A stretch of 64,000 nt of DNA from IMG/VR virus record IMGVR_UViG_3300030098_004828, positions 1-64,000 of that record; one strand, written 5' to 3'. A program made the position numbers and the translations under genes. The notes under the pieces were generated by a model. That model was not told the DNA's origin. It ran no database searches and was given only the letters and a program-made list of their open reading frames with translations. This document shows positions 1 through 64,000 of this stretch, piece after piece (position 1 is the first letter of the stretch; each line of letters opens with the position of its first letter).

Positions 1-705
1 CTTTAAACACATTGCATCTTTCAAAGAAGAACATATAACAAGATAAGGTTGATTATACTCTAATTGATCTATACCTTGAAGATGAGGTTTAACTTTTATG
101 AATTTAAACTTCTTATTCTTTGGTTGATAAATCTTATAGATATTATCATCTTTATCAAAATAACCATATATATAACTTTGAGCTAATAATCCCCCTATTG
201 TTCTTACTTCTCTTTTTTCATTACCTTCTTTAACCATACGGTAAAAATTAAGAGGTTTAACATTATATTTATTAAGAATATCTTCACCAATATTAAAACT
301 TAACCAAAATTCTGCATCCCAATTAAACCATTTTCTTGAATTTACATGTTCTACTTTAAATTTTGCTTCTGGTTTTATAGTAGATTGCGTATATTCACCT
401 TTATCTGTAATAAATTTATTATAATCTTGACCTATTTTAAATACTGCTTTAGAGTAGTCTATATTAAATAGTTCTTTAACTAAATCAATTTTATTACCAC
501 CTTTACCTGTTGAAAAATCTTTAAACTTATATTGACCTTTATCCACAAATACCCACATGCTTGGAGTTCTTTCAGTAGGATGAAATACAGATTTAATCTG
601 CACATTCTGTCCATTCAGTCTTTCTGGTAAATCCAGATAGAACTCAAACACCCACGTACTTGGAACTTTAGATCCATCTAATATGAGATTCTTTGTACTT
701 ATCAT
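1..705 (-). CDS. DNA primase, crAss-like TOPRIM type (truncated at window edge)
   Basis: Not in ORF track (no stop in window). ATG at 705 gives MISTKNLILDG...SVFHPTERTPSM...FKDFSTGKGG (degenerate primase Zn-binding domain); last residues YLVICSSLKDAMCLK match the crAss-type TOPRIM motif. Confidence 0.8.
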   Translation of the reverse strand, partial: MISTKNLILDGSKVPSTWVFEFYLDLPERLNGQNVQIKSVFHPTERTPSMWVFVDKGQYKFKDFSTGKGGNKIDLVKELFNIDYSKAVFKIGQDYNKFITDKGEYTQSTIKPEAKFKVEHVNSRKWFNWDAEFWLSFNIGEDILNKYNVKPLNFYRMVKEGNEKREVRTIGGLLAQSYIYGYFDKDDNIYKIYQPKNKKFKFIKVKPHLQGIDQLEYNQPYLVICSSLKDAMCLK

Positions 706-716
706 GCTTTTAAAAT

Positions 717-746
717 AATATAGGGACAAGTAAGTGCCCCTATATT
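717..746 (-). terminator. Strong hairpin (terminator/attenuator-like) just upstream of primase ATG
   Basis: Minus strand AATATAGGGGCA-CTTACT-TGTCCCTATATT followed by ATTTT. Confidence 0.6.
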
Positions 747-757
747 GTTAACTTGAT

Positions 758-837
758 TGTATTGACTGTTATTATGCGGTATTCACTCCGTTGCAGGACA
801 GCCAATACACCTCTTACTAGGTAATATTATCCTGCAA
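758..837 (-). ncRNA. Putative pseudoknotted structured RNA element
   Basis: Two crossing helices (837-830 with 798-791; 809-799 with 768-758) plus two small hairpins. Confidence 0.5.
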
Positions 838-839
838 AA

Positions 840-1562
840 TTATAATTCAAAATCAGAACCTGACCCTGAATCTGCTTTAAATGGTAATTCATCAGCACCA
901 TTTGGATTAACATCTTTTTTAACTAAAGCTTTAACATGCACAGCACGATCAAACTTAAGAAGTCTAGAGTTTTCTTTATCCAATGCTTCCATTGCAATAC
1001 CATCTTTAGATATACGTGGTAAATAAAGATCATTATTTACATAACCTTCTTTATTTTCCCATTCACGTCCACCTATACACATATTTATAAATTTAGAACC
1101 TTTTTGATTTTCAGTAAATAGATTATTACATTCTTTCATAAAATCTTCTATATTTTCTGCTTCAATAGAATCTAATCCATCTCTCATTTCTAATGTTTCA
1201 CCTAAAGTAATCATATTTTTTAAGATTTCTTGATCTCTTTGGATTTCTCTACCACTAGGTAATGTAGTGTCTTTAAATGGAAAAGGACTAATTCTTACTC
1301 TTCCAACTTGACCTTCATATCTACCAAGTGATTGATTATTATAATCTCTAAAGAAACCTTCAAAATCACCACCAACTGGTTCAGTTTCTACATGTAAATG
1401 TATATTGTATGAATCAGCATCATACGGGGTTTGATCTAATGTAATAGAATTAATCTTTACTTTATGATTTCCTGGATCTAATACAGGCTTTGTACGTCCG
1501 CTTCCTGCAGACATGTCTTTAGTATTCAACATAACTTTCTTTTTTAAATTTGTTTCACTCAT
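840..1562 (-). CDS. Single-stranded DNA-binding protein-like
   Basis: Follows a Sak4-like ATPase; beta-rich; acidic tail containing DELPF (Bacteroidota SSB-type tail) and ending DFEL. Confidence 0.55.
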   Translation of the reverse strand: MSETNLKKKVMLNTKDMSAGSGRTKPVLDPGNHKVKINSITLDQTPYDADSYNIHLHVETEPVGGDFEGFFRDYNNQSLGRYEGQVGRVRISPFPFKDTTLPSGREIQRDQEILKNMITLGETLEMRDGLDSIEAENIEDFMKECNNLFTENQKGSKFINMCIGGREWENKEGYVNNDLYLPRISKDGIAMEALDKENSRLLKFDRAVHVKALVKKDVNPNGADELPFKADSGSGSDFEL

Positions 1563-1567
1563 ATTAA

Positions 1568-2251
1568 TTAATTTTCATATTCAATAATTGCATTCTTAAC
1601 ACGTTGTAATGAATTTTCTATACGTGCATCATCAAACATACCGTCTGGTGATTTACAAGTATTTTCTCCATTATTAACTGTTTCAAATACATAACTTAAC
1701 TTATCATCTTCTCCTTTGACAACTTTGCCAAATAGAACTATAGAGAATAGACCTTCTAAAGTTAAAGCATTATCTATCATTTTACCTACAGTTTTTGCTT
1801 TTACTTTTCTATGTCCATTCACATCTGTTGATTCTTCAGAGTGTGTAAGGAAGAATATATATAAGTCATCTCTCATATCTTTAGGCATCTTAGCAACTTG
1901 TGCAAGATTCTTTGCAATAGAGGTAAACTTATCATAACCTTTCTCATCAGCTCTATCAAAGTATTCAAAACTGGACATATATTGCCAGTCATCAATTACT
2001 AGATTTTTTATATGAGGCATTTTATCATTAACATGCATCATGGCTTTCATAATTCCTGCAGCTGTGGCTGTAGCAGCCATATTACCATTAGGATTATCTT
2101 TACCAATCATTGTATAATTCTTTTTCCATCCTTTAAATGGTAAAGGTTTATTTGCAATGTTAATAATAAATGTCTCTTCAGGACGTAAATTCCTTATAGA
2201 CGTTGATTTACCTGACCCGGAGTCAGCTATAACTAAAACAGAATGTGCCAT
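1568..2251 (-). CDS. AAA_24/Sak4-like ATPase (ssDNA annealing/recombination)
   Basis: Walker A ADSGSGKST, Walker B LVIDD, FLTHSE, terminal TCKSPDGMF typical of this family. Confidence 0.8.
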   Translation of the reverse strand: MAHSVLVIADSGSGKSTSIRNLRPEETFIINIANKPLPFKGWKKNYTMIGKDNPNGNMAATATAAGIMKAMMHVNDKMPHIKNLVIDDWQYMSSFEYFDRADEKGYDKFTSIAKNLAQVAKMPKDMRDDLYIFFLTHSEESTDVNGHRKVKAKTVGKMIDNALTLEGLFSIVLFGKVVKGEDDKLSYVFETVNNGENTCKSPDGMFDDARIENSLQRVKNAIIEYEN

Positions 2252-2748
2252 TATTTACTTAATTTTTGGTTTATACTTAATAATGCTCTTTCAATACCCA
2301 TAAGAACATCTACTATTTCTCTTTTTTCTGGATTTTTAATTAATTCTGGTTCTTTAATAGGTGATCTTCTACTAGTTACATCATTAATTACTTTTAATTC
2401 ACTTACAGGTACAATATGTCTTTCAAATCCTGAACTACTTGTTACTATTTCATATTCTTCAGCCCAATGAGCATTATGTTTTAATAAATATAATGTTCTT
2501 TTTGGATCTTCTGAATCATATTCTATACTAACAAATTCTGTGTAGATATCTCTACCTTTTTGTAGTTCACTAGGAAAGAAAGATACATGTAATTCATCTT
2601 TTCCTGATGGTCTATATGCCATCTTAGGTATATATAGAGCATTTATATTTGCGGAAGATTGGAAATAATCTTCATGCTCTTCTCTTAATTTTAATACTTT
2701 TGCTTTACGCTCTGCTGGAGTCATACTTTTATTTTTTGTTGTTACCAT
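2251..2748 (-). CDS. Hypothetical protein in replication operon
   Basis: 165-aa ORF abutting both neighbours. Confidence 0.7.
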   Translation of the reverse strand: MVTTKNKSMTPAERKAKVLKLREEHEDYFQSSANINALYIPKMAYRPSGKDELHVSFFPSELQKGRDIYTEFVSIEYDSEDPKRTLYLLKHNAHWAEEYEIVTSSSGFERHIVPVSELKVINDVTSRRSPIKEPELIKNPEKREIVDVLMGIERALLSINQKLSK

Positions 2749-2751
2749 ATA

Positions 2752-3705
2752 TTATCTTCTTTGTTCTTGAGGTGGCGTATCCATCTCTATTATTTGCATT
2801 CTTTCAAACTGAGCTTTAAAGAAACTCATACGTGTATCACCATTTCTTGCTTTAAGGAAATGTAATACTAATGTTTTGTCATCTTCTATTATATATCTAT
2901 CAGGTCCATAATATCTAATCTTTTGTTTAGCAGGCCGGTTAATACCTATTAAAGTATCAGCATGTTGTAACATTGCATCTGAACCAAATATATCTGATTC
3001 TAATACATAATTACCATACTTACCGTTCTGTGCTCTGTCTGGATTATCTATATTTCTATTTAATTGTGATAAACATATAAACATACAAGGATATTTACGT
3101 TTCATCTCTGTAAAGAACTCACCTAATTCAAATAACATATCTAATCTGTTATTTTGATAAGGTGCTCTTTTAACAAGAATACTATGATCCAATGTGATAA
3201 TAGTTTTCTTTTGATGAGTATTCATATAAATATCAACTTGATCTCTCATTTGATTTACAGTCATTGGTGTAGTTATTTGATCTACAGGACTTTTGATTCT
3301 ATCTTTAGCATACATATGACATTTTTCAAATGTTTCTTTAGTGAGTTTCATTCCTGCACTACACAACTCTTTATAAGTTTTACCAGTTACCGAAGAAAAC
3401 TCTCTTAATGCTGTAGTTCTACCTACCATTTCAAAACTAAATTCTAATACTCTATAATCTTCTTCAGGATTAAGAATAAAAGACTCTCTAATTATTTGAT
3501 CTTTAATCAATGTTTTACCAGAACCAGGTCTTCCCCCAATTACAGTAAGAGTATTCCACTCTAATCCATCAGTTACTGCATCATTAAATTTAGGCCATGG
3601 AGTTTGTATAGATTTCTCTTTACCACTCTGCCTAGCAAGCATATATTTTAATGCATCATTAAAAGCTTGATATTGTCCGTCCCATGCTGGTTTAACTTTA
3701 CTCAT
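2752..3705 (-). CDS. dnaB: DnaB-family replicative helicase (ATPase domain only)
   Basis: GGRPGSGKT, FSFEM, ITLDH, LSQLNR, LKARNG motifs. Confidence 0.9.
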   Translation of the reverse strand: MSKVKPAWDGQYQAFNDALKYMLARQSGKEKSIQTPWPKFNDAVTDGLEWNTLTVIGGRPGSGKTLIKDQIIRESFILNPEEDYRVLEFSFEMVGRTTALREFSSVTGKTYKELCSAGMKLTKETFEKCHMYAKDRIKSPVDQITTPMTVNQMRDQVDIYMNTHQKKTIITLDHSILVKRAPYQNNRLDMLFELGEFFTEMKRKYPCMFICLSQLNRNIDNPDRAQNGKYGNYVLESDIFGSDAMLQHADTLIGINRPAKQKIRYYGPDRYIIEDDKTLVLHFLKARNGDTRMSFFKAQFERMQIIEMDTPPQEQRR

Positions 3706-4298
3706 ACTACATTTTCTTTAAAATGATCTTTTTCTAATTCAGTTATACCATCACGAACCATGTCACAATAATCAGCTAATTCTGAATGTTTTACTTTATT
3801 TTTATCTGATTTACATATAAAGTATTGACTAGTTTTCATATACATATATTCTTTTTCTCTATATTCATTAACATACATAACAGTTGCATGCGCAACTTCA
3901 TCCCATGTATAATCATAAGTATCAAAGAACCATCTAAATGCATTTTCTAATGTCTTAACATTTTGTCTACCTGGTTTACCACTTGGTAATTTACCTGCAG
4001 GAAATGCTTCTCTATATATTTTAAGCATTTCTGGATAACCTTTGCCTAATAATTGAGTGCTAGTTCTTTTTTTTGCAATTCTAAATAAATTATCATATTT
4101 AGCACAAATTCTTTTACCTTTTGCACTTAATGTAAACTTTGGTTTTTTATATATCACCAACTCTAAATCAATTAGTTTTTGTGCCAATCCTTTCTTGTTA
4201 TCTAAAGGAAAAGAAATACTATTCTTTATCCCGTACAAGAGAAGTAATTGGTTCGGTGTAAGTTTGTCTTTTAATATCTTCTGGAACAGTTCTAACAT
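3702..4298 (-). CDS. Putative replication initiator/helicase loader-like protein
   Basis: Likely start MLELFQ at 4298; N-terminal wHTH-like part plus helical C-terminal domain; ATGA-coupled to dnaB. Function inferred from context. Confidence 0.45.
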   Translation of the reverse strand: MLELFQKILKDKLTPNQLLLLYGIKNSISFPLDNKKGLAQKLIDLELVIYKKPKFTLSAKGKRICAKYDNLFRIAKKRTSTQLLGKGYPEMLKIYREAFPAGKLPSGKPGRQNVKTLENAFRWFFDTYDYTWDEVAHATVMYVNEYREKEYMYMKTSQYFICKSDKNKVKHSELADYCDMVRDGITELEKDHFKENVV

Positions 4299-4770
4299 AA
4301 TTTTTAATATTTTTTTTAAGTTCATCATAAGCTTCACAAAACATAGGATCTCCAATATCTAATAAACCTTTTGCTTGTCTAATACCATGTAATACACTTG
4401 CATGATGTTTATTAATATGATCACCTGTATATTGTAACGTAAAACCTATTTTATTACACATATAACAAAAGAGTTGTTTGAATATTACAAATTCTCTTTT
4501 TCTACACTCTTTTCCAAGAGTTCTCCATCCTTTAAATTCCGGATATAATGTACGCATTGTACCTAATACTAATTTTTCAAGTATTTCTATAGTTTTTATC
4601 TGATGTGCTTCTTTCATTGCAATTATCTCATCTTCCCATTGTTTTATATTAACAACTACATCAGATTTATCACTTAATAGTATATTTAAATTTTTACCAT
4701 ATTTAGATTCAAAATTAGTTTTAAACTCTTGAATTTCATTGGTCATTTCTAAAATATCTTCTTTGAACAT
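4219..4770 (-). CDS. DnaA domain IV (C-terminal HTH)-like DNA-binding protein
   Basis: RKREFVIFKQLFCYMC...TLQYTGDHINKHHASVLHGIRQ parallels DnaA R.R.I..RQIAMYL...SL..IG..F.RDHTTVLHA; no AAA+ domain. Confidence 0.7.
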   Translation of the reverse strand: MFKEDILEMTNEIQEFKTNFESKYGKNLNILLSDKSDVVVNIKQWEDEIIAMKEAHQIKTIEILEKLVLGTMRTLYPEFKGWRTLGKECRKREFVIFKQLFCYMCNKIGFTLQYTGDHINKHHASVLHGIRQAKGLLDIGDPMFCEAYDELKKNIKNYVRTVPEDIKRQTYTEPITSLVRDKE

Positions 4771-4841
4771 TGTTTGTTTTTTAAGGGTTTGTAAAGATAC
4801 TAAATTTATTGTATCTTTAAGTATAATTTAATATTAATATA

Positions 4842-5360
4842 ATGGCAAAAACACAGAAAAATAAAGATTTAATTACTGAGCATTTAACTCCTGAGCAAAA
4901 TAAAGAAGCATTAGATAATTTAAAACAATTACAAGATGGACAAATTGCTAAAGTTCCTTTTGATGCAATAATAAATGTACCTATATCAGGTGCTTTTAAA
5001 GTATGTCTTGAAGAAACATTATTATATGTTTTAGCTGATTTTTCACCTGAAGGCATGCTTCAAACTTTACACAGAATAAAGACAAATTTTGAAGGTATGA
5101 AACCTGGAGATTTGACTTTACATGATAAAGCAGTTTGGACATTATTAACTTTAATTAATGAATGTAATTATAGAGCTGCTGATCAAAAAAAGACAGCTAT
5201 TTATGAAGATCCTGAAGCAAAAGAGCTTGTTGCAGATCTAATAAATGGTGCTCCTGGTAGTGTTTCTGAAATTTTAAAAGAAACAGATAAAATTAGAGAA
5301 GAAAAATTTAAAGAAAAAGAACCTAAAAAAGAAGAATCTAACGAAGATTCAAACCAGTAA
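4842..5360 (+). CDS. Hypothetical protein, lone plus-strand gene in the minus arm
   Basis: 172-aa ORF with phage-like codon usage, divergent from 4770 and overlapping the 3' end of 5338..5721. Confidence 0.75.
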   Translation: MAKTQKNKDLITEHLTPEQNKEALDNLKQLQDGQIAKVPFDAIINVPISGAFKVCLEETLLYVLADFSPEGMLQTLHRIKTNFEGMKPGDLTLHDKAVWTLLTLINECNYRAADQKKTAIYEDPEAKELVADLINGAPGSVSEILKETDKIREEKFKEKEPKKEESNEDSNQ

Positions 5361-5721
5361 AATCCCCCATTTCTATTAGGGACTGTATCACCAAGTTTAA
5401 TTCTTGTTTGCTACAGTCCTTAAATGATTTACAGTATTCTTGTTTATCTCTAACAAAACATAATCCTGTTTTTCTTTTAGCTTCAAGTTTAATTTCTTGA
5501 AATGTATGACCAATGTTATTTGCCAAATCTCTGATCATAGCATGAACTTTTGCAAGTTGTGCATTAGTTCCGTCTTCTCCAGATACACTTACAAATATTT
5601 CTACTTTAGTATCTTCAGGTAATTCTTTAATCCAATCTTTGTATAAAGTACCTTTAGCTTTTATAGTGTGAACAAGTTCACCATCTTTTTTCTTTAATAT
5701 TGAAAAGAAATTATTTTTCAT
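5338..5721 (-). CDS. NinB/Orf-like recombination mediator
   Basis: TNAQLAKVHAMIRDLA...KSFKDCSKQELNLVIQ resembles NinB motifs. Confidence 0.6.
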   Translation of the reverse strand: MKNNFFSILKKKDGELVHTIKAKGTLYKDWIKELPEDTKVEIFVSVSGEDGTNAQLAKVHAMIRDLANNIGHTFQEIKLEAKRKTGLCFVRDKQEYCKSFKDCSKQELNLVIQSLIEMGDFTGLNLR

Positions 5722-5819
5722 TTATTTTTTTTATCTATCCAATCACTTATTTGAGTGACAATATACATACCTATTGTAACTCCTAACATAAGAGACAATA
5801 CTATTGCTGTTTCTACCAT
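5718..5819 (-). CDS. Small membrane peptide (33 aa)
   Basis: MVETAIVLSLMLGVTIGMYIVTQISDWIDKKNK; overlaps both neighbours by 4 nt. Confidence 0.6.
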   Translation of the reverse strand: MVETAIVLSLMLGVTIGMYIVTQISDWIDKKNK

Positions 5820-5929
5820 GTTAATATTATTGTTATTATTATTACTATCATTAGAGGAAGAATCCATTTGATATCTTTTTCAACATCTTTACATTCTTCC
5901 TCCCATTCTTTTAATTCTTCATCAGTCAT
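5816..5929 (-). CDS. Small acidic peptide with C-terminal TM helix (37 aa)
   Basis: MTDEELKEWEEECKDVEKDIKWILPLMIVIITIILTW; ATGA overlap with upstream gene. Confidence 0.6.
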
Positions 5930-6123
5930 ATTATTTCTTTTTGACGTTCATCATTAAGTTCATTAACAGCATCTATTTTACCAGTTAATGTTAACCATCT
6001 ATTTAGTTCTTTTCTTTTTGTCCAAATAGTAACAGATGCTTTATCTTCTTGTATAGCTTGAATAGCCCTTTGTAACTGATCCCAATCATTTTGAGATAAG
6101 GAATACTCTTCAAGTATTTTCAT
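5926..6123 (-). CDS. Hypothetical protein
   Basis: 65-aa ORF in overlapping gene chain. Confidence 0.6.
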   Translation of the reverse strand: MKILEEYSLSQNDWDQLQRAIQAIQEDKASVTIWTKRKELNRWLTLTGKIDAVNELNDERQKEII

Positions 6124-6367
6124 GATCCTCTGTTATTTCTTTTTCTATTTCATACATAACATCAGGACATAATTCATAGAAGAAATCAGCCATATCAACT
6201 TGTTCATCAGTTGATGTATTTATTTCTTCATTCCATAAATAAACAGCTATTACTTCTACAGTTGATCCTGTACCAGGATAATCATGTGTAGCTGGTTCAG
6301 CTGGTATATAAGTATATTCTATATCTAGATCCCATTCATTTATTTTCTTTGAATATGTCTTTTGCAT
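6110..6367 (-). CDS. Acidic hypothetical protein
   Basis: 85 aa, very D/E-rich; YIPAEPATHDYPG motif seen in small phage proteins. Confidence 0.65.
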   Translation of the reverse strand: MQKTYSKKINEWDLDIEYTYIPAEPATHDYPGTGSTVEVIAVYLWNEEINTSTDEQVDMADFFYELCPDVMYEIEKEITEDHENT

Positions 6368-6485
6368 TTTTCTTTTTTTTATTATCTATATTATTTTCTT
6401 TAAACCATATTTTCATAAATTCTTGTGGTGTTCCTTTAAAATCTCTAGTTATCATTTCCAGATAAATTTCTTTCATTAATCCCAT
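6336..6485 (-). CDS. Small hypothetical protein (49 aa)
   Basis: MGLMKEIYLEMITRDFKGTPQEFMKIWF...; fills the gap between two listed ORFs. Confidence 0.5.
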   Translation of the reverse strand: MGLMKEIYLEMITRDFKGTPQEFMKIWFKENNIDNKKKKNAKDIFKENK

Positions 6486-6651
6486 CTCTTTTAAATTTTT
6501 TTAACATTAAACGTGCAGGAATTACTTTAGTCATATTACATGATGAGCAACACCTTCCTTCTTTATTATATAGGGGCAACGGATTGTGTCCGTGCCCCTC
6601 ATATTTACTGTCACATAAGCAACAAGTTTTTTCATTATAACCTACTTTCAT
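6445..6651 (-). CDS. Small zinc-finger protein
   Basis: CCLC...GHNPLP...RCCSSCN (two CxxC pairs). Confidence 0.65.
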   Translation of the reverse strand: MKVGYNEKTCCLCDSKYEGHGHNPLPLYNKEGRCCSSCNMTKVIPARLMLKKFKRDGINERNLSGNDN

Positions 6652-6889
6652 TTTGACTTTGTGGGATATATTCTTTTTCTACTTCATTTCCTTTATAGTC
6701 TAAATTCAAAGGTGTTAATATATTTACATATATATAATCAATATATTCTTCTTGATTATCATTTATTTCCTTTAAAGATTCAATTTCTGCTTGAAAATCT
6801 TTATTTTGACTTTTTAAATTATTATTAAGTATAAATTGGCCTATAATTAAAATACCTGCAATTACATACCAAATTTTTTTTCTATTCAT
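6635..6889 (-). CDS. Membrane-anchored coiled-coil protein
   Basis: N-terminal TM helix IWYVIAGILIIGQFIL then heptad-like segment. Confidence 0.6.
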   Translation of the reverse strand: MNRKKIWYVIAGILIIGQFILNNNLKSQNKDFQAEIESLKEINDNQEEYIDYIYVNILTPLNLDYKGNEVEKEYIPQSQNESRL

Positions 6890-7992
6890 TTATCTAATGG
6901 ATTAAAATATTTAACTTTATTACTATCAAAATTACTAAGTGCGGAGTTTACCCACTTTACATCTTGAGTATTCTTATAACATAATATATGACATACAGCT
7001 GTCTCACTAGGATTAAGTCTTAGTAGCCTACCAATCCTCTGTGCTGACTTACGTTCATTACCATATGCATGCATAATAATACCTTGACGTAAATTAGGTA
7101 TTGTAACTCCTTCACTCAGTTGTAATACACAAGATAGTTTATCAATTCTACCATCACTGAATAACTGTAAATTATCCTCCGATGCAGTGTTTTTAGAATG
7201 ATAACTATGTTTACACATTCTATCAGCTTGTGCTTGCGTATTTGCAAAAACAATACATTTTTGTCCTATATTATTCATTAAACCCTTGGCATACTCCTCT
7301 TTAGTAGTATAATCCATCATGGATTTCATTCTCATTATAGACAAATACTGTCTTTGCTTAGGTGTTTGGGCATCACCCAAAGCACCTGTAAAATAATCAT
7401 AATCTGATTGTTCACTTGTATACCAAGATCTACCATCCTTAGTAGACTTTTTAAGTCTTTTTAATTTAGATAGTTCTAGTTCATGAACAACAATTTTATA
7501 ATTATTAAGTATATCATTGTCAGCTGCATCATCTACACTAAATGTATATTTAACAGGACAATACTTATTAACCATCTTTAATTTCTCTCCTCTTTTAGGT
7601 GGTGTACCAGTTAAACCTAATATTCTACCTTTAAATTCAGAGAGAAATGTTTCATGTGTTTCTAATAAACTATGACATTCATCTAAATAAACTACATCAT
7701 AATCTCTTGGATTAAGTTTATTTAATGATAAATATGTTGTAAACTTTATATGACTTTCTACCCATTTTTTATCTAATAATTCTAATTCTTTGATCCAAGA
7801 GTCTTTTACAGACCACTTTGGAACAACAACTAAAACTCTTATAAATGCATCATATAGTTTTTCTAAATGGTTGATAGCAATTCTTGTCTTACCAACACCC
7901 ATAGATATACCGAGCGTTGCTCTTTTATTATTAATTGCTATATCTAAAGCATCTGATTGTACTTTATCTCTTGAGATTTCTTCCACAATCAT
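6886..7992 (-). CDS. Superfamily 2 DEXH helicase
   Basis: MGVGKT, LDECH, GLTGT, LSEGVTIP, QRIGRLLR motifs. Confidence 0.9.
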   Translation of the reverse strand: MIVEEISRDKVQSDALDIAINNKRATLGISMGVGKTRIAINHLEKLYDAFIRVLVVVPKWSVKDSWIKELELLDKKWVESHIKFTTYLSLNKLNPRDYDVVYLDECHSLLETHETFLSEFKGRILGLTGTPPKRGEKLKMVNKYCPVKYTFSVDDAADNDILNNYKIVVHELELSKLKRLKKSTKDGRSWYTSEQSDYDYFTGALGDAQTPKQRQYLSIMRMKSMMDYTTKEEYAKGLMNNIGQKCIVFANTQAQADRMCKHSYHSKNTASEDNLQLFSDGRIDKLSCVLQLSEGVTIPNLRQGIIMHAYGNERKSAQRIGRLLRLNPSETAVCHILCYKNTQDVKWVNSALSNFDSNKVKYFNPLDK

Positions 7993-8192
7993 TTCTTTTG
8001 CTTACTTGTTATAGCATATAGTACAAATATACCAAATGCCAATAATATTACAGATCCTATAAATGATACTATAGGCATTAATCCTAAAATTAATGCATAA
8101 GTCACACCATATAAACCTCCTATAATTGCTGCTGTCATTATGATTACAGTAGCAAAAAATTTTAACATACTAATTATTTTCTTTTTCATCAT
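7989..8192 (-). CDS. Small two-TM membrane protein
   Basis: Two hydrophobic segments flanked by Lys clusters. Confidence 0.65.
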   Translation of the reverse strand: MMKKKIISMLKFFATVIIMTAAIIGGLYGVTYALILGLMPIVSFIGSVILLAFGIFVLYAITSKQKK

Positions 8193-8433
8193 TATTTCTT
8201 TTTATATTATTTTTTTTTAATAGTCTATCAATCATATCATTGTGTTTTTCATTTAATTTTTCAGGCATGTCCTTTGTAAATGAATCCATTATTTTAAATT
8301 GATTTGTTTCATTTATTATATGCAATAATGTTTCTTGATCTATTATCTCAGGATTATCCGTGAGAAACATAGCAAGTTCATATAATTGCTCTTTTTTTAA
8401 GTTTTGTGCTAAATATCTTAATAATTCTATCAT
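8170..8433 (-). CDS. Hypothetical protein
   Basis: 87-aa ORF in overlapping chain. Confidence 0.6.
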   Translation of the reverse strand: MIELLRYLAQNLKKEQLYELAMFLTDNPEIIDQETLLHIINETNQFKIMDSFTKDMPEKLNEKHNDMIDRLLKKNNIKRNNDEKENN

Positions 8434-8543
8434 AATTCAGGTCCTACTAATATTAAATCTATTGATAATGCTGCAAAAACTAATATTGCAAATATTAATA
8501 ATATAACAACAAATAAAGCTGTTTCTTTTGTTCCTTTTTCCAT
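8430..8543 (-). CDS. Small membrane peptide (37 aa)
   Basis: MEKGTKETALFVVILLIFAILVFAALSIDLILVGPEL; ATGA overlap with downstream gene. Confidence 0.6.
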   Translation of the reverse strand: MEKGTKETALFVVILLIFAILVFAALSIDLILVGPEL

Positions 8544-8545
8544 TT

Positions 8546-8809
8546 TTATATTCTTTTAATTGAAAATCCTAATTCTTCTGCCTCTATTGGATTTAATTCT
8601 ATCCAAGTATGACAGCTTCTACATACTGATAACCAAGTAGTTACATCATTATGATATTTACCTCTACCTTTTTTGTGATGAACTTCAGTTGATTTATGAG
8701 AACATCTAGGAAGTGCAGCTTGACACATAGGATAGTCATTAAGAAATACCCCTCTTAATTTACTATACTTTGCATCAATCCGCTGCATCTTCTTAGATTT
8801 ATTCTTCAT
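8546..8809 (-). CDS. Small HNH endonuclease
   Basis: C..C...EVHHKKGR...WLSVCRSCHTWIE. Confidence 0.75.
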   Translation of the reverse strand: MKNKSKKMQRIDAKYSKLRGVFLNDYPMCQAALPRCSHKSTEVHHKKGRGKYHNDVTTWLSVCRSCHTWIELNPIEAEELGFSIKRI

Positions 8810-9324
8810 ATTGCTTTCTTTAAACTAAAATAGTTTTTAGGTAATAATCCTACACTTATAAACTTTATGATTACATCTTCATAGTTTATTCCTAATTCTT
8901 TTAAAGTCATTTTATTCTTATAATCAGGCAAATATTCAAATGGTGTTTCATGTATTGCTCTACCTAATTCTGATTTAGCAAATATACGAAAAATTGGCTG
9001 AATCTGTTTATAAGAAACAAACTGTTTTAGTTCATTGATAACATTTTGAGCACGTTTCCATACTTTAGTAATTCTTCTCTTTTTATCCCAATGCATTTTT
9101 TCTATTTCTTCTTTTTTATACATCTTTAATCCATGTAACACTCTTTTAAATAAAAAATGCTGATATGGATTTAACTTTGTATATACAATAGGTTGAGCTA
9201 AATCTTTACTAATTAATTGATATTCAGTTAATAATCCTAAATATTCATATCTTTTTTTTAATCTATCAGCCTCCAATGAAGCTAATTTAGGTTGTAATTT
9301 TTTGTACTGTTCCTGTGAGATCAT
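8806..9324 (-). CDS. Basic hypothetical protein
   Basis: Probable start MISQEQ at 9324, because the longer ORF start overlaps a terminator hairpin. Confidence 0.65.
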   Translation of the reverse strand: MISQEQYKKLQPKLASLEADRLKKRYEYLGLLTEYQLISKDLAQPIVYTKLNPYQHFLFKRVLHGLKMYKKEEIEKMHWDKKRRITKVWKRAQNVINELKQFVSYKQIQPIFRIFAKSELGRAIHETPFEYLPDYKNKMTLKELGINYEDVIIKFISVGLLPKNYFSLKKAI

Positions 9325-9354
9325 GATCTGGTTTTTTAAGTTGTTAATAAAATA

Positions 9355-9382
9355 GAAAAGGGCCCAATTAAGGACCCTCTTC
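9355..9382 (-). terminator. Intrinsic terminator
   Basis: GAAGAGGGTCC-TTAATT-GGGCCCTTTTC then TATTTT, downstream of 9435..10040. Confidence 0.65.
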
Positions 9383-9434
9383 AAAAAAAATTTAAACTAG
9401 TATTACTACTAGGATCAGTCAAAGTTGATCAATC

Positions 9435-10040
9435 TTATAATTCAAAAGTTTCTTCTTCCATTACTATTTCTTCTTGTGGAGCATTCTCCCCTTCTTCTTT
9501 ATCTTTCTTCTTACTTTTAGGCTTAGCTTTAGCTTCAGGATCTTCTGTAGTATTATCTATCATTTCTTGCATTTCTGCTTGAGTTAGATTTCCTTTCTTT
9601 TCAGTTTCCTCAGAAGCATTAGCTTCTCTAATAGCATCACCATTAGTATGAGCAATAAACTCATCTTCTAATGTACCTGATGCATCATAGAATGCCTTTC
9701 TATAAATAGGTTCTCCATGTCTACAACAAACTATTCCTGTTTCACCTGCTATTTTAAGATCTCTATCTGGATCATTAGCATCAAAAGCTTCTGTTTGTTC
9801 TTTTATAATGATATTACCTGGTAATGGTTGATCAGCAGTTAGACCTATCTCTTGTAAGTCTTCTACTAAACCATGGATTAATGTACTTAAGTTTGATCTT
9901 TTGACCCAACCTGTTGCACTGAATCCAACTCTTGTTTGTGTTAGTCTAACATGACCGTATTCTGGATTGTTTTTTGATACTCTAATTACATTTCCTTGTT
10001 CGTCAGGACTAATCCTAACATTGCTGTTTTTGTTTTCCAT
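9435..10040 (-). CDS. Possible second ssDNA-binding (OB-fold-like) protein
   Basis: Beta-rich N-terminal domain, long charged disordered tail ending EEETFEL. Confidence 0.4.
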   Translation of the reverse strand: MENKNSNVRISPDEQGNVIRVSKNNPEYGHVRLTQTRVGFSATGWVKRSNLSTLIHGLVEDLQEIGLTADQPLPGNIIIKEQTEAFDANDPDRDLKIAGETGIVCCRHGEPIYRKAFYDASGTLEDEFIAHTNGDAIREANASEETEKKGNLTQAEMQEMIDNTTEDPEAKAKPKSKKKDKEEGENAPQEEIVMEEETFEL

Positions 10041-10071
10041 TTTTAAAAAATTAATTGATTAATATTATTGA

Positions 10072-10344
10072 TTACACATCATCTCTATGGAAGTAATTAT
10101 CTTCCATTTTTTCTATATCCTTGATTTCATCAAGATTTGGTTCTCTTTCAGGAATATTCCATGTATCAGGATCTTCCTTCTGTTTTTTATTTGTATGAAC
10201 TACAGATTTATAAAAAGGATTGCTAATATCTGATGTAAATTCTTTACCAAGACCATTGAGCTCTCTAAAATCTTGATCATCTAATTCAAGATATTGTTCT
10301 AGAGACATCTCTATTATTCTGCCGTTTGGTAATTGATAAATCAT
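10072..10344 (-). CDS. Acidic hypothetical protein
   Basis: MIYQLPNGRIIEMSLEQYL; ATG lies 3 nt after a TACATTTG element (possibly leaderless). Confidence 0.65.
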   Translation of the reverse strand: MIYQLPNGRIIEMSLEQYLELDDQDFRELNGLGKEFTSDISNPFYKSVVHTNKKQKEDPDTWNIPEREPNLDEIKDIEKMEDNYFHRDDV

Positions 10345-10420
10345 ACGCAAATGTATACTATTTTATTTACTTTACATAGTCAAAAAACTTGACCACTTAA
10401 CAAATAAATGAGTAGTATAG

Positions 10421-10663
10421 CTATCTTGCAACAAATATTTTTCTTCCTTTTCTATCTATATGTCCTTTTTTCTTTAATTCTTCTAACTTTCTTTGAATTG
10501 TTCTTGGATGTACATCACAAACATCCGCTAACGTGCTAATTAAAGGATAACACCATCCATTTTTATCAGCATAAGTACATACTAAAGCGTATACACCTTT
10601 TGCTGTTAGTGATATTTCTGGATCTGTTAATACATCTTTGTTAACTATTCCAAACCTTTCCAT
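10421..10663 (-). CDS. Winged-helix DNA-binding protein (HTH_36-like)
   Basis: ISLTAKGVYALV...CYPLISTLADVCDVHPRTIQRKLEELKKKGHI. Confidence 0.8.
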   Translation of the reverse strand: MERFGIVNKDVLTDPEISLTAKGVYALVCTYADKNGWCYPLISTLADVCDVHPRTIQRKLEELKKKGHIDRKGRKIFVAR

Positions 10664-11076
10664 AATTTTATAATGTTAGATCTTTTTACTCTCAGTTCTT
10701 TAGATGGTTTTGTTTTACTATTTTCTACAGCATGAAAATCTACTGTTAATTTATATTCAGTTGAATAAGGACTACAACTATCTCTATAACTAGCATCATT
10801 TATAATAGTACCTTTAATATATCCTTCATCACACATTTTTAATGCATCTTTCATTAAATCATCTTCATACACATCAGTTAGATCATACTTATTATCTTTA
10901 GGATCAAACCATACTATATCTCCTTTCTTAAAGTATATGTGTTCTTTTTCATTTACTATTTCATCCATTATTGTACCTTTTTGTTCATCAGTGAGATATG
11001 ATATCATCATTGCTACTATGAACTCATCTGTTAGTGAATCTTTTATTACCTTTTGTGTTATTTTATTTATATTCAT
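10645..11076 (-). CDS. Hypothetical protein (SH3-like barrel possible)
   Basis: FKKGDIVWF...GTII pattern. Confidence 0.6.
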   Translation of the reverse strand: MNINKITQKVIKDSLTDEFIVAMMISYLTDEQKGTIMDEIVNEKEHIYFKKGDIVWFDPKDNKYDLTDVYEDDLMKDALKMCDEGYIKGTIINDASYRDSCSPYSTEYKLTVDFHAVENSKTKPSKELRVKRSNIIKLWKGLE

Positions 11077-11147
11077 TTTATTATTATTTTATTTATTATT
11101 AAATTCTGGTATTGTTATGTATGACATCTAAGTCACATTTGGACTAA

Positions 11148-11170
11148 AGGAGCAACCTAAGCTGCTCCTC
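11148..11170 (-). terminator. Intrinsic terminator
   Basis: AGGAGCAGC-TTAG-GTTGCTCCT-TT. Confidence 0.55.
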
Positions 11171-11218
11171 TAATCACTACTCACTTAAACAGAACAGGCA
11201 ATCACACCTATTCAAACG

Positions 11219-11845
11219 TTAGAATGAGAATTTTTTAACTATAAATACATCACGCATGTGATCATCATCACTTTCACGCGAAATATTTGTTAGAATATCT
11301 AAAAGATTTACATTTTTAAGATAAGATTTAAATCTAGACAATATATTATTCATCTCTTTTATCTCATTAATGTTTTCTTTATGATTTAACAAACCTAATC
11401 CTTTAACAGTACATTTATTTGACATATATATTCCATACTCATCAAAATCTATTTCATACTTATCAAACTTCCATTTGTAATAGCATCCTTTCTGATACTG
11501 ACAAATGTTATACATCTTTATTGTTTCATTAAGTAATAAATTATAGATTTTATTCATCCACTGAGTATTCCTACTAAAAGTAGAAAAACTTCTCTCAGTT
11601 AAATTATCCTGAGGATAATAACTCTGAGTTGTATTGGTATTAAAATATCTTTGATGTATTGTAACATCTACTCCTTTATGTATATCAGTATTTGATATAC
11701 ATACTGTAGCAGCATGTCCTTTAAAAGATTTACCAGGTTGTAATTCTAACAATCTTTTGTTAAAAATATCACCATTCTTTTCCCTATAATCTGCTTCAGT
11801 TTCTTTTTTATGTATCCATTTAAATATATTATATAATTCTTTCAT
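11219..11845 (-). CDS. Hypothetical protein
   Basis: 208-aa ORF with A-rich leader. Confidence 0.65.
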   Translation of the reverse strand: MKELYNIFKWIHKKETEADYREKNGDIFNKRLLELQPGKSFKGHAATVCISNTDIHKGVDVTIHQRYFNTNTTQSYYPQDNLTERSFSTFSRNTQWMNKIYNLLLNETIKMYNICQYQKGCYYKWKFDKYEIDFDEYGIYMSNKCTVKGLGLLNHKENINEIKEMNNILSRFKSYLKNVNLLDILTNISRESDDDHMRDVFIVKKFSF

Positions 11846-11915
11846 TGTTTTTGTTTTTAATTGTTGAAACTGTTTTTGTTGCGCTAGTTAAGGTCAGCGC
11901 ACAACCTGTTAAGAT

Positions 11916-12308
11916 TTAATTGATTCTTTTCCATGTATCACATTCAGATTCATCAACTACTTTGATTTCACTTGCAGGAATAATAAAAGAAAAATCTTTA
12001 TTCATCTCAACCAAATAATTATTAACTAAATCATTTATCATATCTTCAGACATACTAACAGGACCACCATCAGGTAAGATACCTTTATCAAAATCCCATA
12101 CTTCATATCCTAATGTTTCATACAAACCAGTCCAATCTCTTCCTCCCATTCTTTCTTTCATCTCTGCTTTCTTCTTATCAGTTGATCTAACAATTGATAA
12201 TGATAAACCATTTCTAAATGGTATTAATGTCTGTATTGTACCAACATAAGAGTCTTCAAATGTTTTAACGATGCCACAATCTATGGCTAAGTCTAAATAA
12301 AATTTCAT
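11916..12308 (-). CDS. Hypothetical protein
   Basis: 130-aa ORF; FRNGLSLSIVR...GLYE pattern seen in small phage proteins. Confidence 0.65.
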   Translation of the reverse strand: MKFYLDLAIDCGIVKTFEDSYVGTIQTLIPFRNGLSLSIVRSTDKKKAEMKERMGGRDWTGLYETLGYEVWDFDKGILPDGGPVSMSEDMINDLVNNYLVEMNKDFSFIIPASEIKVVDESECDTWKRIN

Positions 12309-12344
12309 AAGTTCTGTTTTAAGTGATTAATATTAATTGATTTG

Positions 12345-13112
12345 AACAGTTTACTCTGTTGTTTCTCTATGGCTGAGTGAGTGACCATTTCCGCTAACAT
12401 TATATGACATGTCTGTCATATTACACACACTATGTATTCCTACATAGTAGCAAGCATTACCGCATTTTATCCTGTGCTGGCAGTTGTTCATCCTACAGTC
12501 CATAGAATCAATGATTACATCACGAGTTGTAAACTCTTCAGAGAAGTACCTTCCCCTATCTAAGTACAATAGTAAACTATTATACCACGCCTTGTGCCCA
12601 AGGTAGATAACCATATCATCTCAACTATAGCCTTGCGAGCTATAACTGTTCCCATATTACAGGGAAATAAGGTAATTGTCCTTATAAGATGTCCAATGAC
12701 TTTTACTTTTCTATTAATAATTGATTATGTCACGTAAGTGTGACTAACTATATTAACTAACCTAGATCCAAGCAGTGCATCAGAAATGTAACCATCATCC
12801 CTTTCAGGACAACGCACTACAACTGCTCAGTGTAAATATGTCTATTTACGTTACTTCACGATGCTGTAACCACATCATTTGTAATGAATACAACAGTAAC
12901 TCTATACCTAGAGTGTCCATCATATTCTAATAGTTTACCTGTTGTGCTTTCACACTCAATACCAACGGCTATTGGTATCACAACTCATCCATAAGGACAT
13001 TGTTGTGGTTACTACCTTGCATACATGGATTGCTAATGCAACGCTACTAAGGTGCTAACCTGTTCACTTTATTCCTATTACTAGGCTTATCCTATTGACT
13101 ATATGCAGCCAA
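12345..13112 (-). ncRNA. Large structured noncoding RNA (GOLLD/ROOL size class; family unassigned)
   Basis: At least 15 hairpins in ~750 nt, many with GNNA tetraloops on the minus strand; G-U pairs work only on minus; long-range helices; higher GC than flanks. Confidence 0.7.
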
Positions 13113-13130
13113 AATACTACCGAAGTAGTA
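13111..13130 (-). terminator. cUUCGg hairpin plus U4 (weak terminator or processing signal)
   Basis: TACTAC-TTCG-GTAGTA-TTTT immediately 3' of the tRNA-like RNA. Confidence 0.6.
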
Positions 13131-13135
13131 CATAG

Positions 13136-13213
13136 TGGAGATGCTCAGAATTGAACTGAGATACTACATAGTACCACAAGTGGTCTTCTATGCAGGCAAA
13201 ACCTTTCATCCCC
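13136..13213 (-). ncRNA. tmRNA tRNA-like-domain-only RNA (alanine-acceptor mimic), 78 nt
   Basis: GGGGATG/CATCTCC-A acceptor with G3-U70 and A73; AAAGGTTTTGC D-loop; helix CTGCATAG/CTATGTAG capped by ACCAC-TT-GTGGT; T-arm CTCAG-TTCAATT-CTGAG; no anticodon loop or tag ORF. Confidence 0.8.
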
Positions 13214-13370
13214 ATTTTATTTGCCTCCGTTACTATAATTCTACTATAGAGAGAGAACAAACTAATTAACTCTAATCATTCCAACCATATGGATGTGTAT
13301 GTGTAACAATACTAATGATTATAGCTATATCTTATTTTAATGCTGTTGAGTTCAGCTGATTACTATTAAG

Positions 13371-13398
13371 GTGGTAAAAAGTGGTGTTTTGTGGTAAT
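13371..13398. repeat. Three GTGGT units at exact 10-bp spacing
   Basis: gtggtaaaaa gtggtgtttt gtggtaat at 13371, 13381, 13391. Confidence 0.7.
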
Positions 13399-13514
13399 CA
13401 TACACATTCACACGCACATAAGAAAAGAATTAAACACTAAACAAAGCATAATGTGCATATACAACTGATATCATCAGGATATGGAGTGATCATGCTCTAT
13501 TTAAGTGAGTATTG

Positions 13515-13560
13515 TAAGTCTATTAAGTCTATTCAGTCTACAGTAAGTCTATTCAGTCCT
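13515..13560. repeat. Tandem 9-bp repeats T(A/C)AGTCTA(T/C), about five copies
   Basis: taagtctat taagtctat tcagtctac ag taagtctat tcagtcct. Confidence 0.8.
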
Positions 13561-13567
13561 CTTTAAT

Positions 13568-13593
13568 GGAAGGAGAGGATTGCTCCTCTCTTC
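13568..13593 (-). terminator. GCAA-tetraloop hairpin after 13605..14009
   Basis: GGAAGAGAGGA-GCAA-TCCTCTCCTTCC. Confidence 0.6.
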
Positions 13594-13604
13594 CACCCCA
13601 AGAA

Positions 13605-14009
13605 TTACTTCTTGGCTGCAGCCTTAGGCTTGTCCTCAGGCTCAGATGCTGCATCAGTCTCTTGCGAAGCAAGATACTTATCAGCATAGCCAGGTATTGG
13701 TTCAACCCAATACATGCCAGACTCTACGTCTGTAGGATTACCATCTTCATCCAGTTCCATTATTGGTACTGATGAGAATCTCCACCCAGGCATTTCCTGG
13801 TCCTGTTCAAGACCCAGTTCGTGGATGTCAACTCCTGTTGGCAAATCAACTGCAGCTATAAGACCCCAAGTAGTATCTTTAGATGCTTCTTGGTTTCTTG
13901 CCTCTACCACTACACCATTTATAATGGCTTTAGTTGTAGACAGCTTCTTAGATTTGACAATAAGAGCATCGCTCTTGTCACTCTGTTCATGGAAAATTAC
14001 TTTTTTCAT
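13605..14009 (-). CDS. Acidic hypothetical protein, first gene of leftward arm
   Basis: 134 aa, A-rich leader, followed by its own hairpin; more GC-rich than neighbours. Confidence 0.75.
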   Translation of the reverse strand: MKKVIFHEQSDKSDALIVKSKKLSTTKAIINGVVVEARNQEASKDTTWGLIAAVDLPTGVDIHELGLEQDQEMPGWRFSSVPIMELDEDGNPTDVESGMYWVEPIPGYADKYLASQETDAASEPEDKPKAAAKK

Positions 14010-14138
14010 AATAATAAAATTTTAATTGTTAATAATTATTTTTATGGGGCTAGGCCCCGCCAAAAATAAATTGGGGAGTTAAAACGCTAGGGCCCCATCA
14101 GAACTTTAAACACACAAAATTTTTTTGGCAAATAAAAA

Positions 14139-14151
14139 TTTAGTATATTAT
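14139..14151 (+). promoter_or_regulatory. Putative phage promoter TT(T/A)GTA(T/A)ATTAT (first of a recurring set)
   Basis: Recurs upstream of plus-strand genes at 24395, 27441, 30293, 31750, 33616, 39235, 59559. Confidence 0.65.
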
Positions 14152-14303
14152 ACTATAAGGAATTCACTATTAGGGATGGCTTCTTTTACAAAAAGGCATG
14201 TGCAGTATGAGGGGGGGATCAAAATAATAACCATTAATAGGGGGGATATAATTCGTATAGTGATAACGTTAATTAATTCGTAAACATTTAAAATATAAAA
14301 AAG

Positions 14304-14678
14304 ATGAAATATTTATTTTTTGCAAGTGGTGTTACTCCTGATGGAACTGCAACTACTGAAGAAGTTGCTATGCTTAAGCTAAGCGATCTTTCATGCATTG
14401 TTAATGGAGGTGCTGATGAGATACATATGATATTTAAAGATACTGGTCCTACAGCTGGTGCTTCTGGTGCGGCTCAAATGGATGATGTATATTGTACTGT
14501 AGCATGTGCTAATGCATCTATAAGAGAAGCAATATTAGAGTTAGGTGAGGTATTATCTAGATTTGAAAAAGATCCAGCTGCTAATGTATTAAGAGTATAT
14601 GATGGTACAGCAACTCAAGTAACAAAATGTGTTAGCTCATTTTCAGGATGCGCTATTAATGCAGAAGAACCTGCATAA
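14304..14678 (+). CDS. Hypothetical protein (possible small virion protein)
   Basis: 124 aa; pattern similarity to 28601..28915. Confidence 0.7.
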   Translation: MKYLFFASGVTPDGTATTEEVAMLKLSDLSCIVNGGADEIHMIFKDTGPTAGASGAAQMDDVYCTVACANASIREAILELGEVLSRFEKDPAANVLRVYDGTATQVTKCVSSFSGCAINAEEPA

Positions 14679-14694
14679 TTTAAAATTTAAAACT

Positions 14695-15003
14695 ATGAAA
14701 GAAAACCCTGATGAGGATCATCTACCTGAACTAAGTGAGTCTGAAAGGATTCACTTAGAACAGATGATGGTTGAAAAAGCTTTTGATAACTCTTATTTAG
14801 TAATTACTAAGAAGGCAACCTTTGAAGAATTATTAGATAGACGTGATGAATTTAGTCATGTAGGTACAAAAGCAGTATTAATTTATGATCCGTCTGAAGG
14901 ATGGGGAACGGATGAGGTAGAAGATATGATAGACTACTATGAAGAGTTAGAGGAGTATGAGAAGTGCGCGGAACTAAAAAAAATATTAGATGTACAATTA
15001 TAA
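14695..15003 (+). CDS. UVR (UvrB/UvrC)-motif protein
   Basis: Likely start MKENPD at 14695; C-terminal YYEELEEYEKCAELKKIL. Confidence 0.6.
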   Translation: MKENPDEDHLPELSESERIHLEQMMVEKAFDNSYLVITKKATFEELLDRRDEFSHVGTKAVLIYDPSEGWGTDEVEDMIDYYEELEEYEKCAELKKILDVQL

Positions 15004-15361
15004 TGCAAAATGCATCAGAGTAGTAGATGGTGACACTATTGATGCGGAAATAGATCTTGGCTTTGATGTTAAGATTAAAAAAAGAATCAGACTAGCAGGA
15101 ATCAATGCTCCAGAATCTAGAACTAGAAATAAGGTTGAAAAGAAATTAGGGTTAGCTGCAAAAGAAAGATTAATTGAAATGTTAGACGGAGCTGCTAATT
15201 GTTTTGAATTAGAATCACAAGAACTTGGTAAATACGGTAGAGTACTTGGCAGATTGTTAATAGATAAAATTGCAGGAAAAGATGTAATAACTAAAGTTTG
15301 CGTAAATGATTGCCTCGTAAAAGAAGGTTATGCCGTAGAATATGACGGTGGCAAACGTTAA
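14990..15361 (+). CDS. Thermonuclease (SNase-like)
   Basis: RVVDGDTI, IRLAGINAPE, GKYGRVLG, LVKEGYAVEYDGG. Confidence 0.9.
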   Translation: MYNYNAKCIRVVDGDTIDAEIDLGFDVKIKKRIRLAGINAPESRTRNKVEKKLGLAAKERLIEMLDGAANCFELESQELGKYGRVLGRLLIDKIAGKDVITKVCVNDCLVKEGYAVEYDGGKR

Positions 15362-15372
15362 AAATATTTAAA

Positions 15373-15585
15373 ATGAAAATATTTAAAGATGACAATGATT
15401 GGAATGAAAAGTCTATAATTGGATTTGTAGCTTTTGTAATCATGTGTGTAATAATGATGGCAGATCTAGCAACCGGATGGTATGGTTATGATCTAGTTAT
15501 TAATGAATTTGTGTATGATTCATTTGTTTGGGTTGTACTTGGATGCTTTGGAATAAGCGGTATAGAAAAATTTGCAAAAAAATAA
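15373..15585 (+). CDS. Putative holin (2 TM)
   Basis: Two TM helices, basic C-terminus, upstream of an endolysin-like gene. Confidence 0.55.
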   Translation: MKIFKDDNDWNEKSIIGFVAFVIMCVIMMADLATGWYGYDLVINEFVYDSFVWVVLGCFGISGIEKFAKK

Positions 15586-15617
15586 TCCCTAAACTTTTTT
15601 TATTTAAACTTTTTATA

Positions 15618-15625
15618 TATATTTG
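15618..15625 (+). promoter_or_regulatory. Bacteroidota -7 promoter element TAnnTTTG
   Basis: TATATTTG 30 nt upstream of ATG 15656. Confidence 0.5.
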
Positions 15626-15655
15626 CCATAGTTATTAATTTAAAAATTTTATAAA

Positions 15656-16015
15656 ATGGCAAAGAAAACTAAAGTAGAAGATATTTCTACAGATTCTTCT
15701 GATCTTACAAAAGAAGAGTTAGAAGCAAAAAGAGCTGAAGTAACAGCTTATTATGAAGATCATATTCCTTCATTAAAGATTCAATTAGAATATGAAAATT
15801 TATTAAGAGATATTGAAAAAACTCGTGCTGAAAGACTTCAGGCGCAAATGTTTATAGCTAATACTATGGCAGGCCCTCCAGGAGAAAACGGCAAATCTAC
15901 TAATCAGATAAGTAAGGAGGCATCAGAAGCATTTAATAAAGCTCAAGAAGAAGCTAAAAAAATGAGAGACAATGCTCCTAGAACTTTAAAGCGTAAAGCA
16001 GATGCAACTAACTAG
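15656..16015 (+). CDS. Coiled-coil hypothetical protein
   Basis: 119 aa, helical and charged. Confidence 0.7.
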   Translation: MAKKTKVEDISTDSSDLTKEELEAKRAEVTAYYEDHIPSLKIQLEYENLLRDIEKTRAERLQAQMFIANTMAGPPGENGKSTNQISKEASEAFNKAQEEAKKMRDNAPRTLKRKADATN

Positions 16016-16622
16016 AGAGAAAATTCAAGAGACCATCAAGCAAAAAACAGATTATCTGTGGTTTGACAAAGGTAACTATAATCTTAATATTGTGGGTGTA
16101 AGAAACTCAGATACTAAGAATGAAGTTACAAACCGCTTTGATGACAAAATAACTCTTTCTTATAAAGTTGATGGTAAATGGCAATTCCATTGTTTTGATT
16201 GTACTACAGACCCAGGGACACATTGGGTTGAAAATATAATGAGAAAAGAAGGTGTTGCTATTTTAAAACCTGGGCAATATAGAGGAAGCCACATTATTAG
16301 AAAACATCAAGGTAGATATGAAGCTTTAGGACAAGATAGACCTGTACAAGTTTATAGAGATGATAATAGAGATCATATGTATAATCTTTATGAATCTTCA
16401 GTACAAGAAGGTAATTTTGGAATAAATATTCATAGGGCTACTAAATATGCTGGTAAAAAATCTACACAAGTAGATAAATGGTCAGCAGGTTGTCAAGTGA
16501 TTGCTGCTAATGATGATTGGAAGCTTTTTATGAAAATATGTAGAAAAGCAAGAGATACTTGGGGCAATAGGTTTACCTACACTTTATTAGAAAGTAAAGA
16601 TATATTACATTCATGGCTATAG
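16002..16622 (+). CDS. Putative endolysin, L,D-transpeptidase (YkuD)-like Cys peptidase
   Basis: FGINIHRA...WSAGCQV His/Cys motif; near a holin-like gene. Confidence 0.6.
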   Translation: MQLTREKIQETIKQKTDYLWFDKGNYNLNIVGVRNSDTKNEVTNRFDDKITLSYKVDGKWQFHCFDCTTDPGTHWVENIMRKEGVAILKPGQYRGSHIIRKHQGRYEALGQDRPVQVYRDDNRDHMYNLYESSVQEGNFGINIHRATKYAGKKSTQVDKWSAGCQVIAANDDWKLFMKICRKARDTWGNRFTYTLLESKDILHSWL

Positions 16623-16984
16623 TTAATAAAGTGAACAAAAAAGTAAAAACAAGTAAGGATCAGGTAGTAAAGTATCAGATCCTTACTTATTGCTTTTTTA
16701 ATAATATTCAAATTAGTAATTCTGATTTGGAATGTTTAGCAGTATTGGCTAAACAAGGAAATAATGAACTAACAAATTTTTGTGAAAAAATTTCTGAAAT
16801 GGGAATATTTAAAAGCTCTCAATCTTGCAGAAATGCTATTGCAAAAGCTGAAAAGAAAAATTTAATTATTAAAAAAGGATCTAATAAAAAATCAATATCA
16901 TTAAATGATGATATTAATATACAAACAGAAGGTATAATATTATTAGATTATAAAATTTTAGGAATTGAAACCAAAGAATCATAA
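16613..16984 (+). CDS. Putative winged-helix DNA-binding protein
   Basis: ISNSDLECLAVL...QSCRNAIAKAEKKNLI pattern. Confidence 0.5.
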   Translation: MAIVNKVNKKVKTSKDQVVKYQILTYCFFNNIQISNSDLECLAVLAKQGNNELTNFCEKISEMGIFKSSQSCRNAIAKAEKKNLIIKKGSNKKSISLNDDINIQTEGIILLDYKILGIETKES

Positions 16985-17324
16985 AGCTTTTTTTGAAGAA
17001 GTGGCAAAAGAAATAAATGTTCATAGAGATGTTGTAGAAGATATAGTAACTTTTTACTATGCAAAGGTTAGAAAAAATTTATCTGAATTATCAGATACAC
17101 ATATAAGCGTTTCAGGATTAGGAACATTTAGTATTAGAAAAAGAAAATTAGAACAATCAATTAAAAGAAATAAAGATATAATAGGTAATTTAAGAAAGAA
17201 TGAATATAAAGATTATGAAAAGTATTTACCTATACATGAAAAAGTTAAACAAATGGAAAAAGCTCTTAGTAAAGTAAATGAGAGAATAAATAAAAAACTA
17301 AAATTTAAAAATGAGAATAAATAA
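16965..17324 (+). CDS. HU/IHF-like protein
   Basis: FFEEVAKEINVHRDVVEDIV...ISVSGLGTFSIRKR. Confidence 0.7.
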   Translation: MKPKNHKAFFEEVAKEINVHRDVVEDIVTFYYAKVRKNLSELSDTHISVSGLGTFSIRKRKLEQSIKRNKDIIGNLRKNEYKDYEKYLPIHEKVKQMEKALSKVNERINKKLKFKNENK

Positions 17325-17646
17325 ACTTTTAGGTGCATTTACAAATATGGATAAAATTTTTGAGGGTCTCAAAAATAAAATATTCAAAAGAGAAGATATA
17401 GAAAAAATTGCAGCATTAAGATGGCAAGAATGTGCACGTTGTGAGTTTCTTGATAATTCAGGAAGTAAATGTGCTATGAGAGGCACGCAACCTTGTTGTG
17501 CAGATTGTGGTTGCAGTATAGCTTTAAAAATAAGATCATTATCTTCAGGTTGTCCAAAGGGTAAATGGAATGCTGTTATGAATAAAGAGACAGAGAAAAA
17601 AGTTAAAAAACAAATAAAAGACAAAGAAGATGCCAGTAATATTTAA
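17311..17646 (+). CDS. Cys-rich metal-binding protein
   Basis: CARC...C...CADCGC...CPKGKW. Confidence 0.65.
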   Translation: MRINKLLGAFTNMDKIFEGLKNKIFKREDIEKIAALRWQECARCEFLDNSGSKCAMRGTQPCCADCGCSIALKIRSLSSGCPKGKWNAVMNKETEKKVKKQIKDKEDASNI

Positions 17647-18463
17647 ATCAGATGGTCATATATATGAAACACTTGATGAAAATCTTGAAAAAGATCAAAT
17701 CAAATGGACAAGTGTTACATCATTTGTAGGTATGTTTAAACCTAAATTTGATGCAGAAGCACAATCTAAAAAATCATCTAAAAATAAAAGATCTAAATGG
17801 TATAAAATACCTCCAAAAAAAATATTAGAAATTTGGAATAATGAATCTAAAAGAGCTATTGAATTAGGTAATTGGTATCATGACGAAAGAGAAAAAAGAT
17901 TATGTGAATTTACCACAATAGAAAGAGATGGTGTAGAGGTTCCTATTGTAAAACCTATAACTGATAATAATGGTATAAAAATTGCACCAGAACAAAAGTT
18001 ATCTGAAGGTGTATACCCAGAGCATTTTGTTTATTTGAAGTCTGCTGGTTTATGCGGACAAGCTGATCTTGTAAGTATAGTTAATGGTAAGATTAATATA
18101 CTTGACTATAAAACAAATAAAGAAATAAAAGAAAAAGGATTTACTAATTGGGAAGGTATTACATCCAAGATGTATAATCCAGTTAGTAATTTAGATGATT
18201 GTAATCTTAAACATTATAATTTACAATTAAGTTTATATGTATATATTATAAAAAAACATAATCCTAAACTTAAAATTGGTGATTTAACAATTCAACATGT
18301 AATATTTGAAGAAGAAGGTAAAGATGAGCATGGTTATCCAATAACAAAATATAATGAACAAAAAGAACCAATTGTTAAAGAAGTAAAAATGTATAATTTA
18401 CCATATTTAAAACAAGAAGTACAAAGTTTAATAATGTGGTTAAAAGATAATCCGCTATGTTAA
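17630..18463 (+). CDS. PD-(D/E)XK (Cas4/RecB-like) exonuclease
   Basis: GNWYH, PE, GQADL, ILDYKT, YNLQLSLY motifs. Confidence 0.85.
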   Translation: MPVIFKSDGHIYETLDENLEKDQIKWTSVTSFVGMFKPKFDAEAQSKKSSKNKRSKWYKIPPKKILEIWNNESKRAIELGNWYHDEREKRLCEFTTIERDGVEVPIVKPITDNNGIKIAPEQKLSEGVYPEHFVYLKSAGLCGQADLVSIVNGKINILDYKTNKEIKEKGFTNWEGITSKMYNPVSNLDDCNLKHYNLQLSLYVYIIKKHNPKLKIGDLTIQHVIFEEEGKDEHGYPITKYNEQKEPIVKEVKMYNLPYLKQEVQSLIMWLKDNPLC

Positions 18464-18975
18464 TAAAATTATTTGATATTCAAAATGGTAAAGTTGTTCC
18501 TAGTGAACACTGTTATACTTTAAAGTCTTTAAAGACTGTTATGGAAAAATATCCAGATACTTATTTATCTGTATACCAATATGTATTTTATATGACATGT
18601 CCAGATCCAGATGTGAATCCTTTCTTTAATCTTCCTGAACATGAAAAAGAAGATTTAATTATTGAAGAAATTGAATTAGAAGAGTCAACAGAAGATGGTG
18701 CAATAAGACATGCAATAGATACATGTAAAGAATTATATGAAACTCCTACATATAGAGCATACAAAGGAATTAAAAGTATGTTAGATAGATTGGCAAGATA
18801 TATGGAAACAACGTCTATTGATCACGGTAGAGATGGTAATTTAACTGCATTGGTTAATACTGCTGCTAAGTTTGATCAAATTAGACAATCCTTTAAGGGA
18901 GCATATAATGATATGAAAGATGAACAACAAAGCTCTGTCCGTGGTGGTCAGGGTTTAGCTTATGATCAATTATAA
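18457..18975 (+). CDS. Conserved crAss-like protein, candidate terminase small subunit
   Basis: Helical, ends VRGG...AYDQL, two genes upstream of terL. Confidence 0.4.
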   Translation: MLIKLFDIQNGKVVPSEHCYTLKSLKTVMEKYPDTYLSVYQYVFYMTCPDPDVNPFFNLPEHEKEDLIIEEIELEESTEDGAIRHAIDTCKELYETPTYRAYKGIKSMLDRLARYMETTSIDHGRDGNLTALVNTAAKFDQIRQSFKGAYNDMKDEQQSSVRGGQGLAYDQL

Positions 18976-18992
18976 ATTTAAATTTTAAAACT

Positions 18993-19277
18993 ATGTCAAA
19001 ACAAAAAATTATACCACTTGGAAAGAGAGTTTTAGTAAAACCTCTTCCAATAGAAAAAGAAACGGATTCAGGAATATTACTTGCTCCATCTCAAATAGAA
19101 CTTATACCTAGAGGACACATTGTAGCTGTAGGTTCAGCAGTTGAAGAAGATATTAAAGTTGGAGATTTTGTTGAATTTGTAGGCCAACAAAAAGAACACA
19201 GAACTTATATACATGAAGGAGAGCCTTGTTTTATGATGCATGACCATTTAATTGCTTGTAAAATAGAAGATGTATAA
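18993..19277 (+). CDS. groES: Co-chaperonin GroES (Cpn10)
   Basis: IIPLGKRVLVK...ETDSGILL...GHIVAVG...IKVGDFV. Confidence 0.9.
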   Translation: MSKQKIIPLGKRVLVKPLPIEKETDSGILLAPSQIELIPRGHIVAVGSAVEEDIKVGDFVEFVGQQKEHRTYIHEGEPCFMMHDHLIACKIEDV

Positions 19278-21459
19278 AAAAGTTCCTACATATAAAGATG
19301 GAAAATGGGGTATACAAGAATTTGAAACCCATGAAGATTTTAAATCTTTTATTTTAAATCTTTTTAAAGAACCAGGGCAGTATCAATTTGATGATACTGC
19401 TTTGTTATTTAATGAACAAGCTAATAATTTTAACAATCAAGGATATTATTGTGATAAACCTTTTAGATCTAAAGATTATATACAATATTGGAATAATGAA
19501 AAAGATAAGTGTAGAGAAGGAGTTATATATTATGGTGAAAAAAATATATTTTATCTTACAAGAGATTATTATATGTGGTTAAATTTTCTACCAATCTTTG
19601 ATAAAGAAGAAAAAAAATATGGTTTTGCAAAAGTAAGAGATGCTCAATATCATATGGCATTGTATGAATTATTAGCAGAATTAAATTATAAGCATGTAGC
19701 TATTCTTAAGAAAAGGCAAATTGCTTCTTCTTATTTTCATATGGCTAAAATTATAAATCAATTTTGGTTTGAAGAAGGATCTATATGTAAGATAGGTGCA
19801 TCACTTAAAGATTATATTAATGATAAAGGTTCATGGAAGTTTTTAGAAGAATATAAGACATTTCTTAATGAACATACTGCTTGGTATAGACCTACTAATC
19901 CTGCTAAGGTTTTATTATGGGAACAGAAGATAGAAGTTAGAGTTAATAATAGAAAAACTCATAAAGGTTTAATGTCAAAAATTCAAGGTGGTTCTTTTGA
20001 AAAGAATCCGACAACTGGTGTTGGTGGACCTTGTACTTTCTTTTTTCATGAAGAAGCTGGTATTGCTCCAAAGATGGATCAAACGTATGAATATATTAGA
20101 CCTGCAATGACATCAGGTATGATGACTACAGGTATGTTTATTGGTGCTGGATCAGTGGGTGATCTTGATCAATGTGAACCATTAAAACAAATGATATTAT
20201 CACCACAAGCTAATGATATATATGCTGTAGAAACAAACTTAATGGATGCCAAAGGAACTACAGGTATAGCAGGTCTTTTTATTCCAGAACAATGGTCTAT
20301 GCCACCACATATAGATAAATATGGTAATTCACTTATACCTGAAGCATTAAATGCAATAAAAGAAGAAAGAGCTCAATGGCAGTCAGAATTAAATCCAGAA
20401 CAATATCAACTTAGGATTTCACAAAAACCAATTAATATTGCAGAAGCTTTTGCATATAGAAAAGAAGCAATATTTCCTCAAGCTATTCTCTCTAAACAAA
20501 TTCAAAAAATAGAAGATAAAGAATATGCTTATGAGTTTGTTAAATTAGAAAGAGATGAAAAAGGAATTGTTGCTTCTAGAACTGATAAACTTCCTATATC
20601 TGAATTTCCAGTTAATAAAAAACAAGAAGATAAAACAGGATCTATAGTTATTTGGGAAAGACCAGCAAAGAATCCTGGTTTTGGTATGTACTATGCTTCT
20701 ATTGACCCTGTATCAGAAGGTAAAACAACTACATCAGATTCTTTATGTAGTATATTTGTTTATAAAAATCCTGTAGAAATTACAAGAAAAACTTCAGAAG
20801 GATTAGAAACATTTGTAGAAAAAGATAAAATAGTAGCAGCATGGTGTGGTAGATTTGATGATATAAATAAAACACATGAAAGACTTGAACTTATAGTAGA
20901 ATGGTATAATGCTTGGACATTAGTTGAAAATAATATATCTCTTTTTATACAACATATGATTGCTAGAAAAAAACAAAAATATTTAGTCCCTAAACAACAG
21001 ATAGTATTTTTAAAAGATCTTGGATCTAACAACAATGTATTTCAAGAATATGGTTGGAAAAATACAGGAACATTATTTAAAAATCATCTTATATCTTATG
21101 CTATTGAATTCATTAGAGAAGAGATAGATCAAGAGACAGATGAGAACGGAGATGTGCTAAAAACACATTTAGGAGTAGAAAGAATTCCTGATAAAATGTT
21201 ATTAACTGAAATGATGCAATACTTCCCAGGATTGAATGTGGATAGGTTAGTTGCATTTTCTGCGTTAATAGCATTTGCAAAGCTTCAACAAGCTAATAGA
21301 GGATATTTAAGACGTAAAGAAGAAGATAAGTCTGATGATAACTTGGAAAAATCACAAAATTTGTATAAATTGAATATGAGACCCTTTAGGAATTTGGGAC
21401 GCAGCAAAAGAGTTTACAAAGGAAAAAACAAAAGGTCTCCGTTTAAAAATTTAAGATAA
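19270..21459 (+). CDS. terL: Terminase large subunit
   Basis: LKKRQIASSY (Walker A variant), FFHEEAG (Walker B), ASIDPV nuclease motif, NVDRLVA. Confidence 0.9.
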   Translation: MYKKVPTYKDGKWGIQEFETHEDFKSFILNLFKEPGQYQFDDTALLFNEQANNFNNQGYYCDKPFRSKDYIQYWNNEKDKCREGVIYYGEKNIFYLTRDYYMWLNFLPIFDKEEKKYGFAKVRDAQYHMALYELLAELNYKHVAILKKRQIASSYFHMAKIINQFWFEEGSICKIGASLKDYINDKGSWKFLEEYKTFLNEHTAWYRPTNPAKVLLWEQKIEVRVNNRKTHKGLMSKIQGGSFEKNPTTGVGGPCTFFFHEEAGIAPKMDQTYEYIRPAMTSGMMTTGMFIGAGSVGDLDQCEPLKQMILSPQANDIYAVETNLMDAKGTTGIAGLFIPEQWSMPPHIDKYGNSLIPEALNAIKEERAQWQSELNPEQYQLRISQKPINIAEAFAYRKEAIFPQAILSKQIQKIEDKEYAYEFVKLERDEKGIVASRTDKLPISEFPVNKKQEDKTGSIVIWERPAKNPGFGMYYASIDPVSEGKTTTSDSLCSIFVYKNPVEITRKTSEGLETFVEKDKIVAAWCGRFDDINKTHERLELIVEWYNAWTLVENNISLFIQHMIARKKQKYLVPKQQIVFLKDLGSNNNVFQEYGWKNTGTLFKNHLISYAIEFIREEIDQETDENGDVLKTHLGVERIPDKMLLTEMMQYFPGLNVDRLVAFSALIAFAKLQQANRGYLRRKEEDKSDDNLEKSQNLYKLNMRPFRNLGRSKRVYKGKNKRSPFKNLR

Positions 21460-21572
21460 TGGATAAATATTGGACATCATCAATAAGTTCAGGAGCTCCT
21501 ATTTGGAAAGCTAGCTCTACATATGAAAATGCTAAAATAGTCTATTCAATAAAGAAATCAAAAGTAAAATAA
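21459..21572 (+). CDS. Small protein (37 aa) between terminase and portal
   Basis: TAATG overlap with terL stop; MDKYWTSSISSGAPIWKASSTYENAKIVYSIKKSKVK; ends 1 nt before portal ATG. Confidence 0.5.
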   Translation: MDKYWTSSISSGAPIWKASSTYENAKIVYSIKKSKVK

Positions 21573-21573
21573 T

Positions 21574-24336
21574 ATGAGGGTACTTAATGCCTTACAAATA
21601 AAAAAGGGAGCGAAAGCTGATAATGATGGATATCCTGCTTCAGCAAGTTTAACTCAACCTGTACAATTTTTACCAGCTAAAAAGAAAACTGATGATTGGG
21701 CTGCATGGAATTTAGATTGGCTAGAATTGCAGGGAATGCAATATCTTAGAAATAATTCAAGAAAAATTTTAAAGAATTTTAAACTAGCTAAAGGTATTAT
21801 TGATAAAACGGATTATGTTGTAGAAGAAGATAATGACTATAAAGATTTAATGGACATCTTAACAAAAGAAGATGATTCTGCATTAGAATTAAAATTTTAT
21901 CCTATTATTCCTAATGTAATTAATGTTCTTTCAGGAGAATTTTCTAAGAGATTTAATAAAGTTCAATTTAGAGCAGTAGATGACTTGTCATATAATGAGA
22001 TGTTAGAAGAAAAAAGAAAGCTTGTAGAAGAAACATTATTACAAGAAGCTGAATCTAAAATGAAATTTAATCTAGCATCAATGGGTTTAGATATGAATAC
22101 TCCTGATGTACAACAGCAATTAGATCCTCAACAATTAAAAACACTTCCAGAAATAGAAGATTTCTTTTCTAAAGATTATAGAAGTTTAGTAGAAGAATGG
22201 GCATCTCATCAATTAAAAGTTGATGAAGAAAGATTTAAAATGCATGAACTTGAAGAAAGAGCTTTTAAAGATATGCTTGTTTGTGATAGAGAATTTTGGC
22301 ATTTTAAAATGATGGAAGATGATTACCATATAGAATTATGGAATCCAGTTTTAACATTCTATCAAAAATCTCCAGACACAAGATATATATCAGATTCTAA
22401 TTATGTAGGTAAATGTGATATGATGACGGTATCTGATGTAATAGATAACTTTGGTTATTTAATGACAGAAAAACAATTAAGATCTTTAGAAAATATACAT
22501 CCTATAAAATCTACTAAATATCAAATTAGAGGATATGATAATAGTACTGCATATGATCCAACAAAATCACATTCTTGGAATACTAATATGCCTTCATTAG
22601 GATATAGACAATTTGTAAGTAATTGGCAAGGTAGTCCTGAAGGAGGAGGAGATATTGTCCAATGGATTCTTAACGAAGGGGAAGATATATATAATTGGGG
22701 TGAAGCAGATATGTTAAGAGTTACAACTGTTTATTGGAAGACACAAAGAAAAGTTGGTCATTTAATACGTGTTGATGATGATGGTGAAATAACTCAAAAA
22801 ATTGTAGATGAAAGTTTTAAATTAACAGAAGAACCTGTTTATAATACAAATTTGTTTAAACAAAAAACAAAAGATAATCTTATTTTTGGTGAACATGTAG
22901 ATTGGATATGGATAAATGAAGTATGGGGCGGAGTTAAAGTAGGACCAAATTTACCTGCTACATGGAGACAAGGAAGTACAGAAATAAATCCTATTTATTT
23001 GGGTATTAATAAAGCTAAACCTGGAAGAATACAGTTTCAATTTAAAGGAGATAATAATCTTTATGGTTGTAAACTTCCAGTAGAAGGCAGGGTATTTTCA
23101 GATAGAAATACAAGATCTACTTCTTTAGTAGATTTAATGAAAGCATATCAGGTTGGTTATAATATGGTTAATAATCAAATAGCTGATATACTTGTAGATG
23201 AACTTGGTACTGTAATTATGTTTGATCAAAATGCATTACCACGTCATTCAATGGGAGAAGATTGGGGTAAGAATAATTATGCTAAAGCATATGTAGCAAT
23301 GAAAGACTTTGGTATGTTACCATTAGATACTTCTATTACTAATACTGAAAATGCTACAAACTTCAATCATTATCAAACATTAAATCTAGAACAAACAAAT
23401 AGATTAATGTCTAGAATACAATTAGCTAATCATTTTAAGCAACAAGCATTTGAAGCTATTGGAGTTAATCCGCAAAGATTAGGACAACCTATTGATCAAG
23501 AAACTGCAACAGGTGTAACTCAAGCAATGCAACAATCATATGCTCAAACTGAAATGTATTTTATACAACACTCAGATAATCTTATGCCTAGAGTACATCA
23601 AATGAGAACAGATCTTTCACAATATTATCATGCTAATAAACCTAGTTTAAGATTAAATTATATATCTAGTGAAGCTGAAAAAGTTAATTTTCAAATGAAT
23701 GGAACAGATTTATTAATGAGAGAATTTAATATTTTTTGTACTACAAGAACTAATCATAGAAATATATTAGATCAATTAAAACAATTAGCAATGACAAATA
23801 ATACATCAGGAGCTAGTATTTATGATCTTGGAAGTATTATTAAAGCTGATTCAATTGCTGAGGTTTCAGATATACTTAAAGATGCAGAAGCTAAAGCTGA
23901 TGCAGCTAGACAAGAGCAAATGCAATCACAACAGCAAATGCAAGAAAAACAACTTCAAGCACAAGCGCAAGAAAAAGAAATGGAGCGTCAATATCAAGCT
24001 CAAGAAAATGAAAAAGAAAGACAGAAAGATCTATTAGTTGCTGAAATAAGAGCAGCTAGTTATACAGGAGATCAAGATATTAATCAAAATCAGCAAAGTG
24101 ACTTCCGTGATGCAATGCAAGATATTACTCAAAGAGATCAATATAGAGAACAAATGGATTTTAAAAGAGAGGACTCTGTAAGGAAAGATGCTACTGCTCG
24201 TGAGAAAATGGATATTGAACGTGAAAAACTAAATACACAACGTCAAATTGCACAAACTAATTTAGATATTGCACGTGAAAATAAAAATAAATATGACTTC
24301 AAAAAAGAACCAACAAAGAAGAAAAAGAAAAGTTAG
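21574..24336 (+). CDS. Portal protein
   Basis: 920 aa after terL; FYPIIPNVINVLSGE, GVNPQRLG, ETATGVTQ motifs; Q-rich coiled-coil C-terminus as in crAss-like portals. Confidence 0.85.
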   Translation: MRVLNALQIKKGAKADNDGYPASASLTQPVQFLPAKKKTDDWAAWNLDWLELQGMQYLRNNSRKILKNFKLAKGIIDKTDYVVEEDNDYKDLMDILTKEDDSALELKFYPIIPNVINVLSGEFSKRFNKVQFRAVDDLSYNEMLEEKRKLVEETLLQEAESKMKFNLASMGLDMNTPDVQQQLDPQQLKTLPEIEDFFSKDYRSLVEEWASHQLKVDEERFKMHELEERAFKDMLVCDREFWHFKMMEDDYHIELWNPVLTFYQKSPDTRYISDSNYVGKCDMMTVSDVIDNFGYLMTEKQLRSLENIHPIKSTKYQIRGYDNSTAYDPTKSHSWNTNMPSLGYRQFVSNWQGSPEGGGDIVQWILNEGEDIYNWGEADMLRVTTVYWKTQRKVGHLIRVDDDGEITQKIVDESFKLTEEPVYNTNLFKQKTKDNLIFGEHVDWIWINEVWGGVKVGPNLPATWRQGSTEINPIYLGINKAKPGRIQFQFKGDNNLYGCKLPVEGRVFSDRNTRSTSLVDLMKAYQVGYNMVNNQIADILVDELGTVIMFDQNALPRHSMGEDWGKNNYAKAYVAMKDFGMLPLDTSITNTENATNFNHYQTLNLEQTNRLMSRIQLANHFKQQAFEAIGVNPQRLGQPIDQETATGVTQAMQQSYAQTEMYFIQHSDNLMPRVHQMRTDLSQYYHANKPSLRLNYISSEAEKVNFQMNGTDLLMREFNIFCTTRTNHRNILDQLKQLAMTNNTSGASIYDLGSIIKADSIAEVSDILKDAEAKADAARQEQMQSQQQMQEKQLQAQAQEKEMERQYQAQENEKERQKDLLVAEIRAASYTGDQDINQNQQSDFRDAMQDITQRDQYREQMDFKREDSVRKDATAREKMDIEREKLNTQRQIAQTNLDIARENKNKYDFKKEPTKKKKKS

Positions 24337-24435
24337 CTATATACTGCTTTAAATTTTTTATTTGGAAAAAATTTTTGAGGTTTATAAATAAATCTTTTGT
24401 ATATTATATATGTATAACCATTAAAACCTAAAACT

Positions 24436-25734
24436 ATGGCAAATGAAAATGAAACCAAAACAGTGGAAGAAACTAAAGTTGAAAAAGTAGATATTGATAT
24501 TGATGACATATTTAGTGCAGCACCTGGAGGAGATTCCATAACGCTACCTGAAGAAGAAAAATCAAACTTTTTTAGCAGAAAAAATACAGATACTAGTTTC
24601 ATAGATAAACCAGTTGAATCTAAAACAGAAGAAGCTGAAACAACTAAAGAAACTAAAACTGAAGAAGCAGTTGAAAAAGAAGAAGAAGAAGAAACTTCTA
24701 AAGAAACTATTACTCCTAAAGAGGATGTTAATGTAGATGAAGTATTAGGACTTACAGAAGAAAGTGAAGAACAAACAACTGTAAAAAGAGGTAGAAAGCC
24801 TATAGAAGGAATGGCTGATATGTTTAACAAACTTATCAAAAGTAATAAAATAGTTCCTTTTGATGATGAAAAAGCTCTTGAAGATTATAGTGCTAAGGAC
24901 TTTGAAGAGTTAATTCAGGCTAACTTAGATGAAAGAACAAGGGCGGTTAGAAGTGAAACACCTAAACAGTTCTTTCAAAGTCTACCACAAGAATTACAAA
25001 TAGCAGCAAGATATGTTGCTGATGGTGGTACAGACTTAAAAGGTTTATTTGGAACATTAGCTCAAGTAGAAGAAACTAGAGAAATAGATGCAAAAAGTGA
25101 GCAAGGGCAAGAAAGAATAATAACAGAGTATTTGAGTGCAACTGGTTATGGTAGTGCAGAAGAGATTGCAGAAGAAATAGAAATTTGGAAAGACTTAGGA
25201 AAGCTTGAAAAACAAGCAAAGAAGTTTAAGCCAAAATTAGATAAGATGCAAGAGAAGGTTGTTGCTAAGAAATTACAAGAGCAACAAATGAAGCAGAAGC
25301 AACAAGAACAAGCATCTCAAAACTATATGAAAAATGTGTATAACACATTAAGAGACGGGAGGATAAATAATATAAAGGTTGATAGAAAGACGCAATCATT
25401 ATTATATAACGGATTAGTAAATCCTAATTATCCTTCAATATCAGGAAAAAATACAAACTTGTTGGGACATCTTTTGGAAAAGTACCAGTTTGTTGAACCA
25501 AATTATCCGTTAATAACTGAAGCATTATGGTTATTAGCAGATCCAAAAGGATACAAAACAAGAATAATGCAGCAAGGTGAAACAAGAGCCGTTGAAAAGA
25601 CTGTAAGAAAATTAAAAACAGCACAGTCACAAAAATCATCTGGTTCAGCTGCTGCAGAAGGAAGTAAAAAAACAACAAGTAAAAGAAGAACTTTACCAAG
25701 AGGTGGTAATAATAACTTCTTTAAAAGATTTTAA
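24436..25734 (+). CDS. Putative scaffolding protein
   Basis: Acidic disordered N-terminus, helical; between portal and major capsid gene. Confidence 0.65.
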   Translation: MANENETKTVEETKVEKVDIDIDDIFSAAPGGDSITLPEEEKSNFFSRKNTDTSFIDKPVESKTEEAETTKETKTEEAVEKEEEEETSKETITPKEDVNVDEVLGLTEESEEQTTVKRGRKPIEGMADMFNKLIKSNKIVPFDDEKALEDYSAKDFEELIQANLDERTRAVRSETPKQFFQSLPQELQIAARYVADGGTDLKGLFGTLAQVEETREIDAKSEQGQERIITEYLSATGYGSAEEIAEEIEIWKDLGKLEKQAKKFKPKLDKMQEKVVAKKLQEQQMKQKQQEQASQNYMKNVYNTLRDGRINNIKVDRKTQSLLYNGLVNPNYPSISGKNTNLLGHLLEKYQFVEPNYPLITEALWLLADPKGYKTRIMQQGETRAVEKTVRKLKTAQSQKSSGSAAAEGSKKTTSKRRTLPRGGNNNFFKRF

Positions 25735-25776
25735 TATATGTTTAATTTAGTGTTTAATTTTTAATTTATAATCAAT

Positions 25777-27393
25777 ATGGCAACTCCAGTTTTAAATAAT
25801 GGGATTTTCCTACGTGATACTAACTACAAAGTGAGTTCACATGTTGATTCTTATCACTTAACTAATATCTTGGGTTCTGCGGAACCAATGGATATGGGGC
25901 CGGTTGATATATGGGCTATGGCTCAAAAGGTAGAAATGCCTTTATATCAATTAGCATCATTTGGTGGAAAGAATACAATCATGGTGGATAACGCTCGTGG
26001 TGAGTATAAGTGGCAAACTCCCGTTGCACAAGACCTCCCATATTCGCTAGGCACATCAGCTGATGCAGATAGAGGGAAAGATGGAACTACGTTTAAAATT
26101 CTTTTGAGTTCAAGAGAGTTTGGGCATGGTGACATTATTACTTATGATAAGTATAATGGTGCTGAATTATACGTTACTGCAGAGGAAATAATTCCTTTTG
26201 GTGATGGTTTTCAGTATACTTGTCAACTTGTTAATAATAGCAATACAGCTGTTTTAGCAGACAAATATTTAGCGCACGGAACTAAATTCTTTAGAAAAGG
26301 TTCTGCACGTGGTGAATATGGTGAAAGATATTCAGATGTTCAAACAGGAACAGGTTTCAGAGAATTCTACAATTTTGTAGGAGGAGCTGAAGCACACGTT
26401 CATTATTCTATTTCTTCAAGAGCAGACTTAATGCTTAAAGGAGGAATGAATGCTGATGGTACTATTCCTGTAACAGAGATTTGGAGAACTTTTGACCAAA
26501 ATCTTAATCCTTCTGTTTCTTCACTTGAAAGTATGGTGGAAATTATGGGTAAAGACTATGTAAAGAGAGCGTTTGATAATGGTGATCTTTCTAGAACTTT
26601 CCTAACTAATTTAGAAGCAGCTCATCTTTCTAAGGTAGCTACTGATATTGAAACTTACTTAATGTGGGGTAATGGTGGTAGAATTAAGCAAGACGGACCA
26701 GATGACATGCGTCTATCTGTTGGTCTATGGCGTCAGTTAGACAACTCATATAAACGTGTTTATAATAAAGGAACCTTTAATATGGATATGTTTAAAAATG
26801 AATTGTATAACTTCTATCAAGGAAAAGTTGAATTAGATGGACCAGATCCTAAACGTACTTTAGTAGTACAAACAGGGATAGGTGGTATGAAATTAATAAA
26901 TGCTGCAATTGCTGCTGAAGCAGGTGGAATGGGTAGTAACTATGTTATTAATGCTGATAGTAACGGTATTGTAACAGGTTCTGGAATGAATCTAGGATTT
27001 GGATATGCATATACATCATATGTAATTCCATTCTTAGCAAATGTTCAGTTTGTACTTAACCCAGCATTTGATAGTTTACATACTAATGATATTGAGAATC
27101 CTTTAGTTGATGGCCGACCATTAAGTTCTTACTCATTTATAATCTTTGATGTAACTGACAATGGAAATGACAATATTCACTTATTGAAACTTTCATGGGA
27201 TAATGCATTAAAATGGTTCTATCAAAATGGAACTATGGATTATATGGGAAGATCTCAAGGGTTTGCTTCTTCTGGTAACTTCAATGGATATAGAGTTTAT
27301 ATGACTCAAACCATGCCTGCAATATGGGTGAAAGACCCTACTAAGGTATTGAAGATTGTTATGAAGAATCCAACTACTGGTGGATCATTCTAA
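25777..27393 (+). CDS. Major capsid protein
   Basis: 538 aa, position after scaffold, high-expression codon usage, followed by a strong terminator; crAss-like size. Confidence 0.8.
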   Translation: MATPVLNNGIFLRDTNYKVSSHVDSYHLTNILGSAEPMDMGPVDIWAMAQKVEMPLYQLASFGGKNTIMVDNARGEYKWQTPVAQDLPYSLGTSADADRGKDGTTFKILLSSREFGHGDIITYDKYNGAELYVTAEEIIPFGDGFQYTCQLVNNSNTAVLADKYLAHGTKFFRKGSARGEYGERYSDVQTGTGFREFYNFVGGAEAHVHYSISSRADLMLKGGMNADGTIPVTEIWRTFDQNLNPSVSSLESMVEIMGKDYVKRAFDNGDLSRTFLTNLEAAHLSKVATDIETYLMWGNGGRIKQDGPDDMRLSVGLWRQLDNSYKRVYNKGTFNMDMFKNELYNFYQGKVELDGPDPKRTLVVQTGIGGMKLINAAIAAEAGGMGSNYVINADSNGIVTGSGMNLGFGYAYTSYVIPFLANVQFVLNPAFDSLHTNDIENPLVDGRPLSSYSFIIFDVTDNGNDNIHLLKLSWDNALKWFYQNGTMDYMGRSQGFASSGNFNGYRVYMTQTMPAIWVKDPTKVLKIVMKNPTTGGSF

Positions 27394-27409
27394 TCTATGT
27401 TAGTAATTT

Positions 27410-27437
27410 GAGGGAGGGATCTTAGGATCCCTCTTTT
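27410..27437 (+). terminator. Intrinsic terminator after major capsid gene
   Basis: GAGGGATC-TTAG-GATCCCTC-TTTT. Confidence 0.8.
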
Positions 27438-27482
27438 AAATTTTGTAAATTAAATATATATAAAAACTTAAAAAACTACATT

Positions 27483-28601
27483 ATGGCAAAGAAAACTAAA
27501 AACAAAAAAGAAACATCTGTAGCTACTGCTCCTACTCCAGTAGAAACAATTACAGAAGATATAAAGGTTCCAAATTTTGAAATGGAGCCGGAAGAGTATA
27601 CAATGATAGAAAAATGGCAAACTGTTAAATCTGGTGAAGTTGCAGTTCGTCCTTATTTTGATAGAGGAAATGAAAATCTAGGATTAGAAAATTATGGTAT
27701 GACTCTTTTTGATGGAGTTTATCATCAAGAACAATTATCTTGTCTTGAAATAAATGGAGTAAAAAGATACATTACAGGATTAAATGAATTTGCTCCAGAA
27801 GTAAAAGGATTACCTAAAGAAGAGAGAGAGGCTAAGATAAAAGAAATAAGACAAGCTGTTGCTCAATTAGAAGCAGAACTTGCACAAAATATAATAGATC
27901 CAGAGGATCCTAATTTTTGGAATGAAGTTAAATTGCTTAGACCTGATAATGATAAGCTTTGGAGTAAAATTACTATAAGATGTGGTAATGAACCTCTTTA
28001 TCTTGATCCAGCAAAGGATGCTTATGATCTTATAAAAATATTTGCAATAGAAGCAGGTGGATTTTCTATAGTTGCAAAAAACTTAGAAGATGCTCGTTCA
28101 AAAATAAGACCACCTAAGTTCTATTTAGACAAAATTGAAGATAGTGTTAATACTAGAACTCAAGATGCTAAAGTTAGAAATAGAGCTATTGCTGCTTTAA
28201 GTAATTTATTTGATTCTAATCAAACTAAATTATTTTATATTGCAAAGGTAGTTGATTCTAATAGTACACAATATATTAAATCAACACCTAATGATATTAT
28301 ATATGAAATGATGGATGGTTATATTCATGGTCAAGGAATTGAAAGAGATGTTAAAAGAGCAGCTTCAAATTTTTTAAAAGTCTCTAAGGAGAGTTTAGAA
28401 AATTTAAAGTTAAAAGCTATTATTAAAGATGCTACTCAATCTAAATATTTAGTTGATAGAAGCGGTTGGATTCATGACTCTGATTCAAATATGAAATTAG
28501 GTAAGACAACTTCTGAAGTACTTGCTTATTTAAAGAGTCCATTAAATGATGAGATATCAACTAATTTAGTTAGAAAAGTAGAAAAAATGTGGAATAGATA
28601 A
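27483..28601 (+). CDS. Conserved crAss-like protein downstream of major capsid gene
   Basis: 372-aa ORF with promoter motif at 27441; synteny. Confidence 0.65.
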   Translation: MAKKTKNKKETSVATAPTPVETITEDIKVPNFEMEPEEYTMIEKWQTVKSGEVAVRPYFDRGNENLGLENYGMTLFDGVYHQEQLSCLEINGVKRYITGLNEFAPEVKGLPKEEREAKIKEIRQAVAQLEAELAQNIIDPEDPNFWNEVKLLRPDNDKLWSKITIRCGNEPLYLDPAKDAYDLIKIFAIEAGGFSIVAKNLEDARSKIRPPKFYLDKIEDSVNTRTQDAKVRNRAIAALSNLFDSNQTKLFYIAKVVDSNSTQYIKSTPNDIIYEMMDGYIHGQGIERDVKRAASNFLKVSKESLENLKLKAIIKDATQSKYLVDRSGWIHDSDSNMKLGKTTSEVLAYLKSPLNDEISTNLVRKVEKMWNR

Positions 28602-28915
28602 TGTTTTGGATGTTTAAACTTTCTGCAACTGGTATATATTGTGTTAGCCTTAATAAGCTAACACAAATATACAGTACAGCTAGAGATAGTGTAGTTTTAG
28701 TTTTTAATGATGCGGCTGCAGACCGCTTTATTGCAAAAAGTATGATGGTTACATTAGCAGTTACATTAGATAGAAATGATGATGTTATAGAGTTTTTAAC
28801 TAAAAGAGCTGGGGAATTAGAATCAAGATCACCTGTACTTATTGCAGATGAAGAAAATAATACTTATATACACCCAGATATTACAAGAATTACAGCAATA
28901 GCAAATGGAAGCTAA
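28601..28915 (+). CDS. Small hypothetical (possible virion) protein
   Basis: TAATG-coupled 104-aa ORF. Confidence 0.65.
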   Translation: MFWMFKLSATGIYCVSLNKLTQIYSTARDSVVLVFNDAAADRFIAKSMMVTLAVTLDRNDDVIEFLTKRAGELESRSPVLIADEENNTYIHPDITRITAIANGS

Positions 28916-28917
28916 TT

Positions 28918-30270
28918 ATGGATAATAATACATTACAAATAAAGTTTAAACAAAGGCTTAACAAAATTGCCAGTAATGACTATGATAATATAGAGTGTTG
29001 GCAAATTGTTGAAGCTTTTAATAAAGCTCAAATTGAATGGTGTAGAAGACAATTACGTGGAACCAATATGTATAAAGATGGTGATGAAATGTCTAAAAGA
29101 AGAGTGGATGATTTAGAAATTTTATTAAAGGAAGTAGATTTAATAGGGGACGATGTAAATTATGATAGTACATTTGGTTATTTTCAATCAAGTAATTTTC
29201 AAAATATTTATACTGGTGATTATCTAGAGTATAAAAGAATTAAAGCATCTGCTATACAGTGTGATCCTGGGGCTCCTGGTATTCCTGCACAACCAGGAAC
29301 TCCTGATGGTCCACCTACAGAAATACCAATATTTGAAGAAGTAGAATCAACAATTAGTGTACATTGGCCTATAGTTAGAACTAAAAATGGAATAACTATT
29401 ATGACTGGTAATCCATGCAATTATGTAGAATTTTCTGCATATTACTCTTCTGGTCCAGGTGAATGGACATTTGACTTTCCTGAAGCTTTTGTAACTACGT
29501 CTGGTACTATTATTACAGATCCTGAAGTATTAGCCACTCTTCCTCCAGAAGGTGATTATATGCAAACTTCAAGTTGTCCTACTGATGGTGATCCTGCAAT
29601 GCCTTCATCAATTTGGCAAGAAGGAGGAGATTGTTGGCCAATAGATAATGGAGATGGTACTTTTACACAAAATTTTCCTGATTGTTTGGATGGGTATAAT
29701 ACAAATTTTTTAGAATGTGATGGACTATGTTTTATAGTACCTGACTTTGGATCTAACTATACTTCATTTCTAACAACAATTGATACTGGTGAAGTAGAAG
29801 TTATTCCTGGTGAACCTGGTACACCTGGTACACCTGCAGTGCCAGCTGTTCCTTGTACATGTGCTCCCAATGTAGAAAAAGAAAAAGGATGTCAAGATCC
29901 AAGATCTATGACAGTATATTTATCAGAAGTAGGTAATGTAGATGTTATATTAAGAGATCCATTAAAAAATCCTGATTTTGATTGGGGTGAAACATTTGTA
30001 ACGTTTAAAGAGAAAGAATTAAGAATTTGGAGAAGTGATTTTTGGATAAGAGGTCCTGAATTAATTTATTACAGAAAACCTGTAAACATTCAAATTATAG
30101 ATTGTGTAGATCCATATACAGGGAGTCAATCAACAGTTGATGTTCCTTGTGAGTTTAAAGATGATATAGTAGAATTGATTATTGATGAAGCTGTTAGTAT
30201 TATAGCAGGTGACATAGGAGATATAAATAACTTTTCAAGGGGTTCACAATCAGCAGAAAAAAATAACTAG
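28918..30270 (+). CDS. Head-tail adaptor/ring protein with ~200-aa insertion
   Basis: Helical N-terminus (EAFNKAQ) and LIYYRKP...ELIIDEAV C-terminus typical of crAss-like ring proteins; Pro-rich-flanked insert. Confidence 0.6.
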   Translation: MDNNTLQIKFKQRLNKIASNDYDNIECWQIVEAFNKAQIEWCRRQLRGTNMYKDGDEMSKRRVDDLEILLKEVDLIGDDVNYDSTFGYFQSSNFQNIYTGDYLEYKRIKASAIQCDPGAPGIPAQPGTPDGPPTEIPIFEEVESTISVHWPIVRTKNGITIMTGNPCNYVEFSAYYSSGPGEWTFDFPEAFVTTSGTIITDPEVLATLPPEGDYMQTSSCPTDGDPAMPSSIWQEGGDCWPIDNGDGTFTQNFPDCLDGYNTNFLECDGLCFIVPDFGSNYTSFLTTIDTGEVEVIPGEPGTPGTPAVPAVPCTCAPNVEKEKGCQDPRSMTVYLSEVGNVDVILRDPLKNPDFDWGETFVTFKEKELRIWRSDFWIRGPELIYYRKPVNIQIIDCVDPYTGSQSTVDVPCEFKDDIVELIIDEAVSIIAGDIGDINNFSRGSQSAEKNN

Positions 30271-30358
30271 TATTCAAAGAGTATCATTTATTTTTTGTAT
30301 ATTATATATGAAGACCAACGTATATTTTTATTTTTATTAATTTTTAAAAAGTTTAATT

Positions 30359-31675
30359 ATGGCTTATTTTAATCATGCATTTAAAAAATGTTTTGGTCCT
30401 GCTAAAGTTTTAAAAAACGCAGCTGGTGCTAAACCGTGGACATATGCTACTGGCGGTGACTTTGGAGCTTGTTTAGCTTCTGACTGGTCTGGCGTTACAT
30501 ATGCTACTGGAGCAACTGATATGGACTTGTTAAAACCTAATCAAGGGTTTTATCTTGTTGGTAAAGGATACAGAACATCTGATACAATTGGAAGCAACCC
30601 TGGGCATGGGGGTTACACTGAAACGTGGAAATCAAAAATGATTCTTCCAAAATATATTAATAAGATCTGGAAAACAAATGCTACTGAAGCTCAGGCTAAT
30701 AAAATTACTATTTCTACTTCCGCAGGTACAGCTAGTCAAAGTTGTTTTACTTGTGCTAGTGTAGGTGCAAATAATTTTCTTAGACTTGATGTTAAAGGTG
30801 CTGCAGCATTACGGTTTTTAAATCACAATGCTTATATGATTTTTGATACAGGTACTAGTTGTACTGCTTGTAATGGTGGTTATATGAATAATATATATGC
30901 TGTTAGAGAGTGGGCAATAGGAATTTGTGATGATCCAATTATTAATAAGTTTGTTAAAGTTAACAAAATGGTTTATAACTTAGCTGGTGGTGCCGGTGAT
31001 GTTACAGTTAATACATGTGCAACTATTAAAACAGATGCAGCTTTAAATACTGCAGCTACTGCTGGAACTTGGCTTGTTAACCAAACAGGTGAAATTGAAA
31101 TAGAAGCTGCTTATGTTGACACTGAGTGGGGATCTTGTTCATTTGAAACTACAGACTTTAGCCCATCTGCTGAAGATGATGGTAATGGTGTTGGAACAAC
31201 TGTTGCAAAAGGGGAACCTTTACAAATGCAAGTTTCATTCTTAGATGAATCAGGTACTGCTAATTCATGTGATTGTGCTGCTGCTCAAGGTACTAAAGCA
31301 ATTACTGTAAATACTACGGCTAAACAAGCAAATATTTCTGCTTATACAGTTATGAAAGATTTATTGTTAGATGAGAATTATGCTCAGATGCCGTATAATC
31401 AAGGTAATAGAGATAGTGCTAGATTTAGAAAGGCAGAAGGAAGTGACTTGTTATATGCTGAAGTTCATGCTGGTGGCTTGTATGAATCCTATGATGTATT
31501 ACATAGTGTACCTAGACGAAATAATCCTAGTGGGGTTATGGACAATGATCAGTATCATTATTCAGTCTATGTAAGAGCTGGTGCTAGTACTACGTTGTTA
31601 GATACAATGTGGGATGAGATGGCTGTTGCAGCGTTTGGATCAGGTTCAACTGCTGAAACTATTGATATACCTTAA
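30359..31675 (+). CDS. Structural protein (auxiliary capsid/decoration-like)
   Basis: Ala/Gly/Thr-rich 438 aa with own promoter motif and terminator. Confidence 0.55.
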   Translation: MAYFNHAFKKCFGPAKVLKNAAGAKPWTYATGGDFGACLASDWSGVTYATGATDMDLLKPNQGFYLVGKGYRTSDTIGSNPGHGGYTETWKSKMILPKYINKIWKTNATEAQANKITISTSAGTASQSCFTCASVGANNFLRLDVKGAAALRFLNHNAYMIFDTGTSCTACNGGYMNNIYAVREWAIGICDDPIINKFVKVNKMVYNLAGGAGDVTVNTCATIKTDAALNTAATAGTWLVNQTGEIEIEAAYVDTEWGSCSFETTDFSPSAEDDGNGVGTTVAKGEPLQMQVSFLDESGTANSCDCAAAQGTKAITVNTTAKQANISAYTVMKDLLLDENYAQMPYNQGNRDSARFRKAEGSDLLYAEVHAGGLYESYDVLHSVPRRNNPSGVMDNDQYHYSVYVRAGASTTLLDTMWDEMAVAAFGSGSTAETIDIP

Positions 31676-31696
31676 TTAAAGGTAATATCAGTTATT

Positions 31697-31730
31697 AAAG
31701 GAGGGGTAGAGTTAAATCTACCCCTTTTTT
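31697..31730 (+). terminator. Intrinsic terminator
   Basis: AGGGGTAGA-GTTAAA-TCTACCCCT-TTTTT. Confidence 0.8.
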
Positions 31731-31789
31731 ATTTCTATTATCTTTAATTTTTTGTATATTATTTATATAGTGCATTTAAAAGTTTATTT

Positions 31790-32341
31790 ATGGCAGCTAA
31801 ACATATACTAAGTCTAGAAATACCTGAAGTTGTAAATTGTGAAATATTTACAATAAAGGATACTAGTCAATACGCAGATAATCTAAATGTAGATTGTGGA
31901 AACTTACAAGTTTTATATCCAGGAGGTACAATCCCTGTTGTAATTAAATTAAATAAAGAATTCAATATGAACTTTAATACTTGTTCATTTGAATTAACAA
32001 CAACTGGTTGTGAAACATCAAGAGCATCATTTCCTGATGGAATTTATGTAATTAGATATAGTGTTGCACCACATGATAAATCATATGTAGAATATAATTA
32101 CTTAAGAGTAAGTAGTATAATGTCTACTTATTATGATAAACTTTGTGAGTTAGATGTTCAACCTTGTGAACCAAGTTCTGAAAAGCAACAATTATTAGCT
32201 GAAATGAGTTATATAAGAACTTTAATAGATGCTGCAAAAGCTAAAGTAGAATATTGTCATAGTCCTAGTGAAGGAATGGAACTTTATAATTTTGCAAAAA
32301 AGAAATTAAAGAAAATAACTTGTGACGTTTGTTGTAAATAA
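31790..32341 (+). CDS. Tail-associated structural protein (fibre hub-like)
   Basis: FPDGIYVIRYSV Ig-like strand, helical Cys-rich C-terminus. Confidence 0.5.
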   Translation: MAAKHILSLEIPEVVNCEIFTIKDTSQYADNLNVDCGNLQVLYPGGTIPVVIKLNKEFNMNFNTCSFELTTTGCETSRASFPDGIYVIRYSVAPHDKSYVEYNYLRVSSIMSTYYDKLCELDVQPCEPSSEKQQLLAEMSYIRTLIDAAKAKVEYCHSPSEGMELYNFAKKKLKKITCDVCCK

Positions 32342-32349
32342 TTTCAGAT

Positions 32350-33579
32350 ATGTCAGAACAATCATTACTTAAACAAATTAAAATAGAACAAACATTTGCA
32401 GATTATGTTTATAAAGATTATAGAGCAAAAAGATATGGAATGTCTCCATGTTGTTCTATAGATCAACTTCAAAAATATACAATCAAAAAAGAATTATGTC
32501 AATGGGAAAATAAAAAAGTTCCTATTTATTCAGGTACTTATGAAGATAGTACATCTACAGGTCATACTAATACTGATACAGAACCTTTTGTTTGGACTTT
32601 AAATGCAACTCCTGTTTATGAATGGGTGCAGATAATTTCAGAAACTGGTATATGTGCAGAAGGTATTGGTATAGGAGCTTGGCCTCCATTTTCTGATACA
32701 TTAGGAGGATGTGGTGGTTTTCTTGGAGATTTAAATGATAAAACAAAAATAGTTTGGTACATGCATCCTGATAGATTAGCAACACTTCCTAATACATCAG
32801 GAACTGCTAGATTAGTTGTATATATTGCTGATGCTGATGGTGATCAGGTTGGTATATGGGAAAAAGCACTTACAAATACTACAGCAATAACTCCAGTTAT
32901 GACAGACATTATAGTACCAAGTTCTACAGAGTGGTTACAAAATACTTCATATGATGCTTTAAAAATAGATGTACCTAGAACTTCTGTAGGTGGTACAGCA
33001 GTTCAATGTCCTTCTGCTGGATATACAGCGGGTAAAAATGGTGTTAATGCCAGTGAAGTAATGACTTTTTATATAGTAGATGGAACAGATGTACACACTT
33101 TAGTATGGGATGGTTGGGGTTCTTGGTTTGGAGGTGCTTCAGGTGCAGCATGGCCTTGTTGTCCTATTTCAAATGGAACTTCAAGAATACTTGATACAGG
33201 GACTTTAACAATTACAAAAATTTGTCCTGATACAACACCAAATTCAATTCATTTTTGTGGAATGACAGCTGCTTCAACAAATGGAGGTACATGCGTAAAT
33301 GATTCAGAATGTATATATATACAAGTGGTAGATCAAAATGGAAATCCAATGAAGGAATTTCCAATTATTATAGATGGTGAATTGTCAGGTTATACAAATG
33401 ATTTAGGAGTATATAAAACTACAATAATTAATGCCGGAACTGTAACAAAACATATATTAAATAATTGTCATTGTTTTACAACAAAAGGTGAATGCCGGCA
33501 ACAAAAAATATTATTAACTGTCAATGATAGTACATCAAAAGAAGCATGTGATACACCACCTGCGCCTTTGTGTACTTAA
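32350..33579 (+). CDS. Cys-rich structural protein
   Basis: Beta-rich; C-terminal IQVVDQNGNP...IDG...GYTNDLG prealbumin-like strand pattern. Confidence 0.55.
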   Translation: MSEQSLLKQIKIEQTFADYVYKDYRAKRYGMSPCCSIDQLQKYTIKKELCQWENKKVPIYSGTYEDSTSTGHTNTDTEPFVWTLNATPVYEWVQIISETGICAEGIGIGAWPPFSDTLGGCGGFLGDLNDKTKIVWYMHPDRLATLPNTSGTARLVVYIADADGDQVGIWEKALTNTTAITPVMTDIIVPSSTEWLQNTSYDALKIDVPRTSVGGTAVQCPSAGYTAGKNGVNASEVMTFYIVDGTDVHTLVWDGWGSWFGGASGAAWPCCPISNGTSRILDTGTLTITKICPDTTPNSIHFCGMTAASTNGGTCVNDSECIYIQVVDQNGNPMKEFPIIIDGELSGYTNDLGVYKTTIINAGTVTKHILNNCHCFTTKGECRQQKILLTVNDSTSKEACDTPPAPLCT

Positions 33580-33668
33580 ATTGAGTATTTAAACAACTTG
33601 GTTGTTAATTTAAAAAATTGTATATTATAGTATATAGTAAGTAAATTGCAGCTGTAAAAAATATATTT

Positions 33669-36600
33669 ATGATACCAAGTAATACAGGAGGTAAAACTAA
33701 CGGATGTGACCCAACATCATCAAATTGTGTAGTTTGGCAAGGACCAAACTTAGATTGCATTGGATTATGCACAGGAGATACTGTTAGTACAGTAATTGCA
33801 AAATTAGCTGAAAAGCTTTGTTCTGTAGTTGCTGACAGTTGTGGTGAGTGCACCATAGACTTAGGTACAGTTGATGAAAAATGTATTCAAGTAGATCCTA
33901 CCACTCAAAATCCTTTACCACCTGCTGCTAATATTCAAGAACTTTTAACAAGAATAATAAATTATGTTTGTTATGTAGAAGACATATTACAAGAATGTTG
34001 TCAAGATACAATTATTAGTGTTCCTACTGTTGCTGGTGAAATAAGAAGTCCTTATTCACCTGATAACCCTTTTATAAGAAAGATATCTAATAGCATGTAT
34101 CCTCATGACGCAGCTAAAGGTTTAGAAGCTGAAAAATGGATCATGGTAAGTTTAGCTGCATCTTATGATATTATAAAACAAATAAAATCTTTACAAAATG
34201 AAGAAAAAGGTTTAAATGATAGAGTAAAGAAATTAGAAAGACAATCTGCTAAAACACTTGTATTACCTAAAGTAATTTCTAAATGTGTATCAAGACCAGG
34301 AACAGCTGTAGAAATGAAAACTTTATTAACAGCTCTTGAGTCAGCGTTTTGTAGTTTAAGAACTGTTGTAGGTTCACCTAGTGATGTTTTAAGATCTATT
34401 AAGTTTCAACCTGCTACATTAGGTACAGATTCTAGATTAAATGGAAAAGGAAGTATGAGAGATATGGCTGGATGGATAGTTGGTGCTAATGATATAGCTG
34501 GTTCTTTAACTAATTCATGGTTAACTATTGCTGATCTAAGAAATGCTGTTTTAGATTTACAAAAAAATACAACACCGGCTGCTGTTACATGGATGGATGA
34601 TTTAAATGTAAAAGCAAGATTTAAAATGTCAGGACCATCTGTTTCTGGTATAGTTTTAGATTTTTCAGATAATGCAAATGTTATACCTTCTACATTTTAT
34701 GATACAGATAGAGGGCGTGGATCTAAAATAACAATTAAAGATTCTTCTTTAAATTCTGTATATAAATATGTTCAAATATCACAAAATAAAGCTAATACAG
34801 CTTATTCTATAGATGATTTAGGTAGTATTGACAAAACAAGTAATATGGAAATTACTATAGATATACAACTTACAGATGGTGATAATTTTGTTGGTAAATC
34901 TATAAATATTAGTTTAACAAATAAAAGTATAGTTCCAACTGTTTCAACTTCTGCTATAACTAAAAATTCTTTTCAATATACAGTAAGTGGTATAAATACT
35001 ACTGTTGGAAATACAATAAAAATTTCAACAGAAACACCTGGTGGTACACTTAAAGATGTTGCTGTTTATTCAGCTCCTAGTGCAATTATAACTGGTACAG
35101 TTACTGGTTTAGATGAAGGAACAAGCTATAAAGTTTTTGCAACAGTTATAACCAAAACAGGTGTAGAAACAGAAGGTGAAAAAATTCAAGTTACTACAAC
35201 TGCACCAACATGTACAGCAGTTCATGTTACTGCAAGTACATTTAAAACAGCATTAACAGATTTTAAAACAGGTGCAACTAAAACTGTTTTATCAGTTTAT
35301 AATGATACTGTAAATAATAATCAAGTTGTTTTTGGATTTGATAATGGTAATAACCCTATAGCATATAAAGGTACAGCAGATACCTATACAGCACCTTCTG
35401 GAACTTTTATAACATATGGCACACTTGTAAGTAAAAATCCAACTACATTTATTACTTGCAATAATGTAGTATATGCAAGCGGATTATCTGCAAGTAATAC
35501 AGGAAGTGGTTGGGAATATGTAACAGCCTCAACATCACCAAATGGAATAACTTATTATATATATGCATTAGTTAATAAAATGACTAAAACAATATTAGAA
35601 GTTGTTGCTTGTTGTGATTGCAAAGCTCTTTATTTAGTAGATACAGATGATGATGTTTATTTTGTACCAACCAATCAACATAGAACAATAAGTGTAAATG
35701 TTGCAGGAGCAACTGCAGGAGCAGTTGGAACTTGGACTATTGTTTCACAACCTACTAAGGGATCAGCATCACTTTCTACTACTGCTACTAGTACTGAAGG
35801 TATATTTAATTATACAGCTTCATCAACCGATCCTTGGGTATCAGATTCATTTTCTGTTAAATTAACAAATGATTGTGGAGTAAGTAATACAATTACAATT
35901 CCTATACAAAGAGCAACTGTATTACCATATAATGATACAGATATTGTTGTAATGGTAGATGCTAATTCAACTTCATATGCAGATGCTGATAAAATAAAAA
36001 CAACTTTTGAAAGTATAAAAACTCAAATTCAAACAATTTGTAATACATGGACAGGTACTATTTATTATGTACCAGTTGATAGAACAACTGGAGCAAATAC
36101 TAGTGCTGATTATTTAAATTATGGATTAGCAATGGTAGATAAAAAGGGTGGTACTTCAGGTTCTCTTACAGTTGCAACTGGTGCTACTACATGGGATCTA
36201 TTTAAATCAGAACCTCCTTATTGGGGAGCTGCATCTACAGGTCCTGTTCCAGCTTCTACATATATTTTTGCAATAACAAATCAAGGTAATACAAATGGTA
36301 GTTATGCTGATGCTTCTTTATCTACAGGATGGGGGTCACAACCATCAGCTCAATATGACACAGATTTTGATGGAGTTAATGATATGTTAACATTAGCAGG
36401 AGGTGGTACAGCTAAAAGTGCATGGGGTTCAGGTAAAACACATAAATACTTTAATGATGCAGCAGGTAATTTAAAATTTGCTCAAGTTAATATATGCCAA
36501 TTAACTGGATCATTAAATGAAAGTGCTGCAACTGCACTTCAAATGACTGGTTCAATTGTTGGAAGAAAATTAACTCTTTCTGAATTTAATGGTTTTAAAG

Positions 36601-37181
36601 TTGGAGGCATTCAGTATCCAATAGACTTAAGAAATTATATATTAGATGGAACAGCTCCAGTATCAGTGCCATATGGAACCGGTACTACAGCTGGTGGATA
36701 TTCTAGAGATGGTATACATAAATTAAATTATATACCAACTCTTTTTGTAGAAAGTGGGTATGATTGGTCAGCAATTGCATTTAATAAGCTTATATTAAGT
36801 ATAATGGGCTTAAGAAGTGGATCTACAGGTATAGGATGTGCTACTACTTCTCCAACTGCTCAAAATATGATAAGTGGTTCTCATAAAACATTTGGAACAC
36901 ATGCTACAGTTTGTGCAACTGCTTGTTCAAATGCAGCAAGTTCAACCGGTTTAGTTGAATTATTTAATTCTACAGGTACAGTATTTGATACTGCCGTTAG
37001 AGCCTATAGTACTTTAAACGGTGCTATATTAGGAGGAACAACTGGTGGATCAGATTATGATGAACTTACAGCTGGTCATTGGTATTGTCTTAGAGATGGT
37101 TCAGGTGCTGGAACTAGAAGAGTTGCAAGATATAATGCATCAGCTCCTTTTTGGACAGAAAAAACTTGTGCAACATGTTAA
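33669..37181 (+). CDS. Tail fibre/adhesin-like protein
   Basis: Cys-rich N-terminus, coiled coil, FN3-like (VTGLDEGTSYKV), cadherin/Ig-like (SQPTKGSA...DSFSVKL) and vWA-like (DIVVMVDANS) segments. Confidence 0.65.
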   Translation: MIPSNTGGKTNGCDPTSSNCVVWQGPNLDCIGLCTGDTVSTVIAKLAEKLCSVVADSCGECTIDLGTVDEKCIQVDPTTQNPLPPAANIQELLTRIINYVCYVEDILQECCQDTIISVPTVAGEIRSPYSPDNPFIRKISNSMYPHDAAKGLEAEKWIMVSLAASYDIIKQIKSLQNEEKGLNDRVKKLERQSAKTLVLPKVISKCVSRPGTAVEMKTLLTALESAFCSLRTVVGSPSDVLRSIKFQPATLGTDSRLNGKGSMRDMAGWIVGANDIAGSLTNSWLTIADLRNAVLDLQKNTTPAAVTWMDDLNVKARFKMSGPSVSGIVLDFSDNANVIPSTFYDTDRGRGSKITIKDSSLNSVYKYVQISQNKANTAYSIDDLGSIDKTSNMEITIDIQLTDGDNFVGKSINISLTNKSIVPTVSTSAITKNSFQYTVSGINTTVGNTIKISTETPGGTLKDVAVYSAPSAIITGTVTGLDEGTSYKVFATVITKTGVETEGEKIQVTTTAPTCTAVHVTASTFKTALTDFKTGATKTVLSVYNDTVNNNQVVFGFDNGNNPIAYKGTADTYTAPSGTFITYGTLVSKNPTTFITCNNVVYASGLSASNTGSGWEYVTASTSPNGITYYIYALVNKMTKTILEVVACCDCKALYLVDTDDDVYFVPTNQHRTISVNVAGATAGAVGTWTIVSQPTKGSASLSTTATSTEGIFNYTASSTDPWVSDSFSVKLTNDCGVSNTITIPIQRATVLPYNDTDIVVMVDANSTSYADADKIKTTFESIKTQIQTICNTWTGTIYYVPVDRTTGANTSADYLNYGLAMVDKKGGTSGSLTVATGATTWDLFKSEPPYWGAASTGPVPASTYIFAITNQGNTNGSYADASLSTGWGSQPSAQYDTDFDGVNDMLTLAGGGTAKSAWGSGKTHKYFNDAAGNLKFAQVNICQLTGSLNESAATALQMTGSIVGRKLTLSEFNGFKVGGIQYPIDLRNYILDGTAPVSVPYGTGTTAGGYSRDGIHKLNYIPTLFVESGYDWSAIAFNKLILSIMGLRSGSTGIGCATTSPTAQNMISGSHKTFGTHATVCATACSNAASSTGLVELFNSTGTVFDTAVRAYSTLNGAILGGTTGGSDYDELTAGHWYCLRDGSGAGTRRVARYNASAPFWTEKTCATC

Positions 37182-37199
37182 TAATTAAAATTTAAAAAA

Positions 37200-37862
37200 A
37201 TGGCTTGTAATACGTGCGGAAATACTACTTCAAATCCTTGTGCTTGTCAAGACACAAGTTTAACATTACCATCTAATTGTCAATATACAGATGAGTCATG
37301 TATAGGTAAAGAAACATGTGCTGATATTCAATGTGAAGAATGTGTAAGCTGGTGTAGATGTACACCATATGATAAAGATAATTATCCATATACAGATTTC
37401 TTTTATATGAAAAATGCAAATTCTGATACTATATGGGTAAAGTGTGGGGAAAGATTAGACATGACTTTACAAAAAATGACATTATTTATGACAAAACCTA
37501 CCACATGGAAACATCATATTCCATTATTTTATCATGGTAAAGTAACTACAGATTCTATTGAATTATTTTGGGATGGTGTTCCTACAGCTAATGATCCTGT
37601 TTCTGGAGCAGTTGATCTTACAGGTATACAAATATGGCAAAGAAATGTAACAGCAGCAGGACCTTGGGTTCAAGCTAATACACAATTATTAACAACTGCA
37701 CCATATTATGAAGCTGCCTTAGCAACAGGAACAACTAAGAATTTTGTAGCAGGAGGTTTAAATCCTAATTCAGTATGGGAGTTTCATTTAAAAAGTACCA
37801 TAGCTGGTCCAGTAACAGAACAAGCTAGTGTAACAATAAGAGCAAAAACACTAGCACCATAA
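37200..37862 (+). CDS. Cys-rich FN3-domain structural protein
   Basis: Cys-dense N-terminus; VTTDSIELFW...GLNPNSVWEFHL FN3 signature. Confidence 0.65.
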   Translation: MACNTCGNTTSNPCACQDTSLTLPSNCQYTDESCIGKETCADIQCEECVSWCRCTPYDKDNYPYTDFFYMKNANSDTIWVKCGERLDMTLQKMTLFMTKPTTWKHHIPLFYHGKVTTDSIELFWDGVPTANDPVSGAVDLTGIQIWQRNVTAAGPWVQANTQLLTTAPYYEAALATGTTKNFVAGGLNPNSVWEFHLKSTIAGPVTEQASVTIRAKTLAP

Positions 37863-37909
37863 AGCGATCCGTAGAGGTTTTTGTTGGTTTTAACTCTGCA
37901 AATTGCTCT

Positions 37910-37942
37910 GAACCCCGGATATTCATCTGGGGTTCTTTTTTT
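37910..37942 (+). terminator. Intrinsic terminator
   Basis: GAACCCCGGAT-ATTC-ATCTGGGGTTC-TTTTTTT. Confidence 0.85.
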
Positions 37943-37991
37943 TATTAACAATTTTTTATATATTAGCATCACTAATTAATATAGCTATCTT

Positions 37992-39200
37992 ATGAGTTTA
38001 AAAGAAAAAGTAAAAAATGCTTTAAAATGGAAAAAGAATTCAGAATATTGTGCAGAAAGATTAGGAATTACAGAAGAAGAATTTGATAAAATAAAAAAAG
38101 AAATATATGCAGAACAAAAAGAAAAGAGAAAAGAAGAAAGAGAAATGGGGTATGTCACAGATGATTGTACATCATCATATGACATGGAAAATGGTCAAGG
38201 AAAAATTACTGGAATATCAAATACAGAACCTAAATCTCCTGAAGAAATTATACAAATATTAAATATTGATACAACACAATGGAAGTTGTCACAATATTGG
38301 AATAAACAAATGTCAGATCATTGGCGTATATCAGCTTTAATTACAAAACTTAAAAATGATGATACAGCTCATATAGAGCAATTACTTGAAAATTGGAAAC
38401 CTAAAAAATTTTCTCCAGTTAAAAGAATTAAAAGTCAAAGTAAAAAAGATGTATGTGCTATATTATCATTACAAGACATTCATTTTGGTAAACAAGGTAA
38501 TGAAACTATAGATAAAGATTTTGAAGAAACTATTATGGATCTTGTAGAAAGAGCACATGCTGGTCATAATCTTAAAAAAATATTTTACGTAGTAGGAGGA
38601 GACTTAATGAATATGGATACATGGGCAGGTACTACTACTAGTGGTACACCATTAGATAATTGCTCTACTGCTACAGATGCATATATGCAAGCATTTGATG
38701 CAATATATTGGAGTATAAATTTTATAAAGCAGTATTGTGATGATCTTCAGGTTGTATATATTCCTGGTAATCATGATAGATTATCTTCATTTCATTTAAC
38801 TCATGCTTTATCTAGAGCTATAGATGATCCAAACATACTCTGGGATGTAACATATCTTGAAAGAAAAGTATATACATGGGGTGATAATTTTTTTGCTTTT
38901 GAACACGGTGATGTAAATACTAAAAACTCTCTTTTACTTTATGCTACAGAGTTTGCACAACAATGGGGTATAACTACAAATAGAACTTTATTTACAGGTC
39001 ATTTGCATCATAAAAAGAAAGTAGAATATATCACTACAAATGAGCGTACAGGTTTTATGTTAAAGATACTTCCAAGTCTTTCTAGAACAGATTATTGGCA
39101 TTATCATAATAAATTTGTAGGATCTAAAAGATCAGGTGTAATAGAATTACATGATTATAATAAAGGTAATATATGTGAACTAACTTATTCACCAGATTAA
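37992..39200 (+). CDS. Calcineurin-like metallophosphoesterase with N-terminal HTH-like segment
   Basis: DIHFG, GGDLMNMD, PGNHD, EHGD, GHLHH motifs. Confidence 0.85.
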   Translation: MSLKEKVKNALKWKKNSEYCAERLGITEEEFDKIKKEIYAEQKEKRKEEREMGYVTDDCTSSYDMENGQGKITGISNTEPKSPEEIIQILNIDTTQWKLSQYWNKQMSDHWRISALITKLKNDDTAHIEQLLENWKPKKFSPVKRIKSQSKKDVCAILSLQDIHFGKQGNETIDKDFEETIMDLVERAHAGHNLKKIFYVVGGDLMNMDTWAGTTTSGTPLDNCSTATDAYMQAFDAIYWSINFIKQYCDDLQVVYIPGNHDRLSSFHLTHALSRAIDDPNILWDVTYLERKVYTWGDNFFAFEHGDVNTKNSLLLYATEFAQQWGITTNRTLFTGHLHHKKKVEYITTNERTGFMLKILPSLSRTDYWHYHNKFVGSKRSGVIELHDYNKGNICELTYSPD

Positions 39201-39248
39201 TCTATTACGTTTAAACTTTCATTAGTCCTCTTTTTTTTGTAAATTATA

Positions 39249-39782
39249 ATGTATAGTAATATGATAAATAATTTTAAGGCTCCTAATTTAAAAGGTCCAA
39301 GGTATAGAGAAAAAGTATTAGGTTTACTAAATAGTGAATTTATTAAAGAGTTTAAAGATAAATATCCTATCTATAGTAATATAGATAATAGGAAACTTAA
39401 AAATATTATTATATCATACAATACAAAGTTATGGAATGAGGTAATAAACAGTAGAGAAGGTGTAGAGTTACCTGATTCCTTGGGTTATTTATTTATTGGT
39501 ACATGCCCAGCTGCTAAAAGTGTTAATACAAATTATGCACTTTCTAAAGAATATGGAAAGGTGCTACAAAATAAGAATTGGAATACAGATGGAAAAATAG
39601 CTAAAATATTTTATACTAACTATTCTACTAAGTATAGATTTAAGAATAGAGAGTTATGGCAATTTAAAGCTGTTAGACAATTTAAAAGAGGTGTGGCTAA
39701 AGCATATCCAGAACATTGGAATAGATACATTGTTATGGAAAGTAAAAAAAGAGTAGCTGATATGTATAAGAAAAAAGTTTAA
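39249..39782 (+). CDS. IHF-like protein (crAss tail-module type)
   Basis: GVELPDSLGYLFI HU/IHF-like strand; precedes tail ring genes as in crAss-like phages. Confidence 0.5.
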   Translation: MYSNMINNFKAPNLKGPRYREKVLGLLNSEFIKEFKDKYPIYSNIDNRKLKNIIISYNTKLWNEVINSREGVELPDSLGYLFIGTCPAAKSVNTNYALSKEYGKVLQNKNWNTDGKIAKIFYTNYSTKYRFKNRELWQFKAVRQFKRGVAKAYPEHWNRYIVMESKKRVADMYKKKV

Positions 39783-39784
39783 AT

Positions 39785-40456
39785 ATGACAACAATAGGTG
39801 ATGTAGTATCAAGAATCAGAAATCAAATGAAAGCTGAATCTCAAGATGCTTTTGTAACTGATAGATATTTATATAGTCTGGTTAGTAAGTTTGCACAACT
39901 TCTAATGAGAAGACAAGACTCTGCTAATAAACTTATGAAATTTAATAGTATATGGCAACCATTGCCGTTTGTTGAATTAATAGAAGTAGATAAAGTAGAA
40001 GCAGAATGTGCAGGAATTCAAAGCGGATGTACTATAAAAAGAACAAAGCATAAACTTCCAACATTTATGGAAGGTTATTGGGGACCTTTAATTAGAACAG
40101 TAAGTTCTATAGATGGATCTATAGAGTGTCAACCTACTATGCCAGGTACCTATACTTCAATGACAAAAACAACATCATTTAAATATAATAAGAATAAGTA
40201 TTTTTGGTGGTTAAATGGTTATATATATATGCCAAATGTAGAATGGGATGCTATAAAGTTAGAAGGTATATTTAATGGAGATATTTCAGAATGGAATTGT
40301 GATGAAAAAGATAATTGTAAACCTAGATATTTACAACAAATTTTTATTCCAGAATTTTTATTTGCAGAAATAGAAAAGATGGTAATAGCTGAAATGTTAA
40401 ATACTATGAAAATACCACAAGAAGATGCAGATAATAAAGTTAATATACAAAGATAA
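39785..40456 (+). CDS. Tail ring/tubular protein
   Basis: TIGDVVSRIRN...YFWWLNGYIY...IPQEDADN; synteny. Confidence 0.6.
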   Translation: MTTIGDVVSRIRNQMKAESQDAFVTDRYLYSLVSKFAQLLMRRQDSANKLMKFNSIWQPLPFVELIEVDKVEAECAGIQSGCTIKRTKHKLPTFMEGYWGPLIRTVSSIDGSIECQPTMPGTYTSMTKTTSFKYNKNKYFWWLNGYIYMPNVEWDAIKLEGIFNGDISEWNCDEKDNCKPRYLQQIFIPEFLFAEIEKMVIAEMLNTMKIPQEDADNKVNIQR

Positions 40457-41352
40457 TGGCAATATCACATAAATACAGAACATTTGATCAATTACTTGAA
40501 GATGTATCTATTGATTTTTCTAGTTATGCCTTAGAAGGTATGATTGAACCTCAACAGTTAATTAAAGTAGCTATTAGAGTTAATTATGATTTAGGTTTAA
40601 AAATAAATAGTACAAAAGAATTGCTTGTACATATAGAACATAGTAAAGGTAAATTACCTAAAGATTTTAAATACTTAAATTATGCATACGTATGTGGAGA
40701 ATATAAAAAAGTTTCTACACCTCCTTCTGGTACTCATGTTGATACAACAAATCCAAAATACGTACCATCTCCAGATGATCTTGGTCCTTGTACAGATCCT
40801 ACTTGTAGTAAAGTATGTGTTGTTCAAACAGGATGTGATAAACCTAATCAAGAAGAATATATGCTAATACAATATGTAGGTGCAGAACAATATAATACAT
40901 ATACTCAATTTTTTCCATTAAAAATAATAGATAAAGTAGGTGCAACTGTATGTGATTGTCCAAATATAAATCAGCAAGCTGTTGATAAAGCTGAAATTAA
41001 AGATGGATTTTTATTAACTAATTTTAAAACAGGTAATGTATATATAAATTATCAAGGTGCTATGGAAAATGAGGAAGGTGATTTATTAGTATTAGATCAT
41101 CCTTATTGTAATGAATATTATGAATATGCATTAAAACAAAGAATACTTGAAAATATGGCTATGAATGGAGAGCAAGGTGCTGCACAACAATTAAACTTAA
41201 TTGAACAAAGATTAAGAGCTGCAAGAAATAATGCGTTAGGATTTGTTAATACTCCTGATTTTGCAGAGTATAAAAAAATGTGGGAAGTTAATAGAAGAGC
41301 ACAATATCATAATTACTATAATATGTTTAAAAGTCATCCTACAGTAAGATAA
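40456..41352 (+). CDS. Tail tubular protein (P22 gp4-like class)
   Basis: KGKLPKDF, IKDGFLLTNFKTGNVYINY motifs; directly upstream of the muzzle gene. Confidence 0.65.
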   Translation: MAISHKYRTFDQLLEDVSIDFSSYALEGMIEPQQLIKVAIRVNYDLGLKINSTKELLVHIEHSKGKLPKDFKYLNYAYVCGEYKKVSTPPSGTHVDTTNPKYVPSPDDLGPCTDPTCSKVCVVQTGCDKPNQEEYMLIQYVGAEQYNTYTQFFPLKIIDKVGATVCDCPNINQQAVDKAEIKDGFLLTNFKTGNVYINYQGAMENEEGDLLVLDHPYCNEYYEYALKQRILENMAMNGEQGAAQQLNLIEQRLRAARNNALGFVNTPDFAEYKKMWEVNRRAQYHNYYNMFKSHPTVR

Positions 41353-41362
41353 ATGAATTATA

Positions 41363-44300
41363 ATGGCAAAGAAACAACAGCAACAAAATACACCTCTTCA
41401 AAATACCTCAAATGTAGATACAGATCTATTTAATAAAGGTATGCATAAAGATCCTAACCCTAGCTTTCAAGGGAGAGATGGGTTCTATTCACATGCTAGA
41501 AATGCTATTAATAATTCAAAAGAAGGTGATGTAAATGTTCTTGGTAATGAACCTGCTAATTATCTATGTGCAGAGATACCATATACTATAATAGGATTTA
41601 TTCATTTAACAGGAGATAATTGGATAGTTTTTTCAACAGACAATAGTAATAGTGTTATAGGTAGATTTGATGATAGCAAATGTCATTATGAACAAATAGT
41701 AAATGATCCGTGTTTAAGCTTTAATACATCACACTTAGTTACAGGGGCTTCTAAAGAGATGTTTGATTGTTCTTGGCAAGTATATTGGGATGATGGACTT
41801 AATCCCTCTAGAACACTTAATCTAGATGATATTCCATATGTACAAATACAAACAACAGGACCACTTATTGATGGTACTCCTTGTGTTACTTATATAGATG
41901 CACAACCTTTACAATTAGATTGTGAAAGATTGCGTCTACATCCTTTAATGCAAACACCTTGTGTTACATTAACTAAATCAGATACAGGAGGTTTATTAGG
42001 AAATGGTACTTATCAAGCTTTTGTTTGTTATACAATGAATGGAGAAAAAATTGGAGATTACTTAGGTGTTTCCAATGTTCAATCTTTATGGGATCATGCA
42101 GATACTACAGGAGCTTTAGATATTACCATTACAAATTTAGATACACAATTTGACTTTTTTAAATTAGTTATAATGTCTAATATAAAAGGTAATATAGTAG
42201 CTAAAGAAATAGGAGAATATAGTACACAACAATCATTTATTTCAATAAGTGTTATATCTCATGAATTAATATCAATTCCAACTTCTGATATAATAAGAAG
42301 AAGTATTACTTTTGAAAGATCTGATAATATGTATGTGGTTAATGATTATTTAATTAGATCAGGACCTACTACAAATTTTGATTTTAATTATCAACCATTA
42401 GCAAATCAAATTCAAACACATTGGGTATCTACAGCATATCCTGCAGACTATTATAATAATGGTGGTAATAAAACATCATTTATGAGAGATGAACAATATG
42501 CATTTTTTATAAGGTTTATTTATAATACAGGTGAAAAATCTCATTCATATCATATACCAGGTAGACCAAATGGAGGATATGCAATTAATCCAATTAATGA
42601 TAATACATTAACAGGTTTTGATGCTATTAATGATATTAATACTGATAACGTTGCTTGGAGAATTAGAAATACAGCTGTAGATGCAAGTGGTACATTAGGT
42701 GGTATTGGAGTAATACTTCCTGATGGAGGTAGAGTTATAGGTAAAGGTTATATGGGATATTGGGAATCTACAGAATTATATCCTTCTACAGATCCTGCAG
42801 GTAGATGGAATTCTAATACTGGTGATCCTAATTATAATTTATGTGGTACTCCAATTAGGCATCATAAAATGCCAGATGAACAAACAAGTGCTGTTTGTCA
42901 TCTTAATGGTCAATCAGGTACTAATTTAGAAATACATCTATTAGGAGTTGAATTTGTAAATATTCAAGCTCCTGTAGATAATGATGGAAATTTTATACAA
43001 AATATTGTAGGTTATGAAATTCTTGTAGGATCTAGACAAGGTAATAAATCTATTATTGCTAAAGGTCTTATGAGAAATATGAGAAGATATACACTTCCTC
43101 AAGCAGATGATTCAAGAAGTGCAGCAGGATCAGTTGTAACAGCGGGTAGTGCATTTGCTGAAGGAGCTCCAATTATACATAGTGGTGTAAATTCAGGTCT
43201 TATGCCAAATTATCCATTTAATGATTGTGATAGAAATGATCCTTTTTTAAGAGATACGCAAGGTAGTGGTAATTTATATCAAGGAGGATTAATGACCCCT
43301 AGTATTTTTAGTGCGGACTGGTCTGGTGGAGATACGTATCCTTTAGGTTTTACATTTCATTCTCCAGACACAATGTTTAAAAAGATTTATTTAAATCCTA
43401 GTGAGGTTTATAGTTATGGTATGCGTCAAGGACAATCAATAGGTAAATTTAAAAAATCTGAAAGACATCCAGGACATAAATTATTACGTGATATCTCTGC
43501 TTTTGTAGCAGCACTTATTGGTACAGGTTATGCCATAGAACAATCACGTGGTAAGAAAACTAAAAAAGTTACAGGAGCTAAAGCAATGTCTATAGGTAAA
43601 TCTGGGGGACCATGGTCAGATAATACTTCAGGAGGAACCTTTACTACAAATGCTTATACTATAACAGGAGGTGGATATACAATATCAGTTGCACCACCTG
43701 CACTTGTGCCAACTGGACCAATTACAGTGGGAGCTGGAGGTGGAGTAACTACAAATGATAATACAACAGATAGTGAAGTACCAACTGCTAATGTTAATCC
43801 AGTTACTGGACAACCTTATTCTACAGGAGATGCTCCATCTCAAGATGGTACTGTAGTTGGTAATGCATCTGCTGGACAAGGAATTGCAGAACAAAATTTA
43901 GTAGCTTATGAAAACAGCGCTGGAGTTCCACTTAACTCAGGAACTCCATGGGTTGCAGGATCTGATACAGGTACACCTCCAGCACCAACAGATCCACTAT
44001 TTGCAGATCTTGTTAGCACTACAATTCCAACAACTGGTCCAGGTATGCAGAATACTGTAGATAATTCTGAAAATTCATATGCTTTAAATCATGGATTACA
44101 ATCTATTAGTACTACTTCTATTAGTACTCCTAATCAACAAGAACTTAGATATTTTAGATCTGTAAGACAAATGCATGTTGATGCATTAAGAGATACATCA
44201 AGTTATATTGGTCCAGGAGAAGAAATAACACATGAAGGTAGTAGATATAAATCTTTACCAGGATTAGGTCAGATATTATTAAAAATGTATCAGACAATGA

Positions 44301-47300
44301 ATATGATAGCTCTGGGTGGACAAGAAATAATTGATCTTATTTACAATCTTGCTAGCTATCAAGATTATGCATGGAAATATAATGCTCATGGATTTTATAA
44401 TAACGTGCTTTCTCCATATAATAATAATAGTCAAGTTCATAGACAGAATGTACAAAAAGCTAGATACCTATCAAATACTATACAAAATATTACAAGTGGT
44501 ATAAGAGTTAATAATTTACACAGACCAAAGACTGTAGCAGTACTTACTAATCCTATAACACTTCCTGTAGAAGCAACTGTTTTTTCTATACCAACTTCTA
44601 ATCAAGATAATTCAAGAGTTAACTTAGGAGCATTAACTGGAAATCCAACAGCTTATTTTGTTAGAGATATATGTGCTCATTATGTAGGATTAAAAGTTGA
44701 TTTTAGAAATCAATATGGACAATTAGATGGTATAAAACAAATTCCAGCAGAAAATTGTACGCAATTATTTTTAGATAATAACCCTATGGGAACAACCCCT
44801 GATGTAAATAGTGTATTTACAAGTGATATTATTTTTGGTGGAGAAATGTATATAAACAGATATACAGAAAAAGTTATAATGCCTTTCTTCTATGATTACT
44901 TAGCAGAAGATCAACCAGATGGAACACCATTTGATTATAGACTTAGACAAAATATTCCTTCACCAGAATATTGGGCTTTCTTTGCAAATTATGATCTTTC
45001 TGGTTTGGTATCTCCTGTAACAGATCTTACATTTAACTGGACTGGAGTTGGTGGTACAGTTCCCGGTTTACCATCTCAATTTCATAATTTAGATTTTCCT
45101 GGTGATGATATGAGTACTTTTGGTGGTATTCTAAGTGCTCTTGTTGGAAATGGTAGAGGATTATTTGTTTTAAAAGAAGGTGCTGTATATTTACATAATA
45201 GTGGTATAAATGACTTTTTTGTTGAATCAGAAATAAATGTAGCACAAAGAGATTGGAAAGAAAATAGAGGGGAAAGACATTATGATTGGTTAGAATACAC
45301 TGATTTTGATGAGCTGTTTCATGTTGATTCAATTAAAGATGGAAACTTTTATATGTATGATGAGTCTTTAACAAAAGCTAAATTAAGCACACAATTAGTA
45401 TCATGGGGAACAATACAAGATTTAATTTATGATCCTCTTATTGCAGAAACATGTTATGACTATTATCCTAAAAGATTAATCTATTCTTTACAAGCACAAA
45501 AAGAAAGTAAAGAAGATTTTTGGAGAATATTTTTACCATTTAACTATAAGGATTTTAAAAATCCTGCAGTAGTTATGAAACCTATATCTAAAAATGGAGC
45601 AATGGTATTTTATCCAAATCTTTCTCCTACAGTATTTCAAGGTGTTGATCAGCTAACAACAGATATGGAAAGTAAAATAACTATAGGTGATGGTGGTTTA
45701 TTTAGTCAACCATTTCAAAATGTAGTTAATTCAGATTTACCACATGAATATGGATCATGTGAAAGTGCACGTAGTGTTATTAACACACCTAGTGGTTTAT
45801 TTTATATATCACAAGAACAGGGTAAAATATTTCATTATGCAGGTCAATTAATTAATATAGCTGATGCAGGTTTAAAACATTGGTTTAATGAATATCTACC
45901 TTCTAGATTACTTAATGCTTTTCCTGAAATAGAAAATTATCCAGAATTTTATGATAATCCAGTTACAGGTATAGGATGTCAATCAGTATATGATCCAAAA
46001 TATGATCTTGTATATTTCTGTAAAAAAGATTATGAACCTGTTCCTGATCCTGATTCATGTATTCAATTTGATACAGAATCTGGTGGTTTTATTATAAATG
46101 AAACAGAATGTTATGGTACAGATCAAGACATTCTTTGTCCTATTGGATATACACTTGAAGATGGTGTATGTGTTTTAACTACTGAGTGCGCTCCTGATAG
46201 TTGGGACAGAACAATGCCTGGAGAATTTATAGAAACAGTAACAAGATGGGTTCCTGCTGATAGATGTGAAATGGATGTAGTATTTGTTATAGATGCATCC
46301 TCTTCTGTAATAAATAATTGTAACACAGACAGAGCTAAACTAATGTTAGATTCTTTTTTAAATGGAATGCAAGCTGGAATGGATGCAGGAGATATTCAAG
46401 TTGGAATGATCACTTTTAATTTTGCAGCAAATACATTACCGCAAATAGGAAATATGGATACTACAAATTGTCCTGATTGTTTAAGTGATGTACTAAGTTG
46501 GAATTGGGCTACTGCTCCTGTTCAGCAACCTGATTGTTATGGTGCCGAAACTATGTCAGATTATGCAGATGCAAAAGTACAATGCTGTTTTACTTGGCCA
46601 CTGCAACAAACAACTTCAGTTGATAATGTTCAATCATTTATAGATAATTATTATTGCTCAATGGGTGAGGGTGATATATGGAATGATCCTGCACCATGTA
46701 ATATATGTGCTAATTTAAAATGTACAAATGTAATAGATGCAACATGGCATGGAATGGAAATGTTATATGATCCAAATTTTGCAAGACAAGGAGTTCCAAA
46801 AAAGTTAATTGTAATAAAGGATGGATTTCATAATATTAGTCCATTTTATCCTTTGAATACATTTATGACTGCTGAAGGTTGGCCAAATTCTGCATATGGT
46901 AATCTTTCAGGTGGCTATAATGAACCTTTATGGACTAATCATATAAACAATACAGGTAGTTCAGCTAGTCCTGCTACACCTGATTATACTTGGGATAATG
47001 GAACTGGAGGTAATGTCAATTATCCTGATTATTTAATTGAACCTGGTACATATGCAGTTAGTACAACTCCTTTTGCAGCGACAGACCAATGGACTGCTTG
47101 GTTGAATACAAACATAATACAAAATGCACAATATTTAGATCCTACCGTAGGTGTGCTAGAAATGATTAATCTCATGTTATATAATGGCGTTTATAATGCA
47201 ACGGCAGATCAGTATAATGCTAATACAAATACAAATCCAGGATTAGCATTGGGTAACTATTATTCTGATTTTACAAGTTCTACTGCAATAAATGACATGG

Positions 47301-49549
47301 TTGAGAATGTTCTACAAAATCTTTGTATGGAAGCTGTAACAGAAGACATATATGGTGATCCATATACTATAACTGAATATGCTTGTCCAGAAGGTTCAGT
47401 ACAAATAGGAGAAACTCAGGAAGGAATTCCTATTTGTGAATGTACACTTACAGCTGATCCTGAATATGTTGATATTATTACACCAATATCTTTAACAAAT
47501 GAAGAATACTTTACTGATATATCATGGACAGCAAGTTATGATCCAAAAGGTAAAGCATGGATATCATTCCACGATTGGCATCCAGAATTAACAGTATCTA
47601 GTTTAAATCATTTTTTAACAACTAAAACAGGAACAACTGAAGAAGTATTTTGTCCCCCTGGAACTGTACTTAATGAATATGGAGAGTGTGAATATTTAGC
47701 ATGTCCTACAGGATATATTAGTTTAGATGATAGTTCTTCTTTAACATGTTGTGCAGAATTTGTTGAACCTCCAGACGTAGAAACTATAGAAGGAAGTAGG
47801 GATGAAATTACCGCATTGGGTGTTATAAATCCCACCTTCTTAATGAGTATGGAAGATTGGAATAATATTGCCACTGATAATCCTTCGTATCCTGGAACGC
47901 CTAATTGTTATGGTTCAGGTGCCCAATTACAAGCTACTGGAAATCCTGGAATGCATATACATACTCCATTACCATGGACAAGATGTCCATTTGTTACTGA
48001 CCCTTCTGATATGAATGGTACAGGTCTTTCTATAGGGGATCTTACAGTTGATCCAACAACCAATCAGCCTGCTCTTTCACCTGATACACTTCCTACAAAC
48101 CTGTACAATTTTCCAGGGGTTCCTTGTAATCCATCAGACCCCTTTGGATTTGGGTGGATGAATGGTGTTACTTTTCCAGGTTCAAGTGGACCTACTATGA
48201 TGGGTTTTGTTCACGGTATTCAATCTGATATGAATTGGCAAGAAGGTATTTCACAACAAATGAGTGGATCTATGATGCCAAATATGCCTTATCAAGGAAC
48301 TATTGATCTTAGGAATGTTCCACCTGGTCAAGGTATGGATAGTACAGCTCGGTTATTAATTTTTGGTGGATTTAGTCAATGTTGTTATGATGAGTTATTA
48401 TGGGCATCTCCATTTATTAGTGATCAAAGTTGGACTACTTATACTATAAACTTTACTCCGCTTGCTGCATATGATCATATTCATTTTAAAGTAGAGAGTC
48501 AATATTTTAATGCACAAACTGGAGGAGTTAATTATTTACCATGGCAAGGTAATCCTAATTTTGAAATGGTTACAAGTAATCATATGAATGTTGGATTTGC
48601 CGATCCAGGGGATTTTATGAGCCAAGCTTATTTATTAGTAGATAATTTTACAGGAGTTGATCTAACTGTAGAAATCCCTGATGTAACAACATGTAATTGT
48701 CCAGATATAAATGGTATGCCATCTACAATGGTTTTAAATGATGGTTTATTTCAAACTCCTGCTGATCCTCAACAATGTATAGATGCTTGGGAAGAGGATG
48801 GAACTTACGCAGTAATGTGTGTAGTAACAGATTGTGTAGATCCAATTACAATTACTACAGAACCTTCTAATCAAGTAGGTGGAATATGGAGACATAATGA
48901 TCGTTGTGATTTATTTGCTAATTATTATGCAAAACAATATCCTTGGGAAGTTGAACTTGTAGAATCTGTAGGTCAAACAATTGATGTATTAAGAAGTGTT
49001 GAATATCAATTAGAATCCTATGTATATATACAAAATACAGATCTTGATACAGGAGAAATATTAAATCTTAGTTGTGAAGATAGATGGCATGATTTGGAAT
49101 ATAATTTTAATGAGGCTATTATTTATAATACAGAACAAATTTCAGGATTATTAAAAATGGAATTAACTCCAGCTGAAATGAATAATGTTCCATTAATTAC
49201 AGAATATCCAATAGTTAATGCTGCTGATATAGAAATATTATATAGTAAAGTAGAACAGAAATATAGATTTAATCAATTCTGGGATATAACTGCAGATAGA
49301 ACAGCTATAGTATCACAGTTTATTACACAATTAAATGGTTATATTAAAGAACTTAATGAAGATAATTTAAATTATAATAAACCACAATTACAACGTAAAA
49401 GGTTTAGACATTATTGGAATAGAGTTATATTAAGAAGACAACCTGTTGTTAGTTATTATGATGATGAAGGGGAACCAGTATATGTTCCAGAGGATAGAAA
49501 AATGTTACTTAAAATAGTTAATACTAAATTAAATCAATCAGTTAGATAA
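41363..49549 (+). CDS. Tail stabilisation/muzzle protein with vWA and jelly-roll insertions
   Basis: KGMHKD..P, FMRDEQYAF, PIRHHKMP, WISFHDWHP motifs typical of crAss-like tail stabilisation proteins; MIDAS DASSS at 46292. Confidence 0.75.
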   Translation: MAKKQQQQNTPLQNTSNVDTDLFNKGMHKDPNPSFQGRDGFYSHARNAINNSKEGDVNVLGNEPANYLCAEIPYTIIGFIHLTGDNWIVFSTDNSNSVIGRFDDSKCHYEQIVNDPCLSFNTSHLVTGASKEMFDCSWQVYWDDGLNPSRTLNLDDIPYVQIQTTGPLIDGTPCVTYIDAQPLQLDCERLRLHPLMQTPCVTLTKSDTGGLLGNGTYQAFVCYTMNGEKIGDYLGVSNVQSLWDHADTTGALDITITNLDTQFDFFKLVIMSNIKGNIVAKEIGEYSTQQSFISISVISHELISIPTSDIIRRSITFERSDNMYVVNDYLIRSGPTTNFDFNYQPLANQIQTHWVSTAYPADYYNNGGNKTSFMRDEQYAFFIRFIYNTGEKSHSYHIPGRPNGGYAINPINDNTLTGFDAINDINTDNVAWRIRNTAVDASGTLGGIGVILPDGGRVIGKGYMGYWESTELYPSTDPAGRWNSNTGDPNYNLCGTPIRHHKMPDEQTSAVCHLNGQSGTNLEIHLLGVEFVNIQAPVDNDGNFIQNIVGYEILVGSRQGNKSIIAKGLMRNMRRYTLPQADDSRSAAGSVVTAGSAFAEGAPIIHSGVNSGLMPNYPFNDCDRNDPFLRDTQGSGNLYQGGLMTPSIFSADWSGGDTYPLGFTFHSPDTMFKKIYLNPSEVYSYGMRQGQSIGKFKKSERHPGHKLLRDISAFVAALIGTGYAIEQSRGKKTKKVTGAKAMSIGKSGGPWSDNTSGGTFTTNAYTITGGGYTISVAPPALVPTGPITVGAGGGVTTNDNTTDSEVPTANVNPVTGQPYSTGDAPSQDGTVVGNASAGQGIAEQNLVAYENSAGVPLNSGTPWVAGSDTGTPPAPTDPLFADLVSTTIPTTGPGMQNTVDNSENSYALNHGLQSISTTSISTPNQQELRYFRSVRQMHVDALRDTSSYIGPGEEITHEGSRYKSLPGLGQILLKMYQTMNMIALGGQEIIDLIYNLASYQDYAWKYNAHGFYNNVLSPYNNNSQVHRQNVQKARYLSNTIQNITSGIRVNNLHRPKTVAVLTNPITLPVEATVFSIPTSNQDNSRVNLGALTGNPTAYFVRDICAHYVGLKVDFRNQYGQLDGIKQIPAENCTQLFLDNNPMGTTPDVNSVFTSDIIFGGEMYINRYTEKVIMPFFYDYLAEDQPDGTPFDYRLRQNIPSPEYWAFFANYDLSGLVSPVTDLTFNWTGVGGTVPGLPSQFHNLDFPGDDMSTFGGILSALVGNGRGLFVLKEGAVYLHNSGINDFFVESEINVAQRDWKENRGERHYDWLEYTDFDELFHVDSIKDGNFYMYDESLTKAKLSTQLVSWGTIQDLIYDPLIAETCYDYYPKRLIYSLQAQKESKEDFWRIFLPFNYKDFKNPAVVMKPISKNGAMVFYPNLSPTVFQGVDQLTTDMESKITIGDGGLFSQPFQNVVNSDLPHEYGSCESARSVINTPSGLFYISQEQGKIFHYAGQLINIADAGLKHWFNEYLPSRLLNAFPEIENYPEFYDNPVTGIGCQSVYDPKYDLVYFCKKDYEPVPDPDSCIQFDTESGGFIINETECYGTDQDILCPIGYTLEDGVCVLTTECAPDSWDRTMPGEFIETVTRWVPADRCEMDVVFVIDASSSVINNCNTDRAKLMLDSFLNGMQAGMDAGDIQVGMITFNFAANTLPQIGNMDTTNCPDCLSDVLSWNWATAPVQQPDCYGAETMSDYADAKVQCCFTWPLQQTTSVDNVQSFIDNYYCSMGEGDIWNDPAPCNICANLKCTNVIDATWHGMEMLYDPNFARQGVPKKLIVIKDGFHNISPFYPLNTFMTAEGWPNSAYGNLSGGYNEPLWTNHINNTGSSASPATPDYTWDNGTGGNVNYPDYLIEPGTYAVSTTPFAATDQWTAWLNTNIIQNAQYLDPTVGVLEMINLMLYNGVYNATADQYNANTNTNPGLALGNYYSDFTSSTAINDMVENVLQNLCMEAVTEDIYGDPYTITEYACPEGSVQIGETQEGIPICECTLTADPEYVDIITPISLTNEEYFTDISWTASYDPKGKAWISFHDWHPELTVSSLNHFLTTKTGTTEEVFCPPGTVLNEYGECEYLACPTGYISLDDSSSLTCCAEFVEPPDVETIEGSRDEITALGVINPTFLMSMEDWNNIATDNPSYPGTPNCYGSGAQLQATGNPGMHIHTPLPWTRCPFVTDPSDMNGTGLSIGDLTVDPTTNQPALSPDTLPTNLYNFPGVPCNPSDPFGFGWMNGVTFPGSSGPTMMGFVHGIQSDMNWQEGISQQMSGSMMPNMPYQGTIDLRNVPPGQGMDSTARLLIFGGFSQCCYDELLWASPFISDQSWTTYTINFTPLAAYDHIHFKVESQYFNAQTGGVNYLPWQGNPNFEMVTSNHMNVGFADPGDFMSQAYLLVDNFTGVDLTVEIPDVTTCNCPDINGMPSTMVLNDGLFQTPADPQQCIDAWEEDGTYAVMCVVTDCVDPITITTEPSNQVGGIWRHNDRCDLFANYYAKQYPWEVELVESVGQTIDVLRSVEYQLESYVYIQNTDLDTGEILNLSCEDRWHDLEYNFNEAIIYNTEQISGLLKMELTPAEMNNVPLITEYPIVNAADIEILYSKVEQKYRFNQFWDITADRTAIVSQFITQLNGYIKELNEDNLNYNKPQLQRKRFRHYWNRVILRRQPVVSYYDDEGEPVYVPEDRKMLLKIVNTKLNQSVR

Positions 49550-52500
49550 TGAAGTATAGTAAAGACGGATATAAAAGAAATAGTAAGGATAAAAATAATC
49601 CTTATAATATAATACCCTCTGGTAATATTACTATGGAGGGTGTTGACTTTCCTGTATATGGTGTTGATAATTTAGGTAATAGTCAAGTTATGATGCCAGG
49701 TGCTAACTATACATTTCCAGGCAATGAAGTATTTGAAGTCCCTTTAGTACAATTGCAAAAAGGTGGTGAACCCCCATATAAAACTACAGACAATGAAGGT
49801 AATGATTGGGTAATTATTGGAGATCATAAAATATCTGCTGATCATGTAGAGTTATTAGAGGATGGCACTTTGTCTTGGCATGATGTATCAGTATTAAATC
49901 AACTTATAAAAACAGATCCAAATTATAGTATAGATAATAATGGAAATTTTAAATATAAAGGTGAACAAGGAGAAATGTCATTTAAAACACATTTCAGTAG
50001 AAAGTCTAATCCTTTTGTACAATTTTGGGAAAGAAGAAATGTAGATCTTCCAAGAACTTTTATGGATGTAGAAGGTAAGACTATGGAAGAAAAATTTGAA
50101 AATATAGCTCAATTATATGTTGATATGTTTCATCAAATGAAAACAAAAGAATGGGAAGTAGGAGAAGAAGAAGGAGTAAATTGGGATCAAGGAACTGTAA
50201 GTAGTAAAAATGATTTATCTAACTTGACAGATCGTGGTTATCATTTTATGGATGATGAAATAGTAAGTACAGGAGTTGTAGGAAAATTTGATGATTTTTT
50301 TAGAGGTAATTTTAATATCTCAGTAACAGGAGGATTAAAACAAAATGATTTAAAAGAGGCAGTTAAAAAGTTTTTAAGAGATGAATATTTTAAACAAGAC
50401 AAAGAAGAAAGAACAAATTTAGAGTATGAAATACAATATCCATATATAAATGATTTAACAATTACTAAATTAACTGATGTAGAAAAAAGTGGAGAAGCTA
50501 TTAAAGAACATTTTGAAAATGTAAAAGGTAATAAATATCTTGAGCATGAATTAGAAGATTATATAGATGAAGTAAAAAGAACACAAGTTATAACAGGATT
50601 TAAAGCAGTTCATTGGGGACCTGGAAATTCAGAATTAAAATGGGATTCAGGATGGGTTGGTCCTATTGGTACAAATAATACAGATGAAGAAAGCAATAAA
50701 AAAGAAGTTCTTGAATGGTTTGATAATTTAGAACCTAATGAAAAAGAAAACATTGTTGGAGCAATGCCTAATATTAATTTTAATGAAGATTATGATAAAG
50801 ATGATTTCTATAGAGAACTGATATATACACTTCAATTTAATGATCCAGCTGTTTCATCTAGTAGGAATTCTTGGAGAGATAAATTTCCGGCACATCTTTT
50901 ACCACCAGGTTTATCAAATTTACATGATTGGAGTGAAGTAGTAAATGCCAATGAGAATATAGATTGGTTACCAGGTAGTGATATGAGTCATGGATCTAAA
51001 AATCCATATGATGTAAATAGAGGTTATTTGACTGATGATTTTAAACAGACTTTACGTACTGATGAAATGGCAGATACAATTTTTCCGGGACATGGAATTA
51101 GTAATCACTATATGGAGGATACTAGTACTCCAGGATTTGATAATACAATTAAAGGTCATACTATAAATTGGGGAGAAATTGAAAGAGGAAATACAGGTGG
51201 TTGGGGAAGTGTAAGATTAGGTACAAACATATGGCCAAAAAAAGAAGAAAATCCTGAAGTTTGGGGACAGACCCATGATTACTTTAAACAAAACTATCCT
51301 TTTAGATATACACAATTTAAACTTAAATACGGAGATCCTTTAAAAGGAGATAGTAGTGAATGGGAAAAAGCAGTTGAAGATTTTTTAATTGATAAAGAAG
51401 GAGGATATAATAGCCCATGGTTTAATAGAGTTGATGAAGTAACTACAGGAGGACACTATAGTCAAGAAGGGTCTAAAGGAGTTTGTGCAGAAGGATATAT
51501 ACAACAATGGGATGCTTACGGAAATAGATGGATTTGTGTTGAACAAAAAGTTTTTAAAAATGAATCATCTGGATTTGCACAAGATAAACCTATAACATTA
51601 GAAACTAAAAATATAGATTTACTACCTACTTTTATACCAGAATTACCAGCATTTACTAAACAAAATGTTAATGTTTCAGAAACAAATGAAGAAACTAATT
51701 ATCCTAAATATTTAAAATTTAATGATAATTGGGAAAAACAATTAAAACGGTTAGGTATTTGGGATGAAAGAATACAAAAGAAAGTTAATAGACTTAATAC
51801 ACATCCTAGTGCAAGATTTAAAAATGTAGATCATAGTGATTTAAAAACTGAATCAAGTAGTAATGTTTTTGGTATTAAAGATTGGAATACTGGACGTTTA
51901 TTACAAGATGGAGATATAAGTTCTGGTAGTCTTTATTGGACTGAAGGTTTAGGTGATAGATGGTATGAAAGATATTTAAGAAAATTAAATAAAGAAGAAA
52001 ATAGAAAAAATAAATGGAGAAGACAGTCTTCAGGTGTTACAACTTATAAAGATGATTTTAAAGGTTGGGATACATTCACTATGGATTTATATAATAAAGG
52101 AAATCAAACATTTTTTCATCCAGGAGAATTAACAGAAGAAGATTATATCAAATACCTTCAAAGTCATGGAGTAAATGATTTGATAATTAATAAAATATTA
52201 AATCATACAGAAACTTTTAGTGATTCTGAAATTCAAAAAATAATAGATCAAGATCCCGTTATTATGGAAAAATTAAATACATCTGGTGAGCCTGGAGATA
52301 GAGAGGTACCAAAAACTTTACAAGATTATAGAGATAGATTTGGAGTTGAAAATTATAAATATGGAGGCTTTTTACGTAAAGGACAAGATGGGACTAATAC
52401 TGATGATGATGTTGTATTAGATACTGTAGATTTAACTGGTGACAAGGTAGAACAAACATATTATCCTGATTATGACTTTTATGATATATCAGGAGAAAAA

Positions 52501-55500
52501 CAAAAGTTAATAGAAAAATTACAAACGGATGCTTTTAAAGATAGGTATTATAAACATTATGAAAATCTTACTGGCAAACAAATGACTGATGAAGAATACA
52601 ATCAAAGACTTGCAGATCAAATAGCTTTTATACAAGGAGGTTCAGATCAAGCAACACCTATAATGTATACTAGAAATGAAGAAGGTAATATAGATGTTTT
52701 TGAAGAAGGGAAAGGTGGAAAAACTATATATGGACATATGAGTCCTACTTTTTTAAAAGACTATTTTAATACAAGTAGAGGTCATGTACAATATTTATTT
52801 GAAAGAGATGAAAATAATAATATAATAGAAGATGAAAATGGTAATCCAATTATAACTGGTTGGGAAATGTCATTACCAGGAGCAAAAGAATATGAGGCTA
52901 TGGAATGGATGACTGGTCCAGATGGATATTCACAATTTTCTGGTCCTGATGGTGTACATCCTCTTGCTCATTCAACTATGCAACATGAAATTTCTCATTT
53001 ATATAATGCTCCAAATTCACCCTTATGGAGAGGAATAGATGAATATAATGATAGTAATCCTCTTACTGGTGAAATATTTGGTGATCATCAACCATGGTAT
53101 GCTGATGATCATACAAGAGCTATAGAAGAAATTGGTGCAGGTAGAACTATGTTTGAACAAGCTTTAAAAGATTATGGAATATGGGATTCTAATAAAGGAG
53201 AATTTAAAGATAGACATTTAAAAAAATTAGAAAGAGCTATAGCAAAAAATGATGACTTTATAAGAGATCCTCGTGTTGGTAATTATCTTTTTATAAATGC
53301 TAATACAGATCAAGGTATTACAACCCAAAGAACAGAAGTAAATGAATATTTAGAATCATTAGGTTTAGCAAATCCAACTGATTGGTATTTATCTGATTAT
53401 GGAACTGGAATTACTAATCAAATAAGTCCAAGACTAATGCAGTCTGATTTAACTAATAGTTTAAATATAATTAATAGATATGAATCAAAGTATCCTAGTA
53501 TACCTTCAAGAGAAGAAAAAAGAAAAAGGGATTATGATGGAAGTTGGTGGAGAAATGTAAAAAGAATGGAAAAAGAAGATCATAAAATGATGAAAAATTT
53601 TATGTCTGATAAGTTTGATATAACAGAAATACAAGATCCTAATTATGATATTATATATGATTTAAAAGGATCATTTATTGATGAGTATATGCAAAGGGGT
53701 AATATAGAAAAATTAGGAGTTTATGAAGGAAAAGTAGATGGATTAGCAGAATATTTTACAACTGGTGATACATTTGATTATAATCATCCAGGCTTTAAAG
53801 AAATGCCAGATGAGTTTAGAAAAAAATATGAAGTAAAATTTAATGAATTATTATCAGAAGATAATAGAAATAATTTAATTGATATACTTAATAGAACTTC
53901 AAAAGGGTGGAATTATCAACAAGGTAATTTATGGGATGACGAAAAAGAAGTAAGGATACCCTATACTGCACAACAACTTACAGACGAAGATATAATTTTT
54001 TATAAAGATTTTGAAAAGCAATATCAACAATTGTCTAATCAAATTCAACAAGAAATATATGAATATCATAAACATAAAATAGATCAAGGAGGTAAAAATG
54101 TTAAAAAGTATCTTAACGAATGGGCAATGGATAATGACGTTGATGAAACAGTTACAGCAAAAGATGGAAAAGAAATTAATAATTTAAGTCAAAGAATTGC
54201 TAATAATTTAAAATATAATGAACAAAATGATTTTGATTATTTTGGTATTATTAATACTGACAATAAATTAGCTAAAGCAGATGCTGGAAAAGAAATATCA
54301 AATATAATTACAGGTCTTGCAGAGTTTAAAAATGGAGGTGATATAGGAAAAAGTTTTTTAAATTTTGGTAATAAGTTTGGAGAAGAGAATGTACATATCT
54401 TAATGAATCATTTAAAACATAATAATAAAACTAAAAATTTAAAAAAATTACAAGATGGTGGTGATTATATGAAGTTTATTACAGATATGATGAACAACCC
54501 AAATGCTTTCAAAGAAAGATTAAAAAATATAACACCAATTGGATATGATGTTAAACACGCTTTTAATGAAGTAGTTGCCAACAAAAAACTTCCTACATAT
54601 TGGGATGGTAAGCCTCAAACTTGGGAAACATGGGGTGAAAATTTAACATTTATAAATGAGGATGGCGAAGAAGTTTCTGCATATACAAAAGAAAATTTAG
54701 AACTAATAAAGAATACTTCTACAGATGCTTGGCATCTTTATTTAGGATACAAACCAGAAAATAAAACAATGTCTAAATCAGTTTTTAAACCTACTGTAGA
54801 TGTTGATAATCCAAATGCAACATATTATTCTTTTAATAATCCTTTAGATATATGGGGTGACATCAAACATTCTGGTATATTAGACTATGGTGAAGAAGAT
54901 TTTAAAAATTTTTGGGAAGAATCTAATAAAAATAAAAGAGTACCTAAAGGTTATTATAATACTGCAAAATTTGAAAATAAAAGTAAAGGAGAAAAAGAAG
55001 AATTAAATCAGTATATTCAAGTATTAGATTCTTCTGCAGGAGGTTTTGCACTTAAAGATTATCAACTATCTAAAGGTTATGATGAAGAAATTGGATTACC
55101 TTATATAGCTTATTATGATATTTTTGATTTTGATATACCTTTAGCAGGAAGATCAATTAAAGGGAGCAAAGTAGCAGGCAATCCTTATGAAATTTATGGA
55201 AGATTATATTATGATGCAAACTATACTGATGAAGATGGAGATCCTTTTTTAATACCACAAGAATTTATAGGAAGCTATAATATAGACTTTAATGATTTTG
55301 AAAAAGGAATTAGATGGGCTGAAAGTAAAAACGGTATTCTTATGGAAAATCCAAATTCATCTGCAACAGGATTATATCAACAGTTATATGATCAAATTAA
55401 AGAAGAGTATGGAGGCACTAGAGAACAATTTAAAAATGATCTTGCAGCACAAGAGTTTTTCTTTAAGAGAAGGCAAGATGGTGACTTAAGAAAATGTTGT

Positions 55501-58500
55501 GGTGTTAATTCTGATATGAAAGATGGTATGGATTTGTGGCATGAGTTTTTTAATATCTTTCAAGAACATGGAAAAGGTATGCCACTAACTCCTATAGAGG
55601 TAGCATCTTTAGTTTATTTCCAAGGTAAAAGTGGTGCAAGACGTTATATTAAAGGTTCACTATTAGAAGAGTTACCTTTAAGTGATGTAATACCAGAAAA
55701 CATTTCTGCTATTAATAAAAATCCTACAGAATATTTAGAAGAAACTCAGTCAGGTATTAGAAAATATAAAACAGGAGGTGAAACTGGAAAAACAGAAAGA
55801 GAAAATATATATGAAGCTTTACAAAAATACGAATCTAATCAACAGGTTGATAAATCTATGTATGAAAAATTATTAAGATTAGGTCTTGTAGGTAAAACAA
55901 ATAAAGAAAAAGAAGAGGAAAAAATACAAAAACAAAAATTAAAACAAGATCAAAAAAAGAAAGAAGAAAAAGAAAAATTAAGTTTAACTAGTCTTTGGAA
56001 AGAATTTATACTTGGGGGTAAGGAAGATAAAAAGAATAAAAAAAAGAAAAGAGAAGATATAGGATATTCACCTATTAAGATAGAAATGGATGTAACAACA
56101 GATTTGGCTAATAAAATTCAAAATGAAGAATATTTAAAAGCTGCTAAAACATTTAATCAATCATTACAAGATAATAAAAGTCAAATAATGAAAGCCACTA
56201 ATATTGATGATGCAAATTATAATCATATAATAACATTAGCTCAAGATATGTTTGGTGAACAGCAAAATAATTCTGGTATGTATAATATTACATATGAAGG
56301 ATTATCTTCTGATGAAAAAGGAATATTAAAAAGTTTAGGTGTTATTTCAAATGAAGATTTTTCTAATCCATATAAAGCAGGTATAGCTTATGCAACAGTA
56401 CTGGCACTTAAATCTAAACTTAAACTTTCTATGGGAGGAAGCTTGCCTATGCCTTCTTCTTATTCTAAGCTATCAAAATTATATTCTGCAGATCTTGGAA
56501 CTGAAATAACTGATATAAATGATAAGATAAGACTTTATGATGAATATGTAAATGGTAAATTTGATGATCATACTAATAAAGATAGTATGGAAAAATTATA
56601 TGATAAATTTAATAGACAATATTATTATTCAGCAAAAGATTCTGATATGCCTATATATGATTTTATGAAGAAAACTTCTGATGAATTAGTTAAAGCACAG
56701 GATGGTAAAAATGATATAGATAAAGTAACAGGTAAAACTAAAAGAGAAATAAAAAGTCAATTGAAAGATGAAGGGTGGAATAGGAGGCAAAGGCGACAAA
56801 TAATAAATAATACAGATGCTGAGGATTTATATGAAAGAGATGTAGATGGTAATGTCAAATTAGTTGATTATTATAGTAGAGATTATAGAAATGCATATTA
56901 TGCAAGAAATGAGGATGGAGATCTTGGTTATAGTGGTGCTATAGCTACATGGGATGACACTCTGAAGGATGGAAAAGGTGATTGGATGCGTTGGTTACCA
57001 ACAGTTAATCTTTATGCAAATTCTCCGGAAACAGATTGGATAGAAAACAAAAAAAATAATCAAAGTTGGTTTGCTAAATTTATAGGTAGAGATCCAGGTA
57101 AAGATTGGATGGGTATAGAGTGGGAAAGATCTATGCAAAATCCTTATTATAATAAACGGATGTATGAGACCAATCCAGTTGCAAAAGCTGTGATGGATGC
57201 AACAGGTAATCAACCTGGAAGTGCTCCTTTTGGATATGATAGTTGGATGGGTCTTATGGGTGATACTCCATATACATTATTAGGAATACCAGCAGCTTCA
57301 ACAATAGGTGCATACGGACCAACAGTAGGTGCTCCTATACTTAATACTGCTGATGATTTTGCAATGTGGTTAAACAGAGGTCCTGTTGGACAAAATATTT
57401 CAAGATTGTGGAATTATAATCCTAGTAAAATTTCAGGAACTAGTGGGCTACTTGGAGGTCCACAATATAAAATTCCAGGATTAACTTTAGGAAATACTAT
57501 TAATTCAGGTTTTGCTGCTCACGGTGTTACTAATATAGGACCTAATATATATGATTTCTCACAAGATCCATCATGGGGTGGTGCAGGTAATGTTGGAATA
57601 AATCTTCTAGAAATGTCACCTTTATACGGACCTACATGGAATTATCTTAAATCAGGAACTAGTTATCTTGGCAGTAAAATGCCAAATTTTAGAGGAACAC
57701 CAGTTGGTGGTACAACTGCATCAAATAGACCTGCGCGAGTTGTAAGTCCTGAAGCAAATGTAGAATATCAAAAACATTTACAATATTTAAAAGATAATAA
57801 TGTTGTACAATCACCTTATTTACAAGATGCAATAGATGGATCTAGTTCAGTATTTTTAAAACAAGGGGATAGAGTTGGGTATTTAACTATTTCAAAATTA
57901 GATGATGGAACTTATGTTTATAAAAATCATGCTTCTGCTACTGCAGGTAAACCACAAATAGATCCTAAAATATTACAACAAGCTGAAGATATAGAACTTA
58001 AAATTAATGAATTAAGAAAAATTAGAGAAATTGTAAATAAAAATTATTTTGGAGTAGATGATGCTGTTTCAATGAAAGAAAAAGTAAACTTAAAAAATCA
58101 AGCTAGTAAACTTTCTTTTGAAACAACTGGATATAAAAGTGTTGATGAAGTTGATAATGCTATAAATAGTCTTATTAATGAACATAGAGCTCTTAATGTA
58201 AACTATACCGGATCTACCATAAAAGGAGCATCTGCAAACGAACCTTTGCATAGTATTCAATTAATAGATGATGTAGATTTAAATAAAATGAATGTAGAAT
58301 TAAATAGAGTTATTAATAGTATGAACTCAGAACATAACATTCAAAAAACAATGGTTAATACAGGCATGAATAGAGATCAAGTTATAAAGATGCATAATGA
58401 ATGGTTAGATGAACTAATAGGTTCTAAAACATATATAGGAGATTTTACGCATAGTAGTCCTTATTATAATTATTCTGCTATGTATTCTAGAAATATTGCT

Positions 58501-59538
58501 GGTCAACAAGGTCAATCTGCGCAAGACTTTATAAATTCACAAAAGCATGGGGGTGTTATGTTTCTTAATATTAAAGATTTTACAAGTAAAGGTCTAGATT
58601 GGAGTATGACTAAAGGTAATTTAGGTAGTATAAATCATGAATTAAGACATTTATTATCACCAGTTCAAACTCCACGTCAACTGGATCCATATCAAATTGG
58701 TAGGGTACATATAGAGGTGACAAATAAATTACGAGAATTATATACTAAAAAAGAAAATATACTAAAAGATTCAAATATTCCTGATTATATTAAAAGATCA
58801 AGAACAGGAGAGATTCAAAGACAAATAAATTATTGGTTTGGTGAAGCTGAGGCATATAAAACATTACATGGATTAGATCCTTTAGATATAAAAAGTCTTA
58901 ACGTACCTATAGATGCAAGTTTTGATGTATATAAAAATTACCCTATTTTAAGATCAAGTAAAAGGGGTATGGGTCAAGGTTCAGATCTACAATGGTACTA
59001 TAATAATCCACAGGAACAACAAGTTAGATATGGAAGATTTAGAGAAGTTCTTGAAGATTTTTATGGTTTGGGTAAAGAAAGTAAGCTAACAAAAAAACAA
59101 ATAAAAGCTGTTGGTAATGATTTGGATTATATAATGAATAATATAGATGACTATACTTCTATGAGATGGATAAAAAATATGGGATATACAGATGATGTTC
59201 TTGTAGATTATGCAAAGAGCCATCCACATCTACAATTAGATCCATCAAAAATGTCTGCAGATGATGTCTTAGAATTTATAAGAAAGAATGATGAAAAATT
59301 ATTAAAACTAGAAAACAATCCTATATTTAAGAAATGGGGAATAACAGCAGAAGAGACAGGGATGGGTGCGTATGATGATGTATTAGGATTAATTACGAAG
59401 ATTGAGAATTCAGCTGGTAAACCTTTAAGAACAGGAAGTAAAGCTTGGAGAAAAGAAGTTCTTGATTGGTTTAATAAAGCATGGGCTATAGGTCCTATTG
59501 GAATAGGTGTTGGTACAACTTTAGAACAACAAGAATAA
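49549..59538 (+). CDS. Giant multidomain internal virion/ejected cargo-type protein (2 zincin domains, lytic transglycosylase)
   Basis: HEISH 52984, HELRH 58636, AES...NPNSSATGLYQ 55318-55380, recurring GG/AQDG motifs. Confidence 0.7.
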   Translation: MKYSKDGYKRNSKDKNNPYNIIPSGNITMEGVDFPVYGVDNLGNSQVMMPGANYTFPGNEVFEVPLVQLQKGGEPPYKTTDNEGNDWVIIGDHKISADHVELLEDGTLSWHDVSVLNQLIKTDPNYSIDNNGNFKYKGEQGEMSFKTHFSRKSNPFVQFWERRNVDLPRTFMDVEGKTMEEKFENIAQLYVDMFHQMKTKEWEVGEEEGVNWDQGTVSSKNDLSNLTDRGYHFMDDEIVSTGVVGKFDDFFRGNFNISVTGGLKQNDLKEAVKKFLRDEYFKQDKEERTNLEYEIQYPYINDLTITKLTDVEKSGEAIKEHFENVKGNKYLEHELEDYIDEVKRTQVITGFKAVHWGPGNSELKWDSGWVGPIGTNNTDEESNKKEVLEWFDNLEPNEKENIVGAMPNINFNEDYDKDDFYRELIYTLQFNDPAVSSSRNSWRDKFPAHLLPPGLSNLHDWSEVVNANENIDWLPGSDMSHGSKNPYDVNRGYLTDDFKQTLRTDEMADTIFPGHGISNHYMEDTSTPGFDNTIKGHTINWGEIERGNTGGWGSVRLGTNIWPKKEENPEVWGQTHDYFKQNYPFRYTQFKLKYGDPLKGDSSEWEKAVEDFLIDKEGGYNSPWFNRVDEVTTGGHYSQEGSKGVCAEGYIQQWDAYGNRWICVEQKVFKNESSGFAQDKPITLETKNIDLLPTFIPELPAFTKQNVNVSETNEETNYPKYLKFNDNWEKQLKRLGIWDERIQKKVNRLNTHPSARFKNVDHSDLKTESSSNVFGIKDWNTGRLLQDGDISSGSLYWTEGLGDRWYERYLRKLNKEENRKNKWRRQSSGVTTYKDDFKGWDTFTMDLYNKGNQTFFHPGELTEEDYIKYLQSHGVNDLIINKILNHTETFSDSEIQKIIDQDPVIMEKLNTSGEPGDREVPKTLQDYRDRFGVENYKYGGFLRKGQDGTNTDDDVVLDTVDLTGDKVEQTYYPDYDFYDISGEKQKLIEKLQTDAFKDRYYKHYENLTGKQMTDEEYNQRLADQIAFIQGGSDQATPIMYTRNEEGNIDVFEEGKGGKTIYGHMSPTFLKDYFNTSRGHVQYLFERDENNNIIEDENGNPIITGWEMSLPGAKEYEAMEWMTGPDGYSQFSGPDGVHPLAHSTMQHEISHLYNAPNSPLWRGIDEYNDSNPLTGEIFGDHQPWYADDHTRAIEEIGAGRTMFEQALKDYGIWDSNKGEFKDRHLKKLERAIAKNDDFIRDPRVGNYLFINANTDQGITTQRTEVNEYLESLGLANPTDWYLSDYGTGITNQISPRLMQSDLTNSLNIINRYESKYPSIPSREEKRKRDYDGSWWRNVKRMEKEDHKMMKNFMSDKFDITEIQDPNYDIIYDLKGSFIDEYMQRGNIEKLGVYEGKVDGLAEYFTTGDTFDYNHPGFKEMPDEFRKKYEVKFNELLSEDNRNNLIDILNRTSKGWNYQQGNLWDDEKEVRIPYTAQQLTDEDIIFYKDFEKQYQQLSNQIQQEIYEYHKHKIDQGGKNVKKYLNEWAMDNDVDETVTAKDGKEINNLSQRIANNLKYNEQNDFDYFGIINTDNKLAKADAGKEISNIITGLAEFKNGGDIGKSFLNFGNKFGEENVHILMNHLKHNNKTKNLKKLQDGGDYMKFITDMMNNPNAFKERLKNITPIGYDVKHAFNEVVANKKLPTYWDGKPQTWETWGENLTFINEDGEEVSAYTKENLELIKNTSTDAWHLYLGYKPENKTMSKSVFKPTVDVDNPNATYYSFNNPLDIWGDIKHSGILDYGEEDFKNFWEESNKNKRVPKGYYNTAKFENKSKGEKEELNQYIQVLDSSAGGFALKDYQLSKGYDEEIGLPYIAYYDIFDFDIPLAGRSIKGSKVAGNPYEIYGRLYYDANYTDEDGDPFLIPQEFIGSYNIDFNDFEKGIRWAESKNGILMENPNSSATGLYQQLYDQIKEEYGGTREQFKNDLAAQEFFFKRRQDGDLRKCCGVNSDMKDGMDLWHEFFNIFQEHGKGMPLTPIEVASLVYFQGKSGARRYIKGSLLEELPLSDVIPENISAINKNPTEYLEETQSGIRKYKTGGETGKTERENIYEALQKYESNQQVDKSMYEKLLRLGLVGKTNKEKEEEKIQKQKLKQDQKKKEEKEKLSLTSLWKEFILGGKEDKKNKKKKREDIGYSPIKIEMDVTTDLANKIQNEEYLKAAKTFNQSLQDNKSQIMKATNIDDANYNHIITLAQDMFGEQQNNSGMYNITYEGLSSDEKGILKSLGVISNEDFSNPYKAGIAYATVLALKSKLKLSMGGSLPMPSSYSKLSKLYSADLGTEITDINDKIRLYDEYVNGKFDDHTNKDSMEKLYDKFNRQYYYSAKDSDMPIYDFMKKTSDELVKAQDGKNDIDKVTGKTKREIKSQLKDEGWNRRQRRQIINNTDAEDLYERDVDGNVKLVDYYSRDYRNAYYARNEDGDLGYSGAIATWDDTLKDGKGDWMRWLPTVNLYANSPETDWIENKKNNQSWFAKFIGRDPGKDWMGIEWERSMQNPYYNKRMYETNPVAKAVMDATGNQPGSAPFGYDSWMGLMGDTPYTLLGIPAASTIGAYGPTVGAPILNTADDFAMWLNRGPVGQNISRLWNYNPSKISGTSGLLGGPQYKIPGLTLGNTINSGFAAHGVTNIGPNIYDFSQDPSWGGAGNVGINLLEMSPLYGPTWNYLKSGTSYLGSKMPNFRGTPVGGTTASNRPARVVSPEANVEYQKHLQYLKDNNVVQSPYLQDAIDGSSSVFLKQGDRVGYLTISKLDDGTYVYKNHASATAGKPQIDPKILQQAEDIELKINELRKIREIVNKNYFGVDDAVSMKEKVNLKNQASKLSFETTGYKSVDEVDNAINSLINEHRALNVNYTGSTIKGASANEPLHSIQLIDDVDLNKMNVELNRVINSMNSEHNIQKTMVNTGMNRDQVIKMHNEWLDELIGSKTYIGDFTHSSPYYNYSAMYSRNIAGQQGQSAQDFINSQKHGGVMFLNIKDFTSKGLDWSMTKGNLGSINHELRHLLSPVQTPRQLDPYQIGRVHIEVTNKLRELYTKKENILKDSNIPDYIKRSRTGEIQRQINYWFGEAEAYKTLHGLDPLDIKSLNVPIDASFDVYKNYPILRSSKRGMGQGSDLQWYYNNPQEQQVRYGRFREVLEDFYGLGKESKLTKKQIKAVGNDLDYIMNNIDDYTSMRWIKNMGYTDDVLVDYAKSHPHLQLDPSKMSADDVLEFIRKNDEKLLKLENNPIFKKWGITAEETGMGAYDDVLGLITKIENSAGKPLRTGSKAWRKEVLDWFNKAWAIGPIGIGVGTTLEQQE

Positions 59539-59593
59539 TTTAGCTTATGTGCTTAGAATTTAGTATATTATAATATATAGTAGACTTTTTTAA

Positions 59594-62500
59594 ATGAATA
59601 AAAAATTAAGGAAATATCAAGAAGGTGGTACGGTATCAGAAAACTGTCCTGGACCAGTTCAAAATCCTGAATTGAATACTGCAAATAGAAATGAAGCAAT
59701 TTCTTCAACAAATTATAAAGTTGCAGAAGATTCTAGAAATTGTGCTGGATGCTTATTTTATGATATATCTCCAAGAATGAATTCATGTACAGGATCTAAA
59801 GGTGAAGTAGGATATTGCTGGAAAAATAAATTTGTTTGTCAAGCAGAAAATGTATGTGATATTCATAAATCAGGAGGGCCTATAGAAGAAACATCAGATT
59901 CAATTAAAGCTCAACAAGTAAGTGTTAATGAACTGGAAATGCAAAATTCTCCAGAAATGTTGCAAATGCCTGAAATGCAAATGAATCCAGACCAATATGT
60001 TAAACAATATAAAATGGGTGGTCAAATTCTTACAAAGGCACAAGATGGTTGGTCAGGTTTTCCAATACCAGAAGATACAGAGTCTACTATACAAAATCTT
60101 GGTACAGGAAATATTACTCAGAATCTTATTGAAATAATCAATGGAAATATAGAGAAAAATATATGGGATAAAAAAACATTTGATACAAATTATTGGAATA
60201 CGGATTTAGAAGGTAATCCTCGTCCCACAACTATGAGAAGTTTTAGTAGAAGGGAGCAATGGAATCAAGGAGATGATCCTCTTAATTTTAATAGAGAGTA
60301 TTTTGGATCTTTCACTCATCCTTCAGAAGGTAATCCATACGGAGATTTTTCATTTATGACACAAACAAGCTATCCTAAAGAAAGATCTAAATTAGGAAAA
60401 TTTTTTACAGGGCAAAAATATAATCCTAATAAACAAGAATTTAATCAAGAAATGATATTTGGAGCTGATGCAGCTGCAGCATATGCTGAATCATTTGAAC
60501 AAACTCATGTAACTCAAGATGCTCAAATAGATGAAGATTTATTAATTGCACAAAATTATGGATCTATGTCTCCTGAAATTACATTAACACCTAAAAAATA
60601 TGGTGGATCATTCAGAGCACAGAATGGAACTGAAACTAGTTTATTTGATTTAAATATGGATATAAAAGAAATTTATCCTGATTTAGATGAAATCATTGAA
60701 AATAAAAATTGGGATGATGAAGATATGGATTCTATATTTAGAAATTGGATTGAACAACAAAAAGAAAATATAAATTATAAAGAAAACAAAAGAGAAGGTG
60801 AATCAAGAAAAGATTTTAAAAATAGGTTAGATGATGAAGCTAGTAGATTTTATTATGCGTATCAAGGACTTGAACCACATAGAGAGAAATATTTTATAGA
60901 TAAAGGTAAAGAAAGATTAATAAATTATAGAGAAGGTGAACGAACAGAAAGAGGAGATGCTGCAAAAGAAAAAGCTATAAATTATTTTACTGAATATTTA
61001 GATTCTCCTTTATTAAAAACCAGACTTGAAAATCTTTATCCTGGAGATCCTGAAAAACAACAAGCAGTAATTGATGCTAAAAAAGAACAGCTTTCTGGTT
61101 TATTAATTGAAGAACAAGATCCTCAAGAGTGGCAAAATATGTTGGATGATCCTTTTAGTCTATTTACTACGGATTATTATGATACAGGAACTATATACAA
61201 ACCTAATAAAAATTGGGCTTCTTTTAATGATGCTCAAATGGATTATATCAAAGAAAAAGAGGGTTATGTTCATGATATATTACCGGGTAGTATTGTTAAT
61301 GAAATATCTCATGCTTTAAATGTAAACATTGGTAATGTTCCAAAGAAAGAAGTATATGATGATGAGGCTCTTTATTCACTAGGTTATCTTGGACATCATT
61401 CACCAAAAGAAGTGACTATAAATCCTAATATAGCAATGCATCCATATGAACTTGAATTAGCAGCAAATTTAAAAGAAGATGCTAATCCAAATGAACATGA
61501 TAGAGATGAACATAATGTTAAATCTGATATTGATACAATTAGATATGAGTTATATAATGCTGGTATGTATGATTTTAATGATCCTGATTTTAAATTTACA
61601 CAAGATCATATAGATCATTTACGTAACAATCCCGAGAAGTTTCATAAAAGTCAGTTAATGCTAGATATGTTTGAAGATGAAGATTTATTAAATAACTTAA
61701 ATATATTTACTGATACTTCATCAATGCCTGCTAATATATCTAAATATGGTTCAGAATTAACAAATGCGTTATATAACTATGGAGGTTCATTGCCAAAATT
61801 CCAAGGTAATAATAATAGTGAAACTGGTGATGCTAATCAAATTCCTGAAGGTTCTACTTCAGCGTTTCCACAATATCATACTCAAAGTTTATTGCCTGGT
61901 ATGTATGAGGATAATACTTATAATTTTTTAAGTCCTGAAATTAATGCAATGTTAGAAACAGATAATCAATCATCAGGAGATTTTGATGATAAATCTTTTT
62001 CTGAAGCTTTTGCAGAATATCATAAACTTCTAGGTCCTGGACAAGAATTTACTTGGCAAGGAAAAATATATAGCACAGATATGGCAGATGATGGTTCAGA
62101 ACCTTCAGAAAATAATAATGCTATTAATAATGCAGATTCTAATGCTAATGCTGATAATTCAAATATGAATGATAACAGCGACTCAGAAGAAATTCTTAAT
62201 AATGAAGAAGTAGATGAGTTTAATGAACAACCTCAATTTAAAAACAAAAAAATAAAAGATACTTTTAGAATGGATAATTCTTCTTCATTAGCATTTTTAG
62301 AAAGTAAATCATCTCCTCTTTTTTCTCTTATAGCTGCTATTGGAGATACTGTTGATTCATATAAATCAGAAAATTTTATAGATCCAGGATCTAAAGAAGA
62401 TTATGAAAAATGGTCAATAAAAAACACTACAGATAAAGCCGGTTATATAGATGAGGATGGTAATGTAATATCAGAAAAAGACTATGTAGAAGGAGAAGTT

Positions 62501-64000
62501 CTTAAAGGAATGCAAGAAAGAACTAATTTAGCTCCAGATGTATTTGGGCAAGCAGTGGGTTATGATGCTAATGCAAAAACAGTGGATTATAAAGGAGGTT
62601 CAAAACAAGGAAACTATTTAGAGTCAATGAATCCGGATGCAAATTATTTTGGATTTTCACAAGACACAGAAGGTAATTATATGTTTGAAAACAAATTAGT
62701 TACAGATAACCAAGAAGGTACAGTATATAGTCCTACAAGTCAAACAAGATATAGAAGTGATAAACTTATAACAGGATATGAAGGAGATTATTCAGATGAT
62801 TTTATTCAATATGATGCAGATGCACAAGAGTATATAGATTATTCTAATCCTGATCATGTAATTCCTGATCAAGCAGGATGGCTTACTCCTATAGCTAATC
62901 AACAGCAAAATACAAATAATCCTAATCAACCAACAGGTTCTGATGATATATTTGCTAGATATGGAGGAGGTTTACCTTTGTTTCAAGATAAAGGAGAATT
63001 TAGTATTAATGAACATGGTATAATAGATACATCTGAAATGGAAGGATATGATCCAGATGATCTATATGATTTCCTAGCAGAAAATTATGGTAAAGTAGAT
63101 ACATCTAAACAGCAACAAGCTCTTCTTACAAAATTACAATCTCCAACTTTTAGAGATAGATATGCCGCTAATATATATAATATTACAGGAGAACAATTAT
63201 CTGAAGATGAATTAACAGAAAGAATAAATGCTCAGTATGATTTTACTGCAGCAGGTGCACCATTTCATACTGTATATCCACCAGTTTCACATAGTCCAGG
63301 AGGATTTCCTTATTGGAGTACTACAAATATAAATCCATATCAGCCTAAAGATATTGCAACGATGGACTACTTCGGAACGGGTAATATGATGGATAGAATG
63401 AGGGGTAATAAGGGAATGTTTTTTACTAATAAAGAAGGATATGATATTTCTGAACTACCTATACCAGAACTTGCCCAGTATAGTTTTGTACCTGGTTTAA
63501 ATAAAACAAGACAGGTAGGATGGATGGGTGATAATCCTTGGACTTTTCGTGATGATGCTGATGATACAATTATACATGAGTATGCACATTCATATAATAC
63601 TGATGTATCTCCATTATTTGCACCTGCAGGTAAACAATATATTAATCCAGGAGTTTATTATAATGATAAAGCTGGTGAACGTTATCAAGAATGGTTAACT
63701 AATTTATTTGGTGAAGATTATTTTGATGAAACTAAAACAGATTTTATTTCACAGTGGTCTATGCAACCTCAAGAAATAAGTTCTATGAGATCAGAAAATG
63801 AAGCAGCATTATTATCCTCAGGAATTTGGGATCATAATAAAGAAAAATTTGGTGAGCAACATTTAAATGAATTGTTAGAATCAGATTTTTTATTTCCTAG
63901 AGGTCATTCAATGAAGCATTTACAAGCACTGGGATATGGTGAACTTCGTGGTATGAATAAAGATTTGAGTAAACAACAAAAAGAATATGATCTTCAATTA
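59594..64000 (+). CDS. Second giant multidomain cargo-type protein (truncated at window edge)
   Basis: Not in ORF track (no stop in window); ATG 59594 MNKKLRKYQEGG...; Cys module, NEISH 61298, HEYAH 63575, same GG motifs. Confidence 0.75.
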   Translation, partial: MNKKLRKYQEGGTVSENCPGPVQNPELNTANRNEAISSTNYKVAEDSRNCAGCLFYDISPRMNSCTGSKGEVGYCWKNKFVCQAENVCDIHKSGGPIEETSDSIKAQQVSVNELEMQNSPEMLQMPEMQMNPDQYVKQYKMGGQILTKAQDGWSGFPIPEDTESTIQNLGTGNITQNLIEIINGNIEKNIWDKKTFDTNYWNTDLEGNPRPTTMRSFSRREQWNQGDDPLNFNREYFGSFTHPSEGNPYGDFSFMTQTSYPKERSKLGKFFTGQKYNPNKQEFNQEMIFGADAAAAYAESFEQTHVTQDAQIDEDLLIAQNYGSMSPEITLTPKKYGGSFRAQNGTETSLFDLNMDIKEIYPDLDEIIENKNWDDEDMDSIFRNWIEQQKENINYKENKREGESRKDFKNRLDDEASRFYYAYQGLEPHREKYFIDKGKERLINYREGERTERGDAAKEKAINYFTEYLDSPLLKTRLENLYPGDPEKQQAVIDAKKEQLSGLLIEEQDPQEWQNMLDDPFSLFTTDYYDTGTIYKPNKNWASFNDAQMDYIKEKEGYVHDILPGSIVNEISHALNVNIGNVPKKEVYDDEALYSLGYLGHHSPKEVTINPNIAMHPYELELAANLKEDANPNEHDRDEHNVKSDIDTIRYELYNAGMYDFNDPDFKFTQDHIDHLRNNPEKFHKSQLMLDMFEDEDLLNNLNIFTDTSSMPANISKYGSELTNALYNYGGSLPKFQGNNNSETGDANQIPEGSTSAFPQYHTQSLLPGMYEDNTYNFLSPEINAMLETDNQSSGDFDDKSFSEAFAEYHKLLGPGQEFTWQGKIYSTDMADDGSEPSENNNAINNADSNANADNSNMNDNSDSEEILNNEEVDEFNEQPQFKNKKIKDTFRMDNSSSLAFLESKSSPLFSLIAAIGDTVDSYKSENFIDPGSKEDYEKWSIKNTTDKAGYIDEDGNVISEKDYVEGEVLKGMQERTNLAPDVFGQAVGYDANAKTVDYKGGSKQGNYLESMNPDANYFGFSQDTEGNYMFENKLVTDNQEGTVYSPTSQTRYRSDKLITGYEGDYSDDFIQYDADAQEYIDYSNPDHVIPDQAGWLTPIANQQQNTNNPNQPTGSDDIFARYGGGLPLFQDKGEFSINEHGIIDTSEMEGYDPDDLYDFLAENYGKVDTSKQQQALLTKLQSPTFRDRYAANIYNITGEQLSEDELTERINAQYDFTAAGAPFHTVYPPVSHSPGGFPYWSTTNINPYQPKDIATMDYFGTGNMMDRMRGNKGMFFTNKEGYDISELPIPELAQYSFVPGLNKTRQVGWMGDNPWTFRDDADDTIIHEYAHSYNTDVSPLFAPAGKQYINPGVYYNDKAGERYQEWLTNLFGEDYFDETKTDFISQWSMQPQEISSMRSENEAALLSSGIWDHNKEKFGEQHLNELLESDFLFPRGHSMKHLQALGYGELRGMNKDLSKQQKEYDLQL

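What the first reader, a model, noticed from the sequence alone, without database searches (positions are those of the whole stretch)
717..837. Pseudoknot plus terminator-like hairpin between SSB-like gene and primase
Seen (minus): P1 TTGCAGGA/TCCTGCAA (8 bp) crossed by P2 TGTATTGGCTG/CAGTCAATACA (11 bp, one G-U), inner hairpins ACCT-AGTAAG-AGGT and CGG-AGTGAATA-CCG, then a 12-bp hairpin ending 11 nt before the primase ATG. It fills the whole intergenic gap of an otherwise tightly packed operon. I could not fit it to hammerhead or HDV-like ribozyme layouts. Inference: a cis-regulator of primase expression (compare the T4 gene 32 pseudoknot read by SSB), a 3' stability element or an unclassified small RNA.
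Basis: partly seen in the sequence, partly recalled or inferred. Interest (0 to 1): 0.6.

Follow-up and report, generated by a model that had tools for sequence, protein, structure and literature searches.

The report
Pseudoknot RNA kissing a terminator hairpin
Between the single-strand-DNA-binding-like gene and the primase gene of some marine crAss-like phages sits a conserved, roughly 125-base folded RNA: a pseudoknot whose inner hairpin loop is exactly complementary to the loop of the terminator-like hairpin behind it. It matches no catalogued RNA family and probably tunes transcript ending or read-through into primase.

Summary
Across 30 distinct relatives the fold holds: 98% of cells pair, against 37-46% in slid controls. 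Seventeen of 36 pairs change on both sides, including pairs in both crossing helices P1 and P2.

New here: the invariant loop AGUAAG of the first inner hairpin is the exact complement of the invariant loop CUUACU of the 3' hairpin. Pseudoknot and hairpin always occur together, so I read them as one unit of about 125 nt. It occurs once per genome, on the sense strand, and matches nothing in Rfam 15.

Relatives always keep the SSB-like to primase gene order, with a terminator-like hairpin 7-20 nt before the primase ATG. What lies upstream of that hairpin is an exchangeable cassette. This type A unit alternates with plain terminators among near-identical phages (at least 7 gains or losses). More distant relatives carry other structured cassettes.

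Best reading (about 0.4): a terminator-coupled intercistronic element that sets read-through into primase and/or 3'-end formation of the SSB-like gene's message. Rivals are an autonomous small RNA, a protein operator, a ribozyme or a nuclease-blocking knot. Function is inferred; nothing was tested experimentally.

The parts
840..1562 (-). Upstream gene: SSB-like protein, 240 aa, with a conserved acidic/aromatic C-terminal tail (D-F-x-L invariant)
   Evidence: ORF. PHROG 378 single-strand DNA-binding protein at E = 4e-4. No Pfam match. AF2 model at pLDDT 59 with top Foldseek hits PrgE, RPA and SsbA at E = 0.006-0.1. Invariant D237, F238 and L240.
830..837 (-). P1 5' strand (UUGCAGGA); starts 2 nt after the stop codon
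   Evidence: Sequence. Helix 1: 3 of 8 pairs change on both sides. Sixteen haplotypes.
823..829 (-). J1, an A/U-rich joining strand (UAAUAUU) with invariant U and AU positions
   Evidence: Invariant columns T10, A12 and T13 of alignment A2.
809..822 (-). Hairpin Ha: 4-bp covarying stem with the invariant loop AGUAAG (818-813)
   Evidence: All 4 pairs change on both sides. The loop is invariant in 30 of 30 sequences.
799..808 (-). P2 5' strand (GUAUUGGCUG; U809 can add an 11th pair)
   Evidence: Helix 3: 6 of 10 pairs change on both sides and 99.7% of cells pair. Sixteen haplotypes.
791..798 (-). P1 3' strand (UCCUGCAA), directly abutting P2; U-CCU is invariant
   Evidence: T41, C42, C43 and T44 invariant.
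777..790 (-). Hairpin Hb (CGG-AGUGAAUA-CCG): variable in length, carries GNRA loops in some relatives, and is absent in L107, L109 and L116
   Evidence: All 3 pairs change on both sides. Alignment.
769..776 (-). J3, an A-rich joining strand (CAUAAUAA), nearly invariant
   Evidence: C63, A64, T65, A67 and A69 are conserved in at least 90% of sequences.
759..768 (-). P2 3' strand (CAGUCAAUAC; A758 can add an 11th pair)
747..757 (-). Linker, variable in length (about 8-30 nt) and sequence; often carries AGUUAAC
   Evidence: Alignments.
717..746 (-). P3: 11-12-bp hairpin with the invariant loop CUUACU (734-729), the exact complement of the Ha loop (proposed 6-bp kissing loop); terminator-like
   Evidence: Twenty-six of 30 stems are identical. 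Found only at this locus in the genome. Called terminator-like in the second genome copy. The best partner for its 5' half always includes AGUAAG:CUUACU in the 22 sequences scored. It always co-occurs with the pseudoknot.
706..716 (-). U-rich tail between P3 and the primase start
   Evidence: At least 5 U in 8 in 25 of 26 relatives where P3 is the last hairpin, but only 4 in 8 in the 3 relatives where a second terminator follows.
1..705 (-). Downstream gene: DnaG-type primase (N-terminal 235 aa; runs off the window and the record start)
   Evidence: PF01807 Zn_ribbon_DnaG at 29.3 bits (cut-off 24.9). phrog_12622 DNA primase at E = 2e-20.

Best explanation
What it is (high confidence, about 0.9). 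It is one folded RNA unit of about 125 nt, transcribed in the sense direction as part of the replication-gene operon of a marine crAss-like phage. The unit is an H-type pseudoknot (P1 crossing P2) with one hairpin inserted in each loop (Ha, Hb). A variable linker follows, then hairpin P3, whose loop CUUACU can form six Watson-Crick pairs with the Ha loop AGUAAG (a kissing loop).

How it works (inferred, about 0.4). Every relative has an intrinsic-terminator-type hairpin 7-20 nt before the primase start. The basic job of this junction is therefore to end or thin out transcription between the SSB-like gene, whose product is presumably needed in bulk, and the primase, presumably needed in small amounts. 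In type A phages P3 plus its U tract is that terminator. It is weaker than the plain terminators of sister phages. The pre-folded pseudoknot docks on its loop as soon as the loop is made. This couples formation and stability of the terminator hairpin, and so read-through into primase and the stability of the terminated 3' end, to the folding state of the pseudoknot.

What sets that state is not shown. The candidates are a ligand, a host factor, or the ribosome that terminates 2 nt upstream of the P1 5' strand.
For: Shown: all five helices are conserved, with covariation in P1, Ha, P2 and Hb. The top covarying column pairs are the annotated ones, and no further helix emerges. About 8% of paired cells are G-U (counted); these would be A-C mismatches on the other strand, so the fold belongs to the sense transcript. 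Both loops are invariant in 30 of 30 sequences while the adjacent stems show 16-18 haplotypes. A perfect 6-nt complement between two given hexaloops has a chance of about 1 in 4096 (my arithmetic). duplexfold independently picks AGUAAG:CUUACU as part of the best partner of the P3 5' half in all 22 sequences scored before the script stopped. Pseudoknot and P3 co-occur both ways: all 18 model hits in the protein-fished loci carry P3, and the 18 pattern-fished metagenome contigs that were searched (of 19) all carry the pseudoknot. There is one copy per genome. All 76 related loci keep the SSB-like to primase order and end the gap with a hairpin plus a U-rich tail. P3 meets the terminator scan in the sister copy. 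P3 is about -15 kcal/mol against -19 to -24 for most type B terminators. The P3 U tract is kept (at least 5 of 8) in 25 of 26 loci where P3 is the last hairpin, and is degraded in the 3 loci where another terminator follows. Established knowledge: an internal terminator upstream of dnaG keeps primase low in the E. coli rpsU-dnaG-rpoD operon.
Against: There are no expression data for the gap. RNA-library contigs of relatives cover only coding parts at 939-4000. The window's own P3 narrowly misses the terminator scan. The kissing loop has no covariation, because both loops never vary, so it rests on complementarity and co-occurrence only. No conserved mutually exclusive (anti-terminator) pairing was found: UGUCCU:GGGGCA is possible in most sequences but not all. 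In three loci (L026, L033, L035) the unit lies 63-67 nt from the ATG with a second terminator in between and without a good U tract. It is still intact there and has evolved compensatory changes in P3 (L035). That argues for a function that needs neither termination at P3 nor closeness to the primase start. The near-invariance of the P3 stem sequence is not explained by a purely structural role. The unit is dispensable, because sister phages have a plain terminator instead.
Confidence: 0.4

Rival explanations
1. An autonomous non-coding RNA module: a 3'-UTR-borne small RNA or a binding platform or decoy for a host or phage factor. Its function would be independent of primase, and it simply rides at the end of the SSB-like gene's transcript.
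For: It behaves like a cassette. It has been gained, lost or exchanged at least 7 times on the SSB-gene tree. It can be stacked with other structured cassettes: F+A in L007, F+A+B' in L035, and A+B' in L026 and L033. It stays intact when a second terminator separates it from primase. Many unpaired positions are invariant, as in RNAs that bind something specific. A structured 5' domain followed by a hairpin and U tract is the usual small-RNA architecture.
Against: No promoter is conserved upstream; a TAnnTTTG-like box overlapping the stop codon is present in only some sequences (read from the alignment). There is no evidence of a discrete transcript. No target or partner is known. It occurs only at this one junction, always in the sense direction.
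Confidence: 0.28
2. A translational or transcriptional operator bound by a phage replication protein: the SSB-like protein, as in T4 gene 32, or the primase itself.
For: Its position between the two genes. A pseudoknot serves as the nucleation site in the T4 gene 32 precedent (established knowledge). The invariant P3 stem and loop would suit sequence-specific protein recognition.
Against: It is not in the leader of the SSB-like gene. Only about 11 nt of unstructured RNA lie before the ATG, and the linker varies. Types A and B alternate among phages whose SSB-like and primase sequences are 85-97% identical, so no protein partner covaries with the element.
Confidence: 0.08
3. A self-cleaving ribozyme of an undescribed class that processes the polycistronic transcript between the two genes.
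For: A compact double-pseudoknot fold with invariant junction nucleotides. A patchy, cassette-like distribution in phage intergenic DNA beside other unknown structured RNAs, as is often seen for small ribozymes (established knowledge).
Against: No match to any ribozyme family in Rfam, even at E up to 10. The helix order does not fit the HDV-like plan, and the hammerhead core is absent (sequence). Nothing points to a cleavage site.
Confidence: 0.07
4. A nuclease-blocking knot. Either it is a constitutive 3'-end stabiliser of the SSB-like gene's message, or it is an xrRNA-like block to 5'-to-3' decay that protects the primase message.
For: The 5' end is tucked into the P2 loop (P1) and a hairpin loop is tied to a downstream element. 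This resembles the two long-range pairings of exonuclease-resistant RNAs (a resemblance from memory, not tested). An A-rich J3 beside a G-C-rich P1, and an A/U-rich J1 beside an A-U-rich P2, fit triple-helix-stabilised pseudoknots (sequence).
Against: A plain G-C hairpin does the 3' job in sister phages. Where a B' terminator follows, the unit is internal. No decay data exist.
Confidence: 0.1
5. A DNA-level signal (replication origin or primase-loading hairpins in single-stranded DNA) rather than an RNA.
For: It lies inside the replication module, occurs once per genome, and has palindromic P3 DNA flanked by A/T-rich sequence.
Against: Wobble G-U pairs are frequent and strand-specific. Some Hb hairpins carry GNRA loops. 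Pseudoknot covariation is not expected for an origin. The locus is not at a turn of the cumulative GC skew (minimum near 13 kb, maximum near 110 kb). The element is replaced by unrelated hairpins in phages with nearly identical primase N-termini.
Confidence: 0.03

Closest known systems
Internal terminator before dnaG in the E. coli rpsU-dnaG-rpoD operon (intercistronic attenuation of primase)
   Same: A terminator-type hairpin sits inside an operon directly upstream of a DnaG-type primase gene. This is the likely logic of the junction in all relatives.
   Different: Here the hairpin loop is tied by six complementary bases to a conserved upstream pseudoknot, and nothing comparable is known there. 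The hosts and operons are unrelated. This is an analogy from established knowledge, not homology.
Regulatory kissing loop of cobalamin riboswitches (L5-L13; Rfam AdoCbl-II RF01689)
   Same: A folded sensor domain contacts the loop of a downstream regulatory hairpin through loop-loop pairing. There is a weak local sequence likeness around CUGU-CCUGCAACGG.
   Different: The score is 15 bits against a gathering score of 36.5. The model's closing helices are not formed. There is no four-way junction and no B12 box. The CCU that kisses L13 there is paired into P1 here. It is not a member.
H-type pseudoknot riboswitches with an embedded hairpin or triple helix (preQ1-II, SAM-II/SAM-V)
   Same: An H-type pseudoknot with stems that stack directly. 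An A-rich third loop lies beside a G-C-rich first stem, and a hairpin is inserted in a loop.
   Different: No Rfam match to any of them even at E up to 10. It is twice their size and has a second long-range loop-loop contact. No ligand-related gene context. The triple helix is inferred from composition only.
T4 gene 32 autoregulatory pseudoknot
   Same: A pseudoknot next to a phage single-strand-binding-protein gene within a replication module.
   Different: In T4 it lies at the 5' end of gene 32's own leader, followed by a long unstructured A/U tract that gp32 coats. Here it lies 3' of the SSB-like gene, the unstructured tract is about 11 nt, and the element is dispensable in sister phages.
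IncI-alpha/IncB plasmid repZ/repA control (a long-range pseudoknot between an upstream hairpin loop and the initiation region of a replication gene, triggered by termination of an upstream reading frame)
   Same: An upstream hairpin loop pairs with a sequence just before a replication gene. An upstream reading frame stops immediately before the structured region (a stop codon 2 nt before P1).
   Different: There is no antisense RNA and no leader peptide. The target lies in a hairpin loop, not next to a ribosome-binding site. In L007 and L035 another cassette separates the stop codon from P1. This is an analogy only.
Flavivirus-type exonuclease-resistant RNAs (xrRNA)
   Same: Two long-range pairings: the 5' end pairs into an internal loop, and a hairpin loop pairs with a downstream element. 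Together they give a closed, knot-like topology.
   Different: There is no three-way junction of the xrRNA type and no sequence likeness. It is a bacterial phage element. The resemblance is recalled from memory and was not tested.

Membership tests
H-type RNA pseudoknot (structural class) | Two helices whose strands interleave (5'-S1, 5'-S2, 3'-S1, 3'-S2), both real | tested here: met
   P1 is 837-830/798-791 and P2 is 808-799/768-759. P1 has 3 pairs and P2 has 6 pairs with changes on both sides. 95-99.7% of cells pair, against 37-46% in slid controls.
Kissing-loop complex | Two hairpin loops with Watson-Crick complementary sequences | tested here: met
   Ha loop AGUAAG (818-813) and P3 loop CUUACU (734-729), both present in 30 of 30 sequences. 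duplexfold recovers the pairing in the 22 sequences scored.
Kissing-loop complex | Pairing supported by covariation or by probing | tested here: inconclusive
   Both loops are invariant, so no compensatory change can be seen. P3-loop invariance in the pattern-fished sequences is partly by construction, but the 20 protein-fished loci show it too. Chemical probing was not possible.
Intrinsic (rho-independent) terminator | A G+C-containing stem-loop directly followed by a U-rich tract | tested here: met
   Met by the scan in the second genome copy (11 pairs, 4 G-C, loop of 6, tail TTTTTAAGAT) and by the U-count rule in 25 of 29 relatives. The window's own copy narrowly fails the scan: counted after the 11-bp stem its tail has 5 T in 8, and the 12th A-U pair may shift the window the scan counts.
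Intrinsic (rho-independent) terminator | Transcripts end at the U tract | not testable with these tools
   Only assembled contigs of RNA libraries were available, and none covers 1-938.
Cobalamin riboswitch, AdoCbl-II (RF01689) | Score at or above the family's gathering threshold | tested here: not met
   15.0 bits against 36.5, with E = 0.64 even when only 161 nt are searched.
Cobalamin riboswitch, AdoCbl-II (RF01689) | Four-way junction closed by P3 with the B12 box | tested here: not met
   The model's outer helices are marked non-canonical in the alignment. The covariation-supported helices are incompatible with that junction.
HDV-like ribozyme | Nested double pseudoknot in the order P1-P2-P3-P3'-P1'-P4-P4'-P2' | tested here: not met
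   The order here is P1-Ha-Ha'-P2-P1'-Hb-Hb'-P2', so the hairpin precedes the P2 5' strand and nothing lies between P2 and P1'. No Rfam hit at E up to 10.
Hammerhead ribozyme | Three-way junction with the conserved CUGANGA and GAAA core | tested here: not met
   The core motifs are absent from 706-839. No Rfam hit.
T4 gene 32-type translational operator | A pseudoknot at the 5' end of the SSB gene's own leader, followed by a long unstructured A/U-rich tract reaching its ribosome-binding site | tested here: not met
   The element lies 3' of the SSB-like gene, and only 11 nt lie between P3 and the primase ATG.
T4 gene 32-type translational operator | Specific binding by the single-strand-binding protein | not testable with these tools
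   This needs a binding assay. Indirectly disfavoured, because the cassette type does not follow the SSB-gene tree.
Any Rfam 15 family | A match at gathering score | tested here: not met
   No match at gathering score in 20 related loci. Only sub-threshold hits in the permissive scans of the window's own element and of two related gaps. No tRNA or tmRNA.

The most novel reading that the evidence does not exclude
The pseudoknot is the sensor domain of a new riboswitch-like class, sensing either a ligand or the terminating ribosome. Its output is delivered through a kissing loop onto the loop of an intrinsic terminator. If so, the replication module of marine crAss-like phages would carry a swappable set of such RNA sensors: types A, C, D, E and F, all at one junction.
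Probability: 0.15. Interest if true: 0.85.

Novelty: new variant of a known kind. Interest (0 to 1): 0.62.

Why it matters
Structured RNAs of uncultured marine phages are almost unexplored. This one has the marks of a functional RNA: two crossing helices with compensatory changes, invariant junction nucleotides and a second long-range contact. Yet it matches no catalogued family.

It sits at a junction where related phages exchange at least five different structured cassettes and plain terminators. That makes the junction a natural experiment on how primase and SSB expression is set in crAss-like phages.

If the kissing loop to a terminator hairpin proves regulatory, it would be an unusual expression platform. 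It would also be a compact, portable part for RNA engineering. If the unit instead acts in trans, it would be a new phage small RNA.

Tried and rejected
1. Rfam. Permissive scans of 500-1100 and 700-860, a gathering-level scan of 20 related loci and permissive scans of two other gaps gave nothing credible. The best hit, AdoCbl-II at 15 bits, was rejected on score and on structure.
2. tRNA or tmRNA: none in the window.
3. Repeated regulatory element: the P3 hairpin (3 mismatches allowed) and covariance model R1 each find one copy per genome equivalent.
4. DNA similarity to cultured phages: none for 1-3000. No protein-level hit for the SSB-like gene. The helicase is nearest to crAss-like phages at about 34% identity.
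5. Expression. Two marine metatranscriptome runs hold contigs of relatives over coding parts only, and none over 1-938, so they are uninformative.
6. Anti-terminator search. Consensus folding of alignments truncated before the P3 3' arm gives no conserved alternative partner for the P3 5' arm. UGUCCU:GGGGCA is possible in many sequences but not all.
7. Extra helices: the all-against-all covariation scan returns only the annotated pairs plus phylogenetic noise.
8. Read-through or frameshift extension of the SSB-like gene. In frame, a UGA follows after 18 codons in the window. Type A gap lengths differ by non-multiples of 3 (132-139 nt and more).
9. Alternative TTG start at 729 for primase: the frame is not kept in relatives (tail lengths).
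10. A Bacteroidota-type -7 box (TAATTTTG) overlapping the stop codon is not conserved in the alignment.
11. Origin of replication: the locus is not at a GC-skew turn.
12. Literature: three full-text searches found no description of this motif.
13. More diversity: a second protein-based scan returned essentially the same contigs.

Full report
**The sequence.** On the minus strand the SSB-like gene (840-1562) stops at 842-840, and the primase gene starts at ATG 705-703.
- P1: 837-830 with 798-791.
- P2: 809-799 with 768-758. It crosses P1.
- Hairpin Ha: 822-809, loop AGUAAG.
- Hairpin Hb: 790-777.
- A 12-bp hairpin, here called P3: 746-717, loop CUUACU. It ends 11 nt before the ATG.

The neighbouring genes are a DnaB-like helicase, an unknown ORF, a Sak4-like annealase and the SSB-like gene. 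They are packed with gaps of 5 nt or less, or overlap. The gap folds far better than shuffles (z = -4.2). The nested minimum-energy fold cannot show P1.

**The genome.** The window is the first 64 kb of a 245,646-nt IMG/VR record. GC content is 30.5%. The terminase, portal, head protein and proteins of 2,700-3,300 aa, together with a helicase closest (about 34%) to crAss-like phages, point to a marine crAss-like phage. The host is probably a member of the Bacteroidota, but that is an inference. The record is two collinear genome equivalents at 77-90% identity. A second, diverged copy of the element lies at about 125,471-125,633 (83% identical).

**Conservation.**
- A protein-based scan returned 80 related loci. 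In the 76 where both genes could be aligned, the SSB-like to primase order is kept.
- The gap varies from 34 to 341 nt and is modular.
- Pattern scans for the P3 hairpin added metagenome contigs, giving 30 distinct sequences.
- On this alignment 98.0% of cells pair, against 37-46% when partners are slid by 1-3 columns.
- Seventeen of 36 pairs change on both sides, and no shuffle out of 500 reaches the observed covariation.
- By helix, pairs with changes on both sides: P1 3 of 8, Ha 4 of 4, P2 6 of 10, Hb 3 of 3.
- P1, Ha and P2 occur in 16-18 haplotypes each.
- About 8% of paired cells are G-U, which fits only the sense strand.
- An all-against-all scan finds no further helix.

**The 3' hairpin belongs to the same unit.**
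- P3 is nearly invariant in sequence; 26 of 30 stems are identical.
- It occurs nowhere else in the genome.
- Its loop CUUACU is the exact complement of the Ha loop AGUAAG. Both are invariant in all 30 sequences, including the 20 loci found by protein only.
- The best duplex between the upstream domain and the P3 5' half included this pairing in all 22 sequences scored before the script stopped.
- A covariance model of the pseudoknot alone (R1) hits only loci that also carry P3. The pattern-fished contigs that were searched all carry the pseudoknot.

I therefore read the element as one unit of about 125 nt: an H-type pseudoknot plus a kissing loop. The kissing loop rests on complementarity and co-occurrence, not on covariation, because neither loop ever varies.

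**Context that bears on function.**
- In every lineage the gap ends with a hairpin and a U-rich tail 7-20 nt before the ATG. There is no room for a promoter after it.
- The type B gaps of sister phages are plain G-C hairpins, mostly -19 to -24 kcal/mol. P3 is about -15 kcal/mol.
- P3 is called terminator-like in the second genome copy. The window's own copy narrowly fails the scan.
- The U tract after P3 is kept in 25 of 26 loci where P3 is the last hairpin. It is degraded in the 3 loci where a further terminator (B') follows.
- On a tree of the SSB-like gene, type A needs at least 7 gains or losses. At least 3 are forced by well-supported branches. It is interleaved with type B.

The cassette is therefore exchangeable and dispensable, and no flanking protein covaries with it. 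Any trans-acting partner should then be something shared by all these phages or their hosts: RNA polymerase, ribosome, nucleases or a metabolite.

**Mechanism (inferred).** The junction's base function is most simply intercistronic attenuation and 3'-end formation between a protein presumably needed in bulk and one needed in small amounts. This is the same logic as the internal terminator upstream of dnaG in E. coli (established knowledge). In type A the terminator hairpin is weaker, and its loop can dock on a pre-folded pseudoknot. This ties hairpin formation and stability to the state of the pseudoknot.

The P1 5' strand begins 2 nt after the stop codon in the window. The G of the conserved GYAGG lies 4-8 nt after the stop in most relatives. 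A terminating ribosome would therefore cover it, which is one possible input. In L007 and L035, however, another cassette separates the stop from P1. No conserved anti-terminator pairing was found.

The three A+B' loci argue that the unit has a role that depends neither on P3 terminating nor on closeness to the primase start. One of them, L035, has its own compensated P3 changes. This keeps the autonomous-RNA rival strong. I put the terminator-coupled reading at about 0.4.

**Comparison with known families.**
- Rfam 15 gives nothing at gathering level.
- The best sub-threshold hit, AdoCbl-II, scores 15 bits against 36.5. It rests on a local likeness around the P2/P1 junction and Hb, and its helices are not formed.
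- The helix order excludes the HDV-like plan, and the hammerhead core is absent.
- The T4 gene 32 operator differs in position and in its need for a long unstructured tract.
- Three literature searches found no description.

The fold class (pseudoknot, kissing loop, terminator) is known, but the family and the combination are new.

**The SSB-like label.** PHROG 378 matches at E = 4e-4. The 850 homologues found are all unnamed and have no Pfam domain. An AlphaFold model from 21 homologues has pLDDT 59. Its best fold matches are almost all OB-fold single-strand-binding proteins, but only at E = 0.006-0.1. The conserved acidic/aromatic C-terminus fits such proteins. The label is plausible but not proven.

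**Limits.** There are no expression or end-mapping data for the gap. All type A sequences come from one fairly narrow clade (SSB-like protein 76-100% identical).

Noticed in passing
Whole record G000 (window = 1-64000); second half from about 124,782: The 245,646-nt virus record is two collinear genome equivalents (about 124.8 and 120.9 kb) at 77-90% identity, joined head to tail. Both begin inside the primase gene. It is probably a join of two related phages rather than one genome, although it is rated '100% complete'.
   Followed up: partly
SSB-like to primase gap of L039, L044, L052, L053, L060, L061, L063, L064, L065, L067, L076 (for example L052:3719-3826): A different conserved structured RNA of about 100 nt (type C) fills the same junction in more distant relatives. 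It is closed by a stem that ends just before the primase start, carries a CC(U/A)-GACG-(A/U)GG hairpin and a conserved CACUUGCG, and 6 of 15 predicted pairs covary. There is no Rfam match.
   Followed up: partly
L054, L056, L069, L081, L040 (type D); L044, L063, L067, L076 5' part (type E); L007:3727-3890 and L035:3700-3860 (type F): Three more structured-looking cassettes occur at the same junction. Type D sits inside the loop of the terminator stem. Type E is a long stem with variable inserts. Type F is about 165 nt, is closed by an 11-bp stem, and is stacked upstream of type A. None matches Rfam.
   Followed up: partly
Types A, B, C and D gaps; window 759-768 and 747-753: Short sequence motifs recur across otherwise different cassettes: AGUUAACA before the last hairpin in types A and B, CAGUUAAUAC (the P2 3' strand in A, unpaired in D), CAUAA, and CACUUG. 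This suggests common ancestry or a shared recognition site. Unexplained.
   Followed up: no
L012, L020, L026, L033, L035 (last hairpin before the primase ATG): A terminator variant (B') carries a conserved insert of about 25 nt in its loop (AAGAGCAGUAAUCUGCACGUGCACC and variants). A similar piece appears inside a type E cassette (L063). This looks like another small portable module.
   Followed up: no
L090:2097-2114 and L093:1270-1287: Unrelated viral contigs carry a hairpin with the same top and loop (GGGGCA-CUUACU-UGCCCC) followed by a T run, after what looks like coding sequence, and without the pseudoknot. Probably an ordinary terminator and a chance match of the search pattern.
   Followed up: partly
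window 844-872 (minus strand): The terminator scan flags a 13-pair hairpin in the last codons of the SSB-like gene (GATTCAGGGTCAGG...), and the same in the second genome copy. It overlaps coding sequence for the conserved C-terminal tail and was not examined further.
   Followed up: no

What the first reader, a model, noticed from the sequence alone, without database searches (positions are those of the whole stretch)
12345..13112. ~740-nt ornate noncoding RNA directly downstream of the mini-tmRNA
Seen (minus strand, plus coordinates): CCTA-GTAA-TAGG 13074-85; ATACCAAT-AGCC-GTTGGTAT 12959-78; GTGT-GAAA-GCAC 12944-55; ACTCTA-GGTA-TAGAGT 12899-914; GTAAATA-GACA-TATTTAC 12832-49; GTCCT-GAAA-GGGAT 12797-810; TATAGCTC-GCAA-GGCTATA ~12626-44; CCTTG-GGCA-CAAGG 12590-603; GTATAATAG-TTTA-CTATTGTAC 12564-85; ACTATGTA-GGAA-TACATAGT 12429-48; TATGACA-GACA-TGTCATA 12403-20. 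There is a long-range GTAACCACA/TGTGGTTAC pair (~13004-12 with ~12866-74) and a possible end-closing TGGCTG/CAGCCA pair (13106-11 with 12370-75). G-U pairs and GNNA loops all point to the minus strand. Established: giant phage-associated RNAs (GOLLD, ROOL) are this size and often lie beside tRNA genes. Inference: a GOLLD-like or new giant RNA co-transcribed with the tRNA mimic as an RNA-only early module. An AT-rich gap at ~12700-12760 could split it into two RNAs.
Basis: partly seen in the sequence, partly recalled or inferred. Interest (0 to 1): 0.85.

Follow-up and report, generated by a model that had tools for sequence, protein, structure and literature searches.

The report
Divergent GOLLD RNA in marine phage
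The stretch is a real, roughly 740-760-nucleotide structured non-coding RNA on the minus strand, but it is a divergent member of the already known GOLLD family of phage 'nanocage' RNAs rather than a new kind of RNA.

Summary
All eleven hairpins are at the stated coordinates. The minus strand folds far better than shuffles (z -5.4; plus strand -2.3). Seventeen homologues from phage and metagenome contigs show strong compensatory covariation. The 87-codon ORF is not conserved.

The RNA is a GOLLD RNA (Rfam RF02032). The 3' half (12828..12370) matches the full 416-position model at 65 bits, and it is the only Rfam hit in the whole window (E 1.4e-14). That is below Rfam's gathering score of 150, so a default scan reports nothing. 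Relatives bridge the gap, scoring 50 to 151 bits. A model built only from the subfamily's 5' halves finds the 5' domains of Rfam-certified GOLLDs (E about 1e-15).

The 'AT-rich gap' is GOLLD's variable internal linker, not a boundary between two RNAs. The proposed end-closing pair is not supported by covariation. The long-range pair conflicts with two better-supported local helices.

The host is a marine phage distantly related to crAss-like phages. The RNA sits in a conserved slot, bracketed by a shared leader motif and a shared 3' hairpin, just after a tRNA-like element. By homology it most likely forms an RNA-only multimeric cage. Its function is unknown. It is a new member of a known kind.

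The parts
13244..13257 (-). Conserved leader motif TTCTCTCTCTATAG upstream of the RNA unit. It is a candidate promoter or leader. This is inferred, not shown.
   Evidence: The exact motif is also present in relatives L011, L015, L029, L037 and L214. The leaders of the window and L037 align at 72% identity.
It has an acceptor stem GGGGAUG/CAUCUCC with G3:U70 and A73, and a T arm CUCAG-UUCAAUU-CUGAG. It has no D arm and carries a closed long hairpin in place of the anticodon arm. It is a neighbour of GOLLD, not part of it.
   Evidence: Fold z -3.6. It is not called by ARAGORN or by the Rfam tRNA/tmRNA models at E<=10. Nearly identical copies occur in L011 and L228.
13115..13130 (-). Small hairpin UACUAC-UUCG-GUAGUA just before the first GOLLD helix. 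It is probably the 5'-most element of the RNA.
   Evidence: Almost every subfamily member inspected has a hairpin of unrelated sequence at this position.
12831..13110 (-). GOLLD 5' domain. It contains P1 GGCU/AGUC, CCUA-GUAA-UAGG, UUGC-AUUA-GCAA, CACAAC/GUUGUG, AUACCAAU-AGCC-GUUGGUAU, the invariant GUGU-GAAA-GCAC, ACUCUA-GGUA-UAGAGU, AUGAUGU/GCAUCGU and GUAAAUA-GACA-UAUUUAC.
   Evidence: Covariance model R1 was built from its first 175 nt in 17 subfamily members. It hits Rfam-certified GOLLD loci L003 and L004 (74 and 73 bits, E about 1e-15) and L005 (E 7e-5), each just upstream of that locus's Rfam 3'-domain match. On that alignment 95.8% of cells are paired, 25 of 27 pairs are compensatory and 0 of 500 shuffles reach the observed values.
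12370..12828 (-). GOLLD 3' domain, matching Rfam RF02032 over model positions 1-416.
   Evidence: 65 bits. E 3.3e-16 in the local search and 1.4e-14 for the whole window, where it is the only hit.
12768..12830 (-). First 3'-domain hairpin: outer stem CUGAGCAGU/ACUGCUUGG, apical GUCCU-GAAA-GGGAU.
   Evidence: The outer stem is 91% paired with 8 of 9 pairs compensatory. It matches Rfam model positions 1-64.
12711..12767 (-).
   Evidence: It is hypervariable in length across the 17 homologues. It aligns to the unpaired linker of the Rfam model. In canonical GOLLD L001 a tRNA gene sits inside this linker. The linker is disordered and faces the cage interior in the cryo-EM structure (PMC12286853).
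12698..12710 (-). Conserved motif AAAAGUAAAAGUC (family consensus AAAAGCAAAAGUC).
   Evidence: Aligned to Rfam consensus positions about 118-130 and conserved in the subfamily.
12671..12676 (-). 5' strand (AUUACC) of a long-range pseudoknot helix. It pairs with GGUAAU at 12461-12456.
   Evidence: 100% of cells are paired across 17 sequences and 4 of 6 pairs show compensatory changes.
12456..12461 (-). 3' strand (GGUAAU) of the long-range pseudoknot helix.
12649..12666 (-). Hairpin UUCCC-UGUAAUAU-GGGAA with a nearly invariant loop.
   Evidence: 98% paired with 5 of 5 pairs compensatory.
12626..12644 (-). Hairpin carrying the family motif GCUCGCAAGGC.
   Evidence: Matches the Rfam consensus. Compensatory changes are seen despite MAFFT misalignment.
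12557..12609 (-). Three-way element equivalent to P21 of the published structure. The stem UAUCUA/UAGAUA encloses CCUUG-GGCA-CAAGG (P21a-like; the loop keeps a self-complementary GC) and GUAUAAUAG-UUUA-CUAUUGUAC (P21b-like; longer stem, different loop).
   Evidence: Folds of this segment in ten members show the same architecture. cmscan pushed it into an insertion. The role of the P21a and P21b loops as self-kissing bridges comes from PMC12286853.
12516..12556 (-). Clade-specific insertion of two small hairpins, GGAAG-GUA-CUUCU and GAGUU-UAC-AACUC.
   Evidence: Present only in the window, L228, L214 and L248. It helps explain the low Rfam score.
12393..12455 (-). 3' three-way element. The closing helix GCUUGC/GUUAGC encloses ACUAUGUA-GGAA-UACAUAGU and UAUGACA-GACA-UGUCAUA. 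Both loops are GNRA tetraloops.
   Evidence: Closing helix: 96% paired, 6 of 6 pairs compensatory. Hairpins: 99% and 94% paired, 6 compensatory pairs each.
12371..12386 (-). Conserved 3' tail GGUCACUCACUCAGCC.
   Evidence: Nearly invariant in the subfamily. Matches the end of the Rfam model.
12345..12360 (-). Hairpin AACAG-AGUAAA-CUGUU after the RNA. It is a candidate terminator or 3' end of the unit. This is inferred.
   Evidence: The same motif closes the equivalent slot in L011, L015, L029, L037, L214 and L228.

Best explanation
Window 13110..12370 (minus strand; 13130..12370 with the preceding small hairpin) encodes a divergent GOLLD RNA. The carrier is an uncultivated marine phage whose terminase is distantly related to those of crAss-like phages.

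Shown here: the RNA has the two-domain GOLLD architecture. This comprises a 5' domain homologous to that of certified GOLLDs, a first 3'-domain hairpin, a variable AU-rich linker, and the conserved pseudoknotted 3' core. It belongs to a subfamily of about 20 aquatic phage and metagenome sequences, most of which score below Rfam's gathering cut-off.

Inferred from solved structures of two other GOLLDs: after transcription the RNA folds and self-assembles. Kissing loops and A-minor or tetraloop contacts would build a closed, dihedrally symmetric RNA-only cage of roughly 10-14 copies, with the linker facing inward. The extra hairpins of this clade could change the copy number.

Inferred from context: it is made from one RNA-only transcription unit together with the upstream tRNA-like element. 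It probably acts during infection in some tRNA- or translation-linked role. What the cage does is unknown for the whole family.
For: Rfam GOLLD is the only hit in the 64-kb window: full model length, 65 bits, E 1.4e-14.

Homologues score in a continuous series: 50, 63, 65, 73, 106, 116, 130, 131, 134, 136 and 151 bits. Canonical GOLLDs found by motif score 171-205 bits.

The 5'-domain model R1, built without canonical sequences, hits canonical GOLLDs L003, L004 and L005 at the expected position.

Covariation is strong: 65 of 89 pairs and 25 of 27 pairs.

The strand is set by 260 G.U against 19 A.C cells.

The ORF is not conserved.

The invariant GAAA loop matches the conserved L11a loop of the published structure. 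The P21a-like loop keeps a self-complementary GC, as in the published self-kissing bridge.

The phage context comes from TerL, portal and MCP family matches and from crAss-like best hits at about 25% identity. Synteny is conserved in L154, L068, L214, L228 and L248.

tRNA or tmRNA genes lie beside or inside other members.

Family knowledge comes from PMC12286853 and PMC12990946.
Against: The Rfam score is well below the curated gathering cut-off of 150 bits.

Some close or distant subfamily members (L228, L201, L246) were not reported by cmscan at E<=0.001.

No canonical tRNA gene lies in the 64-kb window.

The P21b-like loop (UUUA) differs from the family consensus, and there is a 40-nt clade-specific insertion. 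Cage formation and copy number therefore cannot be assumed.

No expression, processing or assembly data exist for this sequence.

The covariation structures were derived from, or fitted to, the same alignments they were counted on.
Confidence: 0.88

Rival explanations
1. A new class of giant ornate RNA unrelated to GOLLD, with the Rfam match being a chance or partial resemblance.
For: The score of 65 bits is far below the gathering cut-off of 150, and the default Rfam scan returns nothing.
Against: E is 1.4e-14 over the full model length. Homologues score continuously up to 151 bits. The 5' domain independently finds certified GOLLDs. The shared motifs AAAAGYAAAAGUC, GCUCGCAAGGC, the GAAA loop and the CUCAGCC tail are all present.
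Confidence: 0.02
2. Two separate RNAs divided at the AT-rich stretch 12700-12760: a 5' RNA and a GOLLD 3'-domain RNA.
For: The stretch is AU-rich, poorly conserved and variable in length. The 3' domain of another GOLLD can assemble on its own in vitro (PMC12990946).
Against: The stretch lies inside the Rfam model, after its first hairpin, so a cut there would split the 3' domain itself. The 5' and 3' domains are contiguous in all 17 homologues and in canonical GOLLDs. No promoter-like or credible terminator-like site falls in the gap on the minus strand. The only terminator-like hit (12814..12793) is the covarying apical hairpin of the 3' domain's first hairpin, upstream of the gap. The solved full-length GOLLDs are single chains with this linker.
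Confidence: 0.05
3. The region is protein-coding or a decayed gene (ORF 12351..12614, 87 aa).
For: An 87-codon ATG ORF exists on the minus strand.
Against: Relatives 96-97% identical in nucleotides (L228, L214) have at least 2 stops in every frame. Substitutions are spread evenly over codon positions (4/2/3, 6/2/3, 15/12/13). Indels are not multiples of three. Helices covary across the ORF.
Confidence: 0.01
4. A DNA-level element such as a replication origin or cruciform cluster, at the point where leftward and rightward gene modules diverge.
For: The gene-orientation and GC-skew switch lies nearby, at about 14000. Direct repeats lie at 13515-13560.
Against: Pairing is strand-specific: 260 G.U against 19 A.C cells, and alifold -81.6 against -26.7. 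The region is homologous to an RNA family with solved RNA structures. An origin could still lie in the separate repeat region upstream.
Confidence: 0.02

Closest known systems
GOLLD RNA (Rfam RF02032; solved examples env-38, PDB 9MEE, 14-mer; Streptococcus agalactiae, PDB 9L0R, 12-mer)
   Same: It shares the two-domain layout, with a 5' domain homologous to certified members. It shares the full-length 3' core, including the pseudoknot helices and the variable internal linker. It shares the motifs AAAAGYAAAAGUC, GCUCGCAAGGC, the GAAA loop and the CUCAGCC tail. Its size is about 740-760 nt, it is carried by a phage, and tRNA-type genes lie nearby.
   Different: It scores 65 bits against a gathering score of 150. 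It has a 40-nt insertion of two hairpins after the P21-like element. Its P21b-like stem is longer and carries a UUUA loop. No canonical tRNA array is present; instead a non-decoding tRNA-like element sits 5 nt upstream. The carrier is a marine phage distantly related to crAss-like phages. I found no paper linking GOLLD to such phages in the searchable library, which is not proof that none exists.
ROOL RNA (about 550-600 nt; phage and prophage; 6- to 8-mer cages)
   Same: It is a large ornate phage-associated RNA found near tRNA genes, and it forms RNA-only cages.
   Different: No ROOL match appears in sensitive Rfam scans of the window. Its sequence and secondary structure are unrelated.
tmRNA tRNA-like domain and other tRNA-like structures (for the upstream neighbour at 13213..13136)
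   Same: The neighbour has an acceptor stem with G3:U70 and A73 (the alanine identity pair of tRNA-Ala and tmRNA, by established knowledge), a canonical T arm and a reduced D region. Full tmRNA genes lie near GOLLD in L005, L201 and L213.
   Different: It has no tag reading frame, no pseudoknots and no encoded CCA end. It is not detected by ARAGORN or by the Rfam tRNA/tmRNA models. Charging with alanine is untested.

Membership tests
GOLLD RNA (RF02032) | Statistically significant, full-length match to the family covariance model (3' domain) | tested here: met
   Model positions 1-416 of 416, 65 bits, E 3.3e-16 in the local search and 1.4e-14 for the whole window. It is the only Rfam hit at E<=0.05.
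GOLLD RNA (RF02032) | Rfam gathering score of 150 bits. This is an operational curation cut-off, not a structural feature. | tested here: not met
   The window scores 65 bits (one search returns nothing). Homologues bridge the gap at 50, 63, 73, 106, 116, 130, 131, 134, 136 and 151 bits. The deficit comes from divergence and from a cmscan misalignment of the P21 region.
GOLLD RNA (RF02032) | Conserved 3'-core helices supported by covariation, including long-range pseudoknot pairing | tested here: met
   AUUACC/GGUAAU is 100% paired with 4 of 6 pairs compensatory. The closing helix has 6 of 6, the first hairpin 8 of 9, and UUCCC/GGGAA 5 of 5. The Rfam-annotated long-range helix CAUCUUAUA/UGUAGGAUG forms 9 pairs in the window (read from the sequence) but is only 61% paired in the MAFFT alignment.
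GOLLD RNA (RF02032) | Variable single-stranded linker between the first 3'-domain hairpin and the core | tested here: met
   12767..12711 is AU-rich and its length varies widely among 17 homologues. The equivalent linker of L001 holds a tRNA gene.
GOLLD RNA (RF02032) | 5' domain of the GOLLD type (less conserved; includes the conserved GAAA loop called L11a) | tested here: met
   Model R1 hits certified GOLLDs L003 and L004 (E about 1e-15) and L005 (E 7e-5) upstream of their 3' domains. GUGU-GAAA-GCAC here corresponds to GUAG-GAAA-CUAC in L003 and L004. The loop's identity with L11a is inferred from the paper's text, not from a residue-level alignment to env-38.
GOLLD RNA (RF02032) | Carried by a phage or prophage, usually next to tRNA genes | tested here: inconclusive
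   The phage context is met. No canonical tRNA lies in the 64 kb; only a tRNA-like element sits 5 nt upstream. Other subfamily members do have adjacent tRNA or tmRNA genes.
GOLLD RNA (RF02032) | Self-assembly into a closed homo-oligomeric RNA cage | not testable with these tools
   Only indirect evidence: the P21a-like loop GGCA keeps a self-complementary GC, and GNRA loops are present. The P21b-like loop differs.
GOLLD RNA (RF02032) | Expression during phage lytic growth | not testable with these tools
   No transcript data are available.
ROOL RNA | Match to the Rfam ROOL model | tested here: not met
   No hit at E<=10 in 12200-13700 or at E<=0.05 in the whole window.
tmRNA (for the upstream neighbour only) | tRNA-like domain plus tag reading frame and pseudoknots; detected by ARAGORN or Rfam RF00023 | tested here: not met
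   Neither tool calls it. Only the acceptor stem and T-arm mimic are present.

The most novel reading that the evidence does not exclude
This lineage of marine phages keeps a dedicated RNA-only expression slot. It is bounded by a conserved leader (TTCTCTCTCTATAG...) and a conserved 3' hairpin (AACAG-AGUAAA-CUGUU). Different structured RNAs are swapped in and out of it: a minimal tRNA-like RNA with the alanine identity pair, GOLLD, and at least two unclassified structured RNAs (about 700 nt in L011 and about 290 nt in L037). In the window the tRNA-like RNA and GOLLD would be made as one precursor, and the tRNA-like RNA could be a client or cargo of the GOLLD cage. If so, this would be a tractable natural pairing for testing what GOLLD cages do.
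Probability: 0.2. Interest if true: 0.65.

Novelty: new member of a known kind. Interest (0 to 1): 0.38.

Why it matters
GOLLD is among the largest bacterial or phage non-coding RNAs with no known function, and it was recently shown to build RNA-only cages.

This case shows that a sizeable aquatic subfamily escapes the standard Rfam cut-off. About 20 distinct sequences were found here. Of the 14 distinct members scanned, the window included, 13 score below 150 bits or are not reported. The family is therefore under-counted in phage annotation.

It places GOLLD in relatives of crAss-like phages. It also gives natural variants for relating secondary structure to cage stoichiometry: two extra hairpins and an altered P21b-like loop.

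The neighbouring tRNA-like element and the swappable slot offer a concrete genetic context for probing function. The RNA itself is not a new kind of element.

Tried and rejected
- The default Rfam scan of the window gave nothing. Only the E-value mode revealed GOLLD.
- blastn of the region against 50,697 GenBank phage records gave no match.
- Neighbouring-protein searches mostly returned the window's own contig, plus one relative without the RNA in the held stretch.
- Among 80 TerL relatives, only L068 carried the RNA.
- The 14-mer scan of viral contigs gave mostly chance hits and needed nhmmer filtering.
- The 18-mer scan of 185,579 reference genomes gave 13 chance hits, none matching the 5'-domain model, so there is no host clue.
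- mafft-qinsi is not installed, so structure-aware alignment was limited to one Infernal model.
- I did not hand a 966-character structure string to the count of structure pairs. I computed the same controls in a script instead.
- The original GOLLD paper (Weinberg 2009) is not held.
- A crude stop-codon-reassignment check was uninformative.
- The promoter and terminator consensus scans were no better than shuffles.

Full report
**What is there.** The window is the first 64 kb of IMG/VR contig IMGVR_UViG_3300030098_004828 (245,646 bp). An identical copy of the RNA lies on a Tara Oceans scaffold (L240). On the minus strand, an ORF-poor stretch lies between a 134-codon ORF (14009..13605) and a 130-codon ORF (12308..11916). 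The minus strand folds at -225.3 kcal/mol against -190.5 +/- 6.4 for dinucleotide shuffles (z -5.44). The plus strand gives z -2.26.

**Identity of the 3' half.** The default Rfam scan of the window returns nothing. In E-value mode the 3' half (12828..12370) matches GOLLD (RF02032) over all 416 model positions at 65 bits, with E 3.3e-16. In a scan of the whole window, both strands, against 4,227 families, it is the only hit (E 1.4e-14). The gathering score is 150 bits. GOLLD loci recovered by a family motif score 171-205 bits.

**Homologues.** One TerL relative (L068) carries a homologous RNA that scores 106 bits. An 18-mer in the 5' half, TTGAGTGTGAAAGCACAA, is invariant in this group. Scans of viral and metagenome contigs with it, filtered by nhmmer, gave about 20 distinct full or partial members. 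Their Rfam scores run continuously: 50, 63, 73, 106, 116, 130, 131, 134, 136 and 151 bits. The window's 65 bits falls inside this series. The window RNA is therefore linked by an unbroken chain to sequences that pass Rfam's own cut-off. Three members (L228, L201, L246) were not reported at E<=0.001, which shows how far the subfamily has drifted from the seed.

**Identity of the 5' half.** Rfam's model covers only the 3' domain. I built a covariance model (R1) from the first 175 nt of the 5' domain in the 17 subfamily sequences only. It hits the certified GOLLD loci L003 and L004 at 74 and 73 bits (E about 1e-15) and L005 at 28.5 bits (E 7e-5). Each hit lies just upstream of that locus's Rfam 3'-domain match. 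Direct reading shows compensated equivalents: P1 GGCU/AGUC here against GGGA/UCUC in L003 and L004, and GUGU-GAAA-GCAC here against GUAG-GAAA-CUAC there. The GAAA loop fits the description of the only conserved non-bridging loop, L11a, in the env-38 structure (PMC12286853).

**Covariation and strand.** RNAalifold on the 17-sequence alignment predicts 89 pairs, 65 with compensatory changes. My controls are as follows.
- 94.3% of cells are paired, against 73.1% in column shuffles.
- The covariation score is 0.674, against 0.266 +/- 0.012 (0 of 500 shuffles reach it).
- The score drops to 0.09-0.13 when partners are slid by 1-3 columns.

On the Infernal alignment of the 5' domain, 95.8% of cells are paired, 25 of 27 pairs are compensatory and 0 of 500 shuffles reach the observed values. 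These structures were derived from, or fitted to, the alignments they were counted on, so the slide and shuffle controls are the meaningful comparison. Consensus pairs contain 260 G.U cells against 19 A.C cells. The alifold energy is -81.6 on the minus strand against -26.7 on the plus strand. The transcript is therefore minus-strand RNA.

- Strongly supported hairpins: 13085-74, 12978-59, 12448-29 and 12420-03.
- 12955-44 is invariant.
- 12914-899, 12849-32 and 12644-26 show compensations despite MAFFT misalignment of their loops.
- 12603-590 and 12585-564 are the two hairpins enclosed by the stem UAUCUA/UAGAUA, equivalent to P21a and P21b. Other members have GAGGA-GGCA-UCCUC and GUC-CGCAA-GAC at the same place. 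cmscan pushed this element into an insertion, which lowers the score.
- The window, L228, L214 and L248 additionally carry a 40-nt insertion with two small hairpins (12556..12516).
- The end-closing pair UGGCUG/CAGCCA is not supported. Changes in the 3' strand (G to A or U) are not compensated.
- The GUAACCACA/UGUGGUUAC pair is 61% paired. It overlaps CACAAC/GUUGUG (91% paired, 5 of 6 compensatory) and AUGAUGU/GCAUCGU (88% paired, 5 of 7 compensatory). Its central five pairs are often maintained, so a tertiary or intermolecular contact cannot be excluded.
- The 'AT-rich gap' is the family's variable linker, which follows the first hairpin of the 3' domain. In L001 a tRNA gene sits inside it. 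In the solved structure the linker is disordered and points into the cage.
- The 87-codon ORF fails the conservation test.

**Context.** TerL, portal and major capsid protein match phage families. The best TerL matches among GenBank phages are crAss-like phages at about 25% identity, followed by Bacteroides, Flavobacterium and Cellulophaga phages. The carrier is therefore a distant marine relative of crAss-like phages. The host is unknown, and a reference-genome scan gave only chance hits. The RNA sits at the head of the leftward (replication) gene block, near the divergence from the rightward structural block. The same placement holds in L154, L068, L214, L228 and L248.

**The upstream tRNA-like element.** Five nucleotides upstream of the small pre-GOLLD hairpin lies a 78-nt tRNA-like element (13213..13136). 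It has a G3:U70 acceptor stem, A73 and a canonical T arm. It has no D arm and no anticodon loop. ARAGORN and Rfam do not call it.

**The slot.** A leader motif (13257..13244) and a 3' hairpin (12360..12345) are conserved in relatives. They bracket inserts of about 150 nt (L029), 170 nt (L015), 290 nt (L037), 900 nt (window), 950 nt (L214) and 1,200 nt (L011). This suggests one RNA-only transcription unit with swappable contents. That is inference; no expression data exist. The tRNA-like element occurs without GOLLD in L011, and GOLLD occurs without it in L214 and L248.

**Mechanism.** The identity is shown; the mechanism is inferred. Two GOLLDs have been solved as RNA-only cages: env-38 as a 14-mer, and S. 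agalactiae as a 12-mer (its 3' domain alone mainly as a 10-mer). Copy number tracks the presence of peripheral helices such as P11a-c and P21b (PMC12286853, PMC12990946). The window RNA keeps the core, the GAAA loop, two GNRA hairpins and a P21a-like loop with a self-complementary GC. It differs in the P21b-like loop and carries extra hairpins. I therefore expect a cage of uncertain stoichiometry (my estimate is about 0.6). Its biological role remains unknown, as for the whole family. tRNA, tmRNA or tRNA-like genes recur beside or inside GOLLDs, which points to a translation- or tRNA-linked role.

**Verdict.** This is a real giant RNA, correctly spotted, and correctly suspected to be GOLLD-like. 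It is a new, divergent member of a known family, not a new class. I found no paper in the searchable library that links GOLLD with crAss-like phages, but the library is incomplete.

Noticed in passing
window 13136..13213 (minus); L011:774-854 (minus); L228:2897-2962 (minus): A 78-nt tRNA-like element with a G3:U70 acceptor stem, A73 and T arm CUCAG-UUCAAUU-CUGAG. It has no D arm and carries a closed long hairpin instead of an anticodon arm. ARAGORN and the Rfam tRNA/tmRNA models do not see it. Its sequence is almost unchanged in a relative with 85% TerL identity.
   Followed up: partly
L011:40-775 (minus): In a close relative (TerL 85% identical) the tRNA-like element is followed by a different stretch of about 700 nt instead of GOLLD. 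It is ORF-poor (longest ORF 69 aa) and folds with z -3.4. It has no Rfam hit at E<=0.1 and no match to my GOLLD 5'-domain model. It ends at the same AACAG-AGUAAA-CUGUU hairpin. It may be an unclassified large RNA.
   Followed up: partly
window 13244..13257 and 12345..12360 (minus); L015:551-735, L029:2518-2680, L037:1580-1885, L214:840-1803: A conserved leader motif TTCTCTCTCTATAG and a conserved 3' hairpin bracket a slot whose content ranges from about 150 nt to about 1,200 nt among related phages. This looks like a swappable RNA-only cassette.
   Followed up: partly
L015:566-690 (minus): The slot of this relative holds a 125-nt tRNA-like RNA. It has a U1-A72/G3:U70 acceptor stem, a T arm AGAGG-UUCAAUU-CCUCU and a central arm of about 70 nt. 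The fold z is only -1.6 and ARAGORN does not call it.
   Followed up: partly
L037:1303-2244 (minus): A 942-nt ORF-free stretch with a very strong fold signal (z -9.3 on the minus strand, -6.8 on the plus strand). It contains the leader, a slot RNA of about 290 nt and the shared hairpin, and is followed by tRNA-Arg (1228-1302). It has no Rfam family.
   Followed up: partly
window 13515..13560 (minus): Two to three direct repeats of GACTGAATAGACTTA lie just after a strong hairpin (GGAAGAGAGGA-GCAA-UCCUCUCCUUCC, about 13590..13563) that follows the 134-codon ORF. They are near the GC-skew and gene-orientation switch. They could be regulatory or origin-related.
   Followed up: no
L001:2206-2276 within L001:1923-2362 (minus): A canonical GOLLD (203 bits) with a tRNA gene embedded in its linker, inside a dense tRNA array.
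   Followed up: no
L213:14-216; L213:6033-6537; L201:3908-4234; L005:3883-4286: A Hatchet ribozyme hit (55 bits, gathering score 51), and phage-borne tmRNA genes within a few kb of GOLLD in three loci.
   Followed up: no
window 9435..11076 (minus): The replication-initiator-like ORF (10663..10421, 80 aa) matches only the N-terminal part of much longer PHROG profiles. It is flanked by short ORFs in other frames. A crude test for stop-codon reassignment was uninformative.
   Followed up: partly
whole contig: The source contig is 245,646 bp, whereas related contigs with the same TerL are 95-125 kb. The contig may be a concatemer or a misassembly rather than a jumbo genome.
   Followed up: no

What the first reader, a model, noticed from the sequence alone, without database searches (positions are those of the whole stretch)
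13136..13213. Phage mini-tmRNA: tRNA-like domain without an mRNA-like domain
Seen (minus): GGGGATG AAAGGTTTTGC CTGCATAG AAG ACCAC TT GTGGT A CTATGTAG TAT CTCAG TTCAATT CTGAG CATCTCC A. It has the AlaRS identity elements G3-U70 and A73, an 11-nt D-loop-like segment with GG, an 8-bp helix, a 3-nt linker and a canonical T-arm. Established: that is the layout of the tmRNA tRNA-like domain, and tmRNAs lacking a tag ORF are known from jakobid/oomycete mitochondria. Here the pseudoknot/tag region is replaced by a small hairpin, there is no 7-nt anticodon loop, and two usual tmRNA junction sequences are altered (GA to GC, GAC to TAT). Inference: an alanylated decoy that binds SmpB/EF-Tu, rescues ribosomes without degradation tagging, absorbs tRNA-targeting defence toxins, or serves as an RNase P/Z processing handle for the adjacent large RNA.
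Basis: partly seen in the sequence, partly recalled or inferred. Interest (0 to 1): 0.9.

Follow-up and report, generated by a model that had tools for sequence, protein, structure and literature searches.

The report
Phage tag-less mini-tmRNA beside GOLLD RNA
A marine crAss-like phage carries a 78-base RNA gene that is only the alanine-accepting, tRNA-like end of the bacterial ribosome-rescue RNA (tmRNA); it belongs to a large, mostly unannotated phage family with one noted precedent, and probably interferes with or hijacks the host's ribosome rescue.

Summary

It is a real, conserved RNA gene. A covariance model built only from other phage elements matches it end to end (72 bits, E 3e-13). 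The family shows strong covariation in all four helices. With sampling that leaves the acceptor stem free, G3-U70 occurs in 90 of 91 members and A73 in 91 of 91.

It is not a tRNA, an ORF, a recent deletion remnant, or part of the neighbouring RNA. That neighbour, 3' on the same strand, is a GOLLD-like RNA.

The kind is already known. Mycobacteriophage DS6A's "TLD-only" tmRNA (Mao 2009; Hudson 2014) matches the same model, and the literature reports that this form inhibits tmRNA in E. coli.

New here:
- The scale: at least 150 distinct elements in viral contigs, nearly all missed by ARAGORN.
- The frequent position in head-gene modules.
- This variant in a crAss-like phage, apparently co-transcribed with GOLLD.

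Function is inferred: Ala-charged, SmpB-binding competitor of host tmRNA.

The parts
13136..13213 (-). TLD-only mini-tmRNA gene (78 nt), G1 at 13213, discriminator A73 at 13136
   Evidence: Sequence, fold, independent model R2 at 72.1 bits, copies in related contigs.
13207..13213 (-). Acceptor stem 5' strand GGGGAUG. It pairs with 13137-13143 and includes G3 (13211) opposite U70 (13139).
   Evidence: In the family, G3-U70 occurs in 90 of 91 members when the acceptor is not fixed by the search pattern.
13196..13206 (-). 11-nt D-loop analogue AAAGGUUUUGC with the GG dinucleotide; no D stem
   Evidence: GG is present in this segment in 90 of 91 independently sampled members. The only variable position among close copies (U, A or G at nt 14) lies here.
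13164..13195 (-). Helix-2-like arm replacing the pseudoknots and tag region. It has an 8-bp stem (13188-13195 with 13164-13171), an AAG/A internal loop and a 4-bp hairpin with a CUUG loop (13173-13184).
   Evidence: All 8 stem pairs and the hairpin pairs covary across the family. The G-U to A-U change in L007 and L208 keeps pairing.
13161..13163 (-). 3-nt linker UAU, where canonical tmRNA has GAC
   Evidence: Model alignment. The 3' junction varies in the family (GGAC 21, AGAC 9, AAAC 6, GAAC 6, GUAC 4, ACAC 4, GUAU 3) with the A kept in all seven.
13144..13160 (-). T arm: CUCAG / UUCAAUU / CUGAG
   Evidence: Close homologues with the same acceptor stem and T loop have T stems UGGAG/CUCCA, GUGGG/CCCAC, GAGAG/CUCUC and GAGGG/CCCUC, all fully paired.
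13137..13143 (-). Acceptor stem 3' strand CAUCUCC, followed by A73 (13136) and then CUA. CCA is not encoded but C74 is present.
   Evidence: In the family, N74 is C in nearly all members and CCA is encoded in 27 of 91.
13227..13260 (-). Conserved upstream motif (UUGUUCUCUCUCUAUAG ... UAGUAACSG), the left border of a variable cassette and a possible phage promoter or transcript start
   Evidence: Found at the same relative place in L007, L011, L025, L033, L208, L211 and L212. The function is inferred.
12370..12828 (-). GOLLD-like RNA: conserved 3' domain plus the hairpin before the linker
   Evidence: Rfam RF02032, 65 bits, E 4.4e-16, model 1-416 of 416, below the gathering score of 150.
12829..13135 (-). 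Probable variable 5' domain of the GOLLD-like RNA. It starts 4 nt after A73 with a UUCG-capped hairpin (13131-13114).
   Evidence: The 791-nt stretch 13135-12345 folds with z -5.05. The hairpin is kept in L208 and L211 with a U-A to U-G change and without the U tract. Assignment to the GOLLD 5' domain is an inference from the published GOLLD layout (10.1101/2024.12.08.627333; PMC12990946).
12345..12360 (-). Conserved hairpin motif AACAGAGUAAACUGUU, the right border of the cassette and a possible terminator or processing site
   Evidence: Exact 15-mer found at the cassette end in L007, L011, L025, L033, L211 and L212.

Best explanation
Window 13213..13136 (minus strand) is a functional phage gene for a tag-less mini-tmRNA. 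It consists of the tRNA-like domain of tmRNA closed by a short helix and hairpin.

Shown:
- It belongs to a large, structurally conserved, virus-enriched RNA family that includes the TLD-only tmRNA of mycobacteriophage DS6A.
- The family keeps the alanine identity set (G1-C72, G2-C71, G3-U70, A73), the T loop and the D-loop GG.

Inferred mechanism:
1. The RNA is transcribed from the conserved upstream motif together with the GOLLD-like RNA.
2. It is cut out by RNase P at the 5' end and by 3' processing after A73 or C74.
3. It is completed with CCA by the host enzyme and charged with alanine by host AlaRS.
4. It binds host SmpB and EF-Tu.
5. Because it has no resume codon or tag frame, it competes with host tmRNA for SmpB and for stalled ribosomes, so trans-translation tagging is blocked or short-circuited during infection.
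For: Identity:
- Independent model R2 scores the element 72.1 bits, E 2.6e-13, full length. Genuine tRNA-Ala genes score only about 34 bits.
- Rfam tmRNA matches the L007 copy at 40.4 bits, E 4e-14, and 15 of 20 family members above the cut-off.
- DS6A's element (JN698994 28478-28557) matches R2 at 57 bits.

Structure under selection:
- 92.5% of cells are paired, against 44-57% when partners are slid. There are 516 double changes against about 110, and all four helices are supported.

Charging under selection:
- With a search pattern that leaves the acceptor free, G3-U70 occurs in 90 of 91 members and A73 in 91 of 91, while pairs 4 to 6 vary freely.

Independent module:
- The same element (97% or more identical) sits before two unrelated large RNAs.
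- A homologue with the same acceptor stem and T loop but covarying stems sits after a capsid gene in a non-crAss phage.

Virus enrichment:
- 90 of 93 pattern matches in viral contigs are such elements, against 4 of 117 in cellular genomes.

Mechanism, from the literature:
[quoted passage not shown] 2009).
Against: - No expression, processing, charging or SmpB-binding data exist for this element.
- CCA is not encoded.
- The two junction sequences that are canonical in tmRNA (GAC and GGAC) are altered here, so SmpB binding could be weakened. The window lineage falls below Rfam's tmRNA cut-off.
- If titrating SmpB were enough, the reported inhibition by a non-chargeable molecule would not predict such strict retention of G3-U70 and A73. 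That retention fits a role that needs charging, such as ribosome entry or productive rescue.
- No SmpB, peptidyl-tRNA hydrolase or CCA-adding enzyme gene was found in the window, and none appeared among the neighbour protein clusters that were annotated.
Confidence: 0.55

Rival explanations
1. Productive tag-free ribosome rescue. The Ala-charged mini-tmRNA with SmpB enters stalled ribosomes and accepts the nascent chain. The chain is then released without a degradation tag by a host stop-independent release factor or by drop-off and peptidyl-tRNA hydrolase. This frees ribosomes for phage translation and spares truncated phage proteins.
For: - Near-universal retention of the alanine identity elements and of C74 argues that charging matters.
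- Many members lie inside head-gene modules on the same strand, next to prohead protease, portal, TerL and capsid genes.
- Tag-less tmRNAs persist with an imported SmpB in jakobid and oomycete mitochondria and some plastids (PMC11915505, PMC4131195).
Against: - No release factor or hydrolase partner was found next to the elements among the annotated neighbour clusters.
- Published tests report inhibition of tmRNA, not complementation (PMC4131195, PMC11915505).
- Without a resume codon the ribosome is left with an empty A site again.
Confidence: 0.2
2. A processing handle. The tRNA-like fold only recruits RNase P and RNase Z to define the 5' end of the GOLLD-like RNA here, or to cut polycistronic late mRNAs elsewhere. 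The released small RNA has no role of its own.
For: - It lies 4 nt upstream of the GOLLD-like RNA on the same strand, inside one conserved cassette.
- GOLLD RNAs are often next to or contain tRNAs, and env-38 GOLLD lies downstream of a Met-tRNA (10.1101/2024.12.08.627333; PMC12990946).
- 23 of 183 family loci have a tRNA within 100 nt.
Against: - RNase P and Z do not need G3-U70, A73 or a tmRNA-type D loop, yet these are almost invariant.
- Any tRNA would serve as a handle.
- The element occurs without any large RNA after it, and no GOLLD or ROOL was found in 20 family loci.
Confidence: 0.1
3. A decoy for host defence enzymes that attack the acceptor end of tRNAs or tmRNA, or a sponge for RNase R or other tmRNA-associated factors.
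For: - It is an accessory gene with a patchy distribution, sitting in a hypervariable cassette.
- tmRNA and tRNA fragments take part in a phage anti-CRISPR complex (PMC11662646).
Against: - There is no anticodon loop, so it cannot absorb anticodon nucleases.
- No defence or anti-defence gene is consistently adjacent among the annotated neighbour clusters.
- The specific tmRNA-type features are not explained by this reading.
Confidence: 0.08
4. Not a functional RNA: a decaying tRNA-Ala or tmRNA remnant, an attachment-site fragment, or a short protein-coding ORF (SD GGAGG at 13228-13224, ATG at 13215).
For: - An ORF of about 34 codons with a good Shine-Dalgarno sequence overlaps the element in the window.
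- Phages that integrate into ssrA carry ssrA fragments (PMC9004378).
Against: - In L087 the same frame hits TAA at codon 6. L007 and L208 lack the SD and ATG.
- All three substitutions among close copies would be non-synonymous but are neutral or pair-improving in the RNA.
- Both acceptor strands are present, so it is not a 3' fragment.
- The element is 97% or more identical where the flanks share no detectable similarity.
- No relative has a full-length tmRNA at the site.
Confidence: 0.03

Closest known systems
TLD-only tmRNA of Mycobacterium phage DS6A (tmRNA Website tmID 11587; Mao et al. 2009, RNA Biol 6:355; Hudson, Lau and Williams 2014, PMC4131195; PMC11915505)
   Same: - Phage-encoded.
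- About 80 nt.
- Acceptor stem with G3-U70 and A73, D-loop analogue with GG, one helix with a purine-rich internal loop and a small CC...GG hairpin, and a T arm.
- No tag frame or pseudoknots.
- Both match model R2 end to end (DS6A 57 bits, window 72 bits).
- Both are unannotated in their records.
   Different: - DS6A infects an actinobacterium and has 70% G+C. It keeps the 5' junction UCGAC, while its 3' junction reads GCAC rather than GGAC.
- The window element is in a 30% G+C marine crAss-like phage, has UGCC and GUAU junctions, does not encode CCA, and is followed at once by a GOLLD-like RNA.
Bacterial tmRNA (ssrA, Rfam RF00023)
   Same: - The tRNA-like domain layout and its alanine identity elements.
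- The 3' end (GUUCAAUUC...CAUCUCCA) aligns to the tmRNA consensus.
- The L007 copy matches RF00023 over 1-374.
   Different: - About 300 nt are missing: no resume codon, tag reading frame, stop codon or pseudoknots PK1-PK4.
- It scores below the Rfam cut-off and is not called by ARAGORN.
Tag-less organellar tmRNAs (jakobid and oomycete mitochondria; about 65-bp forms in Mallomonadaceae plastids; PMC11915505, PMC4131195)
   Same: Natural tmRNA reduced to the tRNA-like domain and retained together with SmpB.
   Different: - The organellar forms are vertically inherited in reduced genomes and presumably serve the organelle's own rescue.
- The phage form is an accessory gene acting on a host that has its own full tmRNA.
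tRNA genes next to or inside GOLLD RNAs (10.1101/2024.12.08.627333; PMC12990946, citing Morgado et al. 2020)
   Same: A tRNA-shaped gene directly 5' of a GOLLD-type RNA in a phage, on the same strand.
   Different: - The reported neighbours are ordinary tRNAs (Met, Phe).
- Here the neighbour is a mini-tmRNA, and the same mini-tmRNA precedes a different, unclassified large RNA in sister phages.

Membership tests
tmRNA (RF00023) | tRNA-like domain: 7-bp acceptor stem, G3-U70, A73, T arm with T loop, and a D loop with GG but no D stem | tested here: met
   Read directly from the sequence and the fold. Also aligned to the tmRNA 3' consensus.
tmRNA (RF00023) | mRNA-like domain with a resume codon, tag reading frame and stop codon | tested here: not met
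   Only 16 nt lie between the two strands of the 8-bp helix (13172-13187), and they form an internal loop plus a small hairpin.
tmRNA (RF00023) | Pseudoknots PK1-PK4 and the long helix 2 | tested here: not met
   Absent. The Rfam alignment of the L007 copy spans model positions 1-374 in an 81-nt sequence, so the middle of the model is deleted.
tmRNA (RF00023) | Score at or above Rfam's gathering cut-off (47 bits) | tested here: not met
   - Window: no hit at gathering thresholds.
- Window: no hit in 2-kb and 0.5-kb E-value scans.
- Window: a truncated 17.2-bit hit in a 151-nt scan.
- L007 copy: 40.4 bits.
- 15 of 20 other family members pass with 47-72 bits.
tmRNA (RF00023) | Canonical junctions 5' ...UCGAC and 3' GGAC flanking helix 2a | tested here: not met
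   The window has UGCC and GUAU. Only 23 of 74 family members sampled without fixing the junctions have both canonical forms.
tmRNA (RF00023) | Alanylation by AlaRS and binding of SmpB and EF-Tu | not testable with these tools
   Inferred only from the identity elements. It needs biochemistry.
Phage TLD-only mini-tmRNA (DS6A type) | Full-length match to a covariance model of the family that was built without the candidate | tested here: met
   R2 was built from 26 IMG/VR elements. The window scores 72.1 bits, E 2.6e-13, positions 1-79. DS6A scores 57 bits and Streptomyces phage Peebs 61 bits.
Phage TLD-only mini-tmRNA (DS6A type) | All helices supported by covariation | tested here: met
   (alignment fitted to the model, with some columns fixed by the search pattern). 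Among close homologues there are five different, fully paired T stems.
Phage TLD-only mini-tmRNA (DS6A type) | Encoded by a virus | tested here: met
   - The window carries crAss-type capsid and tail-ring proteins, a portal and TerL.
- The source contig is in IMG/VR.
- The window-specific pattern has no match in 185,579 cellular genomes.
tRNA-Ala | Cloverleaf with a D stem and a 7-nt anticodon loop carrying an Ala anticodon | tested here: not met
   ARAGORN finds no tRNA. There is no D stem and no 7-nt loop. Real tRNA-Ala genes score about 34 bits on R2, against 72 for the element.
GOLLD RNA (RF02032), for the neighbouring RNA | Conserved 3' domain matching the Rfam model at or above the gathering score (150 bits) | tested here: inconclusive
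   65 bits, E 4.4e-16, full model span and many conserved motifs aligned, but below the cut-off. No homologues were available to test covariation.

The most novel reading that the evidence does not exclude
The mini-tmRNA and the GOLLD-like RNA work as one unit. They are made as one transcript and may stay linked or associated. A GOLLD cage (10 to 14 chains in solved structures) could then carry a ring of alanine-accepting tmRNA heads that trap SmpB, AlaRS or stalled ribosomes. More broadly, TLD-only tmRNAs would be a widespread phage system for switching off host trans-translation, largely missed by ARAGORN and left unannotated in the phage records examined here.
Probability: 0.12. Interest if true: 0.85.

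Novelty: new member of a known kind. Interest (0 to 1): 0.55.

Why it matters
Trans-translation is the main ribosome-rescue and quality-control path in bacteria. A phage-made RNA that competes with tmRNA would be a compact way to take it over.

- **Scale.** The kind was noted once, in phage DS6A. This work shows it is common: more than 150 distinct elements in two capped scans of viral contigs.
- **Selection.** The family is under strong selection for alanine identity.
- **Position.** It is often placed in head-gene modules or tRNA arrays.
- **Annotation.** ARAGORN calls only 8 of 183 loci. The members examined in GenBank phage records (DS6A, Peebs and other Streptomyces phages) are unannotated. 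Phage tmRNA-type genes are therefore probably undercounted.
- **GOLLD.** In this crAss-like phage the element sits directly before a GOLLD-like RNA, whose function is unknown. That gives a concrete, testable link between GOLLD and the translation apparatus.
- **Tractable systems.** Cultured members in Streptomyces phages allow laboratory tests.

Tried and rejected
- **Standard tools.** ARAGORN and Rfam at gathering thresholds found nothing in the window.
- **GenBank phages.** BLAST of the locus, of 20 kb around it, and of the element alone found no match.
- **Neighbouring genes as a route to relatives.** The neighbouring small proteins gave only the source contig and one uninformative fragment, L002.
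- **Exact 18-mer.** It gave one chance match in an unrelated GC-rich contig, L004.
- **Narrow model R1.** Built from two near-identical copies, it found nothing new.
- **Rfam tmRNA on the window copy.** It gives no full hit in 2-kb and 0.5-kb scans, probably lost at the filters.
- **Kumao.** The hit is a full-length annotated tmRNA, not a mini form.
- **Conserved partner protein.** None was found. The four neighbour clusters present in most loci are head-module genes. Several smaller clusters were not annotated.
- **Coding reading.** Rejected on a stop codon in L087 and loss of the SD and ATG in relatives.
- **Part of GOLLD.** Rejected because the element occurs without GOLLD.
- **Attachment-site remnant.** Rejected because both acceptor strands are present and the position is wrong.
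- **Cellular genomes.** 113 of the 117 pattern matches lack an acceptor stem and were not studied further.

Full report
**1. What is there**

RNAfold gives exactly the proposed structure:
- a 7-bp acceptor stem;
- 11 unpaired bases containing GG;
- an 8-bp helix with an AAG/A internal loop and a 4-bp hairpin;
- a 3-nt linker;
- a 5-bp T stem with the loop UUCAAUU;
- discriminator A.

The energy is -26 kcal/mol with z -2.6. The same fold appears when 501 nt are folded together. G3 pairs with U70. After A73 comes CUA, so CCA is not encoded.

ARAGORN finds no tRNA or tmRNA in the window, and Rfam at gathering thresholds finds nothing.

As a chance control I used a simple structural filter: a T arm with a TTCRA loop abutting a 7-bp acceptor stem. 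I ran it on both strands of the window plus about 1 Mb of fetched loci, mostly related phages. It returned four hits: this element, its copy in L007, a real tRNA-Arg, and one match in an unrelated contig.

**2. The surroundings**

The window comes from IMG/VR contig 3300030098_004828. It is a low-G+C crAss-like phage: Pfam finds the crAss capsid and tail-ring proteins 1 and 2, and PHROGs finds the portal and TerL.

The element lies in a 1.3-kb gene-free, more G+C-rich stretch between leftward replication genes and rightward structural genes.

Downstream on the same strand, 12828..12370 matches Rfam GOLLD over the whole model (65 bits, E 4.4e-16, below the gathering score of 150). The 307 nt in between are most simply the variable GOLLD 5' domain. 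The 791 nt after the element fold with z -5.05.

Published work says GOLLD RNAs are phage-borne, often sit near tRNAs, and can carry tRNAs in their linker. The env-38 GOLLD lies downstream of a Met-tRNA (10.1101/2024.12.08.627333; PMC12990946).

**3. Relatives of the element**

TerL brought in 80 related contigs. BLAST showed that L007 (TerL 85% identical) carries the element at 97% identity, while the flanks share no detectable similarity.

Rfam's tmRNA model matches the L007 copy over model positions 1-374 with the middle deleted (40.4 bits, E 4e-14, cut-off 47).

A pattern that fixes the acceptor stem, the first five bases of the D-loop analogue (AAAGG) and the T loop found one more viral contig (L087) and eight metagenome contigs, mostly marine and including a TARA scaffold identical to the window. 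Among these:
- The T stems are CUCAG/CUGAG, UGGAG/CUCCA, GUGGG/CCCAC, GAGAG/CUCUC and GAGGG/CCCUC.
- The long helix is different in each lineage but always paired.
- L087 is a different kind of phage. The element there follows a P22-type coat gene and a terminator-like hairpin and precedes a glycosyltransferase gene, with no large RNA.
- In L007 and L212 the element is followed by an unrelated structured RNA with no Rfam match, 716 nt in L007 (z -3.8) and about 545 nt in L212.

So the element is a module of its own, not a piece of GOLLD.

**4. The coding reading fails**

In the window an SD (GGAGG, 13228-13224) and an ATG (13215) open a frame of about 34 codons across the element.
- In L087 that frame reaches TAA at codon 6.
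- L007 and L208 lack the SD and ATG.
- The three substitutions seen among close copies would all change the amino acid. In the RNA they fall in the unpaired D-loop analogue or turn a G-U into an A-U pair.

**5. A large family**

About 70 distinct sequences had perfect acceptor and T stems and lengths of 62-91 nt. Many had textbook tmRNA junctions (UUCGAC ... GGAC) and nothing but a hairpin in between.

I built model R2 from 26 of them, none from the window's lineage.
- The window element scores 72.1 bits, E 2.6e-13, aligned end to end, in the upper part of the family's range.
- Genuine tRNA-Ala genes caught by the pattern score about 34 bits.

On the 87-sequence model alignment:
- 92.5% of cells are paired, against 44-57% when partners are slid.
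- There are 516 double changes, against about 110.
- All four helices carry double changes.

Two caveats apply. The alignment is fitted to the model, and positions 1-4 and 69-73 were fixed by the pattern.

**6. Alanine identity without that bias**

A second pattern fixed only the internal junctions and the T arm, leaving the acceptor free. It gave 93 distinct elements, and 91 with at least 6 acceptor pairs were scored.

| Feature | Result (unless stated) |
|---|---|
| Perfect 7-bp acceptor stem | 90 of 93 |
| G1-C72 | 91 of 91 |
| G2-C71 | 90 of 91 |
| G3-U70 | 90 of 91 |
| A73 | 91 of 91 |
| Pairs 4 to 6 | vary freely |
| Base after A73 | C in nearly all |
| CCA encoded | 27 of 91 |
| GG in the D-loop analogue | 90 of 91 |

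The same pattern in 185,579 cellular genomes gave 117 matches, of which only 4 are such elements. The window-specific pattern gave none. The family is therefore virus-enriched and under selection for the AlaRS identity set.

Only 23 of 74 members sampled without fixing the junctions have both canonical forms, and the A of the 3' junction is kept in all seven variants listed.

**7. Link to what is known**

The tmRNA Website papers list "Mycobacterium phage DS6A (TLD only)". They state that the DS6A sequence is little more than the TLD, and that a similar molecule, chargeable or not, strongly inhibits tmRNA, perhaps by titrating SmpB (PMC4131195, citing Mao et al. 2009). PMC11915505 says the form was shown to inhibit endogenous tmRNA in E. 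coli.
- I fetched DS6A. R2 finds one hit, JN698994 28478-28557, at 57 bits, with the same architecture including the small hairpin. It is unannotated in the record.
- Rfam's tmRNA model passes its own cut-off on 15 of 20 family members. The five that fail are the window-like variants.
- ARAGORN calls only 8 of 183 loci.
- Cultured examples exist. Streptomyces phage Peebs has one inside its tRNA array, between tRNA-Val and tRNA-Leu, at 61 bits and unannotated. BLAST matches at 77-81% identity in other Streptomyces phages are likewise unannotated; these were not scored with R2.
- I found no paper in the held library describing the family beyond DS6A.

**8. Context across the family**

Of 183 loci, 23 have a tRNA within 100 nt. 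Among 154 distinct elements the most frequent neighbours are prohead protease (20 loci), portal (18, directly downstream, same strand), TerL (12) and major capsid (11). No SmpB, peptidyl-tRNA hydrolase, release-factor-like or CCA-adding gene appeared among the annotated clusters or in the window. No GOLLD or ROOL was found in 20 family loci.

**9. The local cassette**

In the marine crAss-like relatives, a conserved start motif (window 13260-13227) and a conserved hairpin motif (12360-12345) bracket a variable cargo.

| Locus | Cargo between the motifs |
|---|---|
| L025 | about 150 nt of short filler |
| L011 | a degenerate 119-nt tRNA-like element (R2 24.6 bits, E 0.02) |
| L033 | 290 nt of unknown sequence, with a tRNA-Arg beyond the end motif |
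| window, L215 | mini-tmRNA plus GOLLD-like RNA |
| L007 | a 59-codon ORF, the mini-tmRNA, and the other large RNA |
| L212 | the mini-tmRNA plus the other large RNA |

The element is thus an accessory gene with a patchy distribution, and no relative has a full tmRNA at the site.

**10. How it most likely works**

Shown: it is a conserved TLD-only tmRNA homologue with the alanine identity set intact.

Inferred: it is transcribed with the GOLLD-like RNA, excised by RNase P and 3' processing, given CCA, charged by AlaRS, and bound by SmpB and EF-Tu. It then competes with host tmRNA. The published inhibition result makes the competitor model the best supported.

The strict retention of G3-U70 and A73 suggests the charged form matters. 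Either it must be charged to enter stalled ribosomes, or it performs tag-free rescue, which is the main rival. A pure processing-handle role does not explain the identity elements. A decoy role is possible but unsupported.

**11. Verdict**

- The kind is known, so this is a new member with variant junctions.
- Three things appear undescribed in the library searched: the family's size, its near-invisibility to ARAGORN and record annotation, and the pairing with a GOLLD-like RNA.
- Interest is moderate to good (0.55).

Noticed in passing
window 12370-12828 (minus), probably extending to 13135: A GOLLD-like large RNA lies directly 3' of the mini-tmRNA. Rfam RF02032 scores 65 bits, E 4e-16, over the full model span but under the cut-off of 150. 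The whole 791-nt stretch folds with z -5.05. This is a GOLLD-type RNA in a marine crAss-like phage.
   Followed up: partly
L007 60-775 (minus); L212 about 3680-4224 (minus): In sister phages the same mini-tmRNA is followed by a different structured RNA (716 nt in L007, z -3.8; about 545 nt in L212). It has no Rfam match at E up to 1 and no similarity to the window's GOLLD-like RNA. It may be an undescribed large phage RNA.
   Followed up: partly
window 13227-13260 and 12345-12360 (minus); L007, L011, L025, L033, L208, L211, L212: Two conserved motifs (UUGUUCUCUCUCUAUAG...UAGUAACSG and the hairpin AACAGAGUAAACUGUU) bracket a hypervariable non-coding cassette in marine crAss-like phages. The cargo ranges from about 150 nt of filler to mini-tmRNA plus GOLLD.
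   Followed up: partly
L011 571-689 (minus): A degenerate 119-nt tRNA-like element sits at the syntenic site (R2 24.6 bits, E 0.02). It has a good T arm, but the acceptor register is shifted so that the G-U pair sits at 2:71 or 3:70 depending on the 5' end. It may be a decaying or diverged relative.
   Followed up: partly
L033 1228-1302 (minus): A relative carries an ordinary tRNA-Arg(UCU) just beyond the cassette end motif. It is the only tRNA that ARAGORN found in the first 85 fetched loci (L001-L085, about 1 Mb), which are mostly related phages.
   Followed up: no
window 13370-13396 (minus); L011, L028, L035, L049: An ACCAC-rich motif (UACCACAAAACACCACUUUUUACCACC) about 160 nt upstream of the element is conserved in several relatives. 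It may be a regulatory or promoter element.
   Followed up: no
window 41363-49549 and 49549-59538 (plus): Two adjacent giant ORFs of 2728 and 3329 aa lie downstream of the structural genes. They were not scanned against any family library.
   Followed up: no
NC_042011.1 86378-86454 (L446 1496-1572); JN698994 28478-28557 (L323): Cultured phages carry unannotated mini-tmRNAs. Streptomyces phage Peebs has one inside its tRNA array, and DS6A has one between gp33 and the DNA polymerase III gene. BLAST matches in other Streptomyces phages, not scored with R2, are also unannotated. DS6A also encodes an RtcB-like RNA ligase.
   Followed up: partly
family loci L088-L322: Many mini-tmRNAs sit on the coding strand inside the head module (TerL, portal, prohead protease, capsid). 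The base after A73 is almost always C even where CCA is not encoded.
   Followed up: partly
L092 5029-5100: A RAGATH-24 RNA (49.9 bits, above its cut-off of 45.3) lies 2.4 kb from a mini-tmRNA in one viral contig.
   Followed up: no
source contig IMGVR_UViG_3300030098_004828: The contig is 245.6 kb, whereas related crAss-like contigs are about 91-123 kb. It may be a concatemer or a mis-join rather than a true jumbo genome.
   Followed up: no
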